Shown: positions 1 to 64,000 of the stretch, one piece after another
Layout: every line of letters begins with the position of its first letter
How positions within the stretch are numbered: position 1 is the stretch's first letter
From: Candidatus Omnitrophota bacterium
Lineage (GTDB): Bacteria > Omnitrophota > Gorgyraeia > Gygaellales > Profunditerraquicolaceae
NCBI GenBank assembly: GCA_028712255.1
Contig: JAQTQJ010000003.1
Span: forward strand, 7,173 to 71,172
Length of the DNA stretch: 64,000 bases
Direction: 5' to 3'
The notes under the pieces: generated by a model
Databases searched by the model: none
What the model was told of the DNA's origin: nothing
What the model saw: the letters and a program-made list of their open reading frames with translations, nothing else
Translations under genes and position numbers: made by a program

Positions 1-390
1 AAGGTCATTTAAAACTGTATAGCCGGATACCTGCAAGATGCCGTTTAAATAGACCTTAGCTGCTGCAGCATCAACCGGAAAATAATCCAGATTAAAAACT
101 GTCTGCTCTCCATCGCCTGCTCCAACCGCCTCGCCTGTAATCGTAAAGCTCGTCGGAAACTTTACCCAAAAAGTATCGAACTTGCCTTTGCGCGCCTTAA
201 AGAATTCCCAGATTAAATTTACTGCTTCTTCGTTTTCATTCTCAAGCCAGGTGTCAAGGGTGCGTATCGGTTTAGACCATTTAGACCTGCGCTTTTCCCT
301 GCCCGAGTCCGCCTGAAAAATCAGTGTAGAAAACTCCACATCCTCTTTTAAGCCGAATTCAGGAGTAAAGGTTAAAACTTCTACGCTCAT
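1..390 (-). CDS. Minor tail protein M-like, N-terminal part (gene continues past window start)
   Basis: The reverse-complement ATG at 390-388 overlaps the tape-measure stop (ATGA coupling). Translation MSVEVLTFTPEFGLKEDVEFST... resembles lambda gpM-family minor tail proteins, and it sits after the tape-measure gene as in lambda. Confidence 0.45.
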   Translation of the reverse strand, partial: MSVEVLTFTPEFGLKEDVEFSTLIFQADSGREKRRSKWSKPIRTLDTWLENENEEAVNLIWEFFKARKGKFDTFWVKFPTSFTITGEAVGAGDGEQTVFNLDYFPVDAAAAKVYLNGILQVSGYTVLNDL

Positions 391-1937
391 ATGCGGTTGC
401 GGATTGCGCTTCTTATAGGTTTATTTTTGTTTAGAGCGTCAATGATTGCGCTCTCAAAGATATCCGGATGCTGCACGAGCATATCCCGGAATGACTTTGC
501 GTCATTAGCATTGATGTAAACGTTAAAAACCTGAGCCCCTTCAGATATGCCTTCTCCGCGGTTTAGCTTACGCAGGTTATTCGCACCTAATGCTGCCATG
601 CCGCGCCTGGAAACTACTCCCTCGCCGCTCTGCGCAATTATCGGCACTTCATCGGGCGATAGTCCTGCATGCGCGTATACCGGCTGAACCTTCCCGCCTG
701 AATGATAAACCATGCCTCCTTTATGGAAAAAGGGGATCATCCCCGGGAATATTGCGCCTATGGTTTTAATCAGGATTATTTTTGCCAAAACCTCTGCTAA
801 AATATCCAGCATCATATTGCCGAATTCAACAAAGTAATCCTTGGCATCCTCAATTTGGCCGCGGAAGGCATCGCTAAAGAAGTGCTTAAACGCGCTTCCT
901 AATGACCTGGCAGTGCCTTCGCCTATTGCCTTTATGGCATCAAAGGATTGCGCTACTTCGTTAATCTTTATGTCCTTGCCTAAGTTTCTAAGCGAATTGA
1001 TAAAGCTGCCGATAGCAGCGCGCGCCTTGTCATAGCCTTTAACCAAACTGCCTTCTCCGGTAACCAAGATATTCGAGATTTTGTTTCCCACTCTCTCCAT
1101 CTCAGTATCCGAGGCATTAATCAAGCTGTCTAAATTCTCCCTGAATTTTTTGATATGCTCGGCTGCTTCTCTGTAAGGCTCGCCGAGCTTTCCGGGAAGC
1201 TTTCCTAAAACCTCGTAGAACTTTTCTAGGCCAAGAGCTAATTTGTCAAAGCCGACTAAGAGGTATTTGATCAGTTTTACAAAACCGATGTAGACCATCT
1301 CTGCGCCAATCTCTGTTGCATTTAAGACCGGCACAGCCACATCCCTGAATTTAAGAAAAACAACGATAAGAATAGACACAGCAATAGCAATACCGGCAAT
1401 CCAAGGATGCGCCAGAGCGAGCAAGGCAAGCTTACCAACTAAATCTAAAATTATCCCGCTTACCCTGATTAAACGGCCCGCAAGGCTGACCACTACTCCG
1501 CTTAAGGTTAAGAATATTCCGGTTATAGCAATTCCCTGAATAATCATCTGTTGGGTTGCAGGCGGGATACTATTCCATATTGCAAGAAGGTTACCGAATA
1601 CATTGGCCAGTTTATGCACTACCGGCACCAATGCCTCGGCAATACTGACGCGCAAAGCGATAAAAGCATTTTCTAAACGCTTAAGCTCATTGGATACGGA
1701 AAGAGAGTATTTCTCCGAAGATTTAAAAGCTAATGCCAAAGGACCGGTTATGGCAGCGCCCATAAAGGTTAAGGTTGAGCCTACCTGGGAGATCTCCCGT
1801 CCTACCTGGCGCATAGTCATGCCCAGCTGCCGGGTAGAATTAGCAAACTTCTGCAGATTGCCTTCTATACCGGCAAGGCGCTTTGAGACCTCATCCTTTA
1901 GCTTCATGATGATTTCCAGTTCCCTGTTGGTAGGCAT
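387..1937 (-). CDS. Tail tape measure protein
   Basis: 516 aa with a long helical, hydrophobic segment-rich body and the C-terminal region typical of tape-measure proteins. It follows the G/G-T chaperone pair. Confidence 0.65.
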   Translation of the reverse strand: MPTNRELEIIMKLKDEVSKRLAGIEGNLQKFANSTRQLGMTMRQVGREISQVGSTLTFMGAAITGPLALAFKSSEKYSLSVSNELKRLENAFIALRVSIAEALVPVVHKLANVFGNLLAIWNSIPPATQQMIIQGIAITGIFLTLSGVVVSLAGRLIRVSGIILDLVGKLALLALAHPWIAGIAIAVSILIVVFLKFRDVAVPVLNATEIGAEMVYIGFVKLIKYLLVGFDKLALGLEKFYEVLGKLPGKLGEPYREAAEHIKKFRENLDSLINASDTEMERVGNKISNILVTGEGSLVKGYDKARAAIGSFINSLRNLGKDIKINEVAQSFDAIKAIGEGTARSLGSAFKHFFSDAFRGQIEDAKDYFVEFGNMMLDILAEVLAKIILIKTIGAIFPGMIPFFHKGGMVYHSGGKVQPVYAHAGLSPDEVPIIAQSGEGVVSRRGMAALGANNLRKLNRGEGISEGAQVFNVYINANDAKSFRDMLVQHPDIFESAIIDALNKNKPIRSAIRNRI

Positions 1938-2254
1938 TAGTCCTTTTCCTCTTTAATTTTTATTACTTCTGCTGCAATAAGGCGCATTGCCTGGATAAAT
2001 TTAAGCGGCTGATCTAACCAGCCGCCGGGATTAGGAAGAAATCCTTCTTTAAAAAAGATGTATGCGTTTAAATATTCAATGCTCTTTATGGTAACCAGAC
2101 CTCTTGGGCATCTTGAAAACTCCCAATCTCCTATCTTCCACATCTCCGGGATGTTTGAGTCAGCTGCGCAGCCCCGCTCAAGCTTCAACGCATCGCTGCA
2201 CTTTTGGCAGTCTAGCCCAAACTTAGGCAGCCAGACTGCCAAGACTAGTTTTTT
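1937..2254 (-). CDS. Tail assembly chaperone extension (lambda T-like), expressed as a G-T fusion by a -1 frameshift
   Basis: This ORF is in the -1 frame relative to 2245-2670. After a -1 slip at AAAAAAC the reading continues K-K-L-V-L-A-V-W-L-P-K-F-G-L, which is the start of the 1937-2242 ORF. Confidence 0.5.
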   Translation of the reverse strand, partial: KKLVLAVWLPKFGLDCQKCSDALKLERGCAADSNIPEMWKIGDWEFSRCPRGLVTIKSIEYLNAYIFFKEGFLPNPGGWLDQPLKFIQAMRLIAAEVIKIKEEKD

Positions 2255-2670
2255 GCCTCTTCCTCACTCAGTATGTTCTCTGCCAAGATTACCTCAGCCA
2301 GCTCATCGATAAGCGTCTTAGGGAACATAGAAAGTATCTCTTCGCTGGCTGCGGTATAATTCTTGCCGATTATTGATACTGAAACTGAGTCAAACTTAAC
2401 CGGCTTCTTATCCCTGGGATCCAGAAAGCTATCTAGACCTTTTAAGCCGAACCTGACTACCAAAAGATTCCTTTTTGAGGCATTGATATTTGCCTTGGCT
2501 GGATCCTTAGGATTCTTTGAGCTAAACTCAAAAGAAGTGGTCTGGTCTTCGATATAGGCTCTTAAATAAGAATCAAGAGAGCCGATATGAAAAATCGTGG
2601 GGTTGTCTTTGTCCGGATCGAGTTTTGAATGATAGGGCTTAGTCTCGTAAATATTAATTCCGGTAAGCAT
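2245..2670 (-). CDS. Tail assembly chaperone (lambda G-like)
   Basis: 141-aa ORF directly upstream of the tape measure. It ends ...EEEAKN* immediately after the slippery heptamer AAAAAAC. Confidence 0.5.
   Translation of the reverse strand: MLTGINIYETKPYHSKLDPDKDNPTIFHIGSLDSYLRAYIEDQTTSFEFSSKNPKDPAKANINASKRNLLVVRFGLKGLDSFLDPRDKKPVKFDSVSVSIIGKNYTAASEEILSMFPKTLIDELAEVILAENILSEEEAKN
2248..2254 (-). promoter_or_regulatory. Programmed -1 ribosomal frameshift slippery heptamer AAAAAAC (G/G-T)
   Basis: Minus-strand sequence GCA AAA AAC TAG. The X_XXY_YYZ pattern lies at the G stop codon and the downstream -1 frame ORF is in phase. Confidence 0.55.
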
Positions 2671-2688
2671 GAGATATCCTCCTTAGGT

Positions 2689-3831
2689 TTATAAAGCTAA
2701 AATTGTCAATTCATCGTCGCCGGATGAGAGCGATCCGTTTAAATTAAAGCTGCTTTTAGCCAGCTGCAGTCCGTCTCTATCCTCATCCTCAACTTTGGTG
2801 TATTGCGCACGCGGGATGTAAAACCTGAACTTATTTCCGGCAACTGAGCCGACTATAAAATCAACTACCATCTCAGTACCTTGAAACCACTTGCTATGGA
2901 AATCATGCGCTGCGCAGGAAACCATCTCCGGATTAAATGAGCCGGAGACTTCTCTGCCGGTAATAGCAAAGGATAAGATTCCCCGCGGGTCATTCACATC
3001 ATCCCGGACCGCCAAAGTATTCCCTACATCAATATCCATCTCGCCTATCTTTGCGGAATAGGCATCCATCGAGAAAAGCGCATTTAAGAATGCGGGCGGT
3101 TTAGTGGTTTCGTAGGTTACGCCTGCAAGAAAGGACACATCCGCAACCCCGGCTTCTACCCCTTGGAACTCAAAATCCAGAAACACCGGCTCCCCTGATT
3201 TAAAGCCAAGTTTTACCTTGCCGCGGGAGCCCTTTAAGAGCTTGCGTACTCCGTCTTCGTAACTGCCCTGGGTAAGCGAAGGGATATTTTCCGAAATCAG
3301 CTTAAACTCATTGCCGACAGCTGAAGGCGCAGAAGACGTCATGGCAGTTGCGGTTGAGGTTTCGCCGGTGATGGTTTCGCCTGACTGAAATGTCCCTGAA
3401 ATAGACACAAACATAATCGCAGCTTGGCCATTGGCAGTATTAATCACTACCCTCCCCGTTGCTACAGATGTCCCGCCGGTAATGGTCTCTCCGTGCTGAA
3501 AAGGCCCGTTGGTAACCACTCCGATATCCATGGACTTTAAGGCGTTCACTCCGAATCCGCAGGCTTGAAGCAGCTTTGCCCACTCCGGCGCAGTTACAGT
3601 TGCGCCTGAGCCTCGCAGCTCTAAGCGAAAACTTAAAGCCGCTGGCCGTTTGCCGGGAATCTTAGCGATATTGGAAAAAGACGGCCTGGCAGGATTGCGC
3701 TCAAACATGGCAATGTCAAAACTCACCTTCGGGTTATAAACTAAAATCTTGGCATCAGCTGCAGCTAAAGTTTCAGCAGTGCCCTCTGCTGCCTCAATCT
3801 TCGCGGCAAGCTGTCTTTTGCGTGTAAGCAT
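2689..3831 (-). CDS. Major tail protein with internal tandem repeat GxFQxGETITG (Ig-like C-terminal region?)
   Basis: Position matches lambda V. 380 aa, with the duplicated motifs GPFQHGETITGGTSVATG and GTFQSGETITGETSTATA. Confidence 0.45.
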   Translation of the reverse strand: MLTRKRQLAAKIEAAEGTAETLAAADAKILVYNPKVSFDIAMFERNPARPSFSNIAKIPGKRPAALSFRLELRGSGATVTAPEWAKLLQACGFGVNALKSMDIGVVTNGPFQHGETITGGTSVATGRVVINTANGQAAIMFVSISGTFQSGETITGETSTATAMTSSAPSAVGNEFKLISENIPSLTQGSYEDGVRKLLKGSRGKVKLGFKSGEPVFLDFEFQGVEAGVADVSFLAGVTYETTKPPAFLNALFSMDAYSAKIGEMDIDVGNTLAVRDDVNDPRGILSFAITGREVSGSFNPEMVSCAAHDFHSKWFQGTEMVVDFIVGSVAGNKFRFYIPRAQYTKVEDEDRDGLQLAKSSFNLNGSLSSGDDELTILAL

Positions 3832-3842
3832 GGTTTAACCTC

Positions 3843-4301
3843 CTATCCCGAAACTTCGGGATCATCTTGTTTATGCTGGTAAATTATCTCAAGCTCTATA
3901 ACAATACCCGCCTGCGGCTGGCCTTCTAAGGTCTCAAAAAGAACATTAGATTTGATATTGGTGTCTTTGGCAAAACCACCCCGGGTGTAATCAGCCATAA
4001 GGGCCTTCTCCATATCGCCTAACAAGCTGTTTAAGAGTGAATCTGTGGGCTGAAGATCAGCTGCGTCCTGCCTCATCCAGACATCCAGATAAACTGTGAA
4101 TCTGCAGGTGGTAAAAGGATTTGGGCTGGGTTCTTTTTCTTCAGGCCCGGCGTTAATCACAATGCAGGGCACATTCAATAAAGAATTGCCAGACTGCCTC
4201 CAGCGCTGGACACTGGCGATATCATTGTGATAGCCGTTTGAGATTAAAATAGTTTCAAGCGCTGTCTTTAAATTTTCTAAAATGCTTTCTCTGACGGTCA
4301 T
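3843..4301 (-). CDS. Tail terminator / head-tail joining protein (lambda U-like position)
   Basis: 152-aa ORF between the capsid and major tail genes. Assigned by position only. Confidence 0.3.
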   Translation of the reverse strand: MTVRESILENLKTALETILISNGYHNDIASVQRWRQSGNSLLNVPCIVINAGPEEKEPSPNPFTTCRFTVYLDVWMRQDAADLQPTDSLLNSLLGDMEKALMADYTRGGFAKDTNIKSNVLFETLEGQPQAGIVIELEIIYQHKQDDPEVSG

Positions 4302-4903
4302 ACTTTATTCAGCGTTTTTTCAATAGATTTGTTTAAAATCTGGATGCGCTCGTTTTGCATCTCATCCCAGGTTTTGTAGAACATCAGTCTCGGCCGGATG
4401 CGCACGCTGTTCTTTAAGACAAAAAGAGGCAAGAGTTCGCGCAGTTTCTTTTTAACCTTGGCTAGGAAGGTCTTACCTCTCAGTTGAATAGGCACAACAT
4501 TTTTAAGCAATCTCGGCTGGCGGTATTGTTTTTTTAACCTGCCGTCTGCTGTAAATAATTCTTTGCGCGCCGATAAAGGCACTGCAAGCTTTCCGCCTCC
4601 TGGATTCTTAAGCGTTGCCCCTTCCTCGTGCATGCGCGCAATCTTTGAGTCTGAAAAAATCACCATACCCATGCCTTCAATATTCTGGGATAATAAACTT
4701 GCCCGGCTGAAGTGCGTGAATATGCCGTGCGGCCTGCCCTTTATTCCCGGAGGGCCCTGCAGCCGTTCCTGACGGAATGTTTTTAAGAACTTGCGGCTGA
4801 TGTGATCCATGCCGTCGGCAATCTCGTATTTAAGCTCCTTCGGAAACATCCTCAAAGCCCGCTCAAGATTCCTGGTATTTATCTCTAACGTTAATTCGCT
4901 CAT
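4298..4903 (-). CDS. Head-tail connector / tail completion protein (lambda Z/FII-like position)
   Basis: 201-aa ORF with start/stop overlap to its neighbours. Assigned by position only. Confidence 0.3.
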   Translation of the reverse strand: MSELTLEINTRNLERALRMFPKELKYEIADGMDHISRKFLKTFRQERLQGPPGIKGRPHGIFTHFSRASLLSQNIEGMGMVIFSDSKIARMHEEGATLKNPGGGKLAVPLSARKELFTADGRLKKQYRQPRLLKNVVPIQLRGKTFLAKVKKKLRELLPLFVLKNSVRIRPRLMFYKTWDEMQNERIQILNKSIEKTLNKV

Positions 4904-5298
4904 TTCTGCACCAGCAAATGCCAGATGCCCTCGTCATGGTCTAAAATATCCGCAACTATCCAGCTGATAACCGCGCCTCCGATTGTTTCAGCAAATGAAA
5001 CAATATCTCCGCCTTTATTTATTGAGGTAACACCCGCTGCTGCATCATTGGCAATAAAGATTTCACCCTGATTAAGAAGCACGCGACCGGTATCTTCATA
5101 AGCCGGATCTAAGCGTTTGCGGATTATGACCGCTTTAATTATTTTCGGCACTCCAGCCTTAGGCGTATATGTCAAATCTTCCGCAAATGCAGCTCCGTCA
5201 AGAAAAACCTTTATTACATCCTGCGTAACTTGCGATTTAAAAGTCATGACCTGTCCTTTCAAAGAAAGCCGGGGGAGATTTGATTCCCCCCGGCTCAC
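4900..5298 (-). CDS. Head-tail adaptor (lambda FII-like position)
   Basis: 132-aa ORF directly downstream of the major capsid gene. Confidence 0.3.
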   Translation of the reverse strand: MSRGESNLPRLSLKGQVMTFKSQVTQDVIKVFLDGAAFAEDLTYTPKAGVPKIIKAVIIRKRLDPAYEDTGRVLLNQGEIFIANDAAAGVTSINKGGDIVSFAETIGGAVISWIVADILDHDEGIWHLLVQK

Positions 5299-5303
5299 CT
5301 TAT

Positions 5304-6263
5304 TTAGGCGTCGACTTTCATCAGATGCGCAAAATACGGGTCAATGATCAGCTCATCGACATGCTGGCGCACGCGAAAGATATCGCTTCTGGCTGCGTCA
5401 TCCCGGTACTGTTCGACCGTTGCATTATCCGGGCTGTCTGCACTCCACAAGAAGGTCCTGCCTACGCTTGGCACAGAAAGCCTCTCTGAAGCGTCGATTA
5501 CCGCAACCAGCGCGTAGTCATCGCTCCAGATATCCGCTGAAACAAAGGCCTTGCCTTCTTTTGCGGAATTGTAAATTCCTTTGCCGACAATGATCCTCTG
5601 AATACCCAGGATATCTGCCAGGGCATTTAAGATCTCCGCTTCCGTCAGGCGCGCCACGTACTTGATGGCATCCTTTATGCCGGTATTTACAAGCAGCCGA
5701 TCAATGTTGGCCTTGCTTATAACCAAGACGTTTGGCTCTAAGCCGCTGTTCTGGCGCACCTTCTCCCGGGCCGCTCTTACCTGCGCTACGGCATCTGTAG
5801 CCACGTTATCCCAGGGGTTAGCGGAATTATCCGTATACAGAGGGGCGCCCGTAAAGGTAGTGGCGTTAAAAACTACCGCAGCAATCCGCCTTTCCTGCGC
5901 CTGCAGGACCCTGCGGGTTACGATCTGCACTGTGGTAAGCTCTGCGTCAAAATCGGTAGCATACAGGGCTCGCTCTCCGTCATCCAGAGGGCCTTCTAAG
6001 CCAAACTCCTCGCAGTTATACTGCCTGTCCTTGGCTGAAAAACCGTCACGGTTGTAATTGCCTCTTGGCGCGCGCTTGGTGTCAGCCTCTCTAGTGATGC
6101 TCTCCCGGGTGATTGCCGGGAATATGCTTGCTTTTTTCTTGGTAGAGAATATCGGCAAAACCTGAGTCCCGATAAACTCATTCTGCTGCTGGATAAACTC
6201 CAAAGCAGCCTCTCCTAATTCCATCCTTGGCACTGCTCTTGTTCCCTGATAATCAACTCCCAT
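5304..6263 (-). CDS. Major capsid protein
   Basis: 319 aa, placed after the decoration and protease/scaffold genes. The sequence has the overall look of phage major capsid proteins. Confidence 0.55.
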   Translation of the reverse strand: MGVDYQGTRAVPRMELGEAALEFIQQQNEFIGTQVLPIFSTKKKASIFPAITRESITREADTKRAPRGNYNRDGFSAKDRQYNCEEFGLEGPLDDGERALYATDFDAELTTVQIVTRRVLQAQERRIAAVVFNATTFTGAPLYTDNSANPWDNVATDAVAQVRAAREKVRQNSGLEPNVLVISKANIDRLLVNTGIKDAIKYVARLTEAEILNALADILGIQRIIVGKGIYNSAKEGKAFVSADIWSDDYALVAVIDASERLSVPSVGRTFLWSADSPDNATVEQYRDDAARSDIFRVRQHVDELIIDPYFAHLMKVDA

Positions 6264-6286
6264 CTGAATCCTCCTGTTCTGTTTAA

Positions 6287-6640
6287 TTACGCTAACAACC
6301 CTTCTACGATTTCTCCGTCTGAGCCTGTGGCTTCAAGGACCACGCCTTGAATCGATCCGCTTACTGTAGCGCTTACCTTGCCGTCAGCTGCGCCGTAGAA
6401 GCTCCCGCCTACAGCTATTGCTCCGGCTGCGACGACCTTAAAGGTCCTGCCGGTTGACTTTAGATCAACTGAGACCATCTCTCCGGACACTGCCTTGGCG
6501 CTGGTTATGCCGATAAATGCCTCGCCTGCGTCCGCATACTCAACCTGGGTTCCGCTTCCTGCGGATAACTTTACCCTGCGGTAAGCCTCTAAATCCTCTC
6601 CTGCCGTAAAAGCCTTTGAACCGATATTAAACTGTGACAT
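6287..6640 (-). CDS. Head decoration protein (DUF2190 / lambda D-like)
   Basis: Gly/Ala/Val-rich 117-aa beta protein starting MSQFNIGSKAFTAGED. Start at 6640 is preceded by GAAGGAGG. The ORF-track start at 6712 is probably an artefactual extension. Confidence 0.5.
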   Translation of the reverse strand: MSQFNIGSKAFTAGEDLEAYRRVKLSAGSGTQVEYADAGEAFIGITSAKAVSGEMVSVDLKSTGRTFKVVAAGAIAVGGSFYGAADGKVSATVSGSIQGVVLEATGSDGEIVEGLLA

Positions 6641-6660
6641 TTTACTTTCCTCCTTCGTTA

Positions 6661-7677
6661 TTAAGGTTTTCTTTTTTCTGCCGTAGCCCTTAATGCTTCG
6701 GTCATGCTGCAATTATGCTCATCCTTGTAGGCCCTGGCGAGCTCCAAGTGAGTTTTCTGTTTCTTAGGCGGATTTTTATCTGCGTCAGGCCCAAGATTTG
6801 AAGGCGCGTTCTTTTCGAGTTCTGCAAGCCTCTTGTCTTTGAATTTTCCCAGCGCAGCCTCCACGCTGTCGCCTTTTTCTATTGCCTCCTGGGCAAGATC
6901 TCCCATACCCTCAAATCCCTTAGCCTCTTTTAAAACAGCAAGAATCCTCTCGCGCTCCTTTTGGCTGCCTGTTTCCCTGCCTTCTTTCAAAAGGACTTCG
7001 GTTAAATCCGACCTCTCGGTCTTTAACATCTCCAATGTTAAAGTTGATAGTTCCATATTCTCCACCTCCTCATTTTTGTTTTTGATTATCTCGATATCTA
7101 AATCTATATTTTCGCCCTTATCCTTAAGGGCGGTAGCTGAGGTATGCTCATCCGCTCCCAAAGCGCAGAAAGAGACCTCCCTTAAAACAGACTTCCTGAA
7201 TATCGTCCCGGGGCCTTTAAGCTTCTGGCCGTTGACCTCGGCTGTCTCGCCTTCCTTGACCCTCTCAATTGCCAGAGGCGGGATGTAAATAGAAGCCTGC
7301 CAGGGGAAGCCTTCATCGGCAAGCTCTAAGGCCTCTCTGCCGTCCTCGGTCTTTTCCGAGAAAATCCCATCGGCAATAATGCCTCTTTTCTCATCTATGT
7401 GAACGCCTTCGGTCCAGCCGACAATGCGGTTAGAATTATGCTCCCGCAGCGCAGGCTTTTTCTCACGGCCTATAGAGACTCCGGACAAATCTATGGCCAA
7501 ATTTCCCCAGAGCCAGTGGTTAAGCATTACCTTCCCGCTGTGCGCAACCATGCTGAATTTCCGCTTGCTTGTTTTTTCGCCTTCTTTTAAGGCGAGAATT
7601 GCAACAGGCTCATCTGCTTCCCTGAACCTCAAGGCTGCTTTCGGTATGTTTTCGGTTTTGGAATATGGCATATTCAT
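6661..7677 (-). CDS. Prohead protease fused to a charged coiled-coil scaffold-like C-terminus (lambda C/Nu3-like)
   Basis: N-terminal half looks protease-like. The C-terminal ~120 aa are Lys/Glu-rich and predicted coiled coil. It lies between the portal side and the decoration gene. Confidence 0.45.
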   Translation of the reverse strand: MNMPYSKTENIPKAALRFREADEPVAILALKEGEKTSKRKFSMVAHSGKVMLNHWLWGNLAIDLSGVSIGREKKPALREHNSNRIVGWTEGVHIDEKRGIIADGIFSEKTEDGREALELADEGFPWQASIYIPPLAIERVKEGETAEVNGQKLKGPGTIFRKSVLREVSFCALGADEHTSATALKDKGENIDLDIEIIKNKNEEVENMELSTLTLEMLKTERSDLTEVLLKEGRETGSQKERERILAVLKEAKGFEGMGDLAQEAIEKGDSVEAALGKFKDKRLAELEKNAPSNLGPDADKNPPKKQKTHLELARAYKDEHNCSMTEALRATAEKRKP

Positions 7678-7687
7678 CCCCCTTTTT

Positions 7688-8038
7688 TTAATCGACTAAT
7701 TTCCCCTCGACGTGTCCTTTGTCGATAAGGAATTTTGCTATGATTTCCGCTACATCGTCAGCCAATGACTTCGCTGTAGTCTTGATATTCCTCATCTCGT
7801 CATACTCCCTACCTTCGATTCTGAACTCTTCGCCGGGCCAGTTGGGAATCTCGATATAGATCCCGCCCTGCTTAAAACACTTGGCTGTATAAACGACGAA
7901 ATACCCGGGCTTATCGCGATATTGGCCAGACCGATAGATTTCCTCTTCGTATTTGCATATCCGCAAATGCGTGGCCTGGTCTTGCCTGTAAATACCAGAC
8001 GGTAAACTTTCGGGGTTTTTAAGCTGTATTACTTTCAT
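7688..8038 (-). CDS. Hypothetical protein (part of the insert between the portal and protease genes)
   Basis: 116-aa ORF, tightly packed with neighbouring genes. Confidence 0.3.
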   Translation of the reverse strand: MKVIQLKNPESLPSGIYRQDQATHLRICKYEEEIYRSGQYRDKPGYFVVYTAKCFKQGGIYIEIPNWPGEEFRIEGREYDEMRNIKTTAKSLADDVAEIIAKFLIDKGHVEGKLVD

Positions 8039-9234
8039 ATCATCGATAAATAAATATCTTTTGTGTGCCTTGCGATTTCCTTCCAGGAATATCGCTTAGC
8101 TGTTTCTTTTGCCTGCCGTAACTTTTCTGGAACGGCTTTATGATTTCTGATAGCCTTAATCAAGCTCTCTGCGGTGGGCTCAATCAAGATCGCATTATCG
8201 TCATTACAAAATTCTTTCAAGCCTCCGGTGTTGCTTACTATCAAGGACGCTCCCAGGCCCATCCATTCCAGGGCGGTGATTCCAAACGGCTCGTGTAGAG
8301 AGGGCATAATCGCGATATCCGCAATCTTCATCAATTTCCACTTCTCCTCTTGAGGGCAAAAGTTAAGCCATTCGAAATTCGCGTATCGCTCCTTCATCTT
8401 CTTGATTTCATGGGTAAGCGGGTTGCATGGCTCCAATGTCGGCGAAAGGGCAGAGATCAAAACGAAATGATGGTCTTGTATTTGCCTGATCGCCTCCAGA
8501 ATCTGCCAGACCCCTTTGGTCGGGACCATGCGGCCCACGAATACCACCAGGGGCTTGTCGTATTTCCTTTTGAGTTCTTCGTCGTATTTAATGCCCTGCA
8601 AAAATTCGTAATCCACTCCGTTAGGCACCACTTCTATTTTTTCCTCCAGCCAGTACTCCTCCTGCATCGCCCGCTTGTAATACTCGGATACCGTCAACAG
8701 CTTATTGCACGAATACAAGGCCGAGCCCTCCTGCTGGATGTCATAAAGATAAAAGGGATCTTCGGGAATCCGCTCGTGGGATAAGAATAAATTAAGGTGA
8801 CAGGACAAAAGGACAGGGCATTTATACAAGGCCTTCAAATGCCTGACCACGCCCCAGAGGTTGGTATCGTGCAGATGGATCAGATCAAATCTCTCCCGGC
8901 CAAGAAAGGCGAGCGCGTTCTCGAGAAAAATATCATCCGTAATAATCTTCTGCAGAAACCCGACCCTGGTCAAAAGCTGGTTGGTGTTATAAACCTCTAA
9001 TAACCGGTAATGATTCGGCTCGTGTTTCCAATCCTCGGGCTGGACGCGCTTTTTCTTGTTTCCCATCAAATAAAGTCCGCCCTCCTGGGTGTAATAATCA
9101 GCGCAAATGAGCGTCAATTCTATGTCTTCGAATTTCCTGAGCCCATCGCATAAATAGCGGGTATGCACGCCCAGGCCACCGTTGCTATCGAACGGACTGC
9201 CATTGATAAACATGAGGATTTTATTTGTAGACAT
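8035..9234 (-). CDS. Glycosyltransferase, family GT4 (GT-B fold)
   Basis: 399 aa. The C-terminal half carries GT4 hallmarks: VVFVGRMVPTKGV...EPFGITALEWMGLGASLIVSNTGGLKEF. Confidence 0.7.
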   Translation of the reverse strand: MSTNKILMFINGSPFDSNGGLGVHTRYLCDGLRKFEDIELTLICADYYTQEGGLYLMGNKKKRVQPEDWKHEPNHYRLLEVYNTNQLLTRVGFLQKIITDDIFLENALAFLGRERFDLIHLHDTNLWGVVRHLKALYKCPVLLSCHLNLFLSHERIPEDPFYLYDIQQEGSALYSCNKLLTVSEYYKRAMQEEYWLEEKIEVVPNGVDYEFLQGIKYDEELKRKYDKPLVVFVGRMVPTKGVWQILEAIRQIQDHHFVLISALSPTLEPCNPLTHEIKKMKERYANFEWLNFCPQEEKWKLMKIADIAIMPSLHEPFGITALEWMGLGASLIVSNTGGLKEFCNDDNAILIEPTAESLIKAIRNHKAVPEKLRQAKETAKRYSWKEIARHTKDIYLSMI

Positions 9235-9718
9235 GATAATTGCCTTTTATGGTTACGCTTGCGTCCTGCGTGGCATGGGAGTTCTGAAGGACCAGTTCGA
9301 TCGTATTGCCTACAATCTGAACGCTCTTTATCCTGACCAATTGCCAGCCCGTATTGTTATAAAAGTTCCCTGAAAGAAAACCGTCATCCTCGTAAGCGTA
9401 CCCTTTCACCCACCAGTCGTAAAAAACGCAAAGGCTAATCATATTCGTGCTCATACCTGCGCTTTGGGCTTTGGCATTGTTTATGTCGGTGGTGAACATG
9501 ATGTAAGAATGCGCCCTGCGCCAGGATGAAACCGCTGCCTGCGGGACGTATAAAAGCAAATGCCCCATCTTGTAGTCCGCGCGACCCAGGGGAATAACAA
9601 GCGTGTAAGTCGTGCCTGCCGGAATAGCCTGGTTCGTGCAACCGAAACTCCCTTCTTCCCGGCCGCCTTTTTCGACCACGTCCAGCTTGCCTGTGATGGG
9701 ATTAAATTTCATCGACAT
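9221..9718 (-). CDS. Hypothetical beta-rich protein (insert)
   Basis: 165-aa ORF overlapping the GT start. Confidence 0.3.
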   Translation of the reverse strand: MSMKFNPITGKLDVVEKGGREEGSFGCTNQAIPAGTTYTLVIPLGRADYKMGHLLLYVPQAAVSSWRRAHSYIMFTTDINNAKAQSAGMSTNMISLCVFYDWWVKGYAYEDDGFLSGNFYNNTGWQLVRIKSVQIVGNTIELVLQNSHATQDASVTIKGNYHVYK

Positions 9719-9719
9719 A

Positions 9720-10553
9720 TTAGTTCCTGGTTATGGTGGCGATCTCGTTTCCCGGATTATAAGCTAAAGTCAAGACCGCAACCGCGGTGCCTGAAACGCC
9801 GCCCTTTTTGTATGTCACGGTTTCGATTTCTCCCTGGCCATTTCCGGAAGATACATAAGTCAAGGCGATATAATCGAAAGCCGGGATTTCAAAGCCGATT
9901 AATTTCCTAAGTTCCGCTAAAATCGCGCCGTCGCTTCCGCCTCCGACGTAGACATTACCGGCCCGATAAAATTTCTCGCCGTCTTCAGTCACCAGCCTGA
10001 CGGGTATTGCCTCTTTGGGCTTTGTGTTCTTGACAAAACTATTGAAGATAATCGCCTTGAGCTGTTTCCAGAACTCCTCGCTCGAATCTTTGAAAAAATT
10101 AAATAACTTTCCGAAATCGAACTCTTTATACCAAACAGGTCTTTTAATGCTTACCTCATCAGGAAATTCTTTAGGTTTTATTTCCTTTAAGTTGGATACC
10201 CTTATCTCTTTCGGGTGCTCGCTTCTTAAATCCTGCGCGTTGGATATCTTGACCTCTCTCACGGCGTCAGGAAAGTTACTGACGAACACCCTGAATTCTT
10301 TGCCAAGCGTTTCCTGATATTTATCCAGGGCTTGTATGAGCTCGCGGACTTCATTCCTGATATCCTCAAACGTCTGGGAATCCTTGCCGTCCTTTATCAG
10401 CACATAGACCTTAGCGATGATATCAACGATGTCCTTCTGCCGGTCTAAAGACTTAAGCAGAAAGATATTTCTCTCCAAGTTGTCGTCCTCGGTTTGGGTG
10501 CCTAATAGCCGGCTGATTTTGTTTCGTTCTAAAAGGACGGCTTTCTTATCCAT
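9720..10553 (-). CDS. Hypothetical protein (insert)
   Basis: 277-aa ORF between the portal and the 165-aa ORF. Confidence 0.3.
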   Translation of the reverse strand: MDKKAVLLERNKISRLLGTQTEDDNLERNIFLLKSLDRQKDIVDIIAKVYVLIKDGKDSQTFEDIRNEVRELIQALDKYQETLGKEFRVFVSNFPDAVREVKISNAQDLRSEHPKEIRVSNLKEIKPKEFPDEVSIKRPVWYKEFDFGKLFNFFKDSSEEFWKQLKAIIFNSFVKNTKPKEAIPVRLVTEDGEKFYRAGNVYVGGGSDGAILAELRKLIGFEIPAFDYIALTYVSSGNGQGEIETVTYKKGGVSGTAVAVLTLAYNPGNEIATITRN

Positions 10554-12291
10554 TAGCTAAAACCTCCGAAAGCTTATTTTTTATTCCGCAGAGCTCTTCT
10601 TTTAAGGCGCTGTTATCGTTCCCTATCTTCGCAAGCTCGCTGCTTAAGTTCTCATTTCTCTTTGTAACTTCTCCGGCGTCTTCTAGAATCTGACGAATCT
10701 CTTCTTCTTGCTGTGCTTCCTCTGTTCCCCCGTCTTTAGGAATTTTTGAGTCAGCGGTTGTCTCCGGAAGGCCGAGCTCTTTTCTTTTCTGCTCTTCTCT
10801 TGCCCTCTGCTCCAAAATCTCCTCCCAGTCTTTGCCCTGCCCAGCTGCTTCATCTGCTAAGCTTGAGATATTTCCCGTAATAGCCTCCCTGGATGCCTTT
10901 ACTTCTTTAAGCGGATCCACCCAGGACCAGCCGGGAGCAATCCATCTTGCCCTCAGCCATGCAGATCTTGGCCTGCCTTTTTCGTAAAACTCAGCGGCCT
11001 CCAGCTCGCCCTTTAAGTACGCCTCTTCCAAAAGCATCTCCCAGACCGGCTGGCAGAGCTTTTGGGAGAGCCATTCCTGCCTAACCTTAAAATATCTCCT
11101 GGCTTCTAAGAGAGCTGCCCTTGCGCTTGAGTAATTGGTCTTAGAGAAATCTTTTGCCACCAGCTCATACGGAAGGCCAAGGGCTGCGGATATGGCTTTT
11201 AAGATTCTGTCTACGAACGGTTCAAACGTCGCGCTCGGCCTCTGGGGATTAAATGAGGTGATAGTCTCCCCAGGCATAAGATGCTTAATCATCCCGGGCT
11301 CTAAGGATTCCAGCATCTGACCGGAAGGATTTCGCTCGTAGGCGGAATTGACTGCCACATCCATCGAGGCCTCGGAAGTTATAAAAAGTGAGAAGCATGC
11401 TGCAATACGGCTGGCAACCAGCTCTGCCTCGGTATACTCGGCTAAATCTTTAAAATAGGTCAATACCGGAGCAAAAAAGGGAACGCCTCTGGTCTGGCCT
11501 GAACGCAAAACATAATACAAATGAAAAATATTTCTTCTGCCCATTACGCCCTTGGACTGGATTTCTATATACTGCTTTGCTTCTTCCGCAGACCGGTGAT
11601 AGATATCTCCGGGGTGCGTCTTTTGAATAAAGTAGGAAACCGGCTCGCCGTTTTCTCCGATCTTGACGCCAGACCTGACTGCCTTGTCGCTTTTTTTATC
11701 AGCCGGGGTGTTGAGCCTGTCTGACTCAATCACTTGCAGGGCCAACGGGTACGGCCTGCCGTTAGTTTCCAATCTCAACGGGACGATTATTGCCTCGCCG
11801 TTTTCTAAGATCTGCCTGTCTACTAACTGCTGGATCTCATAGAAGTCCATGCGCTCTCCGGCATCAGCATAAGGAGTCCAGCGCCTCCATACCTTTTCGG
11901 CTTTTCTTTGGAATTCGTCTGCCAGCCCCTCGTCTATGCCAAGTTCTTCCTTATCCACCCTGCTCTGAGGCCTGATGCCGGTGCCGATGACATTTACAGT
12001 CATCGTTGAGGTAATCCCTGCGGCGTGCGCGTCATTTCTGTTTAAATCGCGACTGCGCTCCCGGATATCGGATAATTCAGGCAGCAAGTCCTGGTCTGCC
12101 GAGCCTCCTCCGGGAATCCATGACGACCTTAGGCGGTCCCTGCTTGCGCCTTTATACGCGCCGAACTTCTGAGAAATATTTATTGCCTCGCGGTACATCC
12201 TGCGCTTAAACCCGGCCTTGGGGGAAAAGAAAGAAACGATATTGTCTATTGCGCCCGCGATTCTTTCTGAAAGTTTATTTTTAATTTTCAT
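10546..12291 (-). CDS. Portal protein (lambda B family)
   Basis: 581 aa. The N-terminal region KAGFKRRMYREAINISQKFGAYKGASRDRLRSSWIPGGGSADQDLL is characteristic of lambda-type portals. It follows W and the large terminase. Confidence 0.7.
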   Translation of the reverse strand: MKIKNKLSERIAGAIDNIVSFFSPKAGFKRRMYREAINISQKFGAYKGASRDRLRSSWIPGGGSADQDLLPELSDIRERSRDLNRNDAHAAGITSTMTVNVIGTGIRPQSRVDKEELGIDEGLADEFQRKAEKVWRRWTPYADAGERMDFYEIQQLVDRQILENGEAIIVPLRLETNGRPYPLALQVIESDRLNTPADKKSDKAVRSGVKIGENGEPVSYFIQKTHPGDIYHRSAEEAKQYIEIQSKGVMGRRNIFHLYYVLRSGQTRGVPFFAPVLTYFKDLAEYTEAELVASRIAACFSLFITSEASMDVAVNSAYERNPSGQMLESLEPGMIKHLMPGETITSFNPQRPSATFEPFVDRILKAISAALGLPYELVAKDFSKTNYSSARAALLEARRYFKVRQEWLSQKLCQPVWEMLLEEAYLKGELEAAEFYEKGRPRSAWLRARWIAPGWSWVDPLKEVKASREAITGNISSLADEAAGQGKDWEEILEQRAREEQKRKELGLPETTADSKIPKDGGTEEAQQEEEIRQILEDAGEVTKRNENLSSELAKIGNDNSALKEELCGIKNKLSEVLANG

Positions 12292-12524
12292 GACGGCTTA
12301 TCAAATTTTGCGTATGTGGTAGTGTCGTTTGAGCCTGCGATTTCTCTGCGCAATTGGTCGCGCAGCTTTATTAGTTCAGTAAGGGGAATATATTGAAGAT
12401 TCCTTCCGCCGATAGAATAAGATTGCACAGCGCCGCCAGTCGTCCTGGCGTTAATGGCATTCTCGACGTTATCAAGCATCTCCTGCTTCGTGGGCACGCT
12501 CACAAAAAACTCCTTTTGCCTCAT
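12288..12524 (-). CDS. Head-tail joining protein W-like
   Basis: Small ORF just before the portal, with similarity to gpW in the GGAVQSYSIGGRNLQYIPLTELIKL region. The true start is more likely the GTG at ~12503, preceded by AAGGAG. Confidence 0.4.
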   Translation of the reverse strand: MRQKEFFVSVPTKQEMLDNVENAINARTTGGAVQSYSIGGRNLQYIPLTELIKLRDQLRREIAGSNDTTTYAKFDKPS

Positions 12525-12530
12525 CCCAAT

Positions 12531-12571
12531 AAAAAACCCGACTCCAACCGATGCATCGGAATCGGGTTTTT
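12531..12571. terminator. Bidirectional intrinsic-terminator-like hairpin (A6, stem-loop, T5) between the terminase side and W
   Basis: aaaaaa-cccgactccaaccgatgcatcggaatcggg-ttttt. A second hairpin gcggcag...ctgccgc plus TTTTT lies at 12585-12616. Confidence 0.45.
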
Positions 12572-12694
12572 GCTGCTATTGGGCGCGGCAGCAGTGATCA
12601 GCTACTGCCGCTTTTTAAGTTTCCTAATTCAATATTACCCAAATACAGTTTTTTGGCAATAGGGTCGTTATGCTGTTATAGTAATAATTCAAAT

Positions 12695-12979
12695 TTAGCC
12701 CTCTTGCTCTATAGACTTAAAATTATAGCCGCATTCTTTGCAGCGGTGATACCTGACCGGCGGATGACTCGCATACCAGCGGATCTTCTTTGATCCGCAT
12801 CTTGGACACCTAAGTGGAATAAACCTGACAGCATAATCATCGCCTGTATTCCCGGGGCGACCGGCGCTTCTTTTTCTAACATCAACATTTCCTGAATGAT
12901 TTTCATTTTTTAACCAATTCTCTTTTCTCTCAAGCCATCGCCCCATCAAAGCCAAGAGCCCTCTCTTTTGCGGATCCAA
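12695..12979 (-). CDS. Small zinc-ribbon protein
   Basis: CPRCGSKK...CKECG. Its start overlaps the 3' end of the large terminase gene. Confidence 0.3.
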   Translation of the reverse strand: MDPQKRGLLALMGRWLERKENWLKNENHSGNVDVRKRSAGRPGNTGDDYAVRFIPLRCPRCGSKKIRWYASHPPVRYHRCKECGYNFKSIEQEG

Positions 12980-14796
12980 GCCTCTCTTGAATGGCCTTGG
13001 ACTTCAGTTTTCGGCTGATAAACTCTTGTCGAATCATCTTTGCGGATATTTAATGCCCGGATAATGTCTGCGGCAGCCAAGGCATAAACCTCTGCATCGA
13101 GAAAGTGATTTGCTGCCGCCTCTTTCTTTTTCTGCCACACTTCCTTTGCCCGGCCAGTCGTGCGGTTACGTATTAATATTTTGTGTTCGGAAGTAAACTG
13201 AGTTAAATACTCCTCGTTCGAATTTTTAAAGATGTGCCATTTAACCGGATCCCGAGAAGTGACGAGCCGATTGATTTTGTCTTTATACTGCGTTACGTTC
13301 AAATGCCATAAAACAAGGCCTCCTGGAATAACTGCCCCGGTCCGCGAATTGATATCTATTTTGTTTGCACGATAGAAACGACCTCCGCTAATTTCTTCAA
13401 CTCCCTTGATCGCTTTAGTCTTATCGGCCCAGTGACGGCAAAACCGGTATACCTCATCGGTTTTAAATCCCGAATCGATACATGACATATAGACAGTGAG
13501 AGTTTCCGCTGAACTTAATCTTTTATATTCCGTTTTGAACAATTCCTCTACTAGGTCATCCCAATACTCAACTCGTCCTGCGCGGATGAGCCATGATTCT
13601 TCATAATATCCCCAGCCTCGTATGACGAAATAAAAATGATCCTTCTGCACGTCAACGCCTGCAGTCAAAACCAAAACATCATCCGGAACAATTCCCTCGT
13701 CATAATCCCGGGCGAGATTGCGCACCTTATCTACCGTTGTCTCTTCAATCTTTTCTTCCCAAACCTCCGCAAGCCACGAATTGACGAAATTCATCAACAG
13801 CTCAATGTAGTCCTTAGACTTTAAGAACTCTGCTGCGATATCGCTCCATGTAAGCCAAGGAGAATAAAGAGAGCTGATCCAGAAACCGCGGTTTCTGTTT
13901 TTCTCTTTCTTCTCCGGAATCCACTCTCCGCTTAACATTATCTTTTGCTTCTGCGCGTCTTCTATCTTTCTGCCGCAATAGAAACATTCATACCAGGCAA
14001 GCCGCTCGTTTTTAATTCTCTCCGGCGATGATTCCTCTCTCGGCCATTTGATTTGACCAAATACCAAAACTTGCAATTTCCCGCAATGAGGGCAGGGAAC
14101 GTAAAATCTCCTTTGATCTGACTTCTCATATTCCCGGAAGATATAACCTTCGCGTGTAGTAGGCGTTGAAACCTTAATTGTCTTTTTATTCCAAAAAGTC
14201 TTCTGCCTCTCTGAAGCAAGTTTTATCGGATCTGCCTCGCGGCCCGAAAACTTCGGATATTTATCAACCTCATCCAGAAATAGATACCGGATAGGCCTTG
14301 ACGCAAGATCAGCCGGGCTGTTTGATCCTGCGAAATACAGGATCATGCGGTCAAAATGATATTCGAGTTTCGTGATATCATCGAGATTCTCGGGGAGATA
14401 TTTATTTAATACCGGCGATGCTTCAATCATCGGGCGGACTCTATTATACGAAACGCTCTTTGCATCATCGGCCCGCGGCGAGACCATAAGCGTCGGACCC
14501 GGGTCCTGGTCGATTACATAACCCAGCATATTATACATTGCCTCAGTCTTACCAACTTGAGATGCAGCCATAACTGTTATCTCATCAACAAACGGATCCG
14601 TGAAAGCATCCATGATCCCTTTTAAATAGGGTGTCCTTGTTGTCGACCACTGCCCGGGCTCTGCGGAAGTCTTAACATCAAGGCGTCTGAACGTATCCGC
14701 CCACTCGCTCACCGTCATCTTATTCGGCAAAACCCACTCTTCTGCCGCATAAGGCAATACGGTGCTAACTATCGCTTTTGCTATTTTTATCCCCAT
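12946..14796 (-). CDS. Terminase large subunit (lambda GpA family)
   Basis: 616 aa. N-terminal ATPase region with a Walker-like motif (VGKTE) and a C-terminal nuclease region. Gene order TerS-TerL-W-portal. Confidence 0.8.
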   Translation of the reverse strand: MGIKIAKAIVSTVLPYAAEEWVLPNKMTVSEWADTFRRLDVKTSAEPGQWSTTRTPYLKGIMDAFTDPFVDEITVMAASQVGKTEAMYNMLGYVIDQDPGPTLMVSPRADDAKSVSYNRVRPMIEASPVLNKYLPENLDDITKLEYHFDRMILYFAGSNSPADLASRPIRYLFLDEVDKYPKFSGREADPIKLASERQKTFWNKKTIKVSTPTTREGYIFREYEKSDQRRFYVPCPHCGKLQVLVFGQIKWPREESSPERIKNERLAWYECFYCGRKIEDAQKQKIMLSGEWIPEKKEKNRNRGFWISSLYSPWLTWSDIAAEFLKSKDYIELLMNFVNSWLAEVWEEKIEETTVDKVRNLARDYDEGIVPDDVLVLTAGVDVQKDHFYFVIRGWGYYEESWLIRAGRVEYWDDLVEELFKTEYKRLSSAETLTVYMSCIDSGFKTDEVYRFCRHWADKTKAIKGVEEISGGRFYRANKIDINSRTGAVIPGGLVLWHLNVTQYKDKINRLVTSRDPVKWHIFKNSNEEYLTQFTSEHKILIRNRTTGRAKEVWQKKKEAAANHFLDAEVYALAAADIIRALNIRKDDSTRVYQPKTEVQGHSREAWIRKREGSWL

Positions 14797-15391
14797 TTTT
14801 CACACCCGCGAATTGATTGATGATATAACGCAACTCCGCGTCTAACATTTCGCACATAACCTTCGGATCCTGTTGATACAATTTTGGCGCGATGTATTTC
14901 GGAAGCCGCAAAAAACCGGCCTTAATCCCTCTTATTTGATTCTTAACAATTGAAGCGTGATCCGCAAAAGGAATAAGTTCTCCTTCTTTCTGCTTCAGTT
15001 CAAGTTCGCTTAATTTAGCGCGGTTCTTGCGGTATTCGTTTTCCCAATAATCTTTGCTGCCGTCTTCGGGATTCTGCGAGGCATAGAACCATTTAAAAAC
15101 ATCGCTGACCTTAAAGCGTGAAATCTCGCCTGAAGCGTCCCGGATAACCGGCATTCCCTGTTTGATGTAACGCCGGACCATGCGGGGTGATTTTTCTAAG
15201 AATACTGAAATTGTTCCGAGGTCGACCGTCCCGTCAAATACATCGGTTTCTTTCTTCTGCTCGGATTTTTCAAACTCCTCGAGCTCCTTAAGCTCTTTGG
15301 CAGATAGTGTCCCCCGCTGGAGTTTCTCAACAAGAGAAATGTAGCGTTTCTTGCGGGCAATCTCTATTAGATTCTGACTTTTTTCATCCAT
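14765..15391 (-). CDS. Putative terminase small subunit / DNA-binding protein
   Basis: Immediately upstream of the large terminase. Contains an HTH-like segment (MVRRYIKQGMPV). The start is probably the internal MDEKSQ at 15391, giving an 8-bp overlap with the upstream gene. Confidence 0.35.
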   Translation of the reverse strand: MDEKSQNLIEIARKKRYISLVEKLQRGTLSAKELKELEEFEKSEQKKETDVFDGTVDLGTISVFLEKSPRMVRRYIKQGMPVIRDASGEISRFKVSDVFKWFYASQNPEDGSKDYWENEYRKNRAKLSELELKQKEGELIPFADHASIVKNQIRGIKAGFLRLPKYIAPKLYQQDPKVMCEMLDAELRYIINQFAGVKNGDKNSKSDS

Positions 15392-16691
15392 TACTATTTT
15401 CTCTATGCGCCTTTCTCCCCGAAAATTCTTCCCATCTTTTGACGGCCACGTCGCAAAAGATAGGCTCGATCTCCATTGCATAACAGCGCCTAGTTAACCG
15501 TTCTGCTGCAATGATCTGCGAACCGGAACCGCTGAACGGCTCGTAGCAGATATCTCCGGGTGACGTATGCACGCGCATAGGAATAGCAAATACCTCGGTA
15601 GGCTTAACCGTTGGATGATGCAGTCCGGGATTACGTTTCTTACCTTCCCAGTCCAGCTCCCAAACATCAGTATGATATTCAGGCTTCGTAGGATCGCCGG
15701 ACCGAAAGAAATTGACCATCCACACACTGCCGATAGATTTGTCCTTTGGCTTATAAAGCGGCTTTTTTCCTTTAACCCACATAAGAAGACAAGGCTCATG
15801 CCTCCACGAATAAAACGAATACGTTAATACTGCGCAAGGCTTCACCCAAATAATCTGCTGATGGACGAGAACTCCGAGATCATCGCAGATTTCATCAATC
15901 ATGCCTCTTCGTTTTGAGGCATGCCAAAGATAGAGCGCTGTGTTTTCTTTGATATGTTTAAGCCCCACCTCATAAAACTTTTTTATGAATTCCTTGGCAT
16001 CCGGAATGTCGACCTCATGATAAACACCGGACCAATCGTGACCGCCGGTAGGCCTATCAGCTCCGGTGTAGTCGACACAGTAAGGCGGATCAGTAGCAAA
16101 CAAACTTGCTTTCTCTCCAGCCATAAGCCTTGCAACATCTTCGTCGCTTGTAGAATCCCCGCAGAGAAGCCGATGATCACCTAATATCCAAAGGTCGCCT
16201 TTTTTAGTAATCGTCTCCTTGGGCGGTTCAGGAATATCATCCGGAAGCGTTTTGCCGTCGCCAATATTCTCAACACCCATGTCGCCAACGCTATCCCGTA
16301 AATTTTTGAGCCGAAGCGCAAGATAATCATCAGCCGCCTCTTTGCGCAGCCTCTCTAAAAGCGGAATAAGAGCCTGTGTCCACTGTCCGGCAATCTCCTG
16401 GTTATTAAGCGTGACATTCATTGCCTGCTCTTGAATTTCGTCAACGTCAACTATGATAGCCGGTGCGGTCTCAACGCCCTCCGCCTGCAAAATCTTATAC
16501 CGCTGATGCCCTGAAATGATATGCATATTGCGCTTATTTACCACCAATAGGTCCACATAGCCAAACTTCTCCAGGCTATGCCGCAGGCCCGCCAAGGCCT
16601 CGTTCGATATTTCCCTCGGATTATAAGGCGCCGGTTTAATTTCCGATATCTTTATGTCACTAATCGCAGGCTTAATATTGATTTTTGCCAC
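15384..16691 (-). CDS. ParB-like nuclease domain fused to a DNA methyltransferase (N6-adenine or N4-cytosine, DPPY motif)
   Basis: N-terminal ParB/Srx fold (ISEIKPAPYNPREIS...GHQRYKIL), a DPPY catalytic motif and a C-terminal FSGSGS SAM-binding motif. Confidence 0.75.
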   Translation of the reverse strand: MAKINIKPAISDIKISEIKPAPYNPREISNEALAGLRHSLEKFGYVDLLVVNKRNMHIISGHQRYKILQAEGVETAPAIIVDVDEIQEQAMNVTLNNQEIAGQWTQALIPLLERLRKEAADDYLALRLKNLRDSVGDMGVENIGDGKTLPDDIPEPPKETITKKGDLWILGDHRLLCGDSTSDEDVARLMAGEKASLFATDPPYCVDYTGADRPTGGHDWSGVYHEVDIPDAKEFIKKFYEVGLKHIKENTALYLWHASKRRGMIDEICDDLGVLVHQQIIWVKPCAVLTYSFYSWRHEPCLLMWVKGKKPLYKPKDKSIGSVWMVNFFRSGDPTKPEYHTDVWELDWEGKKRNPGLHHPTVKPTEVFAIPMRVHTSPGDICYEPFSGSGSQIIAAERLTRRCYAMEIEPIFCDVAVKRWEEFSGRKAHRENSNG

Positions 16692-16936
16692 GCATCCCTC
16701 CTTTTCCTAACATATTGACCCATATTGACTTAAATAATCAAAGGGACGCCCCGTTTTGCCCCGTAGGTGCCCATTTTCATTGACATTGACATCAATTTCT
16801 AAACCTACAATCACTGAAAGCCCGCGCCTCGCCCGACCCGCGCCGCACACCCGCCTGGAAGGACCCGCAAGCTTTCTTTTAAGCAATAACCAGAGTTATG
16901 CACAATTTCACAGCCTCTACTACTATCTTTTGTTAG

Positions 16937-17380
16937 TTATCTCTTGTTATATATCTCTTGTTCGGGTGACACACCGGTCACTACCTCTGGTGACACCTGT
17001 GTCACTACTCCAGTGACAGCCCTGTCACTGGTGACATCAATGTCACTACTTGGTTGTGGATAACTTTTCACTCCTGAAATATTAAGCAGCTTATAAATAT
17101 TCGGCTTACCCTTCTTCCTCTCAATCGCAACAGCCTTCAACCGCTCCAGCTGCTTTACTGCCCGCATGATCGTGCGCCGGGATACTCCGCAGTGATATGC
17201 CAATGTGGTAACAGACGGAAAACAGTCCTGCGCCTTAAAATTAGCGTAATAACAAAGCCATGAATAAACAGCAACGCCCATTGTCCCGGCATTCTCGCTA
17301 ATGAGTCTTAATGCTGCCTTATCTATCCAAAGGAATTTGCCGTCGCGCAAATCCCTGATATCTATCTTTTCGTTTCCCAT
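16937..17380 (-). CDS. HTH DNA-binding protein, candidate replication initiator (lambda O-like / replisome organiser N-terminus)
   Basis: N-terminal winged-helix/HTH (LAYHCGVSRRTIMRAVKQLERLKAV). The iteron array lies within its own coding sequence. Confidence 0.4.
   Translation of the reverse strand: MGNEKIDIRDLRDGKFLWIDKAALRLISENAGTMGVAVYSWLCYYANFKAQDCFPSVTTLAYHCGVSRRTIMRAVKQLERLKAVAIERKKGKPNIYKLLNISGVKSYPQPSSDIDVTSDRAVTGVVTQVSPEVVTGVSPEQEIYNKR
16966..17046. repeat. Four tandem dyad iterons GTGACA-N5-GTCAC (~20-bp period) inside the 3' end of the HTH gene, followed by an AT-rich region
   Basis: GTGACAcaccgGTCAC / GTGACAcctgtGTCAC / GTGACAgccctGTCAC / GTGACAtcaatGTCAC. Directly 3' of the array the direct repeat atctcttgtt occurs twice (16939-16962) in an AT-rich stretch. 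Confidence 0.6.
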
Positions 17381-17391
17381 AAAAATGCCTT

Positions 17392-17637
17392 TTAAGTGAA
17401 TACAAATTCGTACCAGGCCATCTTGCCTTTGAGGTTACGCTGGACGCATTCTTCTTTGCTTATTTTTCTTACTATGCCTCTGCGGACAAAATCCCTGACT
17501 GTTCTGTCGGCCCGGAGATAATAATTCTTAGTGCCAAAGGATATAACTTCGGCTTTAGAGAAAATTCTCTTTTGCTTACACCAGTTCAAAAGCTGCTTCT
17601 CCTTGGATAAGAATAAATCTCCCTGGCCATCATCCAT
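17392..17637 (-). CDS. Hypothetical protein
   Basis: 81-aa ORF in the early module. Confidence 0.3.
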   Translation of the reverse strand: MDDGQGDLFLSKEKQLLNWCKQKRIFSKAEVISFGTKNYYLRADRTVRDFVRRGIVRKISKEECVQRNLKGKMAWYEFVFT

Positions 17638-17643
17638 TGTTCT

Positions 17644-17826
17644 TTACCGCCTTCCAATGATTAAAATAATACCGATAAGGATCGACGAAATTACAAAGAG
17701 CCAAATCAGCATCCTTATGAATTCTTTTGGATCCTTGCCAAACGGCCGATTTGCCTCGGCAAGTTTATCGCGGTTATACCAGCTCAAGCCTTTATAGAGT
17801 TTATTTAGTCCCTGAGTAACTTTCAT
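17644..17826 (-). CDS. Small membrane protein
   Basis: 60 aa with one C-terminal hydrophobic helix. Overlaps its neighbour by 4 bp. Confidence 0.3.
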   Translation of the reverse strand: MKVTQGLNKLYKGLSWYNRDKLAEANRPFGKDPKEFIRMLIWLFVISSILIGIILIIGRR

Positions 17827-18098
17827 GGCTCCTCGCCCCTCCTTATTCTTTCCACGGTAAATTTATCCTCGCCAAGCTTGCGGGTCATTATTCCGATAAA
17901 TATCTGAGCAATGTATTCGCCTACATCGCTAGAGGTATCAATAGCTATCTTGTCATTTGTGGCTAGATAGCTGGTATGAAGCCTTACCCGTGCCTGGCCA
18001 AAGTTGTATTCAGCGGTTTCAATCGCGCGGGCTATCTCTTTCTCAATAGCTTTCTTGCCTATCTTTTCCTGGAATTTGAACTTGCATATATCGGTCAT
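17823..18098 (-). CDS. Hypothetical protein expressed from promoter/operator repeat copy A
   Basis: 91-aa ORF whose start is ~20 bp downstream of the conserved promoter element. Confidence 0.35.
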   Translation of the reverse strand: MTDICKFKFQEKIGKKAIEKEIARAIETAEYNFGQARVRLHTSYLATNDKIAIDTSSDVGEYIAQIFIGIMTRKLGEDKFTVERIRRGEEP

Positions 18099-18115
18099 TT
18101 TCTTTGCCTCTATAT

Positions 18116-18148
18116 ATGTATACAGATTTTTTTCTTAAACTGTCACAC
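18116..18148 (-). promoter_or_regulatory. Promoter/operator repeat copy A (-35 GTGACA, 18-bp spacer, -10 TATACA)
   Basis: The 33-bp block atgtatacagatttttttcttaaactgtcacac is nearly identical to 19081-19113. It lies upstream of 17823-18098 on the minus strand. Confidence 0.5.
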
Positions 18149-18160
18149 CTCGTGTAAGAA

Positions 18161-18733
18161 TTATTTCAGGTAGTCCCTTAGTCCCTCCTTTTCAAAGAGT
18201 TCTCTTATCCGAGCTATCTCACGATGAATAATCATTCTATGTTTATTAAGCTGCCTAGAGGCCTCGCTGATAGTCAGGCCTTCTTCGCCAAGCAGCTTGC
18301 ATAATTTCTGTTGCTGCGGAGTAAGCTTCTGGTAAACTCTGGAAAGTTCTAACTTGAGTTCAGACTTAATTTGCGGCAGGACATCATCGCTTTCAGCGAG
18401 TTTGTCTTTTAAGGCAGGCTCATCTTCATTGTCATCAAAGGGTTCATCCAGGGATACGCTTTCGTAAAACGCCCTCCTTTTATCAGCATTGGCTTTCTCG
18501 GCAAGATTGATAAGCATATTCCTAACAACCTCAGCCATATATGTCCTTTTTGAAGCGCCACGTTTTGTATCGTAGCGATCGCGGACCTCAAGCCAGTGCA
18601 TAAGACATTCCTGCAATAAATCGTCCAATCCTTCACGCGCCAAATATGTGTGCTCTTTTCTGTAATCATTAATAACTTTCTTGGCAACTGCAATCTCCCA
18701 ACTCTCAAATAAACCTCCGTAATTGAGACTCAT
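18161..18733 (-). CDS. RNA polymerase sigma factor, sigma-70 family (ECF-like, regions 2 and 4)
   Basis: 190 aa. Region 2-like segment (RDRYDTKRGASKRTYMAEVVRNMLIN) and a C-terminal region-4 HTH (LTISEASRQLNKHRMIIHREIARIRE). Confidence 0.6.
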   Translation of the reverse strand: MSLNYGGLFESWEIAVAKKVINDYRKEHTYLAREGLDDLLQECLMHWLEVRDRYDTKRGASKRTYMAEVVRNMLINLAEKANADKRRAFYESVSLDEPFDDNEDEPALKDKLAESDDVLPQIKSELKLELSRVYQKLTPQQQKLCKLLGEEGLTISEASRQLNKHRMIIHREIARIRELFEKEGLRDYLK

Positions 18734-18849
18734 GAGACACCTCCTTTTTTTATTTCTTGAGGTGTCTTTAAATGAGCCCTAACTAACGTTAGCCCTTTAA
18801 AACTATGAAGTAAATCACGGAGGTCTCATAAATATATAAAGAGATACCG

Positions 18850-19065
18850 CTATTTGTGCCTTTTTACTTTCGTAAGATCATCGATTCCAAACAGCTCTCT
18901 TTGCGTTGGCTCTCTGCCCAGGATGCCGGTTAAAACTTTTATCACTGCCTCGCAGAGTTTTCTATTTCGCTGCTCTCTCTGTGAAGGCGAAAGGTTCTTC
19001 GCGTAAACCACCTGAATCCGGTCCCCGAATCGCTTATTAAAATCGCCTTTTATCCCTCGTGCCAT
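18850..19065 (-). CDS. Small hypothetical protein expressed from promoter/operator repeat copy B
   Basis: 71-aa ORF with GGGAG 8 nt upstream of the ATG. Confidence 0.35.
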   Translation of the reverse strand: MARGIKGDFNKRFGDRIQVVYAKNLSPSQREQRNRKLCEAVIKVLTGILGREPTQRELFGIDDLTKVKRHK

Positions 19066-19080
19066 ATTTGCTCCCTACAG

Positions 19081-19123
19081 ATGTATACAGATTTTTTTCT
19101 CAAACTGTCACACTCCTGTGACA
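19081..19123 (-). promoter_or_regulatory. Promoter/operator repeat copy B with the perfect dyad TGTCACA-ggag-TGTGACA overlapping the -35
   Basis: Same 33-bp block as copy A. The palindrome is at 19106-19123. Confidence 0.5.
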
Positions 19124-19235
19124 AATTGTTAAAAAAATCGGTATATACATATAGAGGCATCGATTCCTCTTGACTTGTAGGGGTTTTGTTATAGGGTTGG
19201 GGTGTCCAAAAAATCTGAAAGGAGGTGACTACCAC

Positions 19236-19580
19236 ATGACTGCAGAGCAGAAAAAGAAAGACCGTGAGTTTTTGCATAAGCTTCATGCCAAGCATTACGG
19301 CAAGAAGAAAACAAAAGTTCAAAAAGCCAAAGCGCCGGTCGATAATTCTCCGTCGCCTAAGGAAGGTATTGTCTTAGCGGCAGGCAGCACGCGCAACGAA
19401 CTAATGCTGACGGCTAAGCAGCGCGGAGTTAAGAATTTCCGGGTGCTTAACAAGCAGGAACTCGCCGACGTTCTCAAGAACATCGGCGATCAGAAAGCTG
19501 TTGATGCTATTGTGGCCGGGGCTGTGGCCAGATGGAAGGCTGGCTGGGGCAAAGGCAAAACGCGGAAAGCCCAGGCATAG
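19236..19580 (+). CDS. Lys-rich small protein with a Rho-N/SAP-like motif
   Basis: AAAGGAGGTG lies 7 nt before the ATG at 19236. The ORF-track start at 19170 is likely spurious. It is transcribed divergently from the early minus-strand genes. Confidence 0.4.
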   Translation: MTAEQKKKDREFLHKLHAKHYGKKKTKVQKAKAPVDNSPSPKEGIVLAAGSTRNELMLTAKQRGVKNFRVLNKQELADVLKNIGDQKAVDAIVAGAVARWKAGWGKGKTRKAQA

Positions 19581-19652
19581 CTATTCTTAGCCGCCAGGCA
19601 GAAGATACTCCTCTGCCTGGCGGATGCCTGCACTCAAATGTGGTAGAAATCT

Positions 19653-21419
19653 ATGATCATAAAACCTAAGACAGATAAAACAACCAACAAAAAACGATAC
19701 GTTATCTATACGCGCTGCTCCACTGACGACCAGGCCCAGGGAGACTTTACCACCTTGGACAGCCAGGCTTATCACTGCAAGAACTTGCTGGACGCCTTTG
19801 GATACGAGCTCGCCAAGATAGGCAACAAAGGCCGAATAGACGATGACGGATACTCCGGCAAGGATCTCAACCGGCCCGGCATCCAGACGATTATCGACCA
19901 TGTGCGTAAAGAAACTGCCCCTTTTGATGGAATAATCTTCTTCCGCCTTGACCGCCTAACCCGGAATACCCGTGACCTCTACTGGCTTATTGATCTATTC
20001 AACTCCAAAGAGATCTCTTTCGTATCCGTACGCGAGAATCTTGACAGCTCAACCGCCATAGGCAGAGTGGTCATTGGTATACTTGGGATCTTGTCAGCCT
20101 TTGAGCGGGAACTCACCGGCGAGCGTGTGAAAGCCTCTTGCATAGCGCGTGTTCGCCAAGGCAAGTGGGTTGGCGGGATGCTGCCTTATGGATATAAGCT
20201 TATACCAGACGGACAACCTCTGCCTAACGGCCGCCAGCCACACAAGATCGTCCTTGATGAGAAGACATCTCTCCATCTTAAAGCTATCTGGGAGATGGCC
20301 GCAGATAATAAATCGCTTACGCAGGTAGGTCTTGAACTACATAGGCGCGGGCTAAAAACTCTAAACGGCAAGGAATGGCGCAGACAGGTTATCTCAAGGA
20401 TCTTAAAGAATCCCTTCTATAAGGGCTACATCCAGTACAGCGGAGAGTATCATAAAGGCACTCATCCTCCAATTGTAGAGGAGTGGCTCTGGGAAAGGGC
20501 TAATAAGATATTGAATGCAAGACTCCCCGGCCACAACTTTGTGCAGAAGGAAAGATTCTACGAATACCTCCTAGCCGGTATCATTAGATGCGGCGATTGC
20601 GGAAGCCATATGGTCTGCAATTTCTCAGGTGGCCGTGGCCGGAGAAAGTTCTTTTATTATGAATGCAGCCGCTCCAAACAGGCCCTGGGATGCAAGGCTG
20701 CGCGCATCTCAGCAACCACCTTTGACAAAGCCATAATCGATTATTTCAGGCGGGCATCCAAGGACAAAAACATTATCATAAAGGCCCTTGGGGACGCAAT
20801 GCTTGAGTCGCAGGCAAAGCTTAAAAAGATAGAAGCGGATCTTAAAGAAAAGGAAGCCAAACTAAATGGCTTCCGGCACCAGGCCAATAAGCTGCTGGAA
20901 TTGGCCATGGGTAACACAGTAACCAAAGGCTCAACCTATAAAGACAAAATGGCCGAATTGGAAACTGAGATCGTAAAGCTGGAAGACGAAATAGACAAGC
21001 TGCAGGCCCAGAAGAGAGTCACCAGCATAAACGCCTCCTCCGGTGAGCTCGTATACCGTACCATGGGCTTTGCCATCCAGCACCTCGAAGATGCCCCTCC
21101 GGAAGCCCAGAAAAGCCTTATTCAGGCCTTGATTAAGGATATCTATGTCTATAGCGACCGGTTGGTAATCAATATGTATATTGATGAGCCGCTGGAAAGC
21201 ATCCTCCCCACCGAAATAGCCTCTACAAACGAAAAGCGCCCTACAGAAGCCTGTAAGGCGCTTGCATCCACTGTATCGCTACCCGGAGTTTCGGATAGTT
21301 GTCAACAATGGCTGCCCCGCTTGGACTCGAACCAAGATAGTCAGATCCAGAATCTGAAGTCCTACCGATTAGACGACAGGGCAAATGTGTTAGAAAGTAT
21401 ATCGTGGATAAAAAGTTAA
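19653..21419 (+). CDS. Large serine recombinase (phage integrase)
   Basis: N-terminal resolvase catalytic domain (YVIYTRCSTDDQ), a recombinase domain, a zinc-ribbon-like Cys cluster (CGDCGSH...C) and a C-terminal coiled coil. 588 aa. Confidence 0.85.
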   Translation: MIIKPKTDKTTNKKRYVIYTRCSTDDQAQGDFTTLDSQAYHCKNLLDAFGYELAKIGNKGRIDDDGYSGKDLNRPGIQTIIDHVRKETAPFDGIIFFRLDRLTRNTRDLYWLIDLFNSKEISFVSVRENLDSSTAIGRVVIGILGILSAFERELTGERVKASCIARVRQGKWVGGMLPYGYKLIPDGQPLPNGRQPHKIVLDEKTSLHLKAIWEMAADNKSLTQVGLELHRRGLKTLNGKEWRRQVISRILKNPFYKGYIQYSGEYHKGTHPPIVEEWLWERANKILNARLPGHNFVQKERFYEYLLAGIIRCGDCGSHMVCNFSGGRGRRKFFYYECSRSKQALGCKAARISATTFDKAIIDYFRRASKDKNIIIKALGDAMLESQAKLKKIEADLKEKEAKLNGFRHQANKLLELAMGNTVTKGSTYKDKMAELETEIVKLEDEIDKLQAQKRVTSINASSGELVYRTMGFAIQHLEDAPPEAQKSLIQALIKDIYVYSDRLVINMYIDEPLESILPTEIASTNEKRPTEACKALASTVSLPGVSDSCQQWLPRLDSNQDSQIQNLKSYRLDDRANVLESISWIKS

Positions 21420-21432
21420 ATCAAGCAATAAA

Positions 21433-21477
21433 ATAGGGCGTTTCTCATGGTGGAAAACGCCCTATTTTGTTTTATTT
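21433..21477 (+). terminator. Rho-independent terminator after the integrase
   Basis: atagggcgtttctcatggtggaaaacgccctat followed by ttttgttttatt. An A-run precedes it, so it is bidirectional. Confidence 0.7.
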
Positions 21478-21490
21478 ACTCTTAAAAAAG

Positions 21491-21736
21491 CTACCAAAGA
21501 TTCTCTCTTACCCAATTGTCAGCTTTTTTAATAAAACCCACATCGTCTTTAAAACCCTGGCTAAACCCTCCTGCTGTGTTTTGAGCAACCGCAACAGCAG
21601 TACAACCAGTGCCCTGGGCAATACCATAAGCAGCACCGCCTGTTCCTTTAATTATAGTACATCCGCTAGCCAAAGAAACAAAAATAAAAAGAATACCAAA
21701 TAAAACACTCTTCCCAATCATTATTCTCTCCCTCAT
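21491..21736 (-). CDS. Small lipoprotein
   Basis: Signal peptide with lipobox LASGC, then a Gly/Ala-rich mature part. Confidence 0.4.
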   Translation of the reverse strand: MRERIMIGKSVLFGILFIFVSLASGCTIIKGTGGAAYGIAQGTGCTAVAVAQNTAGGFSQGFKDDVGFIKKADNWVRENLW

Positions 21737-21930
21737 TAACCTAATTTACTATTAATATAATACCATAAAATAAAAAGGCAAGGGGAAATTTTATTGGCTT
21801 TTACTCCTGGGCATTGCCTGCCCGCTGGTAGTTTACCCCTTGCCTTTGTCCAAACTTTCTACTCAAATATAACATAAATTTACTATCAATATCAAGTGAG
21901 AAGGAAAAATATTTTTTGGGCGCATAGTTC

Positions 21931-23223
21931 TTATCTTACCCATTTTAAGAGCCTCTTAATGCTTTTTTCTTTCCCCAGATAATAAATTACTTCGAATAAG
22001 CCAGGCCCGATAGTCTTTCCGGTAAGGGCAACGCGTACAGGATGTATCAACTTTTTAGCCTCAATACCTAACTCCACCACTAATTCTCGAAAAGCGCCTT
22101 CAATATTAACAATATTAAAATCAGCTAAATTCTTAAGCCTATCTGCGAAAAGTTTAAACTCTTTAGATAGATCAGTAGCTAAATATTTTTTTACTGCATC
22201 CTCATCCATTATCAGCTCATCAAGAAAGAAAAAATCCGCCCAATCTACAAAATCATTGAGCCTGGGAAGCCTGGCCTGAAATAATTTTACTAAACCTAAA
22301 AGGAAATCCCGGTCAAAATTATCTTTGTTTATATAGTTCTTGGCTGCAAGAAGCACAACAAGCTCATCCATTAACTTTTGCGGATCAGCAGCTTTAAGAT
22401 ATTGATTATTCATCCAATCCAGCTTCTTTAAATCAAAGGTAGCTGCAGTTTTATTTACATTTTTTATATCAAATAAATTTACCGCTTCTTTGATACTGAT
22501 CAATTCCCGATTGTCTCCCGGAGCCCAGCTAAGTAAAAGAAGGTAATTTAATAATGCCTCAGACAAATAACCCATCTTGCGGTAATCACTAATAGCCGTT
22601 GCACCTGTTCTTTTGGAGAGCCTGCCACCGTCAACCCCCATAATCAAAGGAAGATGCGCAAAAAGCGGTAATGGGAAACCCAGGGCTTGATAAATAAGGA
22701 CTTGTTTAGGTGTATTAGAAATATGGTCATCCCCGCGGATAATATGCGTAATATTCATCTCTGCGTCATCAACGACACAGGCAAAATTATAAGTAGGGGT
22801 TCCGTCGGATTTAATTAATACCTGATCCTTAATTAACGTAGAATCGAATTCAATCTGGCCGCGGATTAAATCATTCACTTTTATCTTCTGCTTCGGGACC
22901 TTGTAGATTATTGCTTCCTTGCCTTCAGGAGATTTTTCAATATAGGCAAGGCCTGCTTTTAACAATTTATCCGCGTGCATCCGGTAGCTGTCAAAACGCT
23001 CGCTTTGATAATAAAGTTCATCCCAGGCAAAACCCAACCATTTAAGGCTATCAAGAATTTCGTCGACAAATTCAGGCTTGGAGCGCTCCTTATCCGTATC
23101 TTCAATCCTTAAGATAAATTTACCTTTTTGCGACTGCGCAAAAAGCCAGTTAAACAAAGCGGTACGTCCTCCGCCGATATGAAGATTCCCTGTTGGGCTA
23201 GGAGCAAACCTTACTCTAACCAT
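21931..23223 (-). CDS. gltX: Glutamyl-tRNA synthetase
   Basis: N-terminal PSPTGNLHIGG (HIGH motif) and a KMSKS-like motif (LSKR). Confidence 0.85.
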   Translation of the reverse strand: MVRVRFAPSPTGNLHIGGGRTALFNWLFAQSQKGKFILRIEDTDKERSKPEFVDEILDSLKWLGFAWDELYYQSERFDSYRMHADKLLKAGLAYIEKSPEGKEAIIYKVPKQKIKVNDLIRGQIEFDSTLIKDQVLIKSDGTPTYNFACVVDDAEMNITHIIRGDDHISNTPKQVLIYQALGFPLPLFAHLPLIMGVDGGRLSKRTGATAISDYRKMGYLSEALLNYLLLLSWAPGDNRELISIKEAVNLFDIKNVNKTAATFDLKKLDWMNNQYLKAADPQKLMDELVVLLAAKNYINKDNFDRDFLLGLVKLFQARLPRLNDFVDWADFFFLDELIMDEDAVKKYLATDLSKEFKLFADRLKNLADFNIVNIEGAFRELVVELGIEAKKLIHPVRVALTGKTIGPGLFEVIYYLGKEKSIKRLLKWVR

Positions 23224-23752
23224 GATTTAATTTTTCTCCTTCTGCCAAGGCCAATTCATTAACCTCTAAAATTTTTAAATTACCCGCAGGAGCCATAAAC
23301 TTAAATACCTCTAAAATATTCTTGGTCTTAATAATCTTCTTGGCAGCTAGATATACGCCTAATGCCACCATATTGGCAACTTTAATATTGCCTAACTTTA
23401 TGGCAATATCGGTAAACGGGAATTGTAATATTTTTACTTTGGCATATGAATCGCTTTTAGCTAAAGAAGAATTAAGAATTAATAAACCATTATTTTTAAG
23501 CTTACCTTTAAATCTTCCCAGTGAAGGATTGTTTAAAATTATAAGCGAATCCGCTTTGGCTATATAAGGAGAGCCTACTTCCTGATCAGAGATCGTAACC
23601 ATGCAATGGCTGGTTCCTCCGCGCACCTCCGGCCCGTAAGCAGGAAACCAGCTAACATGCCAGCCTTGACGCATAGCTGCCTCTGCCAAGACCTTTCCCA
23701 AAAGCATCACCCCTTGACCGCCGCTGCCTGCGATAATTATGCGTTCGGTCAT
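23216..23752 (-). CDS. 2-oxoacid:ferredoxin oxidoreductase, gamma subunit
   Basis: [11 protein letters not shown]... typical POR/KOR/VOR gamma subunit. Last gene of the delta-alpha-beta-gamma cluster. Confidence 0.7.
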
Positions 23753-24477
23753 TTAATCCTTCCTAAAGGGAACTCTTTTTGCATCACATCCCTAATCCAA
23801 TCCAATGATTCTTTGGGGCTTTGCCCCCAATAAGTCGGGCAAGGAGAAAGCACCTCCACTAGAGAAAATCCCAAATTATTTATCTGGTTTTCAAACGCCT
23901 GCTTGATTGCGCGCTTAGCCTTTAATACTTCCTGAGGTGAATGCAGTGAGACCCTCTCAACATAGGCTACCCCAGGTAATATTGCCAACATCTCTGAAAT
24001 TTTCAATGGATAACCGTGTTTCTCTTTTACCCTACCTTCAATAGAAGTAGAGGTTTTTTGGCCTAAAAGCGTAGTAGGAGCCATCTGTCCCCCTGTCATG
24101 CCATAAACCGTATTGTTAATAAAAATTACGCTTAAATTTTCTCCGCGGTTTGCCGCATGTATAGTCTCGTTTGTACCAATAGCAGCTAAGTCCCCATCAC
24201 CCTGATAGGTAAAAACAATATTCTGCGGATGCACTCTTTTTATAGCCGTTGCCACAGCCAGCGCCCGGCCATGGGGAGCTTCCGAACAATCAAAATTCCA
24301 GTAATCATAAGCCACCACAGCACACCCTACAGGAGCTATCCCGACAGTTTTTTCTCTTATACCTAATTCATCAACTACCTGAGCAACCAGCCGGTGCGCA
24401 GTACCGTGGCCGCAACCTGGACAATAATGCGTGGGTACATCATACAAAGACTCTGGGCGAAAAAATGTTTTTTCCAT
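23749..24477 (-). CDS. 2-oxoacid:ferredoxin oxidoreductase, beta subunit (TPP-binding)
   Basis: CPGCGHG motif and TPP-binding GDG...N region. Confidence 0.8.
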
Positions 24478-25554
24478 TTACTGAAGTAATATTTTATTAA
24501 CTTTATTAATAATTTCTTCCTCGCTTGGAACCCCACCACCTGAGCGGCCAAGAAAATCAACCTTTTGCCTACAACAAACTGCCAATTTTACATCTTCAAG
24601 CATCTGGCCATAGGACATCTCAACCACCAGAAATTTAACCTTTTTATTTTTTATGCTAAACGGCACCTGCGGAAACGGCCAAAGCGTAATCGGACGAATC
24701 AACCCTATCTTCTTTCCCTGATTCCTTAACTGAATAACAGCGCCTTTGGCAATACGCGCCATTGTTCCATAAGCCACCAGGATAACTTTTGCATCGGATA
24801 AAAATATGCCTTCATAACGGGCTTCTTTTTTCCTAATCTGTTCATAATTAGCCTGGAGCTTAAGGTTAAATTCTTCCAAGGCCCCTTCACGTAAAAAGAA
24901 TGATTTAACAATATTGGGTTTTCTTCCTTTACAACCGGTAAGCGCCCAATTCTTAAAAGTATTAACCTTATTCTTTTTTTTAGATAAATGTACCGGCTCC
25001 ATCATCTGGCCTAAGATCCCATCTCCTAAAATCATAATCGGAATACGATATTTATCCGCCAACTCAAAACTTATTTTGGTAAGATCATATGCCTCCTGAA
25101 CACAGGAAGGAGCCAAAACTATCAAATGGTAATCTCCATGGCCGCCGCCGCGGGTAGCCTGAAAATAATCCGATTGGGCAGGAGCAATATTGCCAAGCCC
25201 CGGGCCGCCACGCATAATATTGACAATTACCGCCGGAAGCTGAGAGCCGGCAATATAGGATATTCCTTCCTGCATTAAACTTATCCCCGGGCTAGAAGAG
25301 GAAGTCATCGACCTTGCTCCGGCAGCGCAAGCGCCATAAACCATATTAATTGCAGCCAACTCTGATTCCGCTTGAATAAATACTCCTTTGGATTGCTCCC
25401 TGCCTGTCCGGCAGGCAGGCATACACTTAGCCATATAAGCAATAATTTCATTTTGGGGAGTAATAGGATAACCGGCATAGAAATTGCAGCCTGCCTGAAG
25501 GGCGCCTTGAGCAATTGCTTCGTTACCACTTAATAATATCTTCGCTTTAACCAT
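24478..25554 (-). CDS. 2-oxoacid:ferredoxin oxidoreductase, alpha subunit
   Basis: 358-aa pyruvate/2-ketoacid oxidoreductase core domain. Confidence 0.8.
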   Translation of the reverse strand: MVKAKILLSGNEAIAQGALQAGCNFYAGYPITPQNEIIAYMAKCMPACRTGREQSKGVFIQAESELAAINMVYGACAAGARSMTSSSSPGISLMQEGISYIAGSQLPAVIVNIMRGGPGLGNIAPAQSDYFQATRGGGHGDYHLIVLAPSCVQEAYDLTKISFELADKYRIPIMILGDGILGQMMEPVHLSKKKNKVNTFKNWALTGCKGRKPNIVKSFFLREGALEEFNLKLQANYEQIRKKEARYEGIFLSDAKVILVAYGTMARIAKGAVIQLRNQGKKIGLIRPITLWPFPQVPFSIKNKKVKFLVVEMSYGQMLEDVKLAVCCRQKVDFLGRSGGGVPSEEEIINKVNKILLQ

Positions 25555-25640
25555 GGTTTTTAATACTATACAAAAGTTATAAGTTGTAGGCTTTAAGTCT
25601 AAGGCTTATATCTTACGACTTACAGCTTATCCCAAGCTTC

Positions 25641-25847
25641 TCATTCTTTATACACATCAATACAACAATCCGGACAAATTACTGCGCATTGCATACAACC
25701 AATACATTCTCCATTGGTATCGAATTCCACAAAATTTAATCCCTTTTTGTTTAATTTGGCGCTTTTCTTAAGTAAGCCCTTGGGACAGAAATTTACGCAC
25801 AGAAAGCAACCCTTACATCTATCAGGATTAATTTTAATCTTAGCCAT
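25641..25847 (-). CDS. 2-oxoacid:ferredoxin oxidoreductase, delta subunit (2x[4Fe-4S] ferredoxin)
   Basis: 68 aa with two 4Fe-4S cysteine motifs, CxxCxxC...CP and CxxCxxCxxxCP. Confidence 0.75.
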   Translation of the reverse strand: MAKIKINPDRCKGCFLCVNFCPKGLLKKSAKLNKKGLNFVEFDTNGECIGCMQCAVICPDCCIDVYKE

Positions 25848-27705
25848 TGTTTTTTATATGCTGGCGGATGCTTGTGGCAATCCCCAAACCAGTCAATCCA
25901 TATTTTTCCAAAAGCAACCCTCTTGCCCCATGAGGAATAAATTCAAACGGCAGTCCGATACGTTCAACATGCTTATCTAATTCTTGGGCAATAGCGCTGC
26001 CAAAGCCTTCCTGTTTTATTCCCTCTTCAACTGTAAAAACAAATTTTGTTTTGGCGCTTACATCTTTAATTAATTTAATGTCTAAGGGCCAAACAAAACG
26101 CGCATTAATTAAATTACCAAATAATCCTTCTTTATTCAATATTTCAATTGCTTCCTGAGCAGCCAAAACCATAGATCCCAAAGCAACAATTGTAAAATCT
26201 TTGCCTTCTTTAATCAGCTCCGCCTTACCCAACTTTAATGGAATAGGCCTATCCTCTACCAGAGTGGTTTCTGCTCGCGGATATCTTATCGCCACAGGCT
26301 GATTCAACCCTATTGCAAATTCCAACATCTGCTCCAACTCCTGGCCACCCTTTGGCGCCATAACCACTAGGTTGGGAATACTGCTTAAGTAAGCAATATC
26401 AAATATCCCCTGATGGGTAACTCCATCTTCTCCCACAATGCCTGCTCGGTCAATAGCAAATATTACCGACAATCCCTGCAATGAAACTTCTTGAATGATC
26501 TGATCATATGCGCGCTGCAGGAATGTAGAATATACCGCAACCACCGGTTTAAATCCCTGCTTGGCAAGCCCGGCGGCAAAACAAACCGCATGGGGTTCGG
26601 CAATCCCGACGTCAAAAAATCTCGTTGGAAAACTATCCCGGAACTTATCCAGGCCTGTTCCTTCCGGCATAGCCGCGGTTATCGCCAGAATCCGCTTATC
26701 GGATCCTGCTAACTGCACTAATTTATTTCTGAATATTTCAGTATAGCTTTTTACTCCGACTTTAGATTTTTTTACTTCTACCTCTCCTGTATTTATATCA
26801 AAACAGCCAATCCCATGAAATTTTACCGGGTTTTTTTCGGCAAACTCACAACCTTTACCCTTTTTAGTTACTATATGCAAAAGCCGCGGGCCTCTAATCT
26901 CTGTGATATTCTTTAAGGTTACAGTTAGCTTACTTAAATCATGACCGTCAATCGGGCCAAAATAACGAAAACCTAATTCTTCAAATAGTATACCCGGAAC
27001 AAACAAGCCTTTTAACCCCTCTTCAAACTTAGACATAAGTTTTAACAGGCGACTGCCGCGTGGGACACGGCTTTTTAGAAAATTTTCTATGTTATTATGG
27101 AAACGGTTGTAAACCGGCAAGGAAATAATCTTATTCAAATAGTTACTGATTGCTCCCACATTCGGAGCAATGCTTAATTCATTAGTATTTAAAACTACCA
27201 AAATGTCTTTCTTCAGGTGGCCGGCATTATTCAAGCCTTCAAAACAAAGGCCGCCACTTAAAGAACCATCACCAATCACAGAAACTACCCTGAACTGCTC
27301 CTGGCAAGGCAATAGGTCTCTTCCACAAGCAAGGCCTAGCCCCAAAGAAACAGCATTTGAGCTGTGGCCGCTAGTGAAAGAATCATAAATCGACTCATCC
27401 TTCGAAGGAAAACCACTTAGGCCCTGATATTGCCTAAGCGTTGAAAAATTAGAATTACGTCCGGTTAATATTTTATGTGCGTATGCCTGATGCCCAACAT
27501 CAAATATGATTTTATCTTTGGGGGTATTCAGAGAATAATGCAGGGCAATAATCAGCTCTACTGCACCGAGGCTAGAAGCAAGATGCCCACCGACCCCAGA
27601 GACAACCTCAATCATTCTCTGACGGATCTCTTGAGCCAGGATTTTTAGTTCTTCAATATTTAATTTTTTTAAATCCTGCGGTGAATTTATCTTCTCTAAA
27701 AACAT
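25840..27705 (-). CDS. dxs: 1-deoxy-D-xylulose-5-phosphate synthase
   Basis: 621 aa with a transketolase-like TPP motif (GDG...N) and GHxxxxxK. Typical DXS length. Confidence 0.9.
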   Translation of the reverse strand: MFLEKINSPQDLKKLNIEELKILAQEIRQRMIEVVSGVGGHLASSLGAVELIIALHYSLNTPKDKIIFDVGHQAYAHKILTGRNSNFSTLRQYQGLSGFPSKDESIYDSFTSGHSSNAVSLGLGLACGRDLLPCQEQFRVVSVIGDGSLSGGLCFEGLNNAGHLKKDILVVLNTNELSIAPNVGAISNYLNKIISLPVYNRFHNNIENFLKSRVPRGSRLLKLMSKFEEGLKGLFVPGILFEELGFRYFGPIDGHDLSKLTVTLKNITEIRGPRLLHIVTKKGKGCEFAEKNPVKFHGIGCFDINTGEVEVKKSKVGVKSYTEIFRNKLVQLAGSDKRILAITAAMPEGTGLDKFRDSFPTRFFDVGIAEPHAVCFAAGLAKQGFKPVVAVYSTFLQRAYDQIIQEVSLQGLSVIFAIDRAGIVGEDGVTHQGIFDIAYLSSIPNLVVMAPKGGQELEQMLEFAIGLNQPVAIRYPRAETTLVEDRPIPLKLGKAELIKEGKDFTIVALGSMVLAAQEAIEILNKEGLFGNLINARFVWPLDIKLIKDVSAKTKFVFTVEEGIKQEGFGSAIAQELDKHVERIGLPFEFIPHGARGLLLEKYGLTGLGIATSIRQHIKNNG

Positions 27706-27706
27706 T

Positions 27707-27970
27707 TTATTTACCTTCCATCCTTAAGTCTTCAAATTTCTCTAAAGAAAATTTTCCGTCCTTTTTCATAAGCAGTTCGACTTTACGCTGGGCATCCATT
27801 AAGACTTGCGAGCAGGATTGGGCGATTTTTATCCCTTCTTCATATTTCTTAAGCGATTCCCCCAAACTAATTTTTCCGCTGGCAAGCTCCTCAACAATCT
27901 TCTGCAGCTTTTTTAGGTCTTCCTCAAATATTGGTTTTTCTTTCATCACTAAATACCTCCTGTATAACAC
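27707..27970 (-). CDS. xseB: Exodeoxyribonuclease VII small subunit
   Basis: 87-aa helical protein directly downstream of xseA, in the canonical pairing. Confidence 0.8.
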   Translation of the reverse strand: MLYRRYLVMKEKPIFEEDLKKLQKIVEELASGKISLGESLKKYEEGIKIAQSCSQVLMDAQRKVELLMKKDGKFSLEKFEDLRMEGK

Positions 27971-29147
27971 TGATAAAGGACCCTTTATGTAAAACTGTCC
28001 GTAACTTATCCCCCGGTTTTATCTGAGAAGTGTCTTTAACAATTAACCCTTCTGGTAAAAGCATGCTTAAACTATAACCACGGGATAATATGGATAGCGG
28101 GCTTAGAGTTTGGAGCCTTTGAATTAACGAACCATAGCGTTCAGAGGCTAATTCCAAAGAGTGGCGTATATTATAATTTAATCCGGTAAATAATTCATCC
28201 ACCTGTTGTTGCTTTTCAAACAGACGATCAGCCGGGCTTTTGAGCATGTGAGTTAAACCCGTAAGCCTGTTTTTTAGCTGTCCGATTTGATCGCTGGCGG
28301 AAAAATTCAATTCATGTAAAGAACCAGCTAGCTGTGCTAATAAAGAATTTTTCTTATCAACAATAATCTTTGCTGCAGCCGAGGGGGTTTCTACAAATTC
28401 ATCAGCAACTAAATCTGATAAAGTAGTGTTGATCTGGTGGCCTACAGCTGAAATTACCGGAAGCCTGGAACTATAAATCGCACGTGCTACCACCTCTTCA
28501 TTAAATGACCAAAGATCTTCGGTGCTACCGCCGCCACGACTGACAATAATCAAATCTAATTTACCAAAATCATTCAAGTCTTTTATCGCCTGGGCAATCT
28601 CTACGGCTGCCTGTTCACCCTGTACTCTTACATCGCATAAAACCACATCTACACAAGAGGCTCCTTTTTTAAGAATTTGCAGGATATCGCGCACTGCGGC
28701 GCCGCCAAGTGAGGTAACTATCCCCACAGAAAAAGGCATCTGCGGCAGAGGCTTTTTATGGCTTATTTCAAAAAGTCCCTCTAACTCTAATTTTTTCTTT
28801 AGTTGTTCAAAAGCCAGCTGTTGAGCCCCTACCCCTTTAGGCTCAATCCGTTCTACAATAATCTGATATTGGCCACGCGGGCCATATACATCAACTTTCC
28901 CAAAACAAATAACTTTCAGGCCATCTTCAAGCTTAAACTTCAACCCCTTATTTGCATTGGCAAACATCGCTGCCATGATAAGGGAATTTTGATCTTTGAG
29001 CGAAAAATAAAAATGCCCGCTGGTGGCGGCTTTAAAATTAGAGACTTCTCCTTCAAGCCAGATTTCACCAATACTATTTTCAAACAAGCCTTTAATTACC
29101 TGAGTAATTTCAGAAACAGTATAAATATGTTTACTTATTTTCTGCAT
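27924..29147 (-). CDS. xseA: Exodeoxyribonuclease VII large subunit
   Basis: N-terminal OB-fold (VWLEGEVSNF) and a catalytic core. 407 aa. Confidence 0.85.
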   Translation of the reverse strand: MQKISKHIYTVSEITQVIKGLFENSIGEIWLEGEVSNFKAATSGHFYFSLKDQNSLIMAAMFANANKGLKFKLEDGLKVICFGKVDVYGPRGQYQIIVERIEPKGVGAQQLAFEQLKKKLELEGLFEISHKKPLPQMPFSVGIVTSLGGAAVRDILQILKKGASCVDVVLCDVRVQGEQAAVEIAQAIKDLNDFGKLDLIIVSRGGGSTEDLWSFNEEVVARAIYSSRLPVISAVGHQINTTLSDLVADEFVETPSAAAKIIVDKKNSLLAQLAGSLHELNFSASDQIGQLKNRLTGLTHMLKSPADRLFEKQQQVDELFTGLNYNIRHSLELASERYGSLIQRLQTLSPLSILSRGYSLSMLLPEGLIVKDTSQIKPGDKLRTVLHKGSFISVIQEVFSDERKTNI

Positions 29148-30993
29148 TTCTCGTCTCCACAGTTTCAGCCTTATCCGCTGGTTTTACCTCAGGAGGATTC
29201 CCGGCTGGCTTTACTTCAGCGGGTTTTGTTTCCAAGGCTTTTTCCTCTGGTTTTATCTCGGAGGCCGCAGTCGTGGTTTGACCTGCATTATCCAAAACTA
29301 CAGGAGGCGCCGCGGGCTTTTTCTTAAAAACTAGCAGCTGTACTGAATATGGGCTTAATTCCACTGTCTCAATATAGCCTTGGCTAAAATCCACAACCTT
29401 TTCATCTTTTGGTTTAAATTCACAATCACGGCTGCATTTATTATCTACGATATATCTGCTAAAAATATAGGTATCTTTTAGGCCTTTAATGGAAATTTTT
29501 ATTTTACGATTTAACGAAGAAAATTTATTTACCAGGTTATTTAATTCTATGGCGCGGCCAAACATCTCTTTGACCTTGGCGCTAAGCCTCAAAGTAGCAA
29601 TATCTAGCTGTTTGGAAAGTATCTTTTGCATCCTGTCAGATTTAACTATGCCTAAAACCGCTTTTCTATCGGCGCTATTCAAATAAACTACCTTGCGCGA
29701 TAAATAATTCATCGCGGCTTGCGGATCTATATAGCTATAAATAAGAAATGCCAAATAATCAGGCGACTTAGTAGGGATCACTCCCACAAATTCGTCACTA
29801 AATTTGGAAACGAATAACTCTTTACCCAACAAATTGAGCATACGGAAAACATTATAGCTGGCTTTAGCGTGGCTCTTTGATTCCGGATGTTCCGTATCAA
29901 ATGAAAAAACTCCTACATTCCTGGTTGCCCCCAGGTTATTACCGCCGAAATCCTCCAGGGAAAAATAAACCTGATAATCTATCTGGGCCTCGTACATATT
30001 TTTAAGCCGCGATGGTATATAGCTGGCGCAAATATAAGAGTCTTTATCTCTTCTAGGTGACATATTAGCAATACCATCAAAATTCCATTCATCGACAACC
30101 AGTGGGATATTATTGTCAAAATGAAAATAACTTAGCCACTCTCTGATAAGTTTAATAAAAGATTTATTATAAATAGTATCCTGTTTTTCTTCTTGGGGAT
30201 CGCTCGAATAAGCATGCCATGAAATAAAATCCAGGGGTAGGCGATAACTATAGCAATATTTTATTAACTCATAGATCAAACTGCCCTCGGGTGAAAGTAT
30301 ATTGTTAGGTTGAATATTCCTAAACCAGGCACTTACCGAAGGCCCGCCTAGCGGTATATTCATTTTAGTTTCCTGGCGTAACTCTTTTACGGCCTCTGCT
30401 ATTACACGGTAAAGATTCAAGTATTCTGATCTTTCCCCTAAAAAGAAATCCTCCAGATCGGGCGCACTCCAAACTTCATACCAAATATTATATTTCTTCT
30501 GACAGCTTAATTTACGGATGGTATTCTTTACCAACTCTTTATATGCCTTTAAATTGTGAGGCGCACTGTTTCTATCAAGCACTCTGCCTAAACCATTTGG
30601 AGTGCCAAACAAATTAAGGATTACTGTTCCACCGCTATCGCTTATTTTTTTGATAATCTCTTCATAATTACCCAGAAGTTTAGCTTGAGCAGTTTGGTCG
30701 CCGGCCAGCTGCTGAATCTCCCAAAGATTATATTGAAGGCGATAAAAATTATTGAAACCTAAATCCACCTGCCAGAGATCCCGGGCATCTTTAGCAGCTA
30801 TTGTTTGAGGTAAAGCTATATCGCGATGGGCACCTCTACCGCTTAAATCAATATTTGATTTATATATATTAGGAAGGCTGACTGTAGGGGAATTAGAATC
30901 TAAATTAAATTCCAGCTCATCGGGCACCTGGGCAAAACCGGTACCGCTTAAGAAAAATAACGAAACAATTAAAAGTAACAGAACCCGATTCAT
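29131..30993 (-). CDS. Secreted TIM-barrel glycoside-hydrolase-like protein with a Pro/Lys/Glu-rich C-terminal tail
   Basis: Signal peptide, then WYEVWSAPD and VVDEWNFDG segments resembling GH5/GH39 catalytic strands. The C-terminal repeats read PAEVKPAGNPPEVKPADK. Confidence 0.3.
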   Translation of the reverse strand: MNRVLLLLIVSLFFLSGTGFAQVPDELEFNLDSNSPTVSLPNIYKSNIDLSGRGAHRDIALPQTIAAKDARDLWQVDLGFNNFYRLQYNLWEIQQLAGDQTAQAKLLGNYEEIIKKISDSGGTVILNLFGTPNGLGRVLDRNSAPHNLKAYKELVKNTIRKLSCQKKYNIWYEVWSAPDLEDFFLGERSEYLNLYRVIAEAVKELRQETKMNIPLGGPSVSAWFRNIQPNNILSPEGSLIYELIKYCYSYRLPLDFISWHAYSSDPQEEKQDTIYNKSFIKLIREWLSYFHFDNNIPLVVDEWNFDGIANMSPRRDKDSYICASYIPSRLKNMYEAQIDYQVYFSLEDFGGNNLGATRNVGVFSFDTEHPESKSHAKASYNVFRMLNLLGKELFVSKFSDEFVGVIPTKSPDYLAFLIYSYIDPQAAMNYLSRKVVYLNSADRKAVLGIVKSDRMQKILSKQLDIATLRLSAKVKEMFGRAIELNNLVNKFSSLNRKIKISIKGLKDTYIFSRYIVDNKCSRDCEFKPKDEKVVDFSQGYIETVELSPYSVQLLVFKKKPAAPPVVLDNAGQTTTAASEIKPEEKALETKPAEVKPAGNPPEVKPADKAETVETRNAENK

Positions 30994-31773
30994 CTAAAGT
31001 TTTTTCTGAACCCTTAAGATCGAAATTGCCTTACCCGTATTGTCATTTATTTCAATAAGAGCCCCATGCAATTGGATATTTTCCTGGGCAACCTCAAATT
31101 TAACCGGAATAGAACTTAAAAAACGTGTAAGCACATCTTCTACTCTTCTACCGATTACCGAATCATACGGACCAGTCATACCTGCATCAGTCAAATAAGC
31201 GGTACCTTTAGGCAAAATTTTATCATCGGCAGTTTGAATATGCGTATGCGTACCCAAAATAGCAGAAACTTTACCATCCAGATACCAACCTAAAGCAACC
31301 TTTTCAGAAGTAGCCTCGGCGTGAATATCTACAATAATAATTTTGGTTTCTACTGACAGCTCCTGGCAGGCCTTAAGCGTGGTTTTAAAAGGACACTCCA
31401 GGGCCTCCATAAAAACTCGTCCATTTACATTAATCACTCCTACCTTTTGACCATTTTTGGCAATAAATACTGCTGCGCCGCTGCCAGGTGCTCCGCTGGG
31501 GAAATTCAACGGGCGCAGTATTCTTTTCTCCCGATTAATCAACTCAAAAATCTCAGGCCTCTTCCAAATATGGTCACCGGAGGTAAGCACATCCACTCCG
31601 GAAGTAAAAAGCTCATCGGCAACCTTAGCCGTAATTCCTGAGCCACCAGAAGCATTCTCCGCATTGGCAATCACAAAATCTATTTTTAATTCCTGCCTTA
31701 AAGGCACGACTAGTTTCTTAATCGCCTCTCTGCCTGGTGAACCAACGATGTCTCCGATAAATAGAATATTCAT
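30994..31773 (-). CDS. ymdB: YmdB-like metallophosphoesterase (TIGR00282 family)
   Basis: MNILFIGDIVGSPGR...ANAENASGGSGIT...GDH. Start chosen at the internal ATG 31773 rather than the ORF-track start 31833. Confidence 0.8.
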   Translation of the reverse strand: MNILFIGDIVGSPGREAIKKLVVPLRQELKIDFVIANAENASGGSGITAKVADELFTSGVDVLTSGDHIWKRPEIFELINREKRILRPLNFPSGAPGSGAAVFIAKNGQKVGVINVNGRVFMEALECPFKTTLKACQELSVETKIIIVDIHAEATSEKVALGWYLDGKVSAILGTHTHIQTADDKILPKGTAYLTDAGMTGPYDSVIGRRVEDVLTRFLSSIPVKFEVAQENIQLHGALIEINDNTGKAISILRVQKKL

Positions 31774-31832
31774 TTCTTGCGCATCTCCCAAACAATACTT
31801 AACTTGTCGTGGGACAGTCCCTACTGGCAACA

Positions 31833-33389
31833 CTATTTAGCATACTCGATCGTGCGTGTCTCGCGGATTACTGTAACTTTGATCTGACCAGGATATTCCA
31901 TCCCCTCTTCGATCTTTTTACGTATATCCCTGCATAAAGTAATTGCTTCGCTATCGCTTATCTTCTCCGGCTGTACAATTACGCGGATCTCCCGGCCAGC
32001 CTGAATAGCAAAAGATTTTTCTACTCCTTTAAATAAATTAGCAATTGATTCTAATTTATCCAGGCGTTTGACATATATCTCCAGGGTTTCCCTTCTGGCT
32101 CCGGGACGCGCGGCGCTTACCGCATCAGCGGCGACGGTTAAAACTCCATACATACTCTGCGGCTGCGCCTCTTCATGATGCGATTCGATTGCTGAAACAA
32201 CTTCGGCGCTCTCGTTATATTTTTTGGCTAAATCAGCTCCTAACTTAGCATGCGTTCCTTCAACCTGATGATCCACTGCTTTACCGATATCATGTAAAAG
32301 CCCGATCCTGCGGCCCAGTTTAAAATCAAGCCCCAGCTCCGATGCCATTATTCCTAATAAAAAGGAAACTTCCTTTGAATGCTGTAGGGCATTTTGGCCG
32401 TAACTGGTGCGATATTTGAGCCTTCCTAAAAGTTTAATTATTTCCGGATGCAGGCCATTAATCCCTGACTCAAAAGCCGCCCGCTCTCCTTCTTCGCGGA
32501 TCTTTTCGTCCATCTCCTTCTTGGTCTTCTCAACGATTTCTTCAATACGCCCCGGATGAATTCTTCCGTCGGAGATAAGCTTTTCTAGGCTCAAGCGGGC
32601 AATCTCGCGGCGCACAGCGTCAAATCCGGATAATGTCACAGCCCCCGGAGTATCATCGATAATTACATCTACTCCAGTTGCCATCTCTAATGCGCGGATA
32701 TTCCTGCCTTCCCTACCGATAATCCGGCCCTTCATTTCATCATTAGGTAAATTTACCACGCTTACGGTCGACTCCACTGTATGTTCTGCTGCACAACGCT
32801 GGATAGCCAAGCTTAGAATCTCGCGGGCTTTCTTATCGGCAACACTACGTACATCTTCTTCCTGACGCTTGATAAATATTGCCTTTTCATTATTTAATTC
32901 ATCATTGAGGCGGCTAAGTAAAATTTGTTTTGCTTCTTCTGCAGACAAAGAAGAAATTTTCTGCAATCTTTCTTTTTCTTCAGCCACCAGAGCAAGCAAC
33001 TGATTATCTTTTACTTTTAAGGACTCCTCTTGTCGTTTAAGGTTTTCGCTACGCCCATCAATTTCTTTTTCCTTTTTCTCCAAGAGATCAAGCCTACGGT
33101 CGATATTCTCCTCTTTTTGCGTCAATCTCTTTTCAAGATTTATCGTTTCAGCCTTACGGTCTTTGGTCTCCCGCTCAAAATCCTGACGCATACGATACAA
33201 GAGATCCTTGGCTTCCAATTCCGCCTCCCGGCGTTTATCCAAAACCTCTTTCTTGGCTACTTCTAAGATATGCTCAGCTTCTATTTCTGCACTTTTTAGT
33301 TTTTTCTCTGCGACATGTTTTCTTAGAAAATAACCCGAGTATGCTCCGGCCAGAGCAATAAATATAAGCACTGCTATATTAAGAATCAT
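31833..33389 (-). CDS. rny: Ribonuclease Y
   Basis: N-terminal TM helix, a coiled-coil region, a KH domain and an HD domain (LLHDIGKA). 518 aa. Adjacent to ymdB, as is typical. Confidence 0.9.
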   Translation of the reverse strand: MILNIAVLIFIALAGAYSGYFLRKHVAEKKLKSAEIEAEHILEVAKKEVLDKRREAELEAKDLLYRMRQDFERETKDRKAETINLEKRLTQKEENIDRRLDLLEKKEKEIDGRSENLKRQEESLKVKDNQLLALVAEEKERLQKISSLSAEEAKQILLSRLNDELNNEKAIFIKRQEEDVRSVADKKAREILSLAIQRCAAEHTVESTVSVVNLPNDEMKGRIIGREGRNIRALEMATGVDVIIDDTPGAVTLSGFDAVRREIARLSLEKLISDGRIHPGRIEEIVEKTKKEMDEKIREEGERAAFESGINGLHPEIIKLLGRLKYRTSYGQNALQHSKEVSFLLGIMASELGLDFKLGRRIGLLHDIGKAVDHQVEGTHAKLGADLAKKYNESAEVVSAIESHHEEAQPQSMYGVLTVAADAVSAARPGARRETLEIYVKRLDKLESIANLFKGVEKSFAIQAGREIRVIVQPEKISDSEAITLCRDIRKKIEEGMEYPGQIKVTVIRETRTIEYAK

Positions 33390-33435
33390 TTCTATCCCCC
33401 TTTTTAACCTTGCTTATCAGGATTTTTTAGGAGTT

Positions 33436-33981
33436 TTAGGAGAAGATGATTTTTTTGACGCTTACATCAAAACTTGTGGTGGGGATTAAGGGTAGTATCT
33501 GGAAATCAAAAGCCAAACCTATAGAAGGCGTATCATCAGAAAGTTTACTTAAGAAACGGTCATAGCAACCCTTGCCGCGTCCCAAACGATTGCCTTTTTT
33601 ATCAAAGGCTAATCCCGGGACAACAATAAGATCTAAATCTTCTGGCTTCACAAAAGTTTCTGTAGCCGGCTCTAAAACACCATAGGGCCCTTTTTTTAAT
33701 TTAGCATGATCAACAAACATGGCTGGTTGCATAATTTCTTTATCTTTTCTGAAAATTGGCACACATATAAGCTTGCCTAACTTTATAGCTTCCCTAATCA
33801 TTTCCTTAGTATCTACTTCTCCACCAAAAGCGATGTAAAACATCACTACCTTCGCCTTTTTAAAAACCTTATTCCTTAAAAGTTTATCTTTAATGAGTAT
33901 ACTTTTTCGGTTTCGGTCTTCCTCCTTCTGTATTTTTAATCTCTTAAGAATTTTACTACGTATTTGAGCCTTTGTCAACAT
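33436..33981 (-). CDS. 5-formyltetrahydrofolate cyclo-ligase
   Basis: 181 aa with the C-terminal GLAFDKKGNRLGRGKGCYDRFL motif. Confidence 0.75.
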   Translation of the reverse strand: MLTKAQIRSKILKRLKIQKEEDRNRKSILIKDKLLRNKVFKKAKVVMFYIAFGGEVDTKEMIREAIKLGKLICVPIFRKDKEIMQPAMFVDHAKLKKGPYGVLEPATETFVKPEDLDLIVVPGLAFDKKGNRLGRGKGCYDRFLSKLSDDTPSIGLAFDFQILPLIPTTSFDVSVKKIIFS

Positions 33982-34013
33982 GACTAAATAGGATGGTAAA
34001 TGTTTAAAACAAG

Positions 34014-34062
34014 GGGACGGTTCTCTTTTTTAAGAGAACCGTCCCCTTGTTTTTACAAACAA
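34014..34062. terminator. Long perfect hairpin (16-bp stem) after iscU
   Basis: aaaacaaggggacggttctc-tttttta-agagaaccgtccccttgtttt. It overlaps the iscU stop. Confidence 0.6.
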
Positions 34063-34490
34063 GTTTCCCCTTCATGGGAATGTTGCTTATCCTCAAAAGG
34101 GGCAGGTTTTCCTTGCTTTTTATAATAATCTTTTAGTGCCGAACGTAATGCTTCTTCTGCTAAAACCGAGCAGTGCATCTTAACAGGTGGCAGGCCGCCT
34201 AAGGCTTCAGCTACCGCTTTATTAGTAATAGTTAATGCCTCACTTATGCTTTTTCCCTTAACCATCTCGGTAACCATAGAACTTGTAGCTACTGCTGCTC
34301 CGCATCCAAAAGTCTTAAATTTTACATCTACAATGATTTCACTTTCTATTTTTAAATACATCTTCATTACATCCCCGCAGACGGGATTGCCGACGGTACC
34401 GACACCGCTGGCATCCGGAATCTCTCCGACATTTCGGGGATTGGTAAAATGATCCATTACTTTTTCACTATAAGGGAGTGGGTCTGCCAT
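34053..34490 (-). CDS. iscU: Fe-S cluster assembly scaffold IscU/NifU-like
   Basis: NPVCGD...GCGAA...HCSVLAEEA conserved cysteines. 145 aa. Confidence 0.8.
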   Translation of the reverse strand: MADPLPYSEKVMDHFTNPRNVGEIPDASGVGTVGNPVCGDVMKMYLKIESEIIVDVKFKTFGCGAAVATSSMVTEMVKGKSISEALTITNKAVAEALGGLPPVKMHCSVLAEEALRSALKDYYKKQGKPAPFEDKQHSHEGETCL

Positions 34491-34491
34491 A

Positions 34492-35142
34492 TTATTTCAT
34501 AATTAATTTATGTGGTTTATCTGATTTCTGAAAATCCCTTGGTTTGTGAATTTCTTTTAATGCTTTTAATTTTTTATTTTTATACATTTCATTGTAGATT
34601 AACACCCAAGCGCAGTCTTTTTGATTATCTACTTCACATTTACCTTTATTCACCCCACCGCATGGGCCGTTGAGCAGTCCTTTTGGACAAAGCGTAATCG
34701 GGCAAATTCCTGCAGTTTTACCTAAAACACATTCGGCGCACATCGAGCATTTTTCAAAAAAGTCACCCTTGGCATCCATTACTGCGCCGAATATAGTATC
34801 GCAGGCAGGAAAAACTACCAGATTCAGGCGGTCATTATCCTTAAACGACTGTACACCCAAACCACAGGCTAGAACCAAAACCGCATCTGTTAGGCGCAAA
34901 GCTTTTAAATTCTTGGATAGCTCACCTTTTAGTTTAGCTGCTACGCAAGGTGCAGAAGGAATGCAGTGGCCGGTAATAATTTTACCGGCGCTCACCAAAT
35001 CCTTCTTCATTTTAAGAACTTCGACTTCCCCGCCGCTTTTACAGGTAGTTGCACACTCTCCACAACCTACTATAAATATTTTTTTATAATCTTTGAGGCT
35101 AAATAACAGCTCATCTAGAGGCTTAAGCTGACTGATAATCAT
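34492..35142 (-). CDS. Cys-rich Fe-S protein with an MTHFR C-terminal-like domain (MetV-like)
   Basis: Motifs CGEC, CPKGLLNGPCGG and CxxC, as in the methylenetetrahydrofolate reductase C-terminal (MTHFR_C) family. Confidence 0.45.
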   Translation of the reverse strand: MIISQLKPLDELLFSLKDYKKIFIVGCGECATTCKSGGEVEVLKMKKDLVSAGKIITGHCIPSAPCVAAKLKGELSKNLKALRLTDAVLVLACGLGVQSFKDNDRLNLVVFPACDTIFGAVMDAKGDFFEKCSMCAECVLGKTAGICPITLCPKGLLNGPCGGVNKGKCEVDNQKDCAWVLIYNEMYKNKKLKALKEIHKPRDFQKSDKPHKLIMK

Positions 35143-35186
35143 AATAAAATTCTAACACACATTCTTCCCTATCTCAAGGTAAATCC

Positions 35187-35230
35187 AGAAACCGTTTCTA
35201 TTTTTTGTTTAAAAAATAGAAACGGTTTCT
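35187..35230. repeat. Palindromic extragenic repeat, copy 1
   Basis: agaaaccgtttctattttttgtttaaaaaatagaaacggtttct, then a T-run. Shares its core with the copies at 37270 and 39848. Confidence 0.7.
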
Positions 35231-35235
35231 TGTTT

Positions 35236-37260
35236 TTAGTCGCTAAAATAATCCTCTATATGTTCAAAAAAGGCCTTATTTCCGCTTCTTTTTTCTCCAA
35301 TAATATCTTCGATGTCTATATCATCCAGCTCATTTGAGCCACCTGAGCTCTGCACATCTACGAATTTATTAAGCAGATTGCCCTGTTCAAGGAACCGGGA
35401 AACCTGAGTAAAAACCGATCCACCATTGTCCATAAAACTCCTAGGAGATCGGTCAATATGCGGTTTTAATAAAAACAAGTTTACTTTGGCGCGCGTTGAG
35501 GCAACATAAAACAGGCGCCTTTCCTCTTCAATCTCATCCTCTGTTTCTAACGACAGGTACGACGGGAGGTGCCCTTCTGCAACATAGATTAAAAATACCG
35601 TGTGCCATTCCAGGCCTTTTGCCGAATGTATAGTTGATAAGGTAAGCGGGGAGTCAGTGTTATCTTTTTTACCAGCTTCTATCAAAGCTCTCTCCGGTGG
35701 CTCTAAAGCCATGTCCACCAAAAATTGTTCCACTGTTTTATAACGTTGAGCTATTCTTAAGAGTGAATCCAAGTCATTCAAGCGTTTATTAAAATCATCG
35801 TATTTGATTTTTAATAGCGGCTGGTAATACGCAAGAAACTTTTCAATAATTTTATCCGGCGTGTCAATTTGACAATTCAGATCTTTTAATATTTCAAATA
35901 ATTTCTTAAGCTCGCTATTTCTTTCCACTAACTCCTTAAAATCACCCTTATCTACAATCATTTGAATAATTTTTGCAGCGGTGACTGGGCCGATTTTAGG
36001 AATCAGTAAAAGAGCGCGTAACCAGCTAACCTGATCGTAGCTATTATAGGCAATGCGTAAATAGCTCATCAAGTCTTTAATGTGGGAAGCCTCCACAAAT
36101 TTCTGTCCTCCGTATTTTACAAAAGGAATATTACGGGAGGCCAGCTCGATTTCCAGGTCATTGGAATGCCAGCCTGAACGGAAAAGTACGGAAATATCTT
36201 TTAAAGCAACCCCCTCCTCTTTCAGCTCCAAAATCTTATCTGCCACAAAAACCGATTGAGAATTCTCGTCGGGACAATCAACAAAAACAGGAATATTCCC
36301 GTCTTTTTTCTTAGTATAAAGGTTTTTCTCAAATTTTTCTTTAGCTTGGGCAATAACCGCATTGGTTAAAGTTAAAATCGGCTGCGTTGAACGGTAATTC
36401 TCCTCAAGGGTAATAATTTTGGTGCCTTTAAAAATTTTAGGGAAATCAATGATATTTTTAAAATTTGCTCCGCGGAAAGAATAAATACTCTGGGCATCAT
36501 CGCCAACCACCATAATATTGGTATGGTCTGCTGCCAAAAGGCAAGCAATATGCGCCTGAAGCTTATTGGTATCCTGATACTCATCAACCATGATATATTT
36601 ATATTTGGAAGATATGCTCACACGCGCACCTTCATGATTGCTTAACAGATTTTTTAAGAAAACTAATAAATCATCATAATCCAGGAGTGATTTTTGGCGC
36701 TTATATTTAGTATATTCGTTACGAATCTTTTTTATCTCTTCGGTAAATTCCATAAACTGCGGGTATTCATCGTAAAGCACATCGCTGATATCTACGGATT
36801 TATTTACACTTTTAGAAATTGCTTCTAAAATGGCATGTTTTCGCGGAAAGCGCTTTTCGGATTTATGAAAACCCAGCTGTGTACGTACCAAATTTACCGC
36901 ATCCTCTGCATCCGCCTGATCGAGAATCGTAAAATTATTGCTTAGCTCTAGAAGCTTGGCATATTTCCTTAAAATCATATTGGCGAATGAATGAAATGTC
37001 CCGCCGGAAACATTTTTACAGCGCTCATCTAAAAGAATGCTTGCCCGCCGTAGCATCTCTTCAGCTGCCCTGCGCGTAAAAGTAAGCAATAAAATCTGCT
37101 CCGGGCTTACTCCTTGTTCAACCAAATAAGCTACCCGGTGCACTAAAACGCGAGTCTTACCGCTCCCTGCTCCTGCAATAACCAAGTGCGGGCCACAAAT
37201 GGATTCCACTGCGGCAAGTTGGGCGGGATTTAATTCTTTATGATAATCAATTTTTTTCAT
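35236..37260 (-). CDS. UvrD/PcrA-family DNA helicase
   Basis: Walker A (GAGSGKTRVL) and helicase motifs throughout. 674 aa. Confidence 0.85.
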   Translation of the reverse strand: MKKIDYHKELNPAQLAAVESICGPHLVIAGAGSGKTRVLVHRVAYLVEQGVSPEQILLLTFTRRAAEEMLRRASILLDERCKNVSGGTFHSFANMILRKYAKLLELSNNFTILDQADAEDAVNLVRTQLGFHKSEKRFPRKHAILEAISKSVNKSVDISDVLYDEYPQFMEFTEEIKKIRNEYTKYKRQKSLLDYDDLLVFLKNLLSNHEGARVSISSKYKYIMVDEYQDTNKLQAHIACLLAADHTNIMVVGDDAQSIYSFRGANFKNIIDFPKIFKGTKIITLEENYRSTQPILTLTNAVIAQAKEKFEKNLYTKKKDGNIPVFVDCPDENSQSVFVADKILELKEEGVALKDISVLFRSGWHSNDLEIELASRNIPFVKYGGQKFVEASHIKDLMSYLRIAYNSYDQVSWLRALLLIPKIGPVTAAKIIQMIVDKGDFKELVERNSELKKLFEILKDLNCQIDTPDKIIEKFLAYYQPLLKIKYDDFNKRLNDLDSLLRIAQRYKTVEQFLVDMALEPPERALIEAGKKDNTDSPLTLSTIHSAKGLEWHTVFLIYVAEGHLPSYLSLETEDEIEEERRLFYVASTRAKVNLFLLKPHIDRSPRSFMDNGGSVFTQVSRFLEQGNLLNKFVDVQSSGGSNELDDIDIEDIIGEKRSGNKAFFEHIEDYFSD

Positions 37261-37269
37261 TTAAATCTA

Positions 37270-37315
37270 GGGACCGTTTCTATTTTTTGTTTAAACAAAA
37301 AATAGAAACGGTCCC
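37270..37315. repeat. Palindromic extragenic repeat, copy 2
   Basis: gggaccgtttctattttttgtttaaacaaaaaatagaaacggtccc. This is a perfect 46-bp palindrome. Confidence 0.7.
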
Positions 37316-37353
37316 TTGTTTTCGGTTGGGAATCTATAAGTAGTTTTTTAGCT

Positions 37354-37896
37354 TTATTTTATATATGCCCGGATGATTTTTTGCTCTGCGATAGGCCGGT
37401 CTTCTGCGCCAACCGGAGTATTTTCAATTTTCTGCACTACATCTAAGCCCGAAACCACCTCTCCGAATATGGTATGGCGCATATTTAACCAGGGAGTTTG
37501 AGCGCAGGTAATAAAAAACTGGCTTCCGTTAGTATTGGGCCCGGAATTGGCCATTGCCAAAATTCCCGCTACATCGAATTTCGCTACTGGAGTCACTTCA
37601 TCTTCGAAGGGTTTACCCCAGACTGATTCTCCTCCCATCCCGGTTCCGGTAGGGTCTCCACCCTGAATCATAAAACCTTTAATCACCCGGTGAAAAATTA
37701 GCCCGTTATAATAACCTTTTTCTACCAATTTCACAAAATTTTCACAAGCCTTGGGAGCGATATCGGTTTTAAGTTTAAGTTCGATATTTCCCTGATTAGT
37801 CTCTAGCACTACAATTGTTTCTGCCATAGCAAAACTCCCTCCAAAGCAAAATGTTAAACATAAGGTTAATATTAATACTGATATTTTGTTTTTCAT
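37354..37896 (-). CDS. Peptidyl-prolyl cis-trans isomerase, cyclophilin type (secreted)
   Basis: Signal peptide and the FHRVIKGFMIQGGDP cyclophilin signature. Confidence 0.85.
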   Translation of the reverse strand: MKNKISVLILTLCLTFCFGGSFAMAETIVVLETNQGNIELKLKTDIAPKACENFVKLVEKGYYNGLIFHRVIKGFMIQGGDPTGTGMGGESVWGKPFEDEVTPVAKFDVAGILAMANSGPNTNGSQFFITCAQTPWLNMRHTIFGEVVSGLDVVQKIENTPVGAEDRPIAEQKIIRAYIK

Positions 37897-38828
37897 AATA
37901 AGTTATTTCCCTCCTCTTTTTGTTGATTTTCTTCGATAGGTTTATCTAACTTTTCTTCCGCGGGTTTGGGCTCCTCCTGCTTAACTCCTTCAACGGGCGG
38001 CGCTTCTTCTACTGGGTGCCTCGGTTCTTCTATACGCTTATCCTCTTGTATCTGTATAGGTTTTTCTGTTTGTTTAACTTCTTCTACCTGCTTAATTTTT
38101 TCTTCTTTTTTAACCTCTTTTCTGAAATGTGCGATTTCTTCGGCAAAACTTTTTAACCTCTCTTGAGCAGCCTCTAAATCCTTCTCTAGCTGCGAATATT
38201 CCTCATTCAATTTATTAAACTCTGCCTTAGGTATCCATTCACTGATTTTCTCTTTACGGTTAAACTCAGCAATTGTATCCGAATAATCCTTAATACTCTT
38301 GAGCTGTTCTTCAATTTGATGCTTCTGCGCCTGTATCTGATCTTCTTTTAGCCGACAGGCTATCTCTTTTGCTTCAAGGGCTGATTTTAGTTCACGCAGC
38401 TGGCGTGAAAAATTTACATTTTTAGCAAACTCATCCTGCAGTTCTTTTTCTTTAGTTATAAATTTATTGCTTAAATCCGTATTCTCTACCTTTACCTTGG
38501 TCAATTCAGCTTCTGCCTTAGCTACCCACTCTTCCCTGCGCTTTAACTCATCAGAAAACTTCAATTCAGCTTCTTTGGCAACCATAAAAGTAGCATTGCC
38601 TTGCGCATATTCAGATTTCATTTTCTCTATCAGAATTCCCAGATCAACTACCTGACCCTGTAATCGTTGAATTTTCTGCTCCTTACCAATATCCACAGTA
38701 GGCAGCAGCGGATTTTCATTTTTTTTCTTTTTAATAGCTTCGGATTTTGGCGAAGAGAACACTCCAAAAACAGCATAAAGCACCATCCCTGCGCCTAAAA
38801 ATGCCAATATTTGTAATGCCAGTATCAT
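37893..38828 (-). CDS. Membrane-anchored coiled-coil protein
   Basis: N-terminal TM helix, then a long Lys/Glu-rich coiled coil and a Pro/Glu-rich C-terminus. Confidence 0.35.
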   Translation of the reverse strand: MILALQILAFLGAGMVLYAVFGVFSSPKSEAIKKKKNENPLLPTVDIGKEQKIQRLQGQVVDLGILIEKMKSEYAQGNATFMVAKEAELKFSDELKRREEWVAKAEAELTKVKVENTDLSNKFITKEKELQDEFAKNVNFSRQLRELKSALEAKEIACRLKEDQIQAQKHQIEEQLKSIKDYSDTIAEFNRKEKISEWIPKAEFNKLNEEYSQLEKDLEAAQERLKSFAEEIAHFRKEVKKEEKIKQVEEVKQTEKPIQIQEDKRIEEPRHPVEEAPPVEGVKQEEPKPAEEKLDKPIEENQQKEEGNNLL

Positions 38829-39246
38829 TTTAACCTACCTATATTTATTCATCGTCAATATCTTTTATTATATCAAAATTTGGAGAATAAAAAACTGTAA
38901 TTTATTAACTGTAAGTTTTTAGCTTATAGCTTCTCCTAATATATACTATTGACAAACTGGTTAAATAGCGATAAATTATTATTGGGAAAAATAAACATGG
39001 TATTGTAGAAAAAAATACGCGCAAAGGAAGAAATGCAGAACAGCGCAAAAAATCAGGTTCAGCTAAAAACCCTGATTCATGACCCGAATATAAGTTCTAA
39101 TATTCGGGTTTTTCTTTAAGCAGGAATTTTTTCAATTATATTCAAGAAAGGTACAATCATAAGGATGGTGCACTCTGGGCAAAGTCCGTTTACGGTAGAA
39201 GAAGAACATTCTATTTTACGTTACCATTAAATGAAAGAAGGTAAAT

Positions 39247-39609
39247 ATGGCAAAAAAGATCTTAATTATCGATGATGAACCAGATATTCTTAGGCTGGCG
39301 GCAATAAGATTGGAAGCTTCGGGTTATAAACTTACGGAGGCCACTGACAGTGAAAAAGCGCTCAAATTACTGGAGAAAGAAATACCGGATCTGATCCTAT
39401 TGGACTTACTTCTGCCTAAAATGCAGGGGGGAGAATTTTGCAAAAAACTAAAATCTGATACTAGGTTTAAAAACATACCAATTGTGTTTTTTACCGCCAA
39501 TGTAACCGGTATTGCGGATATAGTCAAAGAAACCGGTGCACAGGATTATATAATAAAACCCTTTGAGCCCGAAGAATTACTTTCCACAATCACAAAGTTT
39601 ATACATTAA
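39247..39609 (+). CDS. Stand-alone response regulator receiver domain (CheY-like)
   Basis: DDEPD...D...K receiver residues. 120 aa. Confidence 0.8.
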   Translation: MAKKILIIDDEPDILRLAAIRLEASGYKLTEATDSEKALKLLEKEIPDLILLDLLLPKMQGGEFCKKLKSDTRFKNIPIVFFTANVTGIADIVKETGAQDYIIKPFEPEELLSTITKFIH

Positions 39610-39847
39610 ATCCTCTTAAAAAAATCCCCGCAAATGTGCCGTTGGAACGATATTCTGAACCGATTTGGTTTCAGGTGGGTACCCTCTTCCTAGGCACTCG
39701 TGCCTAAGAAATTATGGGTTCCCGTGAAAATTGTGTTGGTTCAACAATTATCAGTTTTCCAACGTGCACCGCAGGGATATTTAAAAGAACCGTTTCATTC
39801 TAAATGAAGTATAGCACATATTTATAACAGAATCAACCTACCCTGCG

Positions 39848-39907
39848 AAAATCCAGGGACCTTTCTATTTTTTGTTTAAACAAAAAATAGAAAGGTCCCT
39901 GGATTTT
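39848..39907. repeat. Palindromic extragenic repeat, copy 3
   Basis: aaaatccagggacctttctattttttgtttaaacaaaaaatagaaaggtccctggatttt. The stem is extended and carries compensatory changes relative to copy 2. Confidence 0.7.
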
Positions 39908-39913
39908 AGATTT

Positions 39914-41944
39914 TCAACGCAATCTTATGCCAAAACGCTCTTTTAATAGGAAACAGATTTCATTATGTAGTGGGTAAATTTCTTCTTCGGTGAGAGTACG
40001 CTCATCTAATCGATAAACGCATGATATGGTCAACCCCGTAAAACCTTCGGGTATTTGCTTGCCTCGATAATAATCTACAACTCTAGCCTGTCGTAATAAT
40101 GAAGCACCTTTTGCCTCTATTGCCGAAATTAAATCCTTTACAGGCACTTCATTCTTAACCACAAAGCTTATATCTCTGGTAATTGGCGGAAATTTAGCAA
40201 TATTTGAAAATTTCTTATCTAAGTTTATATGGCTCAATAATTTTTCTAAACTGAGCTCGGCCAAAACAACCTGCCTGTTTTTAATATCGAAGGCCTCCAA
40301 AGTTTGCCGTGCCAAATCCAGTATAAAACCTGTTTCCTCTTGGCCAACAATAATATCTATCCTATGGTCATCCTTACGGATAAAATCAAAACCCCTAACT
40401 CCAAGCCTGCTAAATAGAGTTTCTAGTATGCCTTTTAAATGCAGGAGAGTTATCTCGTCTTTAACCAATCCCTGCCTGGTCAAGAACGAATTGATTCCGC
40501 ATAAGGCTATGCCTAAACAAGATTCTTCCCGGGTAGAATTAGCTCCTGCAGAAAAAGTATTGGCTATTTCAAAAACCTTAATACTTTCCTGCTGCTGGTC
40601 CAAATTGTAGGCAACACAACGAATAAGGCTGGGCAAAAGCGTTGGGCGCAAAACTTCCTGTTCACAACTTATAGGATTTAGAATTTTAACCAGATTTCTT
40701 TCGGTATTGATCCCTGATTTTACAAGTAGATTGCGGTCAACCAAGCTATAAGTAATCACTTCACGCAAACCCAAACCACTTAATATCTTCTTTATACCGC
40801 AAGTAATATTATTTTTATCAGAGATATTCTGGCCAAGCCTTATTACAGGAAGGGTTTTAGGAATTTTTTCATAACCATAAACACGAGCAACCTCTTCAAT
40901 CAAATCTATTTGTAATTTAAGGTCTTGGCGAAAACTGGGAATCTTTACCAACAGGGTATTTTTTGTTTTGGCTCTTACCTGAAGCCCCAGCCCACTTAAA
41001 ATTTGTTTAATCTTAATAACGGATAAAGTTAACCCTAATACTCTATTTACATAAGCTGCATCCAGCCTAATTATAGGGTTGGTTGATTTTTTTATCCCTA
41101 TACTCTTATAAACGCAAGGCCTGCCAGAAGCTAATTTTAAAATTAATTCCTGTGCCGCTAAACTTGCAGTTTTGGCGGTTTCAAAATCCACCCCCCTTTC
41201 AAACCTGTACGCTGATTCAGATTGTATTGCCAACTTTTGCTTTGCCCGGCGCACAAGTATGGGATCAAATACCGCTGACTCAAGTAAAATATTACGCGTC
41301 TTAAAAGTTACCTCGGTTTCTTTACCCCCCATAATCCCGGCAATGGCTATCGGCTTATCTTTATCAGCAATTACTAAGATTTCAGGGTTTAATATTTCTT
41401 GCTGCCCATCAATAGTAATAATTTTTTCATCGGTTTTAGCCCTACGCACATTCACCTCTTTTTGGCTTAGGCTATCTAAATCAAAAACGTGTAGGGGCTG
41501 GCCTGTTTCAAATAAAATATAATTTGTAATATCCACAACATTATTTACGGGCCGGCAACCAAGGGAAGTTAGTCTTTTCTTGAGCCAATCAGGAGATGGC
41601 TCAACCAAAACATCACAAATAACCCTAGCACTATAAAATGAACAGTCTTTTTTATCGCTAACCGAAATTTTTACCGGTAAGCATTCTTTGCTTTTTATTT
41701 TTCTCTCTTTTAAATTAACCGTCTTAAATTTTAACCCGCAAATTGCGCCAATTTCACGGGCAACCCCTGTAACACTTAACCAATCTGGCCGGTTTGAGGT
41801 TATTTCAATTTCAAAAACAGAATCTCCCCCTATTTCCTCCAGAGAAACTACCTCTAAGCCTGCCATCGTCAGTTTCTCAGCCAGCTCTGCCGGAGGAATT
41901 TTTATATCAACAAAATCTTTCAACCAACTATAAGTAACTTTCAT
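39914..41944 (-). CDS. pheT: Phenylalanyl-tRNA synthetase beta subunit
   Basis: B3/B4, B5 and anticodon-binding regions. It directly follows pheS. 676 aa. Confidence 0.85.
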   Translation of the reverse strand: MKVTYSWLKDFVDIKIPPAELAEKLTMAGLEVVSLEEIGGDSVFEIEITSNRPDWLSVTGVAREIGAICGLKFKTVNLKERKIKSKECLPVKISVSDKKDCSFYSARVICDVLVEPSPDWLKKRLTSLGCRPVNNVVDITNYILFETGQPLHVFDLDSLSQKEVNVRRAKTDEKIITIDGQQEILNPEILVIADKDKPIAIAGIMGGKETEVTFKTRNILLESAVFDPILVRRAKQKLAIQSESAYRFERGVDFETAKTASLAAQELILKLASGRPCVYKSIGIKKSTNPIIRLDAAYVNRVLGLTLSVIKIKQILSGLGLQVRAKTKNTLLVKIPSFRQDLKLQIDLIEEVARVYGYEKIPKTLPVIRLGQNISDKNNITCGIKKILSGLGLREVITYSLVDRNLLVKSGINTERNLVKILNPISCEQEVLRPTLLPSLIRCVAYNLDQQQESIKVFEIANTFSAGANSTREESCLGIALCGINSFLTRQGLVKDEITLLHLKGILETLFSRLGVRGFDFIRKDDHRIDIIVGQEETGFILDLARQTLEAFDIKNRQVVLAELSLEKLLSHINLDKKFSNIAKFPPITRDISFVVKNEVPVKDLISAIEAKGASLLRQARVVDYYRGKQIPEGFTGLTISCVYRLDERTLTEEEIYPLHNEICFLLKERFGIRLR

Positions 41945-41947
41945 AGG

Positions 41948-42961
41948 TTAGAATTGTTTTAAAAATCTTAAATCATTCTCAAAAAATAATCTAATATCAT
42001 TTATTCCGTATTTTAACATGGCTATTCTTTCCACTCCCATACCAAAAGCAAAACCTGTATACTTTTTGGGGTTATACCCTACCTGCCCAAAAACATTCGG
42101 ATGGATCATGCCTGCTCCCAAAACTTCAAGCCACCCCTTTCTACCGCATACAGAGCACCCCTTGCCTTTACAGATAATACAAGAGATATCCACTTCTGCC
42201 GAAGGTTCGGTAAAAGGAAAAAAATGCGGACGAAAGCGCATTTTAATATCCTGGCCAAAAACACTCTTGACAAAAAGCTCTAAAATCCCTTTTAAATCGG
42301 AGAATTTTATATTTTCATCAACCATAAACCCTTCGATCTGATGGAACATGAAAAGATGGCTGGCATCTACCGCATCTGGCCGGTACACTCTTCCCGGAAC
42401 AACTATAGCCAATGGCGGCTTATACTCCTTCATTACCCGCACCTGCACTGGAGAAGTATGGCTACGCAGAAGGAGCTTGGAATAATTTTTCAAATAAAAG
42501 GTATCAAAAGCATCGCGAGAAGGATGCTCTAGGGGAATATTTAACCCTGTGAAATTGTTATATTCTGTTTCAATTTCCGGGCCTTCAACAACAGAAAAAC
42601 CCATGCGATTAAATATGGCGCAAATCTCGTCAATAATCTGGGTAATTGGATGGATACCGCCTAGCTCCTGGGCAATCCCAGGCATACCTACGTCTAAACT
42701 TTCTTTTTTTGAAACACTGCTGCTACTTTTTATAACATTTTCTCTTTCTTCAATAAAATTCAGGAGTTTATTTTTTAAGGCATTAACTTCTTTACCAAAT
42801 GCCCCACGCTGCTCAACCGGAAGACCAGGTATTAATCCTGTTAACTCTGCCAGTAATCCCTTCCTGCCCAGGTATTTAATACGCACCTCTTCTAGGGCCT
42901 GCACAGAAGTAACTGCGGCTAGATCGCTTTCTATTTGCGCCTGAATAAGTTTAATATCCAT
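41948..42961 (-). CDS. pheS: Phenylalanyl-tRNA synthetase alpha subunit
   Basis: Class II motifs FRPHFFPFTEPSAE. 337 aa. Confidence 0.9.
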   Translation of the reverse strand: MDIKLIQAQIESDLAAVTSVQALEEVRIKYLGRKGLLAELTGLIPGLPVEQRGAFGKEVNALKNKLLNFIEERENVIKSSSSVSKKESLDVGMPGIAQELGGIHPITQIIDEICAIFNRMGFSVVEGPEIETEYNNFTGLNIPLEHPSRDAFDTFYLKNYSKLLLRSHTSPVQVRVMKEYKPPLAIVVPGRVYRPDAVDASHLFMFHQIEGFMVDENIKFSDLKGILELFVKSVFGQDIKMRFRPHFFPFTEPSAEVDISCIICKGKGCSVCGRKGWLEVLGAGMIHPNVFGQVGYNPKKYTGFAFGMGVERIAMLKYGINDIRLFFENDLRFLKQF

Positions 42962-43419
42962 ATTAAAAATAATACTCCTAATAAAATAAGCCCCAAGCTT
43001 ACTTTACCAAAGTTTAATTTCTGATTAATAATTTCTCCGCTAGCAACCTTATGCACTGTTTGCGCGTGAATATCCAGGTCTCCGCCATGTTCAAGGCAGG
43101 CGCGATGAAATATTCCAGTTATTTCAAGAATATCACCATGAGATTTGTAGTTCCCCGTAAAGTTTATTTCTTTTGTCAAACCAGCATTTATCCAAACACC
43201 GACGGCATTATCGCCATCATTTATATTTACCCAGGCAAACTCGCCGCGGCCCATTACATCCCCAATTACTTCACCAGAATATGTAATTACTTGTCCATCA
43301 TACTGTTTAGCATGCGAAATCAATTCAGCGCTGCTTAAGCTCTGCGGAAAAGCAGCCTGCGGCCAAAAGATTGGAACAAAAAACAAGCTTATTAAAGTTA
43401 ATTTAAAATTATTCCTCAT
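42931..43419 (-). CDS. Hypothetical exported protein with a C-terminal membrane anchor
   Basis: Signal peptide plus a C-terminal hydrophobic helix. Confidence 0.35.
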   Translation of the reverse strand: MRNNFKLTLISLFFVPIFWPQAAFPQSLSSAELISHAKQYDGQVITYSGEVIGDVMGRGEFAWVNINDGDNAVGVWINAGLTKEINFTGNYKSHGDILEITGIFHRACLEHGGDLDIHAQTVHKVASGEIINQKLNFGKVSLGLILLGVLFLIWILNLFRRK

Positions 43420-44921
43420 TTTTTTCCTTTAATCGCCGCCGCTAAAAATCCGATTATCGCAAATACCGACATGAATTCTAAACGGCCTACCCACATCTGT
43501 ATGATATAGGTAATCTTGAGCGCCGCGGGCATAGCAGCATTGGTTATCCCACAAGATAATCCTACATTGGCTGCTGCCGATGTAGATTCAAAAAGTGACT
43601 CTAAAAAAGAATACCCGTAAAACATTCCTATCAACGCTCCTAAACCATACAAAACAATATAAGCCAAAGTAATAGTCAAAGCGCTCCTGACGATCTTATC
43701 CTCTAAAAATATCTCTTTTATATGATGAAACTTTTCGATTACAACTGCTTTCTCAGGCATAATAATCTTCTTTATGTCTTCTTTAAGGGCTTTAAAAATA
43801 ACTCCTAAACGCAACATTTTTATACCGCCGGCAGTAGAGCAGATACAGCCTCCCAAAGCCATAGCACAGATCAAACCAAACAAAGCCAAATTTCCCCATT
43901 CAGCAATAAACTGCTGGGCAGAGACCGTCATATAACCGGTGGTGGTATGGGCTGAAATAAGCTGGAAAAGGCCTTTGCGAAACAATGCAATCGCCTGAGG
44001 GTATACTCCTAGCTGATGTAAACCAATAGCCACAATAAAAAATGTCAACATAATGCTGATAAAGAATGTCCGGCTTTCAATATTCCTCAGGGTCTCTTTA
44101 CGATTGCCAATCCATAATTGATAATGAAAATTAAAATTTAGCGAACCAACGATCATGATTACTATAGTTATTATCTCAAAGATTAAGCTGTGATAATAAA
44201 GTATATTTTGAGATTGCGGGGCAAAGCCGGCAGTATCAAAACCTGCCATAAAAATACAGGCGCCGTGGAAAAATGAATTTATTGGTTTTAGCCCGATACA
44301 AATACCTGTTATACCCAAAGTAATGGTACCGATGATTAAATATATTATACTGATTAACCAAATAAACCTGGCGGTATGTATAACATTTGGGAGCAATCTT
44401 TCATCCCGGCCTTCGCCTACATACATTTTAAAAGCACCGCTGGTCCCTTTGAGCAAAAAAGAAAGGGCAATAATAGCGATACCCTGGCCTCCGATAAAGG
44501 GCCCCAAATGCCTCCAGAGATTGTGCGCATAAGAGAGATGGTCTAAATCCTGCACCAAAGTCAGCCCCGTCGTAGTAAAACCTGACATGGTCTCAAAACA
44601 TGCATCCAAGAATGATTTATAATGGCCGCTTAAATATAGCGGTAACGCACTTAAGACCATGGCCGCAATCCAAGATAGGCTTATAACAATCATTCCCTGC
44701 ATCCAGTTTAGATCTTTATCCGTATGGCATATTTTAGTAAGTAGCAGGCCGATAAGAACGGATATTTCGATAGCAATAATAAAATCCAGTGCTGGGTTTA
44801 CCTCTTTAAAAAACATCCCGATTAAAATCGGAATAAACATAGTTATGGCAAGGCCTAAAATGATTTTCCCAAGATAAAAACCGATAATCTTTAAATCTTC
44901 TAAGCGCGGCCTAAGGATCAT
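43416..44921 (-). CDS. trkH: K+ transporter membrane subunit (TrkH/KtrB family)
   Basis: Polytopic membrane protein with the recurring selectivity-filter-like GFTTTG / TTTGY motifs. Confidence 0.8.
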   Translation of the reverse strand: MILRPRLEDLKIIGFYLGKIILGLAITMFIPILIGMFFKEVNPALDFIIAIEISVLIGLLLTKICHTDKDLNWMQGMIVISLSWIAAMVLSALPLYLSGHYKSFLDACFETMSGFTTTGLTLVQDLDHLSYAHNLWRHLGPFIGGQGIAIIALSFLLKGTSGAFKMYVGEGRDERLLPNVIHTARFIWLISIIYLIIGTITLGITGICIGLKPINSFFHGACIFMAGFDTAGFAPQSQNILYYHSLIFEIITIVIMIVGSLNFNFHYQLWIGNRKETLRNIESRTFFISIMLTFFIVAIGLHQLGVYPQAIALFRKGLFQLISAHTTTGYMTVSAQQFIAEWGNLALFGLICAMALGGCICSTAGGIKMLRLGVIFKALKEDIKKIIMPEKAVVIEKFHHIKEIFLEDKIVRSALTITLAYIVLYGLGALIGMFYGYSFLESLFESTSAAANVGLSCGITNAAMPAALKITYIIQMWVGRLEFMSVFAIIGFLAAAIKGKK

Positions 44922-45040
44922 AATTTAAAATATATTGCCAAACAAAATAAAAAAGCTGTTAGTATTATAAATAGGGAGTATAAAATTTCTGTAGTTATAC
45001 CGAATATAGTATTTAAGGTAGGTTTAAATCTCATTATATG

Positions 45041-45703
45041 TTAGAGTTTTCCGGCTAAAAGGCTCAGCAATTGCGGTTCGTTGCCGATTAAAGTCAAGGC
45101 GATAACATCATCTCCAGATTTAAGCATGGTGTCTCCTTTGGGCAGAATCACCTCTTCTCCCCTTACAATGGAAACCAATACCGCATCCTTGGGTAAATTA
45201 ATATCTTTCAGCTGTTTATTAATCACTGGAGCGTCGCTAGGCAGATCAACGCGTACAATAGCCAGCTTGCCGCGTTTAAAACTCATTAGATTTACAAAAT
45301 CAGAAAATGAGACCTCTTCTTCAATAATCTTGGCAATTATTTTTGTCGAGTCAACCGGCACATCAATACCTAACTCGCTAAAAGCATACTCATTATCAGG
45401 GTTATTTACCCGTCCAACCGTGCGTTGGATACCGAATTTTTCTTTGGCTAATTGGCAAATAACCAGATTATCCTCATCATCTCCGGTTACTGCTGCCACA
45501 ACATCAGCACGCTGGATTCCTGCTTCTTCCAGCATCCTTGGATCGCATCCATCACCATTAATTACCAACAACTCAAGTTCCTTAGCAATCTCCTCACAAA
45601 TCTGGCGGTCTTTGTCAATAATACTGACTGTATGTTTTCCCTGACAAAGACGCTTTGCCAAAAAATAACCCACTTTACCTGCGCCAACTATCAAAATGTA
45701 CAT
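45041..45703 (-). CDS. trkA: K+ uptake regulatory subunit TrkA/KtrA (RCK, NAD-binding)
   Basis: N-terminal Rossmann fold (ILIVGAGKVG) and a C-terminal RCK_C domain. Confidence 0.75.
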   Translation of the reverse strand: MYILIVGAGKVGYFLAKRLCQGKHTVSIIDKDRQICEEIAKELELLVINGDGCDPRMLEEAGIQRADVVAAVTGDDEDNLVICQLAKEKFGIQRTVGRVNNPDNEYAFSELGIDVPVDSTKIIAKIIEEEVSFSDFVNLMSFKRGKLAIVRVDLPSDAPVINKQLKDINLPKDAVLVSIVRGEEVILPKGDTMLKSGDDVIALTLIGNEPQLLSLLAGKL

Positions 45704-45705
45704 AG

Positions 45706-46359
45706 TTATTTTCCTTTTAGATGGAACTTTTCCCTGATTTCTTTAAGGCTGGAAACTTTAACTACTCCCATTAAGATATCTTTATCTTTCAGGACAGTTT
45801 TAGGCTCAGGTATAATAACCCCCTGCATTCTACGCAGGGCAACCACAATAAAATCTCCCGGAATATTTATATCCTGAATAATCTTTCCAACTAAATCATC
45901 TTTGATTTCAATCTCGAGCACTCCTAAATCCTTAGATTCAATTAGATAGCTGGAAAATCTGCTCTCAATAATCTTATCCCTGAGCATAGCCGAAAACAAC
46001 ATTGTCCCGCTAATAATATCTAGGCCAAGGGCTGCGTAAATATGGGCACGCTGCGGGTCATAGATACGTGCAAAAACTTTGGGCACGCGGAAAATCTTTT
46101 TAGCAACTTGAGCGCTAATTAAATTGGTGTTATCCCCATTAGCGACTGCGCAGAAAGCATCGGCCTTTTCAATCCCCACCTGCTTAAGGAGGGCCAAATC
46201 AAAACCATTGCCAACCATAGTCATCCCATTAAAGGTATCGCCAAGGCGGTTAAAAGATTCCCGCGACTTATCAATCACCACTACATCATGGCCTTCCCCG
46301 GATAAAAGCTTTGCTAATTCTGCTCCTACCCTACCACAACCCACAATAATTACATGCAT
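45706..46359 (-). CDS. trkA: Second TrkA/KtrA paralog
   Basis: VIIVGCGRVG Rossmann fold. Arranged in tandem with the previous gene. Confidence 0.75.
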   Translation of the reverse strand: MHVIIVGCGRVGAELAKLLSGEGHDVVVIDKSRESFNRLGDTFNGMTMVGNGFDLALLKQVGIEKADAFCAVANGDNTNLISAQVAKKIFRVPKVFARIYDPQRAHIYAALGLDIISGTMLFSAMLRDKIIESRFSSYLIESKDLGVLEIEIKDDLVGKIIQDINIPGDFIVVALRRMQGVIIPEPKTVLKDKDILMGVVKVSSLKEIREKFHLKGK

Positions 46360-46450
46360 GATCTCTCCAGCTTAAACTTTAAATCTCAAACAAAAGCTTT
46401 AAGCCGTAAGCTATAAGCTTAAAACTTAACACTTACAACTTACAGCTAAT

Positions 46451-46798
46451 TTATTCTTTTGATTTTTCAACCAGTTTTTTAAAAGCATGGCTGTCTCTAA
46501 CTGCTAAATCCGCCAAGATCTTACGGTCCAGGTTAATTTTAGATTTCTTTAACCCACTCATAAATGCGCTGTAGGTAATCCCAACTTCTCTACAAGCTGC
46601 ATTAATTCGCGCAATCCAAAGAGAACGAATTTCCCGTTTTTTATTCCTGCGGTCCCGGTAAGAATATTTAAGCGCATGCATCAGGACCCTTTTTGCCTGC
46701 TGGTATTGCTTACTATGGTCTCCCCAAAAACCTTTCGCTTGTTTTAAAACTTTCTTTTTTCTTTTTCGTGTTGCTACACTGTGTTTAACTTTTGCCAT
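46451..46798 (-). CDS. rplT: 50S ribosomal protein L20
   Basis: [24 protein letters not shown]... Start taken at ATG 46798. The ORF-track start at 46828 is an upstream extension. Confidence 0.9.
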
Positions 46799-46812
46799 TA
46801 TTGATCTCCTTA

Positions 46813-46863
46813 CCCACAAGGGTAACACCAGCGCAATTCCAATTAGCGCTGGGTGTAGCTTAT
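46813..46863 (-). promoter_or_regulatory. Conserved hairpin-plus-RBS leader element, copy 1 (upstream of rplT)
   Basis: ~85% identical to 55518-55567. On the minus strand it reads ACACCCAGCG-12nt-GCGCTGGTGT, CCCTTGTGGG, AGGAG, then 7 nt and the ATG. Confidence 0.5.
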
Positions 46864-46911
46864 TATTAAGGGTACATCCGCGTAAAACCTTTAAACGCCA
46901 GGTATTAGAAT

Positions 46912-47112
46912 CTATCCATAAGGTAACATGGATTTAATAAACCTTACTTCTTTTTTTCCGGCAAGCGTCCGGCGCCTCTTGAGGTTCCTGATCTTCTTTG
47001 TTTTTTTAGATGAAGCCAGGTGGCTCTTGCCTCCGGGTGAATATTTGACTTTGCCTCTCTTGCTAATTTTAAAGCGTTTAGCTACTCCTCTTTTTGTTTT
47101 TAATTTTGGCAT
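46912..47112 (-). CDS. rpmI: 50S ribosomal protein L35
   Basis: [22 protein letters not shown]... Confidence 0.9.
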
Positions 47113-47131
47113 TCTTTCTCCTTATTATACC

Positions 47132-47638
47132 TTATTTTGGGGCAATCACAAAAGACATAATTCTTCCTTCTAGTGACGGCGTTTTCTCCACCACTCCATC
47201 GCTCTGTGTCGAATCAATAAATTTATCTAAAACCTTCCTTCCCAAATCCAAATGCTCCATCTGCCTACCGCGGAAGAAAAGATTAACTCTAACTTTATCT
47301 TTTTTCTTCAAAAAGCTGATCACTTGTTTAACCTTAGTTTCGAAATCATGTTCATCAATATTGGGTTTGAGCCGGATTTCCTTTAAACGCCCCTGCTTTT
47401 GGTGCTTTTTTGATTCACGTTCTTTTTTCTCAAGGTCATATTTAAATTTACTAAACTCAATAATCCGGCAGACCGGCGGATTAGCCGCTGGAGCAACCTC
47501 TACCAAATCCAACTCGTGTTGATTGGCAATCTCCAACGCCCTCTGCACAGACATTACTCCTAGCTGGCCCCCATCATGCCCAATAACCCTAATCTGCGGT
47601 GAACTAATTCTGTCGTTAATCCTAATAAACCTTTTTAT
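47132..47638 (-). CDS. infC: Translation initiation factor IF-3 with a non-AUG (AUU/AUA) start
   Basis: The ORF-track ATG at 47554 truncates the protein. The in-frame upstream sequence encodes RINDRISSPQIRVIGHDGGQLGV, which matches the conserved IF3 N-terminus. ATT 47626 or ATA 47638 follows the in-frame stop. Confidence 0.8.
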   Translation of the reverse strand: MKRFIRINDRISSPQIRVIGHDGGQLGVMSVQRALEIANQHELDLVEVAPAANPPVCRIIEFSKFKYDLEKKERESKKHQKQGRLKEIRLKPNIDEHDFETKVKQVISFLKKKDKVRVNLFFRGRQMEHLDLGRKVLDKFIDSTQSDGVVEKTPSLEGRIMSFVIAPK

Positions 47639-47652
47639 AGCAGCCTCTCTTT

Positions 47653-49416
47653 CTATTTATGTTCCTGAATCCGGTTAATTAATTCCTCAATAAATTTATC
47701 TATTGCCACCACGCCCTGCTGGCCGCTTCCTTTTTTACGCACGCTTACCTGTTCCTGTTTTGCTTCACGCTCTCCTATAATTAAAGAATAAGGAGTTTTA
47801 TTTAGCTCGGCTTCGCGGATTTTTTTATCCAGAGTTTCATTACGTGTATCTATCTCCACGCGTATATTATTACTTTCCAACTTATTCTTTACTGTCTGAG
47901 CATAAGGAATAACTGTTTCTTTAATCGGAATTAACAAAACTTGGACTGGACTAAGCCATAAAGGCAACTCTCCCTTGTAATGTTCAATCAGGGCCCCGAT
48001 AAAACGCTCTAAGCTGCCCAACAGCACACGGTGCAGCATAATCGGCTGTTTTTCTTTTCCATCGGCATCAACATAGGCCAAATCAAATCTTTTAGGAAGA
48101 GCAAAATCACATTGGATAGTCGCGCACTGCCAAGTTCTCTTAAGCGCATCTTTTAATTTAATATCAATCTTCGGTCCGTAAAATGCACCATCTCCTTGAT
48201 TAATCTCATAAGATATCCCTCTTTCTTTTAGGGCATCCTCTAGCGCATCTGTGGCCTTTTTCCAGTCATCATCTGAACCGATATATTTTTCCGGACGTGT
48301 ACTTAACTCTACTCCCCACTGATCAAAACCAAAAACCTTCATTGTGTGAAAAACAAAATCAATGATGTTCTTTATTTCATCTCTGAGCTGCTCAGGCAAA
48401 CAAAAAATATGCGCATCATCCTGAGTAAATCCGCGCACACGTAATAACCCGTGCAAGACACCAGCTTTTTCCCGGCGATAAACCGTACCTAGCTCAAAGA
48501 ATCGTATGGGCAAATCTTTATAACTTCTAGTTTTTGATTTATAAATCAAGATATGCCCCGGGCAATTCATCGGTTTTAAAACAAATTCCCCGCCACACTT
48601 CTCGGCGGGCCCGCCAATGTTTTTGGCGGGCTTGCTATCCTCCATGTTGAGGATATACATATTCTCTTTGTAATATTCGTAGTGCCCGCTGGTCTTCCAA
48701 AGCGCAACATCCATAATGTGCGGAGTAATTACGATTTGATAACCACGTTTTAAATGTTCTTTCTTTTCATAATCTTCAATGATTGTGCGCAAAAGCGCCC
48801 CCTTAGGATGATAAAATACTAATCCGGCCCCTGCCTGCTCATGGTAAATATCAAAGAATCCTAATTGAGGGCCTAATTTTCTATGGTCACGTAATTTTGC
48901 TTCCTCTAAATTTTTTAAATACTCATCCAGCTCTTTTTGAGAATTAAAACATGTCCCATAAATTCTCTGAAGCATAGGATTAGTTTCAATCCCATGCCAA
49001 TAGGCACCGGCAACCGATAGTAATTTGAAAACCTTAATCTGGCCGGTAGATTCTATATGTGGGCCGCGGCATAAATCAAGAAAAGAGGTACCAGTTTTAT
49101 AAATAGAAACTTTTTCCTGCGCTAAATCCTGAATAAGCGAAACCTTATAATCCTCTTTTAATTTTTTAAATAACTCAATTGCTTGGGCCTTATCTAATTC
49201 TTCATGCAAGAATGGCTCATTTTTGGCAATAATCTGGCGCATCTTCTTTTCAATCGCCAACAAATCCTCGTCGCTAAATGGTTCTTTTTTGTCAAAATCA
49301 TAGTAAAAGCCGTCCTCAATAGAAGGGCCTATGCCTAATTTAACTTCCGGCCATAATTGTTTTACAGCTTCAGCCATAATGTGCGAACAGGAATGTCTTA
49401 GTGTATTTAAGTCCAT
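47653..49416 (-). CDS. thrS: Threonyl-tRNA synthetase
   Basis: HxxxH editing-domain motif and class II core. It heads the conserved thrS-infC-rpmI-rplT cluster. Confidence 0.9.
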   Translation of the reverse strand: MDLNTLRHSCSHIMAEAVKQLWPEVKLGIGPSIEDGFYYDFDKKEPFSDEDLLAIEKKMRQIIAKNEPFLHEELDKAQAIELFKKLKEDYKVSLIQDLAQEKVSIYKTGTSFLDLCRGPHIESTGQIKVFKLLSVAGAYWHGIETNPMLQRIYGTCFNSQKELDEYLKNLEEAKLRDHRKLGPQLGFFDIYHEQAGAGLVFYHPKGALLRTIIEDYEKKEHLKRGYQIVITPHIMDVALWKTSGHYEYYKENMYILNMEDSKPAKNIGGPAEKCGGEFVLKPMNCPGHILIYKSKTRSYKDLPIRFFELGTVYRREKAGVLHGLLRVRGFTQDDAHIFCLPEQLRDEIKNIIDFVFHTMKVFGFDQWGVELSTRPEKYIGSDDDWKKATDALEDALKERGISYEINQGDGAFYGPKIDIKLKDALKRTWQCATIQCDFALPKRFDLAYVDADGKEKQPIMLHRVLLGSLERFIGALIEHYKGELPLWLSPVQVLLIPIKETVIPYAQTVKNKLESNNIRVEIDTRNETLDKKIREAELNKTPYSLIIGEREAKQEQVSVRKKGSGQQGVVAIDKFIEELINRIQEHK

Positions 49417-49422
49417 TTGTCT

Positions 49423-50232
49423 TTATTTAAGGTGAAATATATCCACGCGCATATCGTCGGAAATTTTGGGCGCAGGCGAAGCAGAGCCGAATTCAATATG
49501 AAACTTCGCTGTTTTATCTTGCGCCCCTAGTAATTTGAGAGTTCCGGTCTGCTCTAAGCCACCGGTAACAAAGCTTACCCCTTCTTCAATAGCCAATTTT
49601 TGTTCCGCTTCGTAGTCTTCAGTGGTAATCAAAACTTCTGCGCTATTTGCAGACAAAGATAAAAGCTTAATTTGAATAGTTCCTATTTCTCCTTCTATTA
49701 TATTTACACCCTGTCCTAATTCCAGATCAAAACTTCCTTGCTTGCCTCGAAATGAAAAATTGGGCTGCTCAAATTCCGTATATTTATAGAGCGTAGTAAT
49801 CTTGATTGCTTCCCGCTGGCCTAAGTCTTCGTATACATCTTTAGGAGCAGACTTTAAATATCTTCCGAAATAAAGGTTTGATAAAATATATGGCCCGTTC
49901 ATTTTGTCTTTGAAAATTTTGTACCCATCAAAGTGAAGAGTAACGATGTTTACGCCTTTTTTTAAATCAAGATTATATTTATTATATACTTGATAAGGAT
50001 GGCCTTCTTTAGACTTAAGGTCAGTTTCGCTTATCAAGAATCCTCTTATAAGATATTGATTGCCATCCACAGGCACATTCAATTCTACATCAATGTCTAG
50101 CTCATCCGCCTTGCCATCAGCATCTGAATCAACTTTATAATCCTTAAAGGAGCCGGTAAATACTTCAGCGGCCTCTAAGCGTGTAACCGCGGTCATAAGT
50201 GATATTATAAAGATTAGGTAGCTTACTTTCAT
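49423..50232 (-). CDS. Hypothetical secreted protein
   Basis: The signal peptide begins at MKVSYLIF. The ORF-track start at 50283 would overlap tRNA-Val. Confidence 0.35.
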   Translation of the reverse strand: MKVSYLIFIISLMTAVTRLEAAEVFTGSFKDYKVDSDADGKADELDIDVELNVPVDGNQYLIRGFLISETDLKSKEGHPYQVYNKYNLDLKKGVNIVTLHFDGYKIFKDKMNGPYILSNLYFGRYLKSAPKDVYEDLGQREAIKITTLYKYTEFEQPNFSFRGKQGSFDLELGQGVNIIEGEIGTIQIKLLSLSANSAEVLITTEDYEAEQKLAIEEGVSFVTGGLEQTGTLKLLGAQDKTAKFHIEFGSASPAPKISDDMRVDIFHLK

Positions 50233-50238
50233 TTTTAT

Positions 50239-50315
50239 TGGTGGGCCCAGGAGGATTTGAACCCCCGGCCTTTTCCATGTCAAGGAAACGCTCTAACCAA
50301 CTGAGCTATGAGCCC
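50239..50315 (-). tRNA. tRNA-Val (GAC) with encoded CCA
   Basis: Cloverleaf read by hand: acceptor gggctca/tgggccc, anticodon loop ttGACat, T-loop ttcaaat and a 3' ACCA. Confidence 0.8.
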
Positions 50316-50574
50316 GTCACTGCGCTGTTGCTTATTCTAAGCTTTTCGAAATATCTATGCTACTTTTGTATCTATTACTCCTGCCGCATTCTAATGACGC
50401 TTCGTTCCTTAGGAGGGGGCAAGCCCCCCTCCTAACGCTTATAGTCTAATACAATGAGACGCTGGTCTCCCCCAACCGCGGGGAAATTCTTTCCCCGCAC
50501 CCCTTGAGGTTTTTAACAGCATTTATTTTTACCACTAACGATATCCGCCAAAGGCGGATAGCTGTTAAAAACCT
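50316..50574 (-). other. Structured non-coding region with three strong hairpins (candidate small RNA or regulatory region)
   Basis: A 13-bp stem ggtttttaacagc...gctgttaaaaacc enclosing a nested atccgcctttggcggat, then gcggggaaagaatttccccgc, then aggagggggcttgccccctcct. No ORF and no T-run. Confidence 0.3.
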
Positions 50575-51000
50575 TCAGCTCTTATTCCTTACCAAAAAAC
50601 TAAGACTTCTTTCATCTATGGAAGTCCTTTTACCCCACAAATCTTTCCTCATCGCACTTACTACTTTTATGTATGACGAATAATCTGGATTACTAATAAA
50701 ATTCGCCATTTTCTTAATAACATCATCACTAGCGAATAAAATACTATTCAGCAATTCTGCTTCAACCTCATTCTTAAAATCTTGTATATTTTTTAAATCA
50801 GGTCTAAATTCTGACGCGTGACGCAATCCATTTTCCGGATCCAGAATTGTTAACATCTGGATAATTATAGATAAATATCTTTTACTTTTTAATTCATGTT
50901 CTTGTTCTTTTAGCTGCTTTTTCCGCTCGAATAGTGATTGAAAATATGCTCCCGATATTCCCGCTAATAAAGCAACTATAATCTGTGATAAGTTTGACAT
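50575..51000 (-). CDS. Hypothetical membrane protein
   Basis: N-terminal TM helix. 141 aa, AT-rich. Confidence 0.3.
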   Translation of the reverse strand: MSNLSQIIVALLAGISGAYFQSLFERKKQLKEQEHELKSKRYLSIIIQMLTILDPENGLRHASEFRPDLKNIQDFKNEVEAELLNSILFASDDVIKKMANFISNPDYSSYIKVVSAMRKDLWGKRTSIDERSLSFLVRNKS

Positions 51001-51081
51001 TTCATTAATTATAGACTATAGATCTATACTATAAATTAAACTGGACAGGAAGAAGCCGAATTCTTTCTACCCTTTAATAAA

Positions 51082-51165
51082 TGCCGGGGGAGGGAATCGA
51101 ACCCTCATATCCTTACGGACGGCGGATTTTAAGTCCGCATCGTATACCAATTTCGACACCCCGGC
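51082..51165 (-). tRNA. tRNA-Leu (TAA), type II with long variable arm
   Basis: Acceptor gccgggg/ccccggc, anticodon loop ctTAAaa, a 15-nt variable arm and T-arm gaggg-ttcgatt-ccctc. Confidence 0.75.
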
Positions 51166-51174
51166 AAAATCATT

Positions 51175-51834
51175 TTAATTAAGAATCGTTTTGCTTTTGC
51201 TCCAACCGTAATCTGAACCCAAACATTCATTAGCCAATTTTATTTTTCTTTCTAACCCAAAACAACCTTTATAATAACAGCATTCAGCAATTTTTCTAGC
51301 GGCCATTTTACCATATTTTAATACCCGGGTATTAGCTGCATTCTTATGTCTTTTACCGCAAACTTTTAATAATCGCTCTACTTTATTATCCAGCCAAGCC
51401 ATAAACTCTGCAGAGCCAGAATAAATCCTTAAACTCCATTGTTCTCTCTTATTAGTCGGATGTATCCAATGACGAATACAACCATCGCCATCAATAACAC
51501 CTCTTAAAAAATCAGGAAAATATTGCCTTGGTATTTTTATCGCACCCAGCGTCAATGATTTTTTTGGCGTAAGCCCGACAGATAACAAAAATTCATAAAA
51601 ACTTATATTCGCAATTTGCAAATGGTAAGATTGATTAATCCTACCTTTATTTTTCACGCCTATCTTATTCACTAAACTAAAACCCGATTTAATCTTCTCT
51701 AAAAACTCTGCGTCTTTTGAGGTTATATCAATATGTCTGCCATCTCTTGATAAACAGCCATCACTGGTAATCAAACCAACTAAATACCAAAGATTTGCTC
51801 CTTCAATTTTTAATTCTTTTCTGTGTGCTAGCAT
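51175..51834 (-). CDS. Free-standing LAGLIDADG homing endonuclease (two-motif, monomeric type)
   Basis: Two LAGLIDADG motifs, LVGLITSDGCL and LRGVIDGDGCI, separated by ~95 aa. 219 aa. Lies between tRNA-Leu and tRNA-Cys. Confidence 0.75.
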   Translation of the reverse strand: MLAHRKELKIEGANLWYLVGLITSDGCLSRDGRHIDITSKDAEFLEKIKSGFSLVNKIGVKNKGRINQSYHLQIANISFYEFLLSVGLTPKKSLTLGAIKIPRQYFPDFLRGVIDGDGCIRHWIHPTNKREQWSLRIYSGSAEFMAWLDNKVERLLKVCGKRHKNAANTRVLKYGKMAARKIAECCYYKGCFGLERKIKLANECLGSDYGWSKSKTILN

Positions 51835-51852
51835 CTTTCAAAAAAGTTTTAA

Positions 51853-51923
51853 GGCGACGAGCGGATTCGAACCGCTGAATAGTTCTTTTGCAGAGAACTG
51901 CCTTACCACTTGGCTACGTCGCC
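51853..51923 (-). tRNA. tRNA-Cys (GCA)
   Basis: Acceptor ggcgacg/cgtcgcc, anticodon loop ctGCAaa and T-arm agcgg-ttcgaat-ccgct. No CCA encoded. Confidence 0.8.
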
Positions 51924-51928
51924 AAAAA

Positions 51929-52474
51929 CTATAATATATTTTTTACCTGCCTTACGATTTCTTCAGTCTCTGCTAAACAACCTATCCCCACTGCTCCACA
52001 TGCAAGCAGGCCTCTAGTCGGAGCAATAAATTTATAGCCACAGGATTTTAATTTTGCGATATTGCTTTGAGTAATTTTATTTTTATACATATTCTCATTC
52101 ATTGCCGGTGCGATTAAAACTTTTGACTTGGTTGCACAAACCGTGCAGGTTAAAAGATCGTCACAAATACCACAGGCAAGTTTTGCAATGATATTGGCGG
52201 TTGCCGGGGCAATTAAAATTAAATCCGCTTTTCCTGCCAAAGAGATATGTTCAATCTCCCAGGTTTCCTGCTCTTCGAAAATTCCCCCCCGATAAACGCG
52301 GTTGCCGCTTAAGCTCTGGAAAACAATCGGCTTAATTAATTCTTCTGCCTCTTTAGTCATCACCACGCAAACATTAAATCCGCTTTTTCTAAGCAGGCGT
52401 ACTAAATCACAAGCCTTATAAATAGCAATACTGGCAGTTACGCCTAAAATAATATTCTTTGCAGCTTTGGCCAT
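51929..52474 (-). CDS. coaC: Phosphopantothenoylcysteine decarboxylase flavoprotein (CoaC half only)
   Basis: Flavoprotein fold (ILGVTASIAIYKA). No CoaB domain. Start chosen at MAKAAKN (52474) to avoid overlap with rpoZ. Confidence 0.7.
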   Translation of the reverse strand: MAKAAKNIILGVTASIAIYKACDLVRLLRKSGFNVCVVMTKEAEELIKPIVFQSLSGNRVYRGGIFEEQETWEIEHISLAGKADLILIAPATANIIAKLACGICDDLLTCTVCATKSKVLIAPAMNENMYKNKITQSNIAKLKSCGYKFIAPTRGLLACGAVGIGCLAETEEIVRQVKNIL

Positions 52475-52475
52475 A

Positions 52476-52685
52476 TTACTCTTTTTCCTTTGTTTTCCTG
52501 GCTTCGATCCTGCCAGCTGCGATTTCATGTAAAGCTACAGTAGAAGGCTTTACAGAAGCATCATCTGCAACTAATTTTGGCTGGCCTTCGGCAATCTCCA
52601 AAGCCCTTTTGGATGCCAAAATTACCAATTTATAAATTGACCCCATACTCTTATCTAAAAGTTTTTCCCTTCCCTCATAACCCAT
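52476..52685 (-). CDS. rpoZ: DNA-directed RNA polymerase subunit omega
   Basis: SIYKLVILASKRALEI... 69 aa. Conserved gmk-rpoZ neighbourhood. Confidence 0.75.
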   Translation of the reverse strand: MGYEGREKLLDKSMGSIYKLVILASKRALEIAEGQPKLVADDASVKPSTVALHEIAAGRIEARKTKEKE

Positions 52686-52707
52686 TTTTACCCCCTAAAA
52701 GTAAATG

Positions 52708-53307
52708 TTAAATGCGAATTTCTTGTAAAAATATATCTTTTAATTCTTCGAGTGCAATTTCTAAGTTTTGATTCAAAATACAATAATCGAATCGGCGCGC
52801 AGCTAATAATTCTTTAGCCGCCAGACGTATACGCCAAGCTACTTCTTTTTTATTAGTCTTACTGCAACGGCTTTGGATCCTAGCTTTAAGCACATCAAGC
52901 GAAGGAGGCAAAACAAAAACCCTTACCGTATTCTTAGGATATAATTTCTTAAGAATCGCGGCGCCCTTAAGATCTAAACATAAACCAATATTCTTACCAA
53001 CGTTAATCTGGCTTTCTAATGGCCCCCTAGGCGTTCCGTAATAATAGCCCAAATACCTGGTCCATTCAAGAATTTTTTTTGCCCTTAACAGCTGCCGAAA
53101 CTGATCTTGGGTAACAAAAAAATAGTCCTTACCCTCCTTTTCCCTAGAACGCTTGGGACGGGTGGTAACTGAACATGATTTTACAAGCAGCTTAGCGATT
53201 TTTCTGTCTTTGATTAAACAGCTCAGAAGGGTGGTTTTGCCTGAACCCGAAGGCCCGCAGATAATAAAAATTTTCCCCGGTTTATTTTTTATTTTTTCGG
53301 CTTTCAC
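52708..53307 (-). CDS. gmk: Guanylate kinase
   Basis: P-loop GPSGSGKTT and a guanylate kinase fold. 199 aa. Confidence 0.85.
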   Translation of the reverse strand: MKAEKIKNKPGKIFIICGPSGSGKTTLLSCLIKDRKIAKLLVKSCSVTTRPKRSREKEGKDYFFVTQDQFRQLLRAKKILEWTRYLGYYYGTPRGPLESQINVGKNIGLCLDLKGAAILKKLYPKNTVRVFVLPPSLDVLKARIQSRCSKTNKKEVAWRIRLAAKELLAARRFDYCILNQNLEIALEELKDIFLQEIRI

Positions 53308-54149
53308 TACTCGATATTTTGCACCTGTTCGCGAATCTTCTCAATCTGGCTTTTCATCTGCACGGCACGTCCAGAAATTACCAAATCAAATGACTTTGCC
53401 GCCAAAGTATTAGCCTCCCTCTGCATCTCTTGTGTAATAAAATCCAATTCCTTGCCAACAGAACCGCCACTTGCAATTTTATGCTGGAAATTCTTAATAT
53501 GGAAATGCAAACGGTCTATCTCTTCAGCAATATCGGCGCCTTTTTGAAAAGCCAGGCGTTCTTCAGGCGTTTGAATTTTCTTAATCCTATTCTTTATCGC
53601 CACTGTAAAACGCTGTTTGACAAAAAGCACATCTTTATTAAGCAATTCACTTCTACTCTTTAATAAACTTGCCAAGGCTGCCCCTTCTTTCTGACGGGCC
53701 TTCAATAAATTCATAAGTGCCTGCAAAAAAACGGGTTTAAGCTTATCCCAAATATGGCTTCCTGTAGGCCGGCTTTCTTTAAGCGATAAAATTCCGGGTA
53801 GGCGAATTAATGAATCAAGGGTTAAACCATCCTTGATTTTAAACTCCTTCTTTATGCCATTTAGCTCATGTAAATAATTTTTAAGTAGCTTGCGGTTTAC
53901 AAATATACCATGGATAACCTGGTCTTTTATGTTTATAGCGCAATAAACCCTTCCCCGCCTGATTTGACTTTCGATTTCTTTCTTTAGTTTGTCCTCTAAA
54001 GAAATTAAGCCTTCCGGTAAATTAAAAACGGATTCTAAAAATTTATGGTTGGTGCACCTTAATTCCACACTGATTCTTCCGATAACATCAATCTCTATTT
54101 CATGACTACCAAAGCCAGTCATGCTGCTGATTATTTTTTTCATGCCCAA
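53307..54149 (-). CDS. yicC: YicC-family protein
   Basis: N-terminal SMTGFG... (YicC_N), a C-terminal DUF1732-like region and the conserved yicC-gmk-rpoZ arrangement. Confidence 0.75.
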   Translation of the reverse strand: MGMKKIISSMTGFGSHEIEIDVIGRISVELRCTNHKFLESVFNLPEGLISLEDKLKKEIESQIRRGRVYCAINIKDQVIHGIFVNRKLLKNYLHELNGIKKEFKIKDGLTLDSLIRLPGILSLKESRPTGSHIWDKLKPVFLQALMNLLKARQKEGAALASLLKSRSELLNKDVLFVKQRFTVAIKNRIKKIQTPEERLAFQKGADIAEEIDRLHFHIKNFQHKIASGGSVGKELDFITQEMQREANTLAAKSFDLVISGRAVQMKSQIEKIREQVQNIE

Positions 54150-54643
54150 ACCTTCCTCTCAACTTCTTTTTGTATTACATCTTTTACAGGATAAAGGTCA
54201 ACAATAATCTCATCTGGATCAAACCAAAGCTTAATCTCCCTTTGTGCTTCAGAATCATTTGATGAAACATGGATTACATTTTCATATATTCCGCTGGTCG
54301 TAATTCTCCCATAAGAGCCACGGATAGATGTTGATTCCGCCTCCTCCGGATTGGTAGCGCCGGCCAAATCCCGGCATTTTTTTATTGCATCAATCCCCCA
54401 ATAAACTAGAGCCATAACTTTTTTGCGGTCATGGAACTCCCCTTGCAGATATTGAATAATCTCGCCAAAAAAAGGCTTATCTTTTAAATGCTGATAATGC
54501 TCTTGCGCTAAAGCCTTTGATACACGCACCATTTTTGCAGCAACAATTTCAAGTTTTGTCTCGGATAAACGCGTAAGAATATTACCGGTCAAAGATTTTT
54601 TCAACCCATCGGGCTTAATTAATATTAAGACTGCTTGTTCCAT
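54140..54643 (-). CDS. ndk: Nucleoside diphosphate kinase-like protein
   Basis: IKPDG...HY..H...PFF...GATNP...IRG...N.IH.S pattern with the catalytic His retained (NVIHVSS). Confidence 0.65.
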   Translation of the reverse strand: MEQAVLILIKPDGLKKSLTGNILTRLSETKLEIVAAKMVRVSKALAQEHYQHLKDKPFFGEIIQYLQGEFHDRKKVMALVYWGIDAIKKCRDLAGATNPEEAESTSIRGSYGRITTSGIYENVIHVSSNDSEAQREIKLWFDPDEIIVDLYPVKDVIQKEVERKVWA

Positions 54644-54646
54644 TAT

Positions 54647-55504
54647 TTATTTTCCTCCTTTAATAACACCAACTATGCGTTCTAAATCTTCCTGCGAATA
54701 AAATTCGATATTGATATGCCCGCGTTTTTTTCTTTTACTTATCCTGACCTTAGTGGCCAAGGCATGTTGAAGCTGTTCTTCAAGAATTGCCACAAGCGGT
54801 TCACGAGTGCCTTGACCGATACTTCTTTTTATTGAGCTAGGCCGTTTACTTTTTATCAGATTCTCCAGCTCGCGCACCGAGAGCCCCTTGGCAATGGTAT
54901 CCTGCGCAAGCCTTCGCTGTTGGTTCTCGTCCTCAATCTCAAGTAATGCCCTACCGTGTGCAAAACTAATCCGGCCCTTTTTCATCTCCCCCTGAATTTC
55001 ATGAGGAAGTTTAAGCAGGCGTAAAGTGTTAGTAATGGACACTCTTGCTTTACCTAAAACTTCACTGATTTTTTCCTGAGTAACTTGGAATTTATCAATT
55101 AAGTGTTGATAAGCATGCGCTTCTTCAATGGGATTTAATCCTTCCCTCTGGATATTTTCAATCAAAGCTAATTCAAGAGAATCCTGGTCGCTGACCTCTC
55201 TAACAATAACTGGTATCTCTTTTAATCCCAGCAAACTAGAGGCGCGAAATCTTCTTTCTCCGGCAATCAATTCATAATTGTCACCTCTTTGCCTAACCAA
55301 AAGCGGCTGAATAACACCTTTCTCTTTGATTGATTGCGCCAGCTCTTCAATGCTTTGCTGATCAAAATCTTCACGCGGCTGAAAAGGATTAGGTTTTATT
55401 TGTCCAGACTGGACATAAATAATCTCTTCTTTACGTGTTGTAGCATCAACCACCTTCTCAGGTATTAATGCACCCAAACCCTTTCCTAAAGCTCTTCTCT
55501 CCAT
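54647..55504 (-). CDS. parB: Chromosome partitioning protein ParB/Spo0J
   Basis: ParB box GERRFRAS, an HTH and a C-terminal dimerisation region. Start taken at MERRALGKGLGAL (55504). Confidence 0.85.
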   Translation of the reverse strand: MERRALGKGLGALIPEKVVDATTRKEEIIYVQSGQIKPNPFQPREDFDQQSIEELAQSIKEKGVIQPLLVRQRGDNYELIAGERRFRASSLLGLKEIPVIVREVSDQDSLELALIENIQREGLNPIEEAHAYQHLIDKFQVTQEKISEVLGKARVSITNTLRLLKLPHEIQGEMKKGRISFAHGRALLEIEDENQQRRLAQDTIAKGLSVRELENLIKSKRPSSIKRSIGQGTREPLVAILEEQLQHALATKVRISKRKKRGHINIEFYSQEDLERIVGVIKGGK

Positions 55505-55517
55505 TAAGCAGCTCCTT

Positions 55518-55567
55518 CCCATAAGGGAACACCGGCGCAATTCAAATAAACGCCGGGTGTAACTTAT
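55518..55567 (-). promoter_or_regulatory. Conserved hairpin-plus-RBS leader element, copy 2 (upstream of parB)
   Basis: cccataagggaacaccggcgcaattcaaataaacgccgggtgtaacttat. Same architecture as 46813-46863, with compensatory stem changes. Confidence 0.5.
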
Positions 55568-56328
55568 ATTTGTAAGCCTAAAATTTCTCTGCTCAACTCT
55601 TCATATTTCTGAGCGCCTAAAGAGTCTTTATCATACAAGGCAATCGGCTTACCAAAACTCGGTGCTTCGGTTAAACGAATATTTCTAGGAATTACTGTAT
55701 TATAGACTTTATCCTTAAAGTGATTGCGCGCTTCCTGAATAACTTCTTTAGTAAGATTGGTGCGAAAATCTGCCATAGTTAAAAGCACGCCTTCAACACT
55801 TAGGGTAGGATTAAGGTTTTCTTTTACAAGTCTAACTGTATTATGAAGTTGCGTCAAGCCTTCTAAGGCATAATATTCACATTGGACAGGAATTATTACT
55901 GAATCAGAAGCACATAGCCCATTAATCGTAAGTAATCCTAAGGAAGGCGGAGAATCAATAATCACAAAATCAAAATTTTCTTTTTCAATTTGCAAAGCCC
56001 TTTTTAATCTATACTCACGGCCAAGCGCCCCAACCAGCTCCACCTCTGCACCAGTTAAGTCTAAATTAGAAGGGGCAAGTAAAAGATTATCAATTGCTGT
56101 TTTTTGTAAAATATCGGCGAGCTTTAATTCTTCAAGAAGAATATGGTATGTGCTTTTTTGAATATCATGTTTATTTATTCCAATACCGCTAGTAGCATTT
56201 GCTTGAGGATCCAAATCAATGAGCAAAATTTTCTTCCCTGCCATAGCCAGGTACGCCGCGAGATTAATCGAGGTTGTAGTTTTACCTACCCCGCCTTTCT
56301 GGTTACAGATTGCGATTATTTTACCCAT
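55564..56328 (-). CDS. parA: Chromosome partitioning ATPase ParA/Soj
   Basis: Deviant Walker A KGGVGKTT. 254 aa. Confidence 0.9.
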   Translation of the reverse strand: MGKIIAICNQKGGVGKTTTSINLAAYLAMAGKKILLIDLDPQANATSGIGINKHDIQKSTYHILLEELKLADILQKTAIDNLLLAPSNLDLTGAEVELVGALGREYRLKRALQIEKENFDFVIIDSPPSLGLLTINGLCASDSVIIPVQCEYYALEGLTQLHNTVRLVKENLNPTLSVEGVLLTMADFRTNLTKEVIQEARNHFKDKVYNTVIPRNIRLTEAPSFGKPIALYDKDSLGAQKYEELSREILGLQI

Positions 56329-56409
56329 TGATATTATTATGGTTACGTAAGGTTCCCCGAGAAACGTACCTTTTTAACTAAATTAATTATCTCAAAACTA
56401 AAATACTTG

Positions 56410-56610
56410 TCAAGTATTTTCTTTGTTAGAAATTACGCTTACACGTACCTTTGCTGGCTTAGCTCCGGGCATACCAAAAAGCCCCTTTTTCTCCTCGACT
56501 ACACTTTCTATTTTTACACGGTTGCGCGGGAGTTTTAATTCTTGCAAGGCCTTTTCAATGGCCTCTTCCACAGTCTTCCCTTCAACTTCAATATATTTTA
56601 CTTTTTTCAC
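56410..56610 (-). CDS. Jag/KhpB N-terminal-domain-only protein
   Basis: 66 aa with a YIEVEGKTVEEAIEKALQELKL...VKIES...GLFGMPGAKPAKVRV pattern (Jag_N). No KH or R3H domains. Sits in the usual position after yidC. Confidence 0.5.
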   Translation of the reverse strand: MKKVKYIEVEGKTVEEAIEKALQELKLPRNRVKIESVVEEKKGLFGMPGAKPAKVRVSVISNKENT

Positions 56611-58184
56611 TTTTGACTATTAATTTTTACTTGATAACTCAACATCAATATGCTATTTACAAACCAATAAAGTACCAATCCCGACGGCATTTGGTAAAAA
56701 ATAACTCCAAACATGATCGGCATAATGATCATCATTATTTTTTGTTGTTGAGCAGCGTCACCAGTTGCTTTACCCATAGAAATCTTTTGCTGAACAAACA
56801 TGCCAATAGCCATCAAAATTGGTAAAATATTTAATTGGTTGCCTAACAACGGTATTGAATTTTTAAAAACAAAAAGCTTGTCCGGAGAAGACAAATCCTT
56901 AATCCACCAGAAATGCGCTCCTCTTAAATCTACTGAACGAATTAACGCCTGATAAAGCGCAAAAAATATAGGCATCTGCAATAAAAGTGGCAAACACCCG
57001 CTAAGCGGGTTAACCTTGTGCTCTTTATATAGCTCCATGATTTCTTTATTTAATCTTTGTGGATTATCTTTAAACTCCTTACGTAGAGCTTCGATTTTAG
57101 GCTGTAAGATCTGCATCTCTTTCATGGAGCGCATTTGTTTAATCGATAGGGGAAATAATAGAAAATAGACTGCAATGCTTAAGATAATTATGGCCAAGCC
57201 CCAATTATGAACTAGGCCATAGAAAAATCCAAGAAGTTGTAAAAGAAGCTGAGCAATAAAATCAAACATCCCAAAATATATAATAGGTGTCCATTCTGGT
57301 TTAATGCTGTTTAGCAGCTTAAGATCCTGTGGGCCTAAAAATATGCGATATAAATGTCCAATCTGAGCTCCAGGTTTTAAATTCTCATCATTATAAAAAA
57401 TACCCACTTCTGATTCTTGCGAATTAATTTTTTTAACATAACCGCTAGAGGTAAAATTAACGGGCTCAACAATAGCGCAAAAATACTGATCACGCAGCCC
57501 AATAAACTTCACGTCTGGAGCACTAAAATCTTTACCCGCTCCGAGGTGTAAGGTTTTTTCCTTGCCTCCCAGCAAAACGTCCTGATATCGTGCTTGGGAA
57601 TTTTTAGCCGACAAATCTAATCTTCCTAAAACTAATTGAGGTTTTTGCAACAATAGAGGAGAGGATGATAAATTTTGGGTCTTAATCTCTAACTCTATGA
57701 CATAACTATTGTTAGGAATAGTGAACTTCTTGACAATACGCTTATCTTGATCTTCATGGACAAAACTGATGGTATCTTTAGTTATATTTTGCTGTTTAAA
57801 AACAAGGCCTTCGTCACTAAGAAAACCAATTTTAAGCGGTAGACGGTGCTCAATGTTATTTTTAAAAATTACCTCTAAAATAGCGGCCCTATTTGGATTA
57901 AAAATAATTTCTCGACTATCTTGAGTAAATTTAACAGTCTCTTTCACCTCATTGGCGTCCGCAGATAATGGAGCGACGCCTGATGGAGACAAGGTTGTCC
58001 CTGTAGCTACTGAAGTCTGCAATTGAGCATTTATCGCATTAACTCCTTTATTATCAACTAGTTGCGGCTTATGGCTTTGGCCAAAGGAAGCCAAACCATT
58101 GCCTTCCGGCTTAGGAGTTAGAGCTGACCAGCTCAGTAATACTAATAAAGATAAGGCAATGGCTAGAACTAAACGTTTTTCCAT
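56607..58184 (-). CDS. yidC: Membrane protein insertase YidC
   Basis: N-terminal TM helix, a large periplasmic domain and a C-terminal 5-TM core. 525 aa. Confidence 0.85.
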   Translation of the reverse strand: MEKRLVLAIALSLLVLLSWSALTPKPEGNGLASFGQSHKPQLVDNKGVNAINAQLQTSVATGTTLSPSGVAPLSADANEVKETVKFTQDSREIIFNPNRAAILEVIFKNNIEHRLPLKIGFLSDEGLVFKQQNITKDTISFVHEDQDKRIVKKFTIPNNSYVIELEIKTQNLSSSPLLLQKPQLVLGRLDLSAKNSQARYQDVLLGGKEKTLHLGAGKDFSAPDVKFIGLRDQYFCAIVEPVNFTSSGYVKKINSQESEVGIFYNDENLKPGAQIGHLYRIFLGPQDLKLLNSIKPEWTPIIYFGMFDFIAQLLLQLLGFFYGLVHNWGLAIIILSIAVYFLLFPLSIKQMRSMKEMQILQPKIEALRKEFKDNPQRLNKEIMELYKEHKVNPLSGCLPLLLQMPIFFALYQALIRSVDLRGAHFWWIKDLSSPDKLFVFKNSIPLLGNQLNILPILMAIGMFVQQKISMGKATGDAAQQQKIMMIIMPIMFGVIFYQMPSGLVLYWFVNSILMLSYQVKINSQK

Positions 58185-58190
58185 AGAATT

Positions 58191-58415
58191 TTATATTAAG
58201 GGATCATACCCTGAGCGCCGAGAAAAAGGATGGCAGCGCAATAACCTGGCTAACCCCTTACATACTCCTCTTATTATTCCGTATTTTAAAATTGCCTGCT
58301 TAGTATAATCAGAACAGCTTGGTTCAAACCGGCAACATAGCGGCAAAACCGGCCTTAAAAATTTTTGATAGCCTGCTATTAAGGCGATTGAAAAATTTCT
58401 TAGCTTTAAATACAA
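58191..58415 (-). CDS. yidD: Membrane protein insertion efficiency factor YidD
   Basis: [10 protein letters not shown]...RCHPF..GYDP signature. Apparent TTG start overlaps the rpmH stop. Confidence 0.8.
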
Positions 58416-58543
58416 AGCCTTTTCCTGCCTTTGCTCCGTCGGCGCGCTAAAAGCTTTCTACCGGATTTAGAAGCCATTTTACTACGAAAACCATGGCGCT
58501 TTTTACCGACAATGTTTGTAGGTGTCTTTAAATTTTTCTTCAT
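58406..58543 (-). CDS. rpmH: 50S ribosomal protein L34
   Basis: [45 protein letters not shown]. Not in the ORF track, presumably because it is short. Read by hand. Confidence 0.85.
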
Positions 58544-58624
58544 CTTTACCGCTCCTTTAGATTGTTAAATACTTTCGAATTTTGTGAATTGTAACATACA
58601 TTTATTGCAAGGTCAAGTTTTTTA

Positions 58625-58702
58625 TTGACGCCCAAGCATATTGTTGTATAATAACTAACGTTTAACTTTTTTACTTGCAAGGATTTTGGTCTCTGTTATA
58701 AT
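58625..58702 (+). promoter_or_regulatory. Two tandem sigma-70-type promoters upstream of dnaA
   Basis: P1 is TTGACG(58625)-17nt-TATAAT(58647-58652). P2 is TTGCAA(58675)-16nt-TATAAT(58697-58702). Confidence 0.55.
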
Positions 58703-58733
58703 AGCTTTGTTTAAAAAATTTGCAGTAACTATT

Positions 58734-58764
58734 TTATCCACAGATTTATGCAAGTTGTGTATAA
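58734..58764 (+). promoter_or_regulatory. DnaA boxes in an oriC-like region upstream of dnaA
   Basis: Perfect TTATCCACA at 58734-58742 and a one-mismatch box TGTGTATAA at 58756-58764. AT-rich surroundings. Confidence 0.55.
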
Positions 58765-58797
58765 GCTGTTAACTCTGTAGATACGGTTATAAAAACC

Positions 58798-60132
58798 ATG
58801 GTTGAGCTTATTAAGAATTGGGAAGAAGCACAGGTAGATTTAAAGACAAGGATGGGCGATACTATCTTTGCTACCTGGATAGCTCCGCTGAAGTTTTTAC
58901 CTCAAGATAACCACAGTATAAATCTTGAGGCTCCAGACCAATTTTTCAAAGACTGGGTAGAAAAACATTATCTTGAACTTATTCGGGATACCTTAAAACG
59001 TAAGGGCGTGGATAATCTGTTAGTAAAGTTAGTTGTCAGCACCGCTCAAAGCGATTTATCTATTCCTTCTAACAATGAAATCAGTATCAAGAACGCTCCA
59101 TCTGCTAGTTGTATCAATCTTAATTCGCGTTATACATTTGAAAATTTTGTTATCGGGGCTTCCAATAGGCATGCGCACGCCTATTCTTTAGCTGTAGCCA
59201 ACTCACCGGCTAAAACATATAATCCATTATTCATTTATGGAGGAGTGGGGCTGGGAAAGACCCATTTGATCCAAGCTATCTGCCATCAAATAAAAAACAA
59301 TAACCCAACGGGAATAAAAATATGCTATGTTTCGAGTGAAAAATTTACCAACGAGCTTATCGACGCTATAGCGCATCGTTCTACTAATGCTTTTCGCCAA
59401 AAATACCGCAACCTCGATGTCCTTGTTATTGATGATATTCACTTTATCGCAGGAAAAGAATCTACTCAAGAGGAGTTTTTCCACACCTTCAATACTTTAT
59501 ATGATGCTCACAAACAAATTGTATTCTCCTCAGATCGGCCGCCTAAAGAAATTACCAACCTACAGGAACGGCTGATTTCACGGTTTGGGTGGGGCCTGGC
59601 TACAGATGTCCAGCCCCCAGATCTAGAAACACGCGTGGCAATCCTAAAGAAGAAAATTGAACGTGAACCCGTCACGGTTCCCGATGATGTAATATTTTTT
59701 ATCGCTCAATTAATTAAAACCAATATTCGCGAACTAGAAGGCGCCTTAATCAGAACGATTGCCTATTCTTTGCTAGAGGAAGCTCCGGTTACCTTACAAT
59801 TAACTAAAGAGGTACTGAAAGACCTGCTCAAAGAACCTACAAAATTAATTACTGTAGATTTTATCCAACGCTGCGTAGTCGAGGAATTCGGAGTTTCTTT
59901 ACAGGACCTTAAAACAAAAAGACGCAACAAACAAGTTGTGCTTCCACGACAAATTGCTATGTATTTAAGTAGGGAATTAACGGATTTATCTCTCCCGGAA
60001 ATCGGAGAACTTTTTGGTGGCAAAGATCACACTACAGTTTTACACTCTTACAATAAAATCAAGGAAGAGATTATCCAAAACCCGGAGCTAAAAGGAAGGG
60101 TTGAAAAAGTTATTCAAGTTGTTAAACAGTAA
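58798..60132 (+). CDS. dnaA: Chromosomal replication initiator DnaA
   Basis: AAA+ Walker A GGVGLGKTHL, sensor motifs and a C-terminal DNA-binding domain. 444 aa. Confidence 0.95.
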   Translation: MVELIKNWEEAQVDLKTRMGDTIFATWIAPLKFLPQDNHSINLEAPDQFFKDWVEKHYLELIRDTLKRKGVDNLLVKLVVSTAQSDLSIPSNNEISIKNAPSASCINLNSRYTFENFVIGASNRHAHAYSLAVANSPAKTYNPLFIYGGVGLGKTHLIQAICHQIKNNNPTGIKICYVSSEKFTNELIDAIAHRSTNAFRQKYRNLDVLVIDDIHFIAGKESTQEEFFHTFNTLYDAHKQIVFSSDRPPKEITNLQERLISRFGWGLATDVQPPDLETRVAILKKKIEREPVTVPDDVIFFIAQLIKTNIRELEGALIRTIAYSLLEEAPVTLQLTKEVLKDLLKEPTKLITVDFIQRCVVEEFGVSLQDLKTKRRNKQVVLPRQIAMYLSRELTDLSLPEIGELFGGKDHTTVLHSYNKIKEEIIQNPELKGRVEKVIQVVKQ

Positions 60133-60273
60133 TGCCCAAGTTATTAGAATACATTATTTCTCCTAAATATGCCTCAAACAAAGAGTTATGTGCTTGTTAA
60201 CAAAAAGTAGGTTATATTACGACTATTACTGTTTTAAGTATTGAAATATATATAAATAGAAGGAGATTGAAAA

Positions 60274-61368
60274 ATGAAACTTCGAGTAGAAAAAAATCAT
60301 TTAATTAGTGCAATTCAAGCTGTACAAAACATAATTACTTCAAAATCAGCTTTACCTATCCTTTCTAATATTTTAATTGAGACTCAAGGGGCACTTTTGC
60401 GCCTAACAGCAACAGATTTAGATATAGGAATAACCTGTGCAATTCCTGGGGAAATCCTGGAACAAGGTGCGATCACTATTCCAGCCAAGAGGTTTAGTGA
60501 TATAATTAAAGAATTCCCTTTGGATGTAGTTAATATTACTACTAAAAAAAACAACCAGGTGATTATTGATTCAGATATGTGTCAGTTTAAAATTATGGGG
60601 TTGGCTAAAGAGGAATTTCCAAAACTTCCTGAATTTAAAGATAAAAAAGTGATTAAGATTGAGCAGGGTGCTCTAAGACAAATGTTGTCATTAACCTCTT
60701 TTGCTTCGTCATTAGATGAAACGCGTTATGTTTTAAATGGTATTTTATTTAAAATTAATAAAGGAGTATTGGTTTTGGTAGCTACTGATGGTAAAAGGTT
60801 GGCGATTGCCGAGAGAAAATTGGTTGGAGTGGAAGTAGATATCGAAGTTAGTATAATTATTCCTATTAAAACAATCCAGGAATTAAATCGTAATCTTAAA
60901 GATATTGGAGATCTATCATTAGTGATTAGTAGTAATCAAGCGCTTTTTGATTTGGGCTCTGTTGCGGTTGTATCGCGGCTTATTGAGGGAGAATTTCCGG
61001 ATTATAAACAGGTTATTCCCGTAGCATCCGAAAATAAAATAAAAATAGAGCGCAGTCAGTTTTTGTTAGCGGTAAAGCGAGCCGCACTTTTGGCTACGCC
61101 GGATTACCAGGCGGTAAAGCTAGAGGTTTTTAAGAACAAGCTGGTTATTTCTAAGTCTACTCCTGATGTTGGCGAGTTTCATGAAGAGTTGGTAGTAGAG
61201 TATCAAGGAAAAGAGTTGGTGATTGGTTTTAACCCGGTTTATTTAATGGATGTTTTAAAGAGTTTAGATGAAGATGTTGTTAATTTAGAGTTAACCGATG
61301 GTGAAAAACCAGGAGTTATTCGTATTAGTGGCTATATTTATATAGTTTTACCTATGCGGCTTAATTAG
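60274..61368 (+). CDS. dnaN: DNA polymerase III beta sliding clamp
   Basis: Three-domain clamp, 364 aa. RBS GGAG before the ATG. Confidence 0.9.
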   Translation: MKLRVEKNHLISAIQAVQNIITSKSALPILSNILIETQGALLRLTATDLDIGITCAIPGEILEQGAITIPAKRFSDIIKEFPLDVVNITTKKNNQVIIDSDMCQFKIMGLAKEEFPKLPEFKDKKVIKIEQGALRQMLSLTSFASSLDETRYVLNGILFKINKGVLVLVATDGKRLAIAERKLVGVEVDIEVSIIIPIKTIQELNRNLKDIGDLSLVISSNQALFDLGSVAVVSRLIEGEFPDYKQVIPVASENKIKIERSQFLLAVKRAALLATPDYQAVKLEVFKNKLVISKSTPDVGEFHEELVVEYQGKELVIGFNPVYLMDVLKSLDEDVVNLELTDGEKPGVIRISGYIYIVLPMRLN

Positions 61369-61372
61369 AAAT

Positions 61373-61657
61373 ATGGAGCTTTTAAAAAAAACCCTAGATG
61401 AGGTTATGCGCGGGCTTGGTGTTAAAAAAAACAATTCCTCAGTCGGAGATCCTCAAGAATGGTTAAAAAAAGCCTTGACAAAGAAAGAGTTGCAGCATAT
61501 AAAAGTTAAATATTTCAATAAGGGAATGCTTGGTTTAAGTGTTGATTCTTCTGCTTGGCTGTATATTTTAAGCTTAAAAAAAGAAGAATTACTAGAAGGG
61601 TTAAAAAAAGAAAATTCCGGAATCAAAAATATAATTTTCCGTATCGGAGAAGTTTAA
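61373..61657 (+). CDS. dciA: DUF721/DciA-like small protein between dnaN and gyrB
   Basis: 94 aa with the ...GMLGLSVDSSAWLYILSLKKEELLEGL pattern typical of DUF721 proteins. Synteny is dnaN-X-gyrB. Confidence 0.5.
   Translation: MELLKKTLDEVMRGLGVKKNNSSVGDPQEWLKKALTKKELQHIKVKYFNKGMLGLSVDSSAWLYILSLKKEELLEGLKKENSGIKNIIFRIGEV

Positions 61658-64000
<2,343 letters not shown>

Follow-up and report, generated by a model that had tools for sequence, protein, structure and literature searches.

A small structured repeat of Candidatus Omnitrophota found flush with the ribosome-binding sites of rplT, parB and many unrelated genes

Analysis of the window (the whole 64,000-nt stretch of Candidatus Omnitrophota DNA that was studied) showed two similar segments, one directly 5' of rplT and the other directly 5' of parB. 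Each is probably (about 0.7) a unit from a family of small structured repeats, spread across the phylum Ca. Omnitrophota, that is mobile or unstable and resembles the REP, MIRU and MITE elements. The family is dispersed, structured and orientation-specific, and its members are insertion-polymorphic, lie flush with GGAG-type sequences and nest in their own loop. The GGAG-type sequence at the site is usually a Shine-Dalgarno (SD) sequence and sometimes the G-rich 5' end of a tRNA-Pro or tRNA-Gly gene. The copies at rplT and at parB occupy two such sites independently of each other. The features of the two regions were as follows.

47112-46912, minus strand: rpmI (L35), the upstream gene, from synteny
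46905-46861, minus strand: decayed tandem unit, ATACCTGGCGT..ACGCGGATGT + ACCCTTAATAATA, covariance model 10.1 bits, E 0.42
46856-46825, minus strand: first hairpin (hp1) of the rplT unit, ACACCCAGCGC / TAATTGGAATT / GCGCTGGTGT, from motif search, covariance model (66.9 bits) and folding
46824-46811, minus strand: second hairpin (hp2) of the rplT unit, TACCC-TTGT-GGGTA, from folding and the family-wide hp2 class
46810-46806, minus strand: SD AGGAG of rplT, the target site and not part of the insertion, with AAGGAG retained at the empty sites of relatives
46798-46451, minus strand: rplT (ribosomal protein L20), downstream of the unit, from PF00453 and synteny
56328-55564, minus strand: parA, the upstream gene of the parB unit
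55560-55529, minus strand: hp1 of the parB unit, ACACCCGGCGT / TTATTTGAATT / GCGCCGGTGT, from motif search, covariance model (63 bits) and folding
55528-55517, minus strand: hp2 of the parB unit, TCCC-TTAT-GGGA, from folding
55516-55512, minus strand: SD AGGAG of parB, present in all relatives compared
55504-54647, minus strand: parB, downstream of the unit, from PF02195, PF17762 and PF23552

Both units have the same layout: a bulged 10-bp hp1, a short hp2, AGGAG, 7 nt and the ATG, which lies on the minus strand at 46798 for rplT and at 55504, the true start, for parB. The hp1 stem consists of 4 bp, a bulged C and 6 bp. In the rplT unit it is made up of ACAC, the bulged C and CAGCGC, the 11-nt loop TAATTGGAATT, and GCGCTG with GTGT; the parB unit has ACAC, C and CGGCGT, the loop TTATTTGAATT, and GCGCCG with GTGT. 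The repeat finder aligned the two units without gaps at 84% identity over 43 nt, and the likeness that the first-pass annotation had seen between two minus-strand segments of about 50 nt, each 5' of a start codon, is therefore real. The A-T versus G-C difference that it had noted in the stems is compensatory and maintains the hairpin. The loop, which it had given as 12 nt, is 11 nt long, and the segment CCCTT(G/A)TGGG, present as it had been described, is a second hairpin, hp2. Folding against shuffles gave z = -3.4 and -2.9 for the two window units, with the SD essentially unpaired in the predicted folds of both.

The pattern ACACCCRGCG-N8-16-GCGCYGGTGT had exactly 2 matches in the window and 0 in 100 shuffles, and the covariance model, run without filters, found no further intact copy in the window. 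The decayed unit has lost its fold (z +1.4 against shuffles); it forms a tandem with the rplT unit, on whose 5' side it lies, and occupies the remainder of the rpmI-rplT spacer, 6 nt after the rpmI stop codon TAG (46914-46912). The parB unit begins 3 nt after the parA stop codon TAA (55566-55564). A Candidatus Omnitrophica MAG encodes a protein 100% identical to the window ParB. The dnaA/origin region also falls within the window.

Five syntenic relatives (L137-L141), retrieved through ParB homologues and 88-90% identical to the window in ParB, were compared at five gene junctions; L137 was 80-85% identical to the window in DNA. The occupancy of the junctions was as follows.

rpmI-rplT: window, decayed and intact unit; L138, one unit; L137, L139, L140 and L141, empty
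infC-rpmI: window, L137 and L138, empty; L139, a partial unit; L140, a partial and one intact unit; L141, at least four units, some nested
parB-ndk: filled in L137 only; window and L138-L141, empty
rplT-trkA: filled in L138 only; window, a different repeat; L137 and L139-L141, empty
parA-parB: window, one unit; L137, a nested pair; L138, one unit; L139-L141, a relic

The rpmI-rplT spacer was 18-24 nt long and unit-free in L137 and L139-L141, and the gene table alone gave a 14-nt spacer for a sixth relative, P0008 (92% identical). The empty site of L137 reads TAG ATTTTA AAGGAG AAAATA ATG, whereas the filled site of L138 reads ATTCTA[ACACC...GCCCTTGTGGGC]TAGGAG, and the decayed and intact units of the window sit at the same point as the L138 unit. 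BLAST against L137 placed the extra DNA of the window at 46904-46812, flush with AGGAG, with the breakpoint at 46905/46811. Empty infC-rpmI sites read GGTATAATAAGGAG. Since the AGGAG that directly follows the extra DNA is in every case found in the empty allele too, the SD belongs to the site and not to the element. Several copies also changed the neighbouring reading frames. At parB-ndk in L137 the unit occupies the parB 3' end, and parB there terminates at a TAG supplied by the loop of hp1; in both L137 and L138 upstream ORFs have their stop codons in that loop; and in L139-L141 parA is about 11 codons longer, reads through the relic and overlaps the parB start. Gain, loss, tandem amplification, nesting and decay thus all occur among genomes about 80-85% identical in DNA, and the decayed window copy and the relics of L139-L141 represent the ordinary birth and death of copies.

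The search of one genome per GTDB species with the strict motif returned 16 loci. Twelve had the full layout of hp1, hp2, SD and ATG ahead of different genes (rplT again, gdhA, gmhA, aroC, exbD, acpP, ssb and cysK), and the other four were rejected as chance matches in GC-rich coding DNA. Ten of the 12 full-layout genomes were labelled Ca. Omnitrophota, while two were MAGs filed under Planctomycetales and Bacillota. A looser motif gave at least 120 metagenome loci; a covariance-model search of the first 100 of them made 142 matches, and the model found additional copies in the GTDB genome loci. No motif match was obtained in viral contigs. Copy density was roughly one site per 30-40 kb, which by extrapolation would be tens of sites, up to about a hundred, in each genome. 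The search for further copies and covariation that the first-pass annotation had proposed as a check was strongly positive in the GTDB genomes, the metagenomes and the alignment of 67 units described below, and its suggestion of an element both portable and lineage-specific is supported. Rfam at the gathering score matched neither the repeat nor an L20 leader anywhere in the window, and three element regions searched by E-value had chance-level matches only (E > 0.7). No description of such a repeat was found in the literature searched, including Omnitrophota genomics papers.

The scanner set contained 178 distinct units in 150 arrays, with a unit length of about 44-48 nt. The hp1 consensus is RYAC-C-YNGCGC, an 11-nt loop TWAWNKGWATT and GCGCN'R-GTRY. 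The hp1 sequence, loop included, is kept across very different Omnitrophota, although this conservation is partly by construction, most copies having been retrieved with window-derived patterns; the loop varies (GGAAT, GGTAT, TGAAT). Directly after hp1 comes hp2, with a stem of 4-5 bp and a 4-nt loop that is mostly NNGT. Its sequence is free while its pairing is kept: 62 different 5' stems were present, the hairpin was perfect in 159 of the 178 units, and 99 units had stems of at least 5 bp against 8 in shuffles. Among 67 distinct units of equal length, 98.8% of cells were paired against 79.5% in shuffles and 200 cells were double-change cells against 60, to be read with the pre-selection of the units (at least 7 of 10 Watson-Crick pairs, a perfect hp2 in this alignment, and search patterns that fix part of hp1); slid controls of the test all collapsed. 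Within hp1, pair 7 was CG in 31, GC in 28 and AU in 5, with further covariation at pairs 2 and 6 (C-G to U-A) and at pair 8 (G-C to A-U). The 5' flank was weakly biased (G at -1 in 43%; A in 41% and T in 32% at -2).

Same-strand tandem arrays were seen in L003, L009, L101, L125 and L130. Nested composites were frequent; in these, the hp1 loop of an outer unit holds a complete inner unit, usually beginning GCACC, which separates the 5' part (TWAWNNG) of that loop from the 3' part (AATT).

A same-strand SD and ORF stood downstream of 117 of the 150 arrays. The distance from the hp1 end to the SD had its mode at 10-15 nt, where hp2 ends flush with (A)AGGAG(G), and a second mode near 40 nt that came from nested composites. 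At least six arrays abut the 5' ends of tRNA-Pro or tRNA-Gly genes, which begin G-rich. A same-strand ORF ended within 120 nt upstream of 77 of the 150 arrays; by a rough ORF-based classification about half of the arrays were intercistronic and about 30% followed a divergent gene. Most copies were intercistronic, 0-35 nt and often 0-6 nt from the upstream stop codon. Since the unit stands directly 5' of the SD in sense orientation, it makes up the 45-50 nt of transcript that immediately precede the ribosome-binding site. Orientation tracked the gene even between neighbours: L101 has arrays on both strands, and each array points at a gene of its own strand, rsfS and argS on one and rpmB on the other. 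The 112 distinct downstream proteins represented at least 124 Pfam families, the commonest being PGK and L20 with three members each, and the downstream genes form no regulon. Many of these genes are housekeeping genes that are probably highly expressed, such as those for ribosomal proteins, DnaK, ClpP, enolase and PGK.

For the propagation of the repeat, the conserved hp1 may serve as the handle for a trans-acting factor. The best guess for that factor would be a hairpin-recognising single-strand DNA transposase of the HUH/Y1 type, as in the REP/RAYT or IS200/IS605-derived systems; such an enzyme is the best precedent because there are no terminal inverted repeats, no target-site duplication and clean empty sites. 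The two ends of the unit (ACACC... and ...hp2) are not inverted copies of each other. No duplication was consistent in the filled and empty pairs, and the flanking dinucleotides matched the expectation from composition; AG at the 5' side paired with AG at the 3' side was frequent but was rejected as a duplication, since base composition accounts for the pairing. The nested and tRNA sites had no single clear target of 4-5 nt in common. Neither the window, nor the neighbourhood of the arrays, nor the 3.6 kb flanked by the inverted arrays in L101 yielded a mobilising gene; this last stretch holds rsfS, argS, recJ and rpmB and no transposase. The orientation of the units could be explained by a GGAG target on the sense strand together with selection against insertion in coding DNA. 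As RNA the element would be near-neutral, its two self-contained hairpins keeping the SD unpaired, and on landing in the 3' end of an upstream ORF the hp1 loop (TAA, TAG or TGA) can supply a stop codon. At most, the unit may modulate mRNA stability or translation.

The alternative that survives best, though we consider it unlikely, is that the unit is a functional RNA module. Here hp1 would be bound or cleaved by a conserved Omnitrophota RNA-binding protein or endoribonuclease and hp2 would act as a protective 5' hairpin presenting the SD, so that polycistronic transcripts and tRNA precursors are punctuated into stable, well translated units; the spread of the unit would then reflect selection and not selfish mobility. 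Conservation of hp1 and its loop, SD-precise placement and highly expressed downstream genes all count against the mobile reading and fit a selected RNA function. The unit is always in sense and flush with an SD or a tRNA 5' end, hp1, with its bulged C, has an asymmetric loop of conserved sequence where hp2 keeps structure alone, and the SD is unpaired in the predicted folds. Against this, filled and empty sites occur at about 90% ParB identity with the SD unchanged, decayed copies are tolerated, nested units and arrays of at least four units add nothing obvious to function, and no partner protein is known. The folding strand was examined through mismatches. Among internal single mismatches of hp2, G.U outnumbered A.C (7 against 4, in a small sample in which about half of the A.C cases were judged geometry artefacts); the unbiased pairs of hp1 had about 5-7 G.U against 6-9 A.C, without a sense-strand bias. 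Either RNA or single-strand DNA folding would fit these counts.

A broader and more speculative proposal, which we hold to be improbable, sees more in the unit than selfish DNA and treats it as the cis element of an Omnitrophota-specific system that recognises GGAG-type sites. Its unit would be either a 46-nt cassette inserted precisely at ribosome-binding sites and into its own loop, or the element through which an hp1-using protein carries out operon punctuation. If true, the insertion form would mean that a mobile element selects its targets on a new principle. In the punctuation form, an RNA-binding or RNA-cleaving protein would cut polycistronic and tRNA precursors and leave hp2 and the SD as a protected, ready-to-translate 5' end.

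The idea of a gene-specific cis-regulatory leader, in which the hairpin is a feedback operator for L20, ParB or both, or another lineage-specific riboregulator, draws on the position of the unit directly 5' of both SDs and on a hairpin saved by compensatory change. It is very improbable. A leader specific to rplT and parB, as the first-pass annotation had suggested, does not agree with a unit that precedes tRNAs and more than 100 unrelated genes. The unit is moreover missing from the rpmI-rplT spacer of four of the five close relatives, in which the same AGGAG is kept, and therefore cannot be a required regulator of rplT; the empty orthologous sites of L137, L139-L141 and P0008 contradict this reading, and neither the Rfam L20 leader nor any other family was matched. 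Known L20 operators lie upstream of infC in Firmicutes (the L20 leader, Rfam RF00558) or, in E. coli, of rpmI, and not between rpmI and rplT. The statement that the element replaces the usual position of the L20 autoregulatory leader was thus mistaken, the operators known to us lying elsewhere and no L20 leader being detected in the window.

Equally hard to sustain is a portable promoter cassette, also raised in the first-pass annotation, in which boxes resembling -35 and -10 (for example TTGAAT in the loop) would start transcription just upstream of the SD. Some copies do carry a TTGAAT loop, and the arrays that follow a divergent upstream gene stand in 5' regions. The sigma-70 consensus scan, however, made no call in the unit; the loop varies, the segment at the -10 distance is the freely varying hp2, most copies are intercistronic and close to the upstream stop codon, about half of all copies lie between co-oriented genes, and a transcript starting there would be almost leaderless. 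The rplT region had a single promoter-like call, 47151-47124, which falls outside the unit at the junction of infC with rpmI, ahead of the latter gene. No intrinsic terminator was called in 46300-47700, where hp2 is followed by AGGAG and no U tract. An attC reading was rejected on sequence and housekeeping gene context, and a CsrA-type reading with GGA in the loop was rejected since many loops have TGA or GGT in place of GGA. Chance similarity or a one-off local duplication within the genome, which the presence of just two intact copies in 64 kb might suggest, can be dismissed in view of the absence of motif matches in shuffles and the hundreds of covarying copies in other genomes and metagenomes.

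Omnitrophota are uncultured and ultra-small and are abundant in groundwater and sediments, and to our knowledge almost nothing is known of their gene expression signals. As a phylum marker, a 46-nt unit that is conserved and readily recognised beside ribosome-binding sites could aid binning, and it is carried by the MAGs labelled Planctomycetales and Bacillota. The repeat is a source of strain-level length polymorphism in core operons, including the origin-proximal parAB and infC-rpmI-rplT. It also causes annotation errors, with ORFs extended through arrays and the C-termini of ParA and ParB altered. The effect on translation of a hairpin placed directly 5' of an SD could be studied in it as a natural experiment. 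Should target choice underlie the SD-flush placement, the insertion specificity would be unusual and the enzyme worth finding.

Comparison with known systems showed partial likeness to several of them. The REP/BIME elements of Proteobacteria are associated with RAYT (Y1/HUH) transposases (Nunvar et al. 2010, PMC2817692). The Omnitrophota units resemble them as short, GC-rich imperfect palindromes dispersed in non-coding DNA, in which compensatory change keeps the stem, and as clustered copies co-transcribed with operons. The sequence is likewise kept across related genomes, and conservation of this kind implies a trans-acting recogniser. Unlike REPs, the Omnitrophota unit has no GTAG-type or GT(A/G)G 5' head, carries a second, sequence-free hairpin, and stands in sense 5' of the SD, whereas REPs lie mostly 3' of genes in either orientation; its clusters are same-strand or nested, whereas REP clusters alternate in orientation. 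No transposase-like or RAYT gene was found near the arrays examined or among the 25 commonest downstream families, the search having covered genome fragments.

MIRU have a fixed orientation to the operon, engage neighbouring stop and start codons and contain small coupling ORFs, with no dyad symmetry. They were reportedly described in 1997 by Supply and colleagues as about 46-100 nt long, intercistronic in operons, directly tandem and strain-variable in copy number. The Omnitrophota units are similarly intercistronic, in direct tandem and fixed in orientation, with a copy number that varies between relatives, and in L137 and L138 upstream ORFs end within the hp1 loop. They differ from MIRU in consisting of two hairpins, in nesting into themselves and in also preceding tRNAs; no consistent small ORF was present in the unit, and no coupling ORF reached the downstream start.

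The miniatures derived from IS200/IS605 (PATEs) and the hairpin-ended MITEs lack terminal inverted repeats and target-site duplication, have structured subterminal hairpins and insert strand-specifically, flush with a short target. The missing duplication, the strand specificity and the GGAG-adjacent junctions of the Omnitrophota unit are compatible with this group, and its clean empty sites with precise excision. The Omnitrophota unit differs in its size of about 46 nt, in an apparent GGAG-like target that lies 3' on the sense strand, and in that no tnpA was identified for it. Its orientation also tracks the gene, even for neighbouring genes on opposite strands, which fits target choice and not replication-strand choice.

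Correia elements (CREE/NEMIS) of Neisseria are 100-150 bp long, have terminal inverted repeats of 26 bp together with a TA duplication, and are inserted in either orientation; they form mRNA hairpins that can alter processing and expression. Like them, the Omnitrophota units are abundant small repeats near genes, co-transcribed, hairpin-forming and polymorphic in presence, but the size, terminal inverted repeats, TA duplication and free orientation of Correia elements were all unseen. The L20 leader (RF00558) and the E. coli rpmI operator are likewise structured RNAs in the infC-rpmI-rplT operon, but their location, size and fold are different, and the Omnitrophota unit is missing from the operon in close relatives.

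Synthetic RBS insulators of the RiboJ type place a hairpin directly 5' of the RBS. The natural unit resembles them as a stable hairpin ending at the SD and shielding it from the upstream context; the comparison is an engineering analogy, and the Omnitrophota unit is without a ribozyme. By this analogy, shielding of the SD is a plausible reason why the unit is tolerated. The repeat is an undescribed structured interspersed repeat, and among the systems compared it is unusual in its placement flush with SDs and tRNAs, its self-nesting in the loop and its phylum-wide conservation.

The two-hairpin element is not confined to translation starts, since units or nested composites (one unit inside the first-hairpin loop of another) abut the 5' ends of tRNA-Pro (CGG/UGG) or tRNA-Gly (UCC) genes in loci L024, L038, L073, L095, L109, and L134. 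A perfect unit was also present in two MAGs labelled as other phyla, L002 (Planctomycetales) and L011 (Bacillota). The cysK surroundings of L011 are also those of the Omnitrophota locus L016, and the two contigs may therefore be mis-binned Omnitrophota DNA.

The units also affected neighbouring ORFs. At three sites in the syntenic relatives L137 and L138, listed below with two other insertions, the unit lay within the 3'-terminal part of the preceding ORF (parB, parA), whose stop codon was a TAG of the first-hairpin loop, giving an altered ParB or ParA C-terminus.

Features of the relatives
L137 9889-9908: unit within the 3'-terminal part of the preceding ORF
L137 10845-10912: unit within the 3'-terminal part of the preceding ORF
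L138 9940-9954: unit within the 3'-terminal part of the preceding ORF
L138 13677-14351: free-standing LAGLIDADG homing-endonuclease-like ORF, between housekeeping genes
L140 8755-9216: free-standing LAGLIDADG homing-endonuclease-like ORF, between housekeeping genes

In L139-L141, parA was open through a unit relic and overlapped parB. The longest argS ORF of a further locus (L101, 1409-3331) began within a repeat array, one frame of which was open, so that predicted ORFs can come out some 100 codons too long where they meet an array. The homing-endonuclease-like ORFs had no counterpart in the 64,000-nt window, which contained the following features.

Features of the window
18110-18148 and 19075-19113: 39-nt direct repeat, 92% identical, spacing 965 nt
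25558-25630 and 46378-46450: 73-nt repeat distinct from the two-hairpin unit, copies 73% identical
35191-35241, 37277-37327, and 39862-39912: AT-rich palindrome TTTCTATTTTTTGTTTAAACAAAAAATAGAAACGG, three copies, 67-82% identical
39621-39780 (-): 6S RNA gene (Rfam RF00013, 70.5 bits)
50242-51923: tRNA-Val, tRNA-Leu, tRNA-Cys, and two ORFs (141 and 219 aa)
58798-60132 (+): dnaA

The rplT-trkA spacer of the window was occupied by the 73-nt repeat, in which TAAG/CTTA words were abundant. This looks like a second repeat family of the insertion type, because the same spacer measured only about 8-25 nt in L137 and L139-L141. The three palindrome copies may be shared terminator-like hairpins acting in both directions. 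In L137 the counterpart of the tRNA-bearing segment was no longer than about 115 nt and had a single tRNA match, and the window and L137 thus differed by a 1.5-kb indel flanked by a flavoprotein/coaBC-like gene and thrS. The replication origin region falls within the window; rpmH-yidC-jag-parAB was divergent from dnaA, and the GC-skew sign flipped near 60 kb.

Follow-up and report, generated by a model that had tools for sequence, protein, structure and literature searches.

How does the gene of a LAGLIDADG nuclease come to stand alone among the tRNA genes of a bacterial chromosome? Homing endonucleases are generally taken to depend on an intron or an intein for shelter, and the free-standing ones are known mainly from phages. 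Herein, a locus that raises this question is analysed in a 64,000-nt stretch of DNA from a Candidatus Omnitrophota bacterium, referred to as the window throughout, where a 219-aa ORF lies in the spacer between tRNA-Cys and tRNA-Leu. The first-pass annotation, which was made from the sequence alone, had offered three readings, namely that the ORF is left over from an intron that has lost its ribozyme, that it is domesticated, or that it encodes a selfish nuclease, free-standing and directed at a tRNA gene. The last of these is supported by the polymorphism of the site, the deletion footprints, the conflict between trees, purifying selection, the invariant aspartates and the replacement of tRNA-Leu. 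The ORF is probably a functional, free-standing homing endonuclease gene (HEG), which would invade the 5' edge of tRNA-Leu through intronless homing and co-convert the tRNA as it spreads.

The nuclease gene and its surroundings

The features of the locus are collected in Table 1.

Table 1. Features of the nuclease locus and its neighbours (positions in the window).
Feature	Position	Strand	Remarks
coaC-like flavoprotein gene	51929..52528	-	ends 5 nt before tRNA-Cys; sampling anchor independent of the nuclease
tRNA-Cys(GCA)	51852..51923	-	intact upstream flank of the insert; ARAGORN, Rfam
Spacer, tRNA-Cys to ATG	51835..51851	-	17 nt, TAAAACTTTTTTGAAAG
LAGLIDADG homing endonuclease gene	51175..51834	-	free-standing, monomeric, double-motif; 219 aa, ATG start, GC 0.339
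LAGLIDADG motif 1, LVGLITSDGCL	51751..51783	-	catalytic D25; exact in translation
LAGLIDADG motif 2, LRGVIDGDGCI	51475..51507	-	catalytic D117; exact in translation
Spacer, stop codon to tRNA-Leu	51166..51174	-	9 nt, AATGATTTT; Rfam boundaries
tRNA-Leu(UAA)	51081/2..51165/6	-	intact; nuclease-linked 'non-resident' allele; ARAGORN, Rfam
Window-specific insert, tRNA-Leu to tRNA-Val	50316..51080	-	765 nt; holds the 141-aa ORF
141-aa ORF	50575..51000		putative; GC 0.322
tRNA-Val(GAC)	50239..50315	-	third of the conserved Cys-Leu-Val cluster; ARAGORN, Rfam
thrS	47653..49416	-	downstream anchor; host marker for trees and distances

The ORF and its two LAGLIDADG motifs are present exactly as first described, and Pfam, PDB and AF2 evidence agree on their assignment. 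The protein matches Pfam LAGLIDADG_3 (E 1e-8), and its best sequence match in the PDB is I-Tsp061I (2dch, E 9e-6), the alignment spanning both D-G motifs. The claim of a catalytic acidic residue in each motif likewise holds, as D25 and D117 align with the D-G residues of I-Tsp061I and are invariant in all 88 relatives aligned (88/88). The AF2 model (pLDDT 84, pTM 0.84) displays the secondary-structure order H-E-E-H-E-E-H twice, corresponding to tandem alpha-beta-beta-alpha-beta-beta-alpha domains, and contains no additional domain and no HTH. A Foldseek search of this model against the PDB returned 132 matches at E<=1e-3, the best 50 of which all possess the LAGLIDADG fold, the top ones being homing endonucleases or maturases, with 2dch again in first place (E 2.6e-12, TM 0.69-0.73). 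Moreover, the protein matches PHROG 4645 (E 9.5e-29), and its distant phage homologues in INPHARED, which are 25-28% identical, are annotated as intron-encoded endonucleases. No NCBIfam family, and thus no equivalog, matches this ORF, the 141-aa ORF or a third local ORF. The dN/dS of the nuclease ORF amounts to 0.06-0.28 in the closest pairs, which indicates that its function is maintained by purifying selection; a few CoaC dN/dS values were left out as artefacts of wrong tblastn segments.

Both adjoining tRNAs are complete according to ARAGORN and Rfam, in agreement with the initial description of a gene standing free between an intact tRNA-Leu and an intact tRNA-Cys. The ORF begins 17 nt past tRNA-Cys, and its stop codon is found 8-9 nt ahead of tRNA-Leu. 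The AT-rich patch noted at first pass is real but mild, the GC content of the ORF being 0.339 against 0.38-0.40 in the flanking genes and its GC3 0.26 against 0.36-0.40. Consensus matches for a promoter or terminator of its own are no more frequent than in shuffled sequence; a single promoter-like site, with 9/12 consensus positions, lies between tRNA-Cys and the ATG and was regarded as uninformative.

On the other side of tRNA-Leu, the putative 141-aa ORF, which is the unassigned membrane-protein gene of the first pass, has no match in Pfam or PHROG. Together with a neighbouring 286-aa ORF, it was considered as a partner of the element, and both were set aside as window-specific since tblastn against 165 related loci detected no homologue of either. 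The insert between tRNA-Leu and tRNA-Val is probably a separate accessory insertion. The spacing of these two tRNAs is below 20 nt in about half of the HEG-selected loci and varies up to about 1.7 kb, with spacers of 0.5-1.7 kb in L007, L016, L024 and L041. Elsewhere, the window also holds a prophage with a serine recombinase that adjoins a tRNA-Gln gene.

Docking at the 5' edge of tRNA genes

The nuclease belongs to a large family. About 800 homologues of the tRNA-Leu type share a constant length, 60-75% identity and a fixed synteny (coaC - tRNA-Cys - ORF - tRNA-Leu - tRNA-Val - thrS), and about 670 further homologues are of the tRNA-Cys type; a profile search gave roughly 15,000 hits. Sister families adjoin tRNA-Cys and tRNA-Phe, giving three related families with one tRNA type each. 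Of 81 non-redundant loci, 78 have a tRNA-Leu on the same strand that either follows the end of the ORF by 0-25 nt or is overlapped by it; the stop codon is located 0-11 nt ahead of the tRNA in 51 of the 81, and the ORF runs into it in 22. The docked tRNA-Leu genes carry the anticodons taa (68), tag (6), gag (6) and cag (1), and they are distributed over Omnitrophota, Patescibacteria, Margulisiibacteriota and other MAGs. The exact docking also recurs in other phyla in which no tRNA forms the upstream flank. A phage origin was also considered and rejected, in view of the absence of relatives from the viral contigs of IMG/VR and the low identity (25-28%) of the intron-encoded endonucleases in INPHARED phages.

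tRNA-Leu(UAA) is a classic host of bacterial introns, and an ORF that once resided in a group I intron of this gene might have stayed behind when the ribozyme decayed and the tRNA healed. Two related loci lend this idea some substance: in L065, the same ORF is followed by a tRNA-Leu(UAA) that is interrupted by a group I intron (Rfam 76.9 bits, E 3e-19), and a sister LAGLIDADG ORF in L083 precedes an intron-containing tRNA-Phe (70.5 bits). The nearest solved structure and the phage homologues are, in addition, intron-encoded. However, both introns lack an ORF, and the nuclease gene still lies outside and upstream of the tRNA in each case. When 49000-53000 was scanned permissively with Rfam (E-values up to 10), by a procedure that detected the introns of L065 and L083, no Intron_gpI was revealed. 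Furthermore, the ORF is situated 5' of a whole tRNA and not in its anticodon loop, and the same upstream docking is seen at tRNA-Leu genes with four anticodons and at tRNA-Cys. With both tRNAs intact and the insert confined to the Cys/Leu spacer, the relic proposed at first pass is extremely improbable, and a free-standing mobile nuclease gene accounts better for the locus.

Presence, absence and decay among relatives

The constant length, identity and synteny of the roughly 800 homologues first suggested a housekeeping gene, and a domesticated, vertically inherited host factor with a tRNA-Leu-linked task, such as a tRNA-operon regulator, a maturase or an RNA chaperone, was weighed accordingly. 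The mean identity of the homologues to the window protein (about 60%) is as high as the corresponding value for CoaC and RpoZ and higher than those for Gmk and YicC, the dN/dS of the ORF is well below 1, and WhiA provides a precedent (3hyi, Foldseek rank 5; PMC3984707).

The first-pass annotation had named such conservation in relatives as grounds for refuting its view. This appearance, which derives from homologue matches alone, fails once the relatives are sampled independently of the ORF. Through the neighbouring coaC, 62 distinct sites were collected; 12 of them carry the HEG, and the empty ones divide into 38 where tRNA-Leu is the resident allele (L086 and L092, for instance) and 12 where it is a non-resident one, such as the window-like allele of L089. 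The HEG is therefore absent from 50 of the 62 sites (about 80%), including those of the nearest relatives, whose ThrS is 84-87% identical, and genomes with and without the HEG intermingle on the ThrS tree. The comparison of the tRNA cluster among related genomes, as proposed at first pass, hence discloses a directly observed presence/absence polymorphism at one exact site, and the housekeeping interpretation was rejected on account of this coaC-anchored sample.

The empty sites consist of a plain Cys-Leu spacer of 6-35 nt, and the insertion point is outside the tRNA, which again speaks against a former intron. The first part of the 17-nt spacer in the window is similar to the complete spacer that separates tRNA-Cys from tRNA-Leu at empty sites (aaaatttc / ttaaatttttc), so that the left junction of the insert is placed within a few nucleotides of the tRNA-Leu 5' end. 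When the window is compared with the empty locus L092, tRNA-Cys is identical over 72/72 positions and the insert starts in the spacer.

Traces of former occupancy are also preserved. At least 7 of the 12 empty sites with a non-resident allele bear a footprint of the ORF 3' end beside that allele: the last 29 codons remain in L148 (hmmsearch E 4.5e-9), the last 12 in L135/L136 and the last 5-8 in L144 and L093, while only 'ttaatta' and a spacer are retained in L134 and L157. The nuclease copy of L068 is frameshifted, for which an assembly error is a possible cause. A six-frame hmmsearch of the long Cys-Leu spacers of resident-type empty sites yielded nothing significant beyond L148 and L135/136, and the resident-type sites thus give no sign of past occupancy. 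The degenerate copies and footprints together point to the cycle of invasion, decay and loss of a mobile element.

Conflict between host and nuclease trees

The phylogeny of the element is discordant with that of its hosts, and horizontal transfer of the HEG is thereby shown. In the first quartet, ThrS groups the window with L023 and L006 with L021, whereas the HEG groups the window with L006 and L023 with L021, each at 100% bootstrap; the second quartet is discordant between host and HEG as well (bootstrap 100% and 99.7%). For the pair L021-L023, dS is 0.25 in the HEG against 1.39 in ThrS and 0.91 in CoaC. Conversely, host pairs with ThrS about 90% identical carry ORFs that are only 57-68% identical.

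Such conflict is hard to reconcile with a domesticated host factor, as are the footprints, the invariance of both catalytic aspartates, which differs from the condition of WhiA, the model without an additional HTH and the lack of an NCBIfam equivalog. Since the ORF is missing from about 80% of close relatives, the domesticated reading is not sustained and is considered very improbable.

Mosaic tRNA-Leu alleles and apparent co-conversion

The preferred reading, a mobile HEG homing without an intron, draws further evidence from tRNA-Leu itself. The allele in the window is distinguished by a GCCGGGG acceptor stem and a TCGA D-stem, and it is 67% identical to that of the nearest empty-site relative, as compared with 99% for tRNA-Cys and 95% for tRNA-Val. 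At matched ThrS distance (about 0.2), the tRNA-Leu identity between HEG-bearing loci and their nearest empty relative is 74%, against 94% between empty sites (Mann-Whitney p 7e-12, from pairs that are not phylogenetically independent), and the flanks barely differ in the matched comparison (tRNA-Cys 87 vs 91%, tRNA-Val 84 vs 87%). The sister loci L063 and L113 diverge only in the HEG and over roughly the first 57 nt of tRNA-Leu; further on, 97-99% identity is retained in the T-arm and in the downstream spacer of 130 nt. These mosaic boundaries are directly visible and unpolarised, as the replacement of a HEG-linked allele by one of resident type would look identical. The data are metagenome assemblies, in which chimeric joins at conserved tRNAs could mimic mosaics in individual contigs; such joins would not produce a pattern that is consistent across more than 100 assemblies. 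The HEG thus appears to be accompanied by co-conversion of the flanking tRNA-Leu, in a direction that we infer.

It might be argued that the ORF no longer cuts and is passive cargo, for which conserved flanking tRNAs serve as homology arms in ordinary recombination after uptake. The high conservation of tRNA-Cys and tRNA-Leu on its two sides would suit such a process, and the same cluster gathers unrelated inserts, including the 141-aa and 286-aa ORFs and the long Leu-Val spacers. The conversion tract is nevertheless asymmetric, leaving tRNA-Cys untouched and replacing tRNA-Leu, and the exact docking persists in phyla where the upstream tRNA flank is missing. The catalytic aspartates remain invariant, with dN/dS of 0.06-0.28, across lineages that exchange the gene, and each of the three related nuclease families is faithful to one tRNA type. 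Passive carriage is accordingly regarded as improbable, and an active nuclease is retained as the better account.

The HEG-linked and resident alleles differ in the acceptor, D and anticodon stems at 50-80% of loci, whereas the anticodon-loop and T-loop positions are the same in both; the resident alleles are themselves variable in the anticodon stem. In L011, L027/L131, L035, L041 and L044, which bear the HEG, the first 18-26 nt of tRNA-Leu yet match the resident allele, from which it follows that resistance, if real, does not arise from the acceptor or D stem alone. A comparison of alleles likewise does not define one target site, as the differences extend over three stems and the resident sequence recurs over 26 nt in some of the HEG-bearing loci. 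Moreover, L021, L023 and L024 combine near-identical HEGs with three different tRNA-Leu alleles, and HEG clades and alleles are congruent only in part, which implies that the HEG-tRNA 'cassette' recombines. A strict model of HEG and tRNA moving as one cassette was consequently replaced by co-conversion of variable length.

A more specific form of homing, collaborative or of the cleave-and-rescue kind, would take the anticodon stem-loop, i.e., the intron-insertion site, as the target and the linked resistant tRNA as the antidote. The L063/L113 tract, which starts at the ORF, includes the anticodon arm and ends near nt 57, is what would be expected of a break in or beyond the anticodon region. 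The stem differences of linked alleles with unchanged anticodon-loop and T-loop positions are also compatible with it, as are the two co-occurrences of nuclease and intron (L065 and L083), and precedents exist in collaborative homing (PMC3984707) and in the recognition of a tRNA motif by SegB (PMC2330249). Against this stand the small share of copies that adjoin an intron (2 of about 95), the variability of the anticodon stem among resident alleles, and the HEG-bearing alleles that resemble the resident one over the first 26 nt, which leave this form of homing somewhat unlikely.

Proposed mechanism

For the reading favoured here, intronless homing by a free-standing HEG, two traits are seen in the data, that is, the free-standing position and the allele difference at tRNA-Leu; cleavage is putative, as is a resistance of the linked allele to it. 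The HEG occupies a narrow niche immediately 5' of the tRNA-Leu gene. The enzyme is predicted to introduce a double-strand break into HEG-less alleles, in or beside the 5' two-thirds of tRNA-Leu(UAA), and an allele with the HEG that has reached the cell would then serve as the template for repair. Such repair would copy the HEG and co-convert the adjoining part of the tRNA. The incoming tRNA allele would be functional and probably resistant to cleavage, and the essential tRNA would therefore be kept.

The ORF is probably co-transcribed with the tRNAs, as suggested by the lack of a convincing promoter or terminator of its own together with its position among tRNAs in a long same-strand row of genes. 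It would be freed from the precursor by tRNA processing, with RNase P acting at tRNA-Leu +1, and the insertion would therefore be phenotypically neutral, much as splicing makes it for intron-borne HEGs. After fixation, the HEG would decay or be deleted, and a footprint and the imported tRNA allele would be left.

A broader idea can be put forward tentatively, with rather less than even confidence: the Leu, Cys and Phe families may form a guild of LAGLIDADG nucleases at tRNA 5' edges, in which processing takes the place of splicing and keeps the insertion harmless, and a natural cleave-and-rescue drive imposes rapid turnover, through compensatory stem changes, on a tRNA that would otherwise evolve slowly. 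If this is true, the nuclease attacks an essential resident tRNA and the linked, resistant and functional allele rescues the cell. Such a guild in Omnitrophota, Patescibacteria and neighbouring phyla may be previously undescribed.

Significance

The family is a large one in the cellular chromosomes of uncultivated bacteria, for which the 5' leader of a tRNA gene would serve as a safe harbour. It also demonstrates that homologue and synteny evidence can mislead badly, inasmuch as the gene resembled a phylum-wide housekeeping gene until independent sampling was carried out. In the neighbourhood of such elements, tRNA genes are mosaics whose relationships do not mirror those of the organism, which matters for tRNA-based phylogeny and binning, and the results bear on why near-identical hosts alternate between GGGCAAG and GCCGGGG in the acceptor stem of tRNA-Leu(UAA). 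Meanwhile, the family offers compact (about 220 aa) monomeric meganuclease scaffolds with putative natural targets in tRNA genes, and many natural triplets of filled, empty and footprint sites for studies of the homing cycle and of nuclease-target co-evolution.

Comparison with known systems

A close parallel is SegB of phage T4, whose gene is likewise free-standing among tRNA genes and spreads by intronless homing. The recognition site of SegB includes a conserved tRNA motif, the T-psi-C stem-loop, and its homing carries the nuclease gene and neighbouring tRNA sequence into genomes lacking SegB (PMC2330249). This localised replacement of markers is the signature seen in L063/L113 and in the matched tRNA-Leu comparison. 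In contrast, SegB is a GIY-YIG enzyme from a phage genome and is not tied to the 5' end of any particular tRNA, whereas the window gene encodes a LAGLIDADG enzyme on a cellular chromosome, and its family ends 0-11 nt before the tRNA or reads into it and has no relatives on the viral contigs of IMG/VR. Collaborative homing, in which free-standing endonucleases target intron-insertion sites (review, PMC3984707), differs in that the window tRNA-Leu and most related loci contain no intron.

The LAGLIDADG nucleases of CPR/Patescibacteria rRNA genes belong to the same superfamily, overlap in their uncultivated small-celled hosts and home into conserved stable-RNA genes (PMC11270868). They lie in removable insertions inside 16S and 23S rRNA genes, while the present family stays outside, at the 5' edge; the text of PMC11270868 makes no mention of tRNA or free-standing copies. 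Enzymes of the I-Tsp061I/I-DmoI type share the size of about 200-220 aa, the pseudo-dimeric fold and both catalytic acidic residues. They are encoded in archaeal rRNA introns, unlike the intron-free bacterial gene beside a tRNA, and their identity to the window protein is only about 20%.

WhiA is a domesticated LAGLIDADG transcription factor without the catalytic acidic residues, which has a C-terminal HTH and is a stable host gene. The LAGLIDADG scaffold is common to WhiA/DUF199 and the window protein (3hyi, Foldseek E 1.1e-8), but the latter retains both aspartates, lacks an HTH and occurs sporadically. One JGI record names a homologue of the 219-aa protein 'WhiA'.

Finally, integrative elements of tRNA genes, exemplified in the window by the prophage beside tRNA-Gln, use tyrosine or serine recombinases, usually at the 3' end of the tRNA. 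The window gene has no recombinase, is located at the tRNA 5' end and is associated with mosaics of the gene-conversion type; what it shares with these elements is the use of a tRNA as a conserved landing pad, with a functional tRNA left behind.

The endonuclease gene and its setting

The first-pass annotation had described a 219-aa ORF with two LAGLIDADG motifs, and both (LVGLITSDGCL and LRGVIDGDGCI) were found where it had placed them. The protein matches Pfam LAGLIDADG_3 and, among solved structures, is closest in both sequence and predicted fold to I-Tsp061I, which is encoded in an archaeal intron. Neither catalytic Asp varies in the 88 of 88 sequences compared, distant relatives included. 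The claimed intactness of the flanking tRNA-Leu and tRNA-Cys was borne out by ARAGORN and Rfam alike, and A73 can be read directly in the tRNA-Leu. The ATG is 17 nt downstream of tRNA-Cys and the stop 8-9 nt upstream of tRNA-Leu, and the reported AT-richness holds as well (GC3 0.26 vs 0.36-0.40 in neighbouring genes). Nothing convincing as a promoter or terminator of the ORF was found, which, together with its place among tRNAs in a long run of same-strand genes, makes co-transcription with the tRNAs most likely. The locus is situated about 7 kb from dnaA, whose replication-origin neighbourhood also holds parB, parA and yidC, and the GC skew changes sign near 59-60 kb of the window.

Coordinates of features in the window and in related loci (L numbers, contigs from metagenomes or genomes)
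Sequence	Feature	Coordinates	Strand	Remarks
Window	LAGLIDADG ORF, 219 aa	51175-51834	-	real ORF, ATG start
Window	tRNA-Cys(GCA)	51852-51923	-	intact; ARAGORN and Rfam
Window	tRNA-Leu(UAA)	51082-51165	-	intact; ARAGORN and Rfam
Window	tRNA-Val(GAC)	50239-50315	-	intact; ARAGORN and Rfam
Window	insert with 141-aa ORF	50316-51080		window-specific
Window	insert with 286-aa ORF	49423-50283		window-specific
Window	origin neighbourhood	54647-60132
Window	dnaA	58798-60132	+	origin neighbourhood
Window	prophage-like block	1-21400
Window	lambda-family portal	10546-12291		prophage-like block
Window	terminase large subunit gpA	12946-14796		prophage-like block
Window	ParB-N/DNA methylase	15384-16691		prophage-like block
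Window	large serine recombinase	19653-21419	+	prophage-like block
Window	tRNA-Gln(CTG)	21309-21383	-	overlapped by serine recombinase 3' end
L122	second-family LAGLIDADG	4588-5333		tRNA-Cys(GCA) 5' edge
L130	second-family LAGLIDADG	2744-3508		tRNA-Cys(GCA) 5' edge
L134	second-family LAGLIDADG	4559-5311		tRNA-Cys(GCA) 5' edge
L157	second-family LAGLIDADG	4580-5295		tRNA-Cys(GCA) 5' edge
L166-L170	second-family LAGLIDADG			tRNA-Cys(GCA) 5' edge
L083	third kind of LAGLIDADG	3863-4827		precedes tRNA-Phe(GAA)
L085	third kind of LAGLIDADG	2803-3362		precedes tRNA-Phe(GAA)
L065	ORF and intron-bearing tRNA-Leu(UAA)	391-1440
L075	tRNA-like sequence at nuclease ORF end	2379-2447		Armatimonadota MAG
L001	LAGLIDADG ORF upstream of parA	1-367		Pfam LAGLIDADG_1

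Occupancy of the site among relatives

A homologue search with the window protein returned 798 proteins. Nearly all of the best 120 measure 218-225 aa and show 60-75% identity, and their sources, where named, are nearly all Candidatus Omnitrophota. Species-representative genomes yielded 267 loci, of which 80 were kept, about 60 being Omnitrophota-type with tRNA flanks as in the window, and three long contigs share the order parA-parB-ndk-yicC-gmk-rpoZ-coaC-tRNA-Cys-ORF-tRNA-Leu(UAA)-tRNA-Val-thrS-infC. Mean identity to the window protein, about 60%, is like that of CoaC and RpoZ and higher than that of Gmk and YicC. By homologue counts, synteny and identity alone, the ORF would therefore seem to be conserved as an ordinary housekeeping gene, the outcome that the annotation had itself named as refuting its proposal, but this was disproved by ORF-independent sampling. 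Metagenome contigs were searched with the adjacent CoaC and the region after tRNA-Cys was then examined, giving 62 distinct informative sites (CoaC 65-84% and ThrS 69-87% identical to the window). The ORF is present at 12; another 38 are empty and carry a single conserved resident allele (GGGCAAGTGGTGGAATGGCATACACGA...), with tRNA-Leu 6-436 nt after tRNA-Cys, and 12 are empty with a different allele. Both nearest relatives of the window organism (L086 and L092, ThrS 86-87%) are empty, and in a neighbour-joining tree of ThrS the filled sites interleave finely with the empty ones. A housekeeping gene was ruled out by this occupancy, the empty nearest relatives and the interleaving; domestication, which the annotation had also offered, is likewise unsupported, the ORF being absent from 50 of the 62 sites.

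Several family proteins in databases (e.g. P0006) reach 240-260 aa only through extension by the gene caller across the adjacent tRNA gene, an artefact in which translated tRNA-Cys appears as N-terminal '...SAKQLFSGSIPLVAS' or C-terminal '...SAKQLFTGSSPVHAS'. In the genome that supplied the closest homologue (GCA_030691865, L001), a second LAGLIDADG ORF lies just upstream of parA; nothing is present at the equivalent window position.

At no fewer than 7 of the 12 sites that are empty and have a non-resident allele, the tRNA is abutted by pieces of the ORF 3' end, ranging from the last 29 codons (L148; hmmsearch E 4.5e-9) through the last 12 (L135/L136) and the last 5-8 (L144, L093) to '...ttaatta' and spacer only (L134, L157). 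The empty L089 has a tRNA-Leu nearly identical to that of the window with only TAATAGATT before it, while no ORF traces were found at resident-type empty sites. The footprints and a frameshifted copy in L068 are the stages of decay and loss expected for a homing endonuclease gene.

Horizontal movement and selection

Pairwise ORF identity tracks host ThrS identity weakly (rho 0.60), and ORFs are 57-68% identical in host pairs whose ThrS is 89-91% identical. In a four-taxon test, ThrS supported (WIN,L023)|(L006,L021), WIN being the window, and the ORF supported (WIN,L006)|(L023,L021), each with 100% bootstrap; a second quartet was also in conflict (100% and 99.7%). The L021-L023 dS of 0.25 for the ORF vs 1.39 for thrS and 0.91 for coaC on the same contigs indicates recent transfer. 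Among the 24 closest non-identical ORF pairs, dN/dS was 0.06-0.28 where dS was unsaturated, which, together with the invariant catalytic Asp, argues that the ORF was kept functional during its movement.

Docking at tRNA-Leu and replacement of the adjoining allele

Relatives 39-46% identical occur in Yanofskybacteria, Saccharibacteria, Paceibacterota, Margulisiibacteriota and 'Deltaproteobacteria' MAGs, where the upstream neighbours differ and a same-strand tRNA-Leu follows directly in each, with anticodon tag, gag or cag, not taa. Of 81 non-redundant loci, 51 have the stop 0-11 nt short of the tRNA and 5 have it 12-25 nt short; in 22 the frame continues into the tRNA without a stop, and 3 are exceptions, among them the frameshifted L068 as well as L084, whose reading frame ends early. 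One genome holds two copies, before tRNA-Leu(tag) and tRNA-Leu(gag) (L078, L085), so the ORF must have moved between paralogous tRNA-Leu genes with its docking geometry unchanged. In L075, the nuclease ORF runs up to a tRNA-like stretch of 67 nt (rejected by ARAGORN; Rfam 38 bits). This stretch has an anticodon arm of Leu(UAG) type and a terminal CCA, lacks both a long variable arm and a normal T-arm, and may be a partial tRNA-Leu that moved with the nuclease to an ectopic location.

In the unbiased sample, 43 empty sites and a single filled one have the resident allele, and GCCGGGG-type alleles occur at 6 filled, 6 empty and 4 script-flagged remnant or partial sites, three of these flags having arisen from a second-family LAGLIDADG ORF upstream of tRNA-Cys. 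At matched ThrS distance (~0.2), tRNA-Leu identity is 74% between filled and nearest empty sites vs 94% between empty sites (Mann-Whitney p 7e-12, the pairs being non-independent); the corresponding values are 87% vs 91% for tRNA-Cys and 84% vs 87% for tRNA-Val. The window and L086 share 99% of tRNA-Cys, 95% of tRNA-Val and 67% of tRNA-Leu. The closest sisters, filled L063 and empty L113 (ThrS distance 0.03), diverge over the ORF and tRNA-Leu up to about nt 57 and are 97-99% identical in the T-arm and the 130 nt that follow; against L092, the window has an identical tRNA-Cys and its insert starts within the short spacer, by the tRNA-Leu 5' end. The left side is thus untouched and most of tRNA-Leu, on the right, exchanged, an asymmetry expected from gene conversion at a break that lies within the 5' part of tRNA-Leu or only just past it. 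We infer that replacement at the mosaic boundaries runs from resident to linked allele. Most differences between the two are paired and fall in the acceptor, D and anticodon stems, so that linked alleles are still plausible tRNAs.

Two observations fit this picture poorly: five filled loci match the resident allele over the first 18-26 nt of tRNA-Leu, and the near-identical nucleases of L021, L023 and L024 adjoin three different alleles. All sequences are metagenome assemblies, in which conserved tRNAs could seed chimeric joins; since the pattern recurs in >100 independent contigs from different assemblers, megabase contigs included, chimeras are a caveat for single loci only. The tRNA-Val genes of L063 and L113 differ at ~14 paired positions in the anticodon and T stems, behind a 130-nt spacer with ~3 differences, and may also be subject to allele replacement; no nuclease gene was seen adjoining tRNA-Val in either.

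Other tRNA-docked families and accessory DNA

A second LAGLIDADG family, ~30% identical to the first and with 673 homologues at E<=1e-10, lies between coaC and tRNA-Cys in L122, L130, L134 and L157; L049 and L052 also have second LAGLIDADG copies upstream of tRNA-Cys. Its ORF, often without a stop codon and continuing through tRNA-Cys, runs into the tRNA in both loci examined (L130, L134), and in distant members from Patescibacteria and other MAGs it abuts or overlaps the tRNA-Cys 5' end in 5 of 5. A distinct tRNA-Cys 3' sequence (...GGTCCACGCC) accompanies it in the L122, L134 and L157 alignments. A third kind precedes tRNA-Phe(GAA) in Saccharibacteria tRNA arrays. A literature search limited to one library found no description of tRNA-docked LAGLIDADG genes, and a 2024 survey of such genes in CPR rRNA insertions leaves tRNA unmentioned (PMC11270868).

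Two window-specific inserts lie in the tRNA cluster, encoding a 141-aa ORF (GC 0.32) that has a single hydrophobic stretch near its N terminus and a 286-aa ORF whose start resembles a signal peptide; neither had a homologue in 165 related loci (tblastn) or a significant Pfam/NCBIfam match. In L007, L016, L024 and L041, tRNA-Leu and tRNA-Val are separated by 0.5-1.7 kb, which suggests that accessory DNA has a general hotspot in this cluster. Elsewhere in the window, a prophage-like block (GC 0.47 vs 0.39 for the rest) probably integrated at or beside tRNA-Gln, which the serine recombinase 3' end overlaps.

Proposed mechanism and comparison with known elements

Site polymorphism, footprints, tree conflict and tRNA-Leu replacement single out, among the initial proposals, that of a selfish, free-standing nuclease directed at a tRNA gene. 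On this comparative evidence, the ORF very probably encodes a mobile homing endonuclease that docks at tRNA-Leu and is active or was so until recently. Its protein would be a site-specific DNA endonuclease cutting tRNA-Leu loci that lack the ORF, with about an even chance that the predicted cut lies inside tRNA-Leu itself, and repair from an incoming filled allele would copy the ORF with a variable stretch of tRNA, i.e., intronless homing. Processing of the tRNAs would separate them from the ORF transcript and render the insertion harmless, and it is somewhat favoured as what makes the site tolerable.

The suggested relic of an intron is unsupported, as an Rfam scan of 49000-53000 gave no group I intron signal and no introns were found there. 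A collaborative form of homing, with the anticodon region as the nuclease target and immunity conferred by an intron or by stem changes, is rather unlikely. It would fit loci such as L083, where the sister LAGLIDADG ORF reads into a tRNA-Phe(GAA) with a group I intron (Rfam 70.5 bits); such co-occurrences are too few as a basis for conclusion, L065 being the only case with an intron-bearing tRNA-Leu among ~85 loci.

The chief interest of the tRNA-Leu nuclease resides in its niche, the tRNA 5' leader, its breadth and the visible turnover imposed on an essential tRNA gene. It is a variation on an element of known type and does not amount to novel biology, and the nearest precedent for the intronless homing proposed here is T4 SegB (PMC2330249; review PMC3984707).
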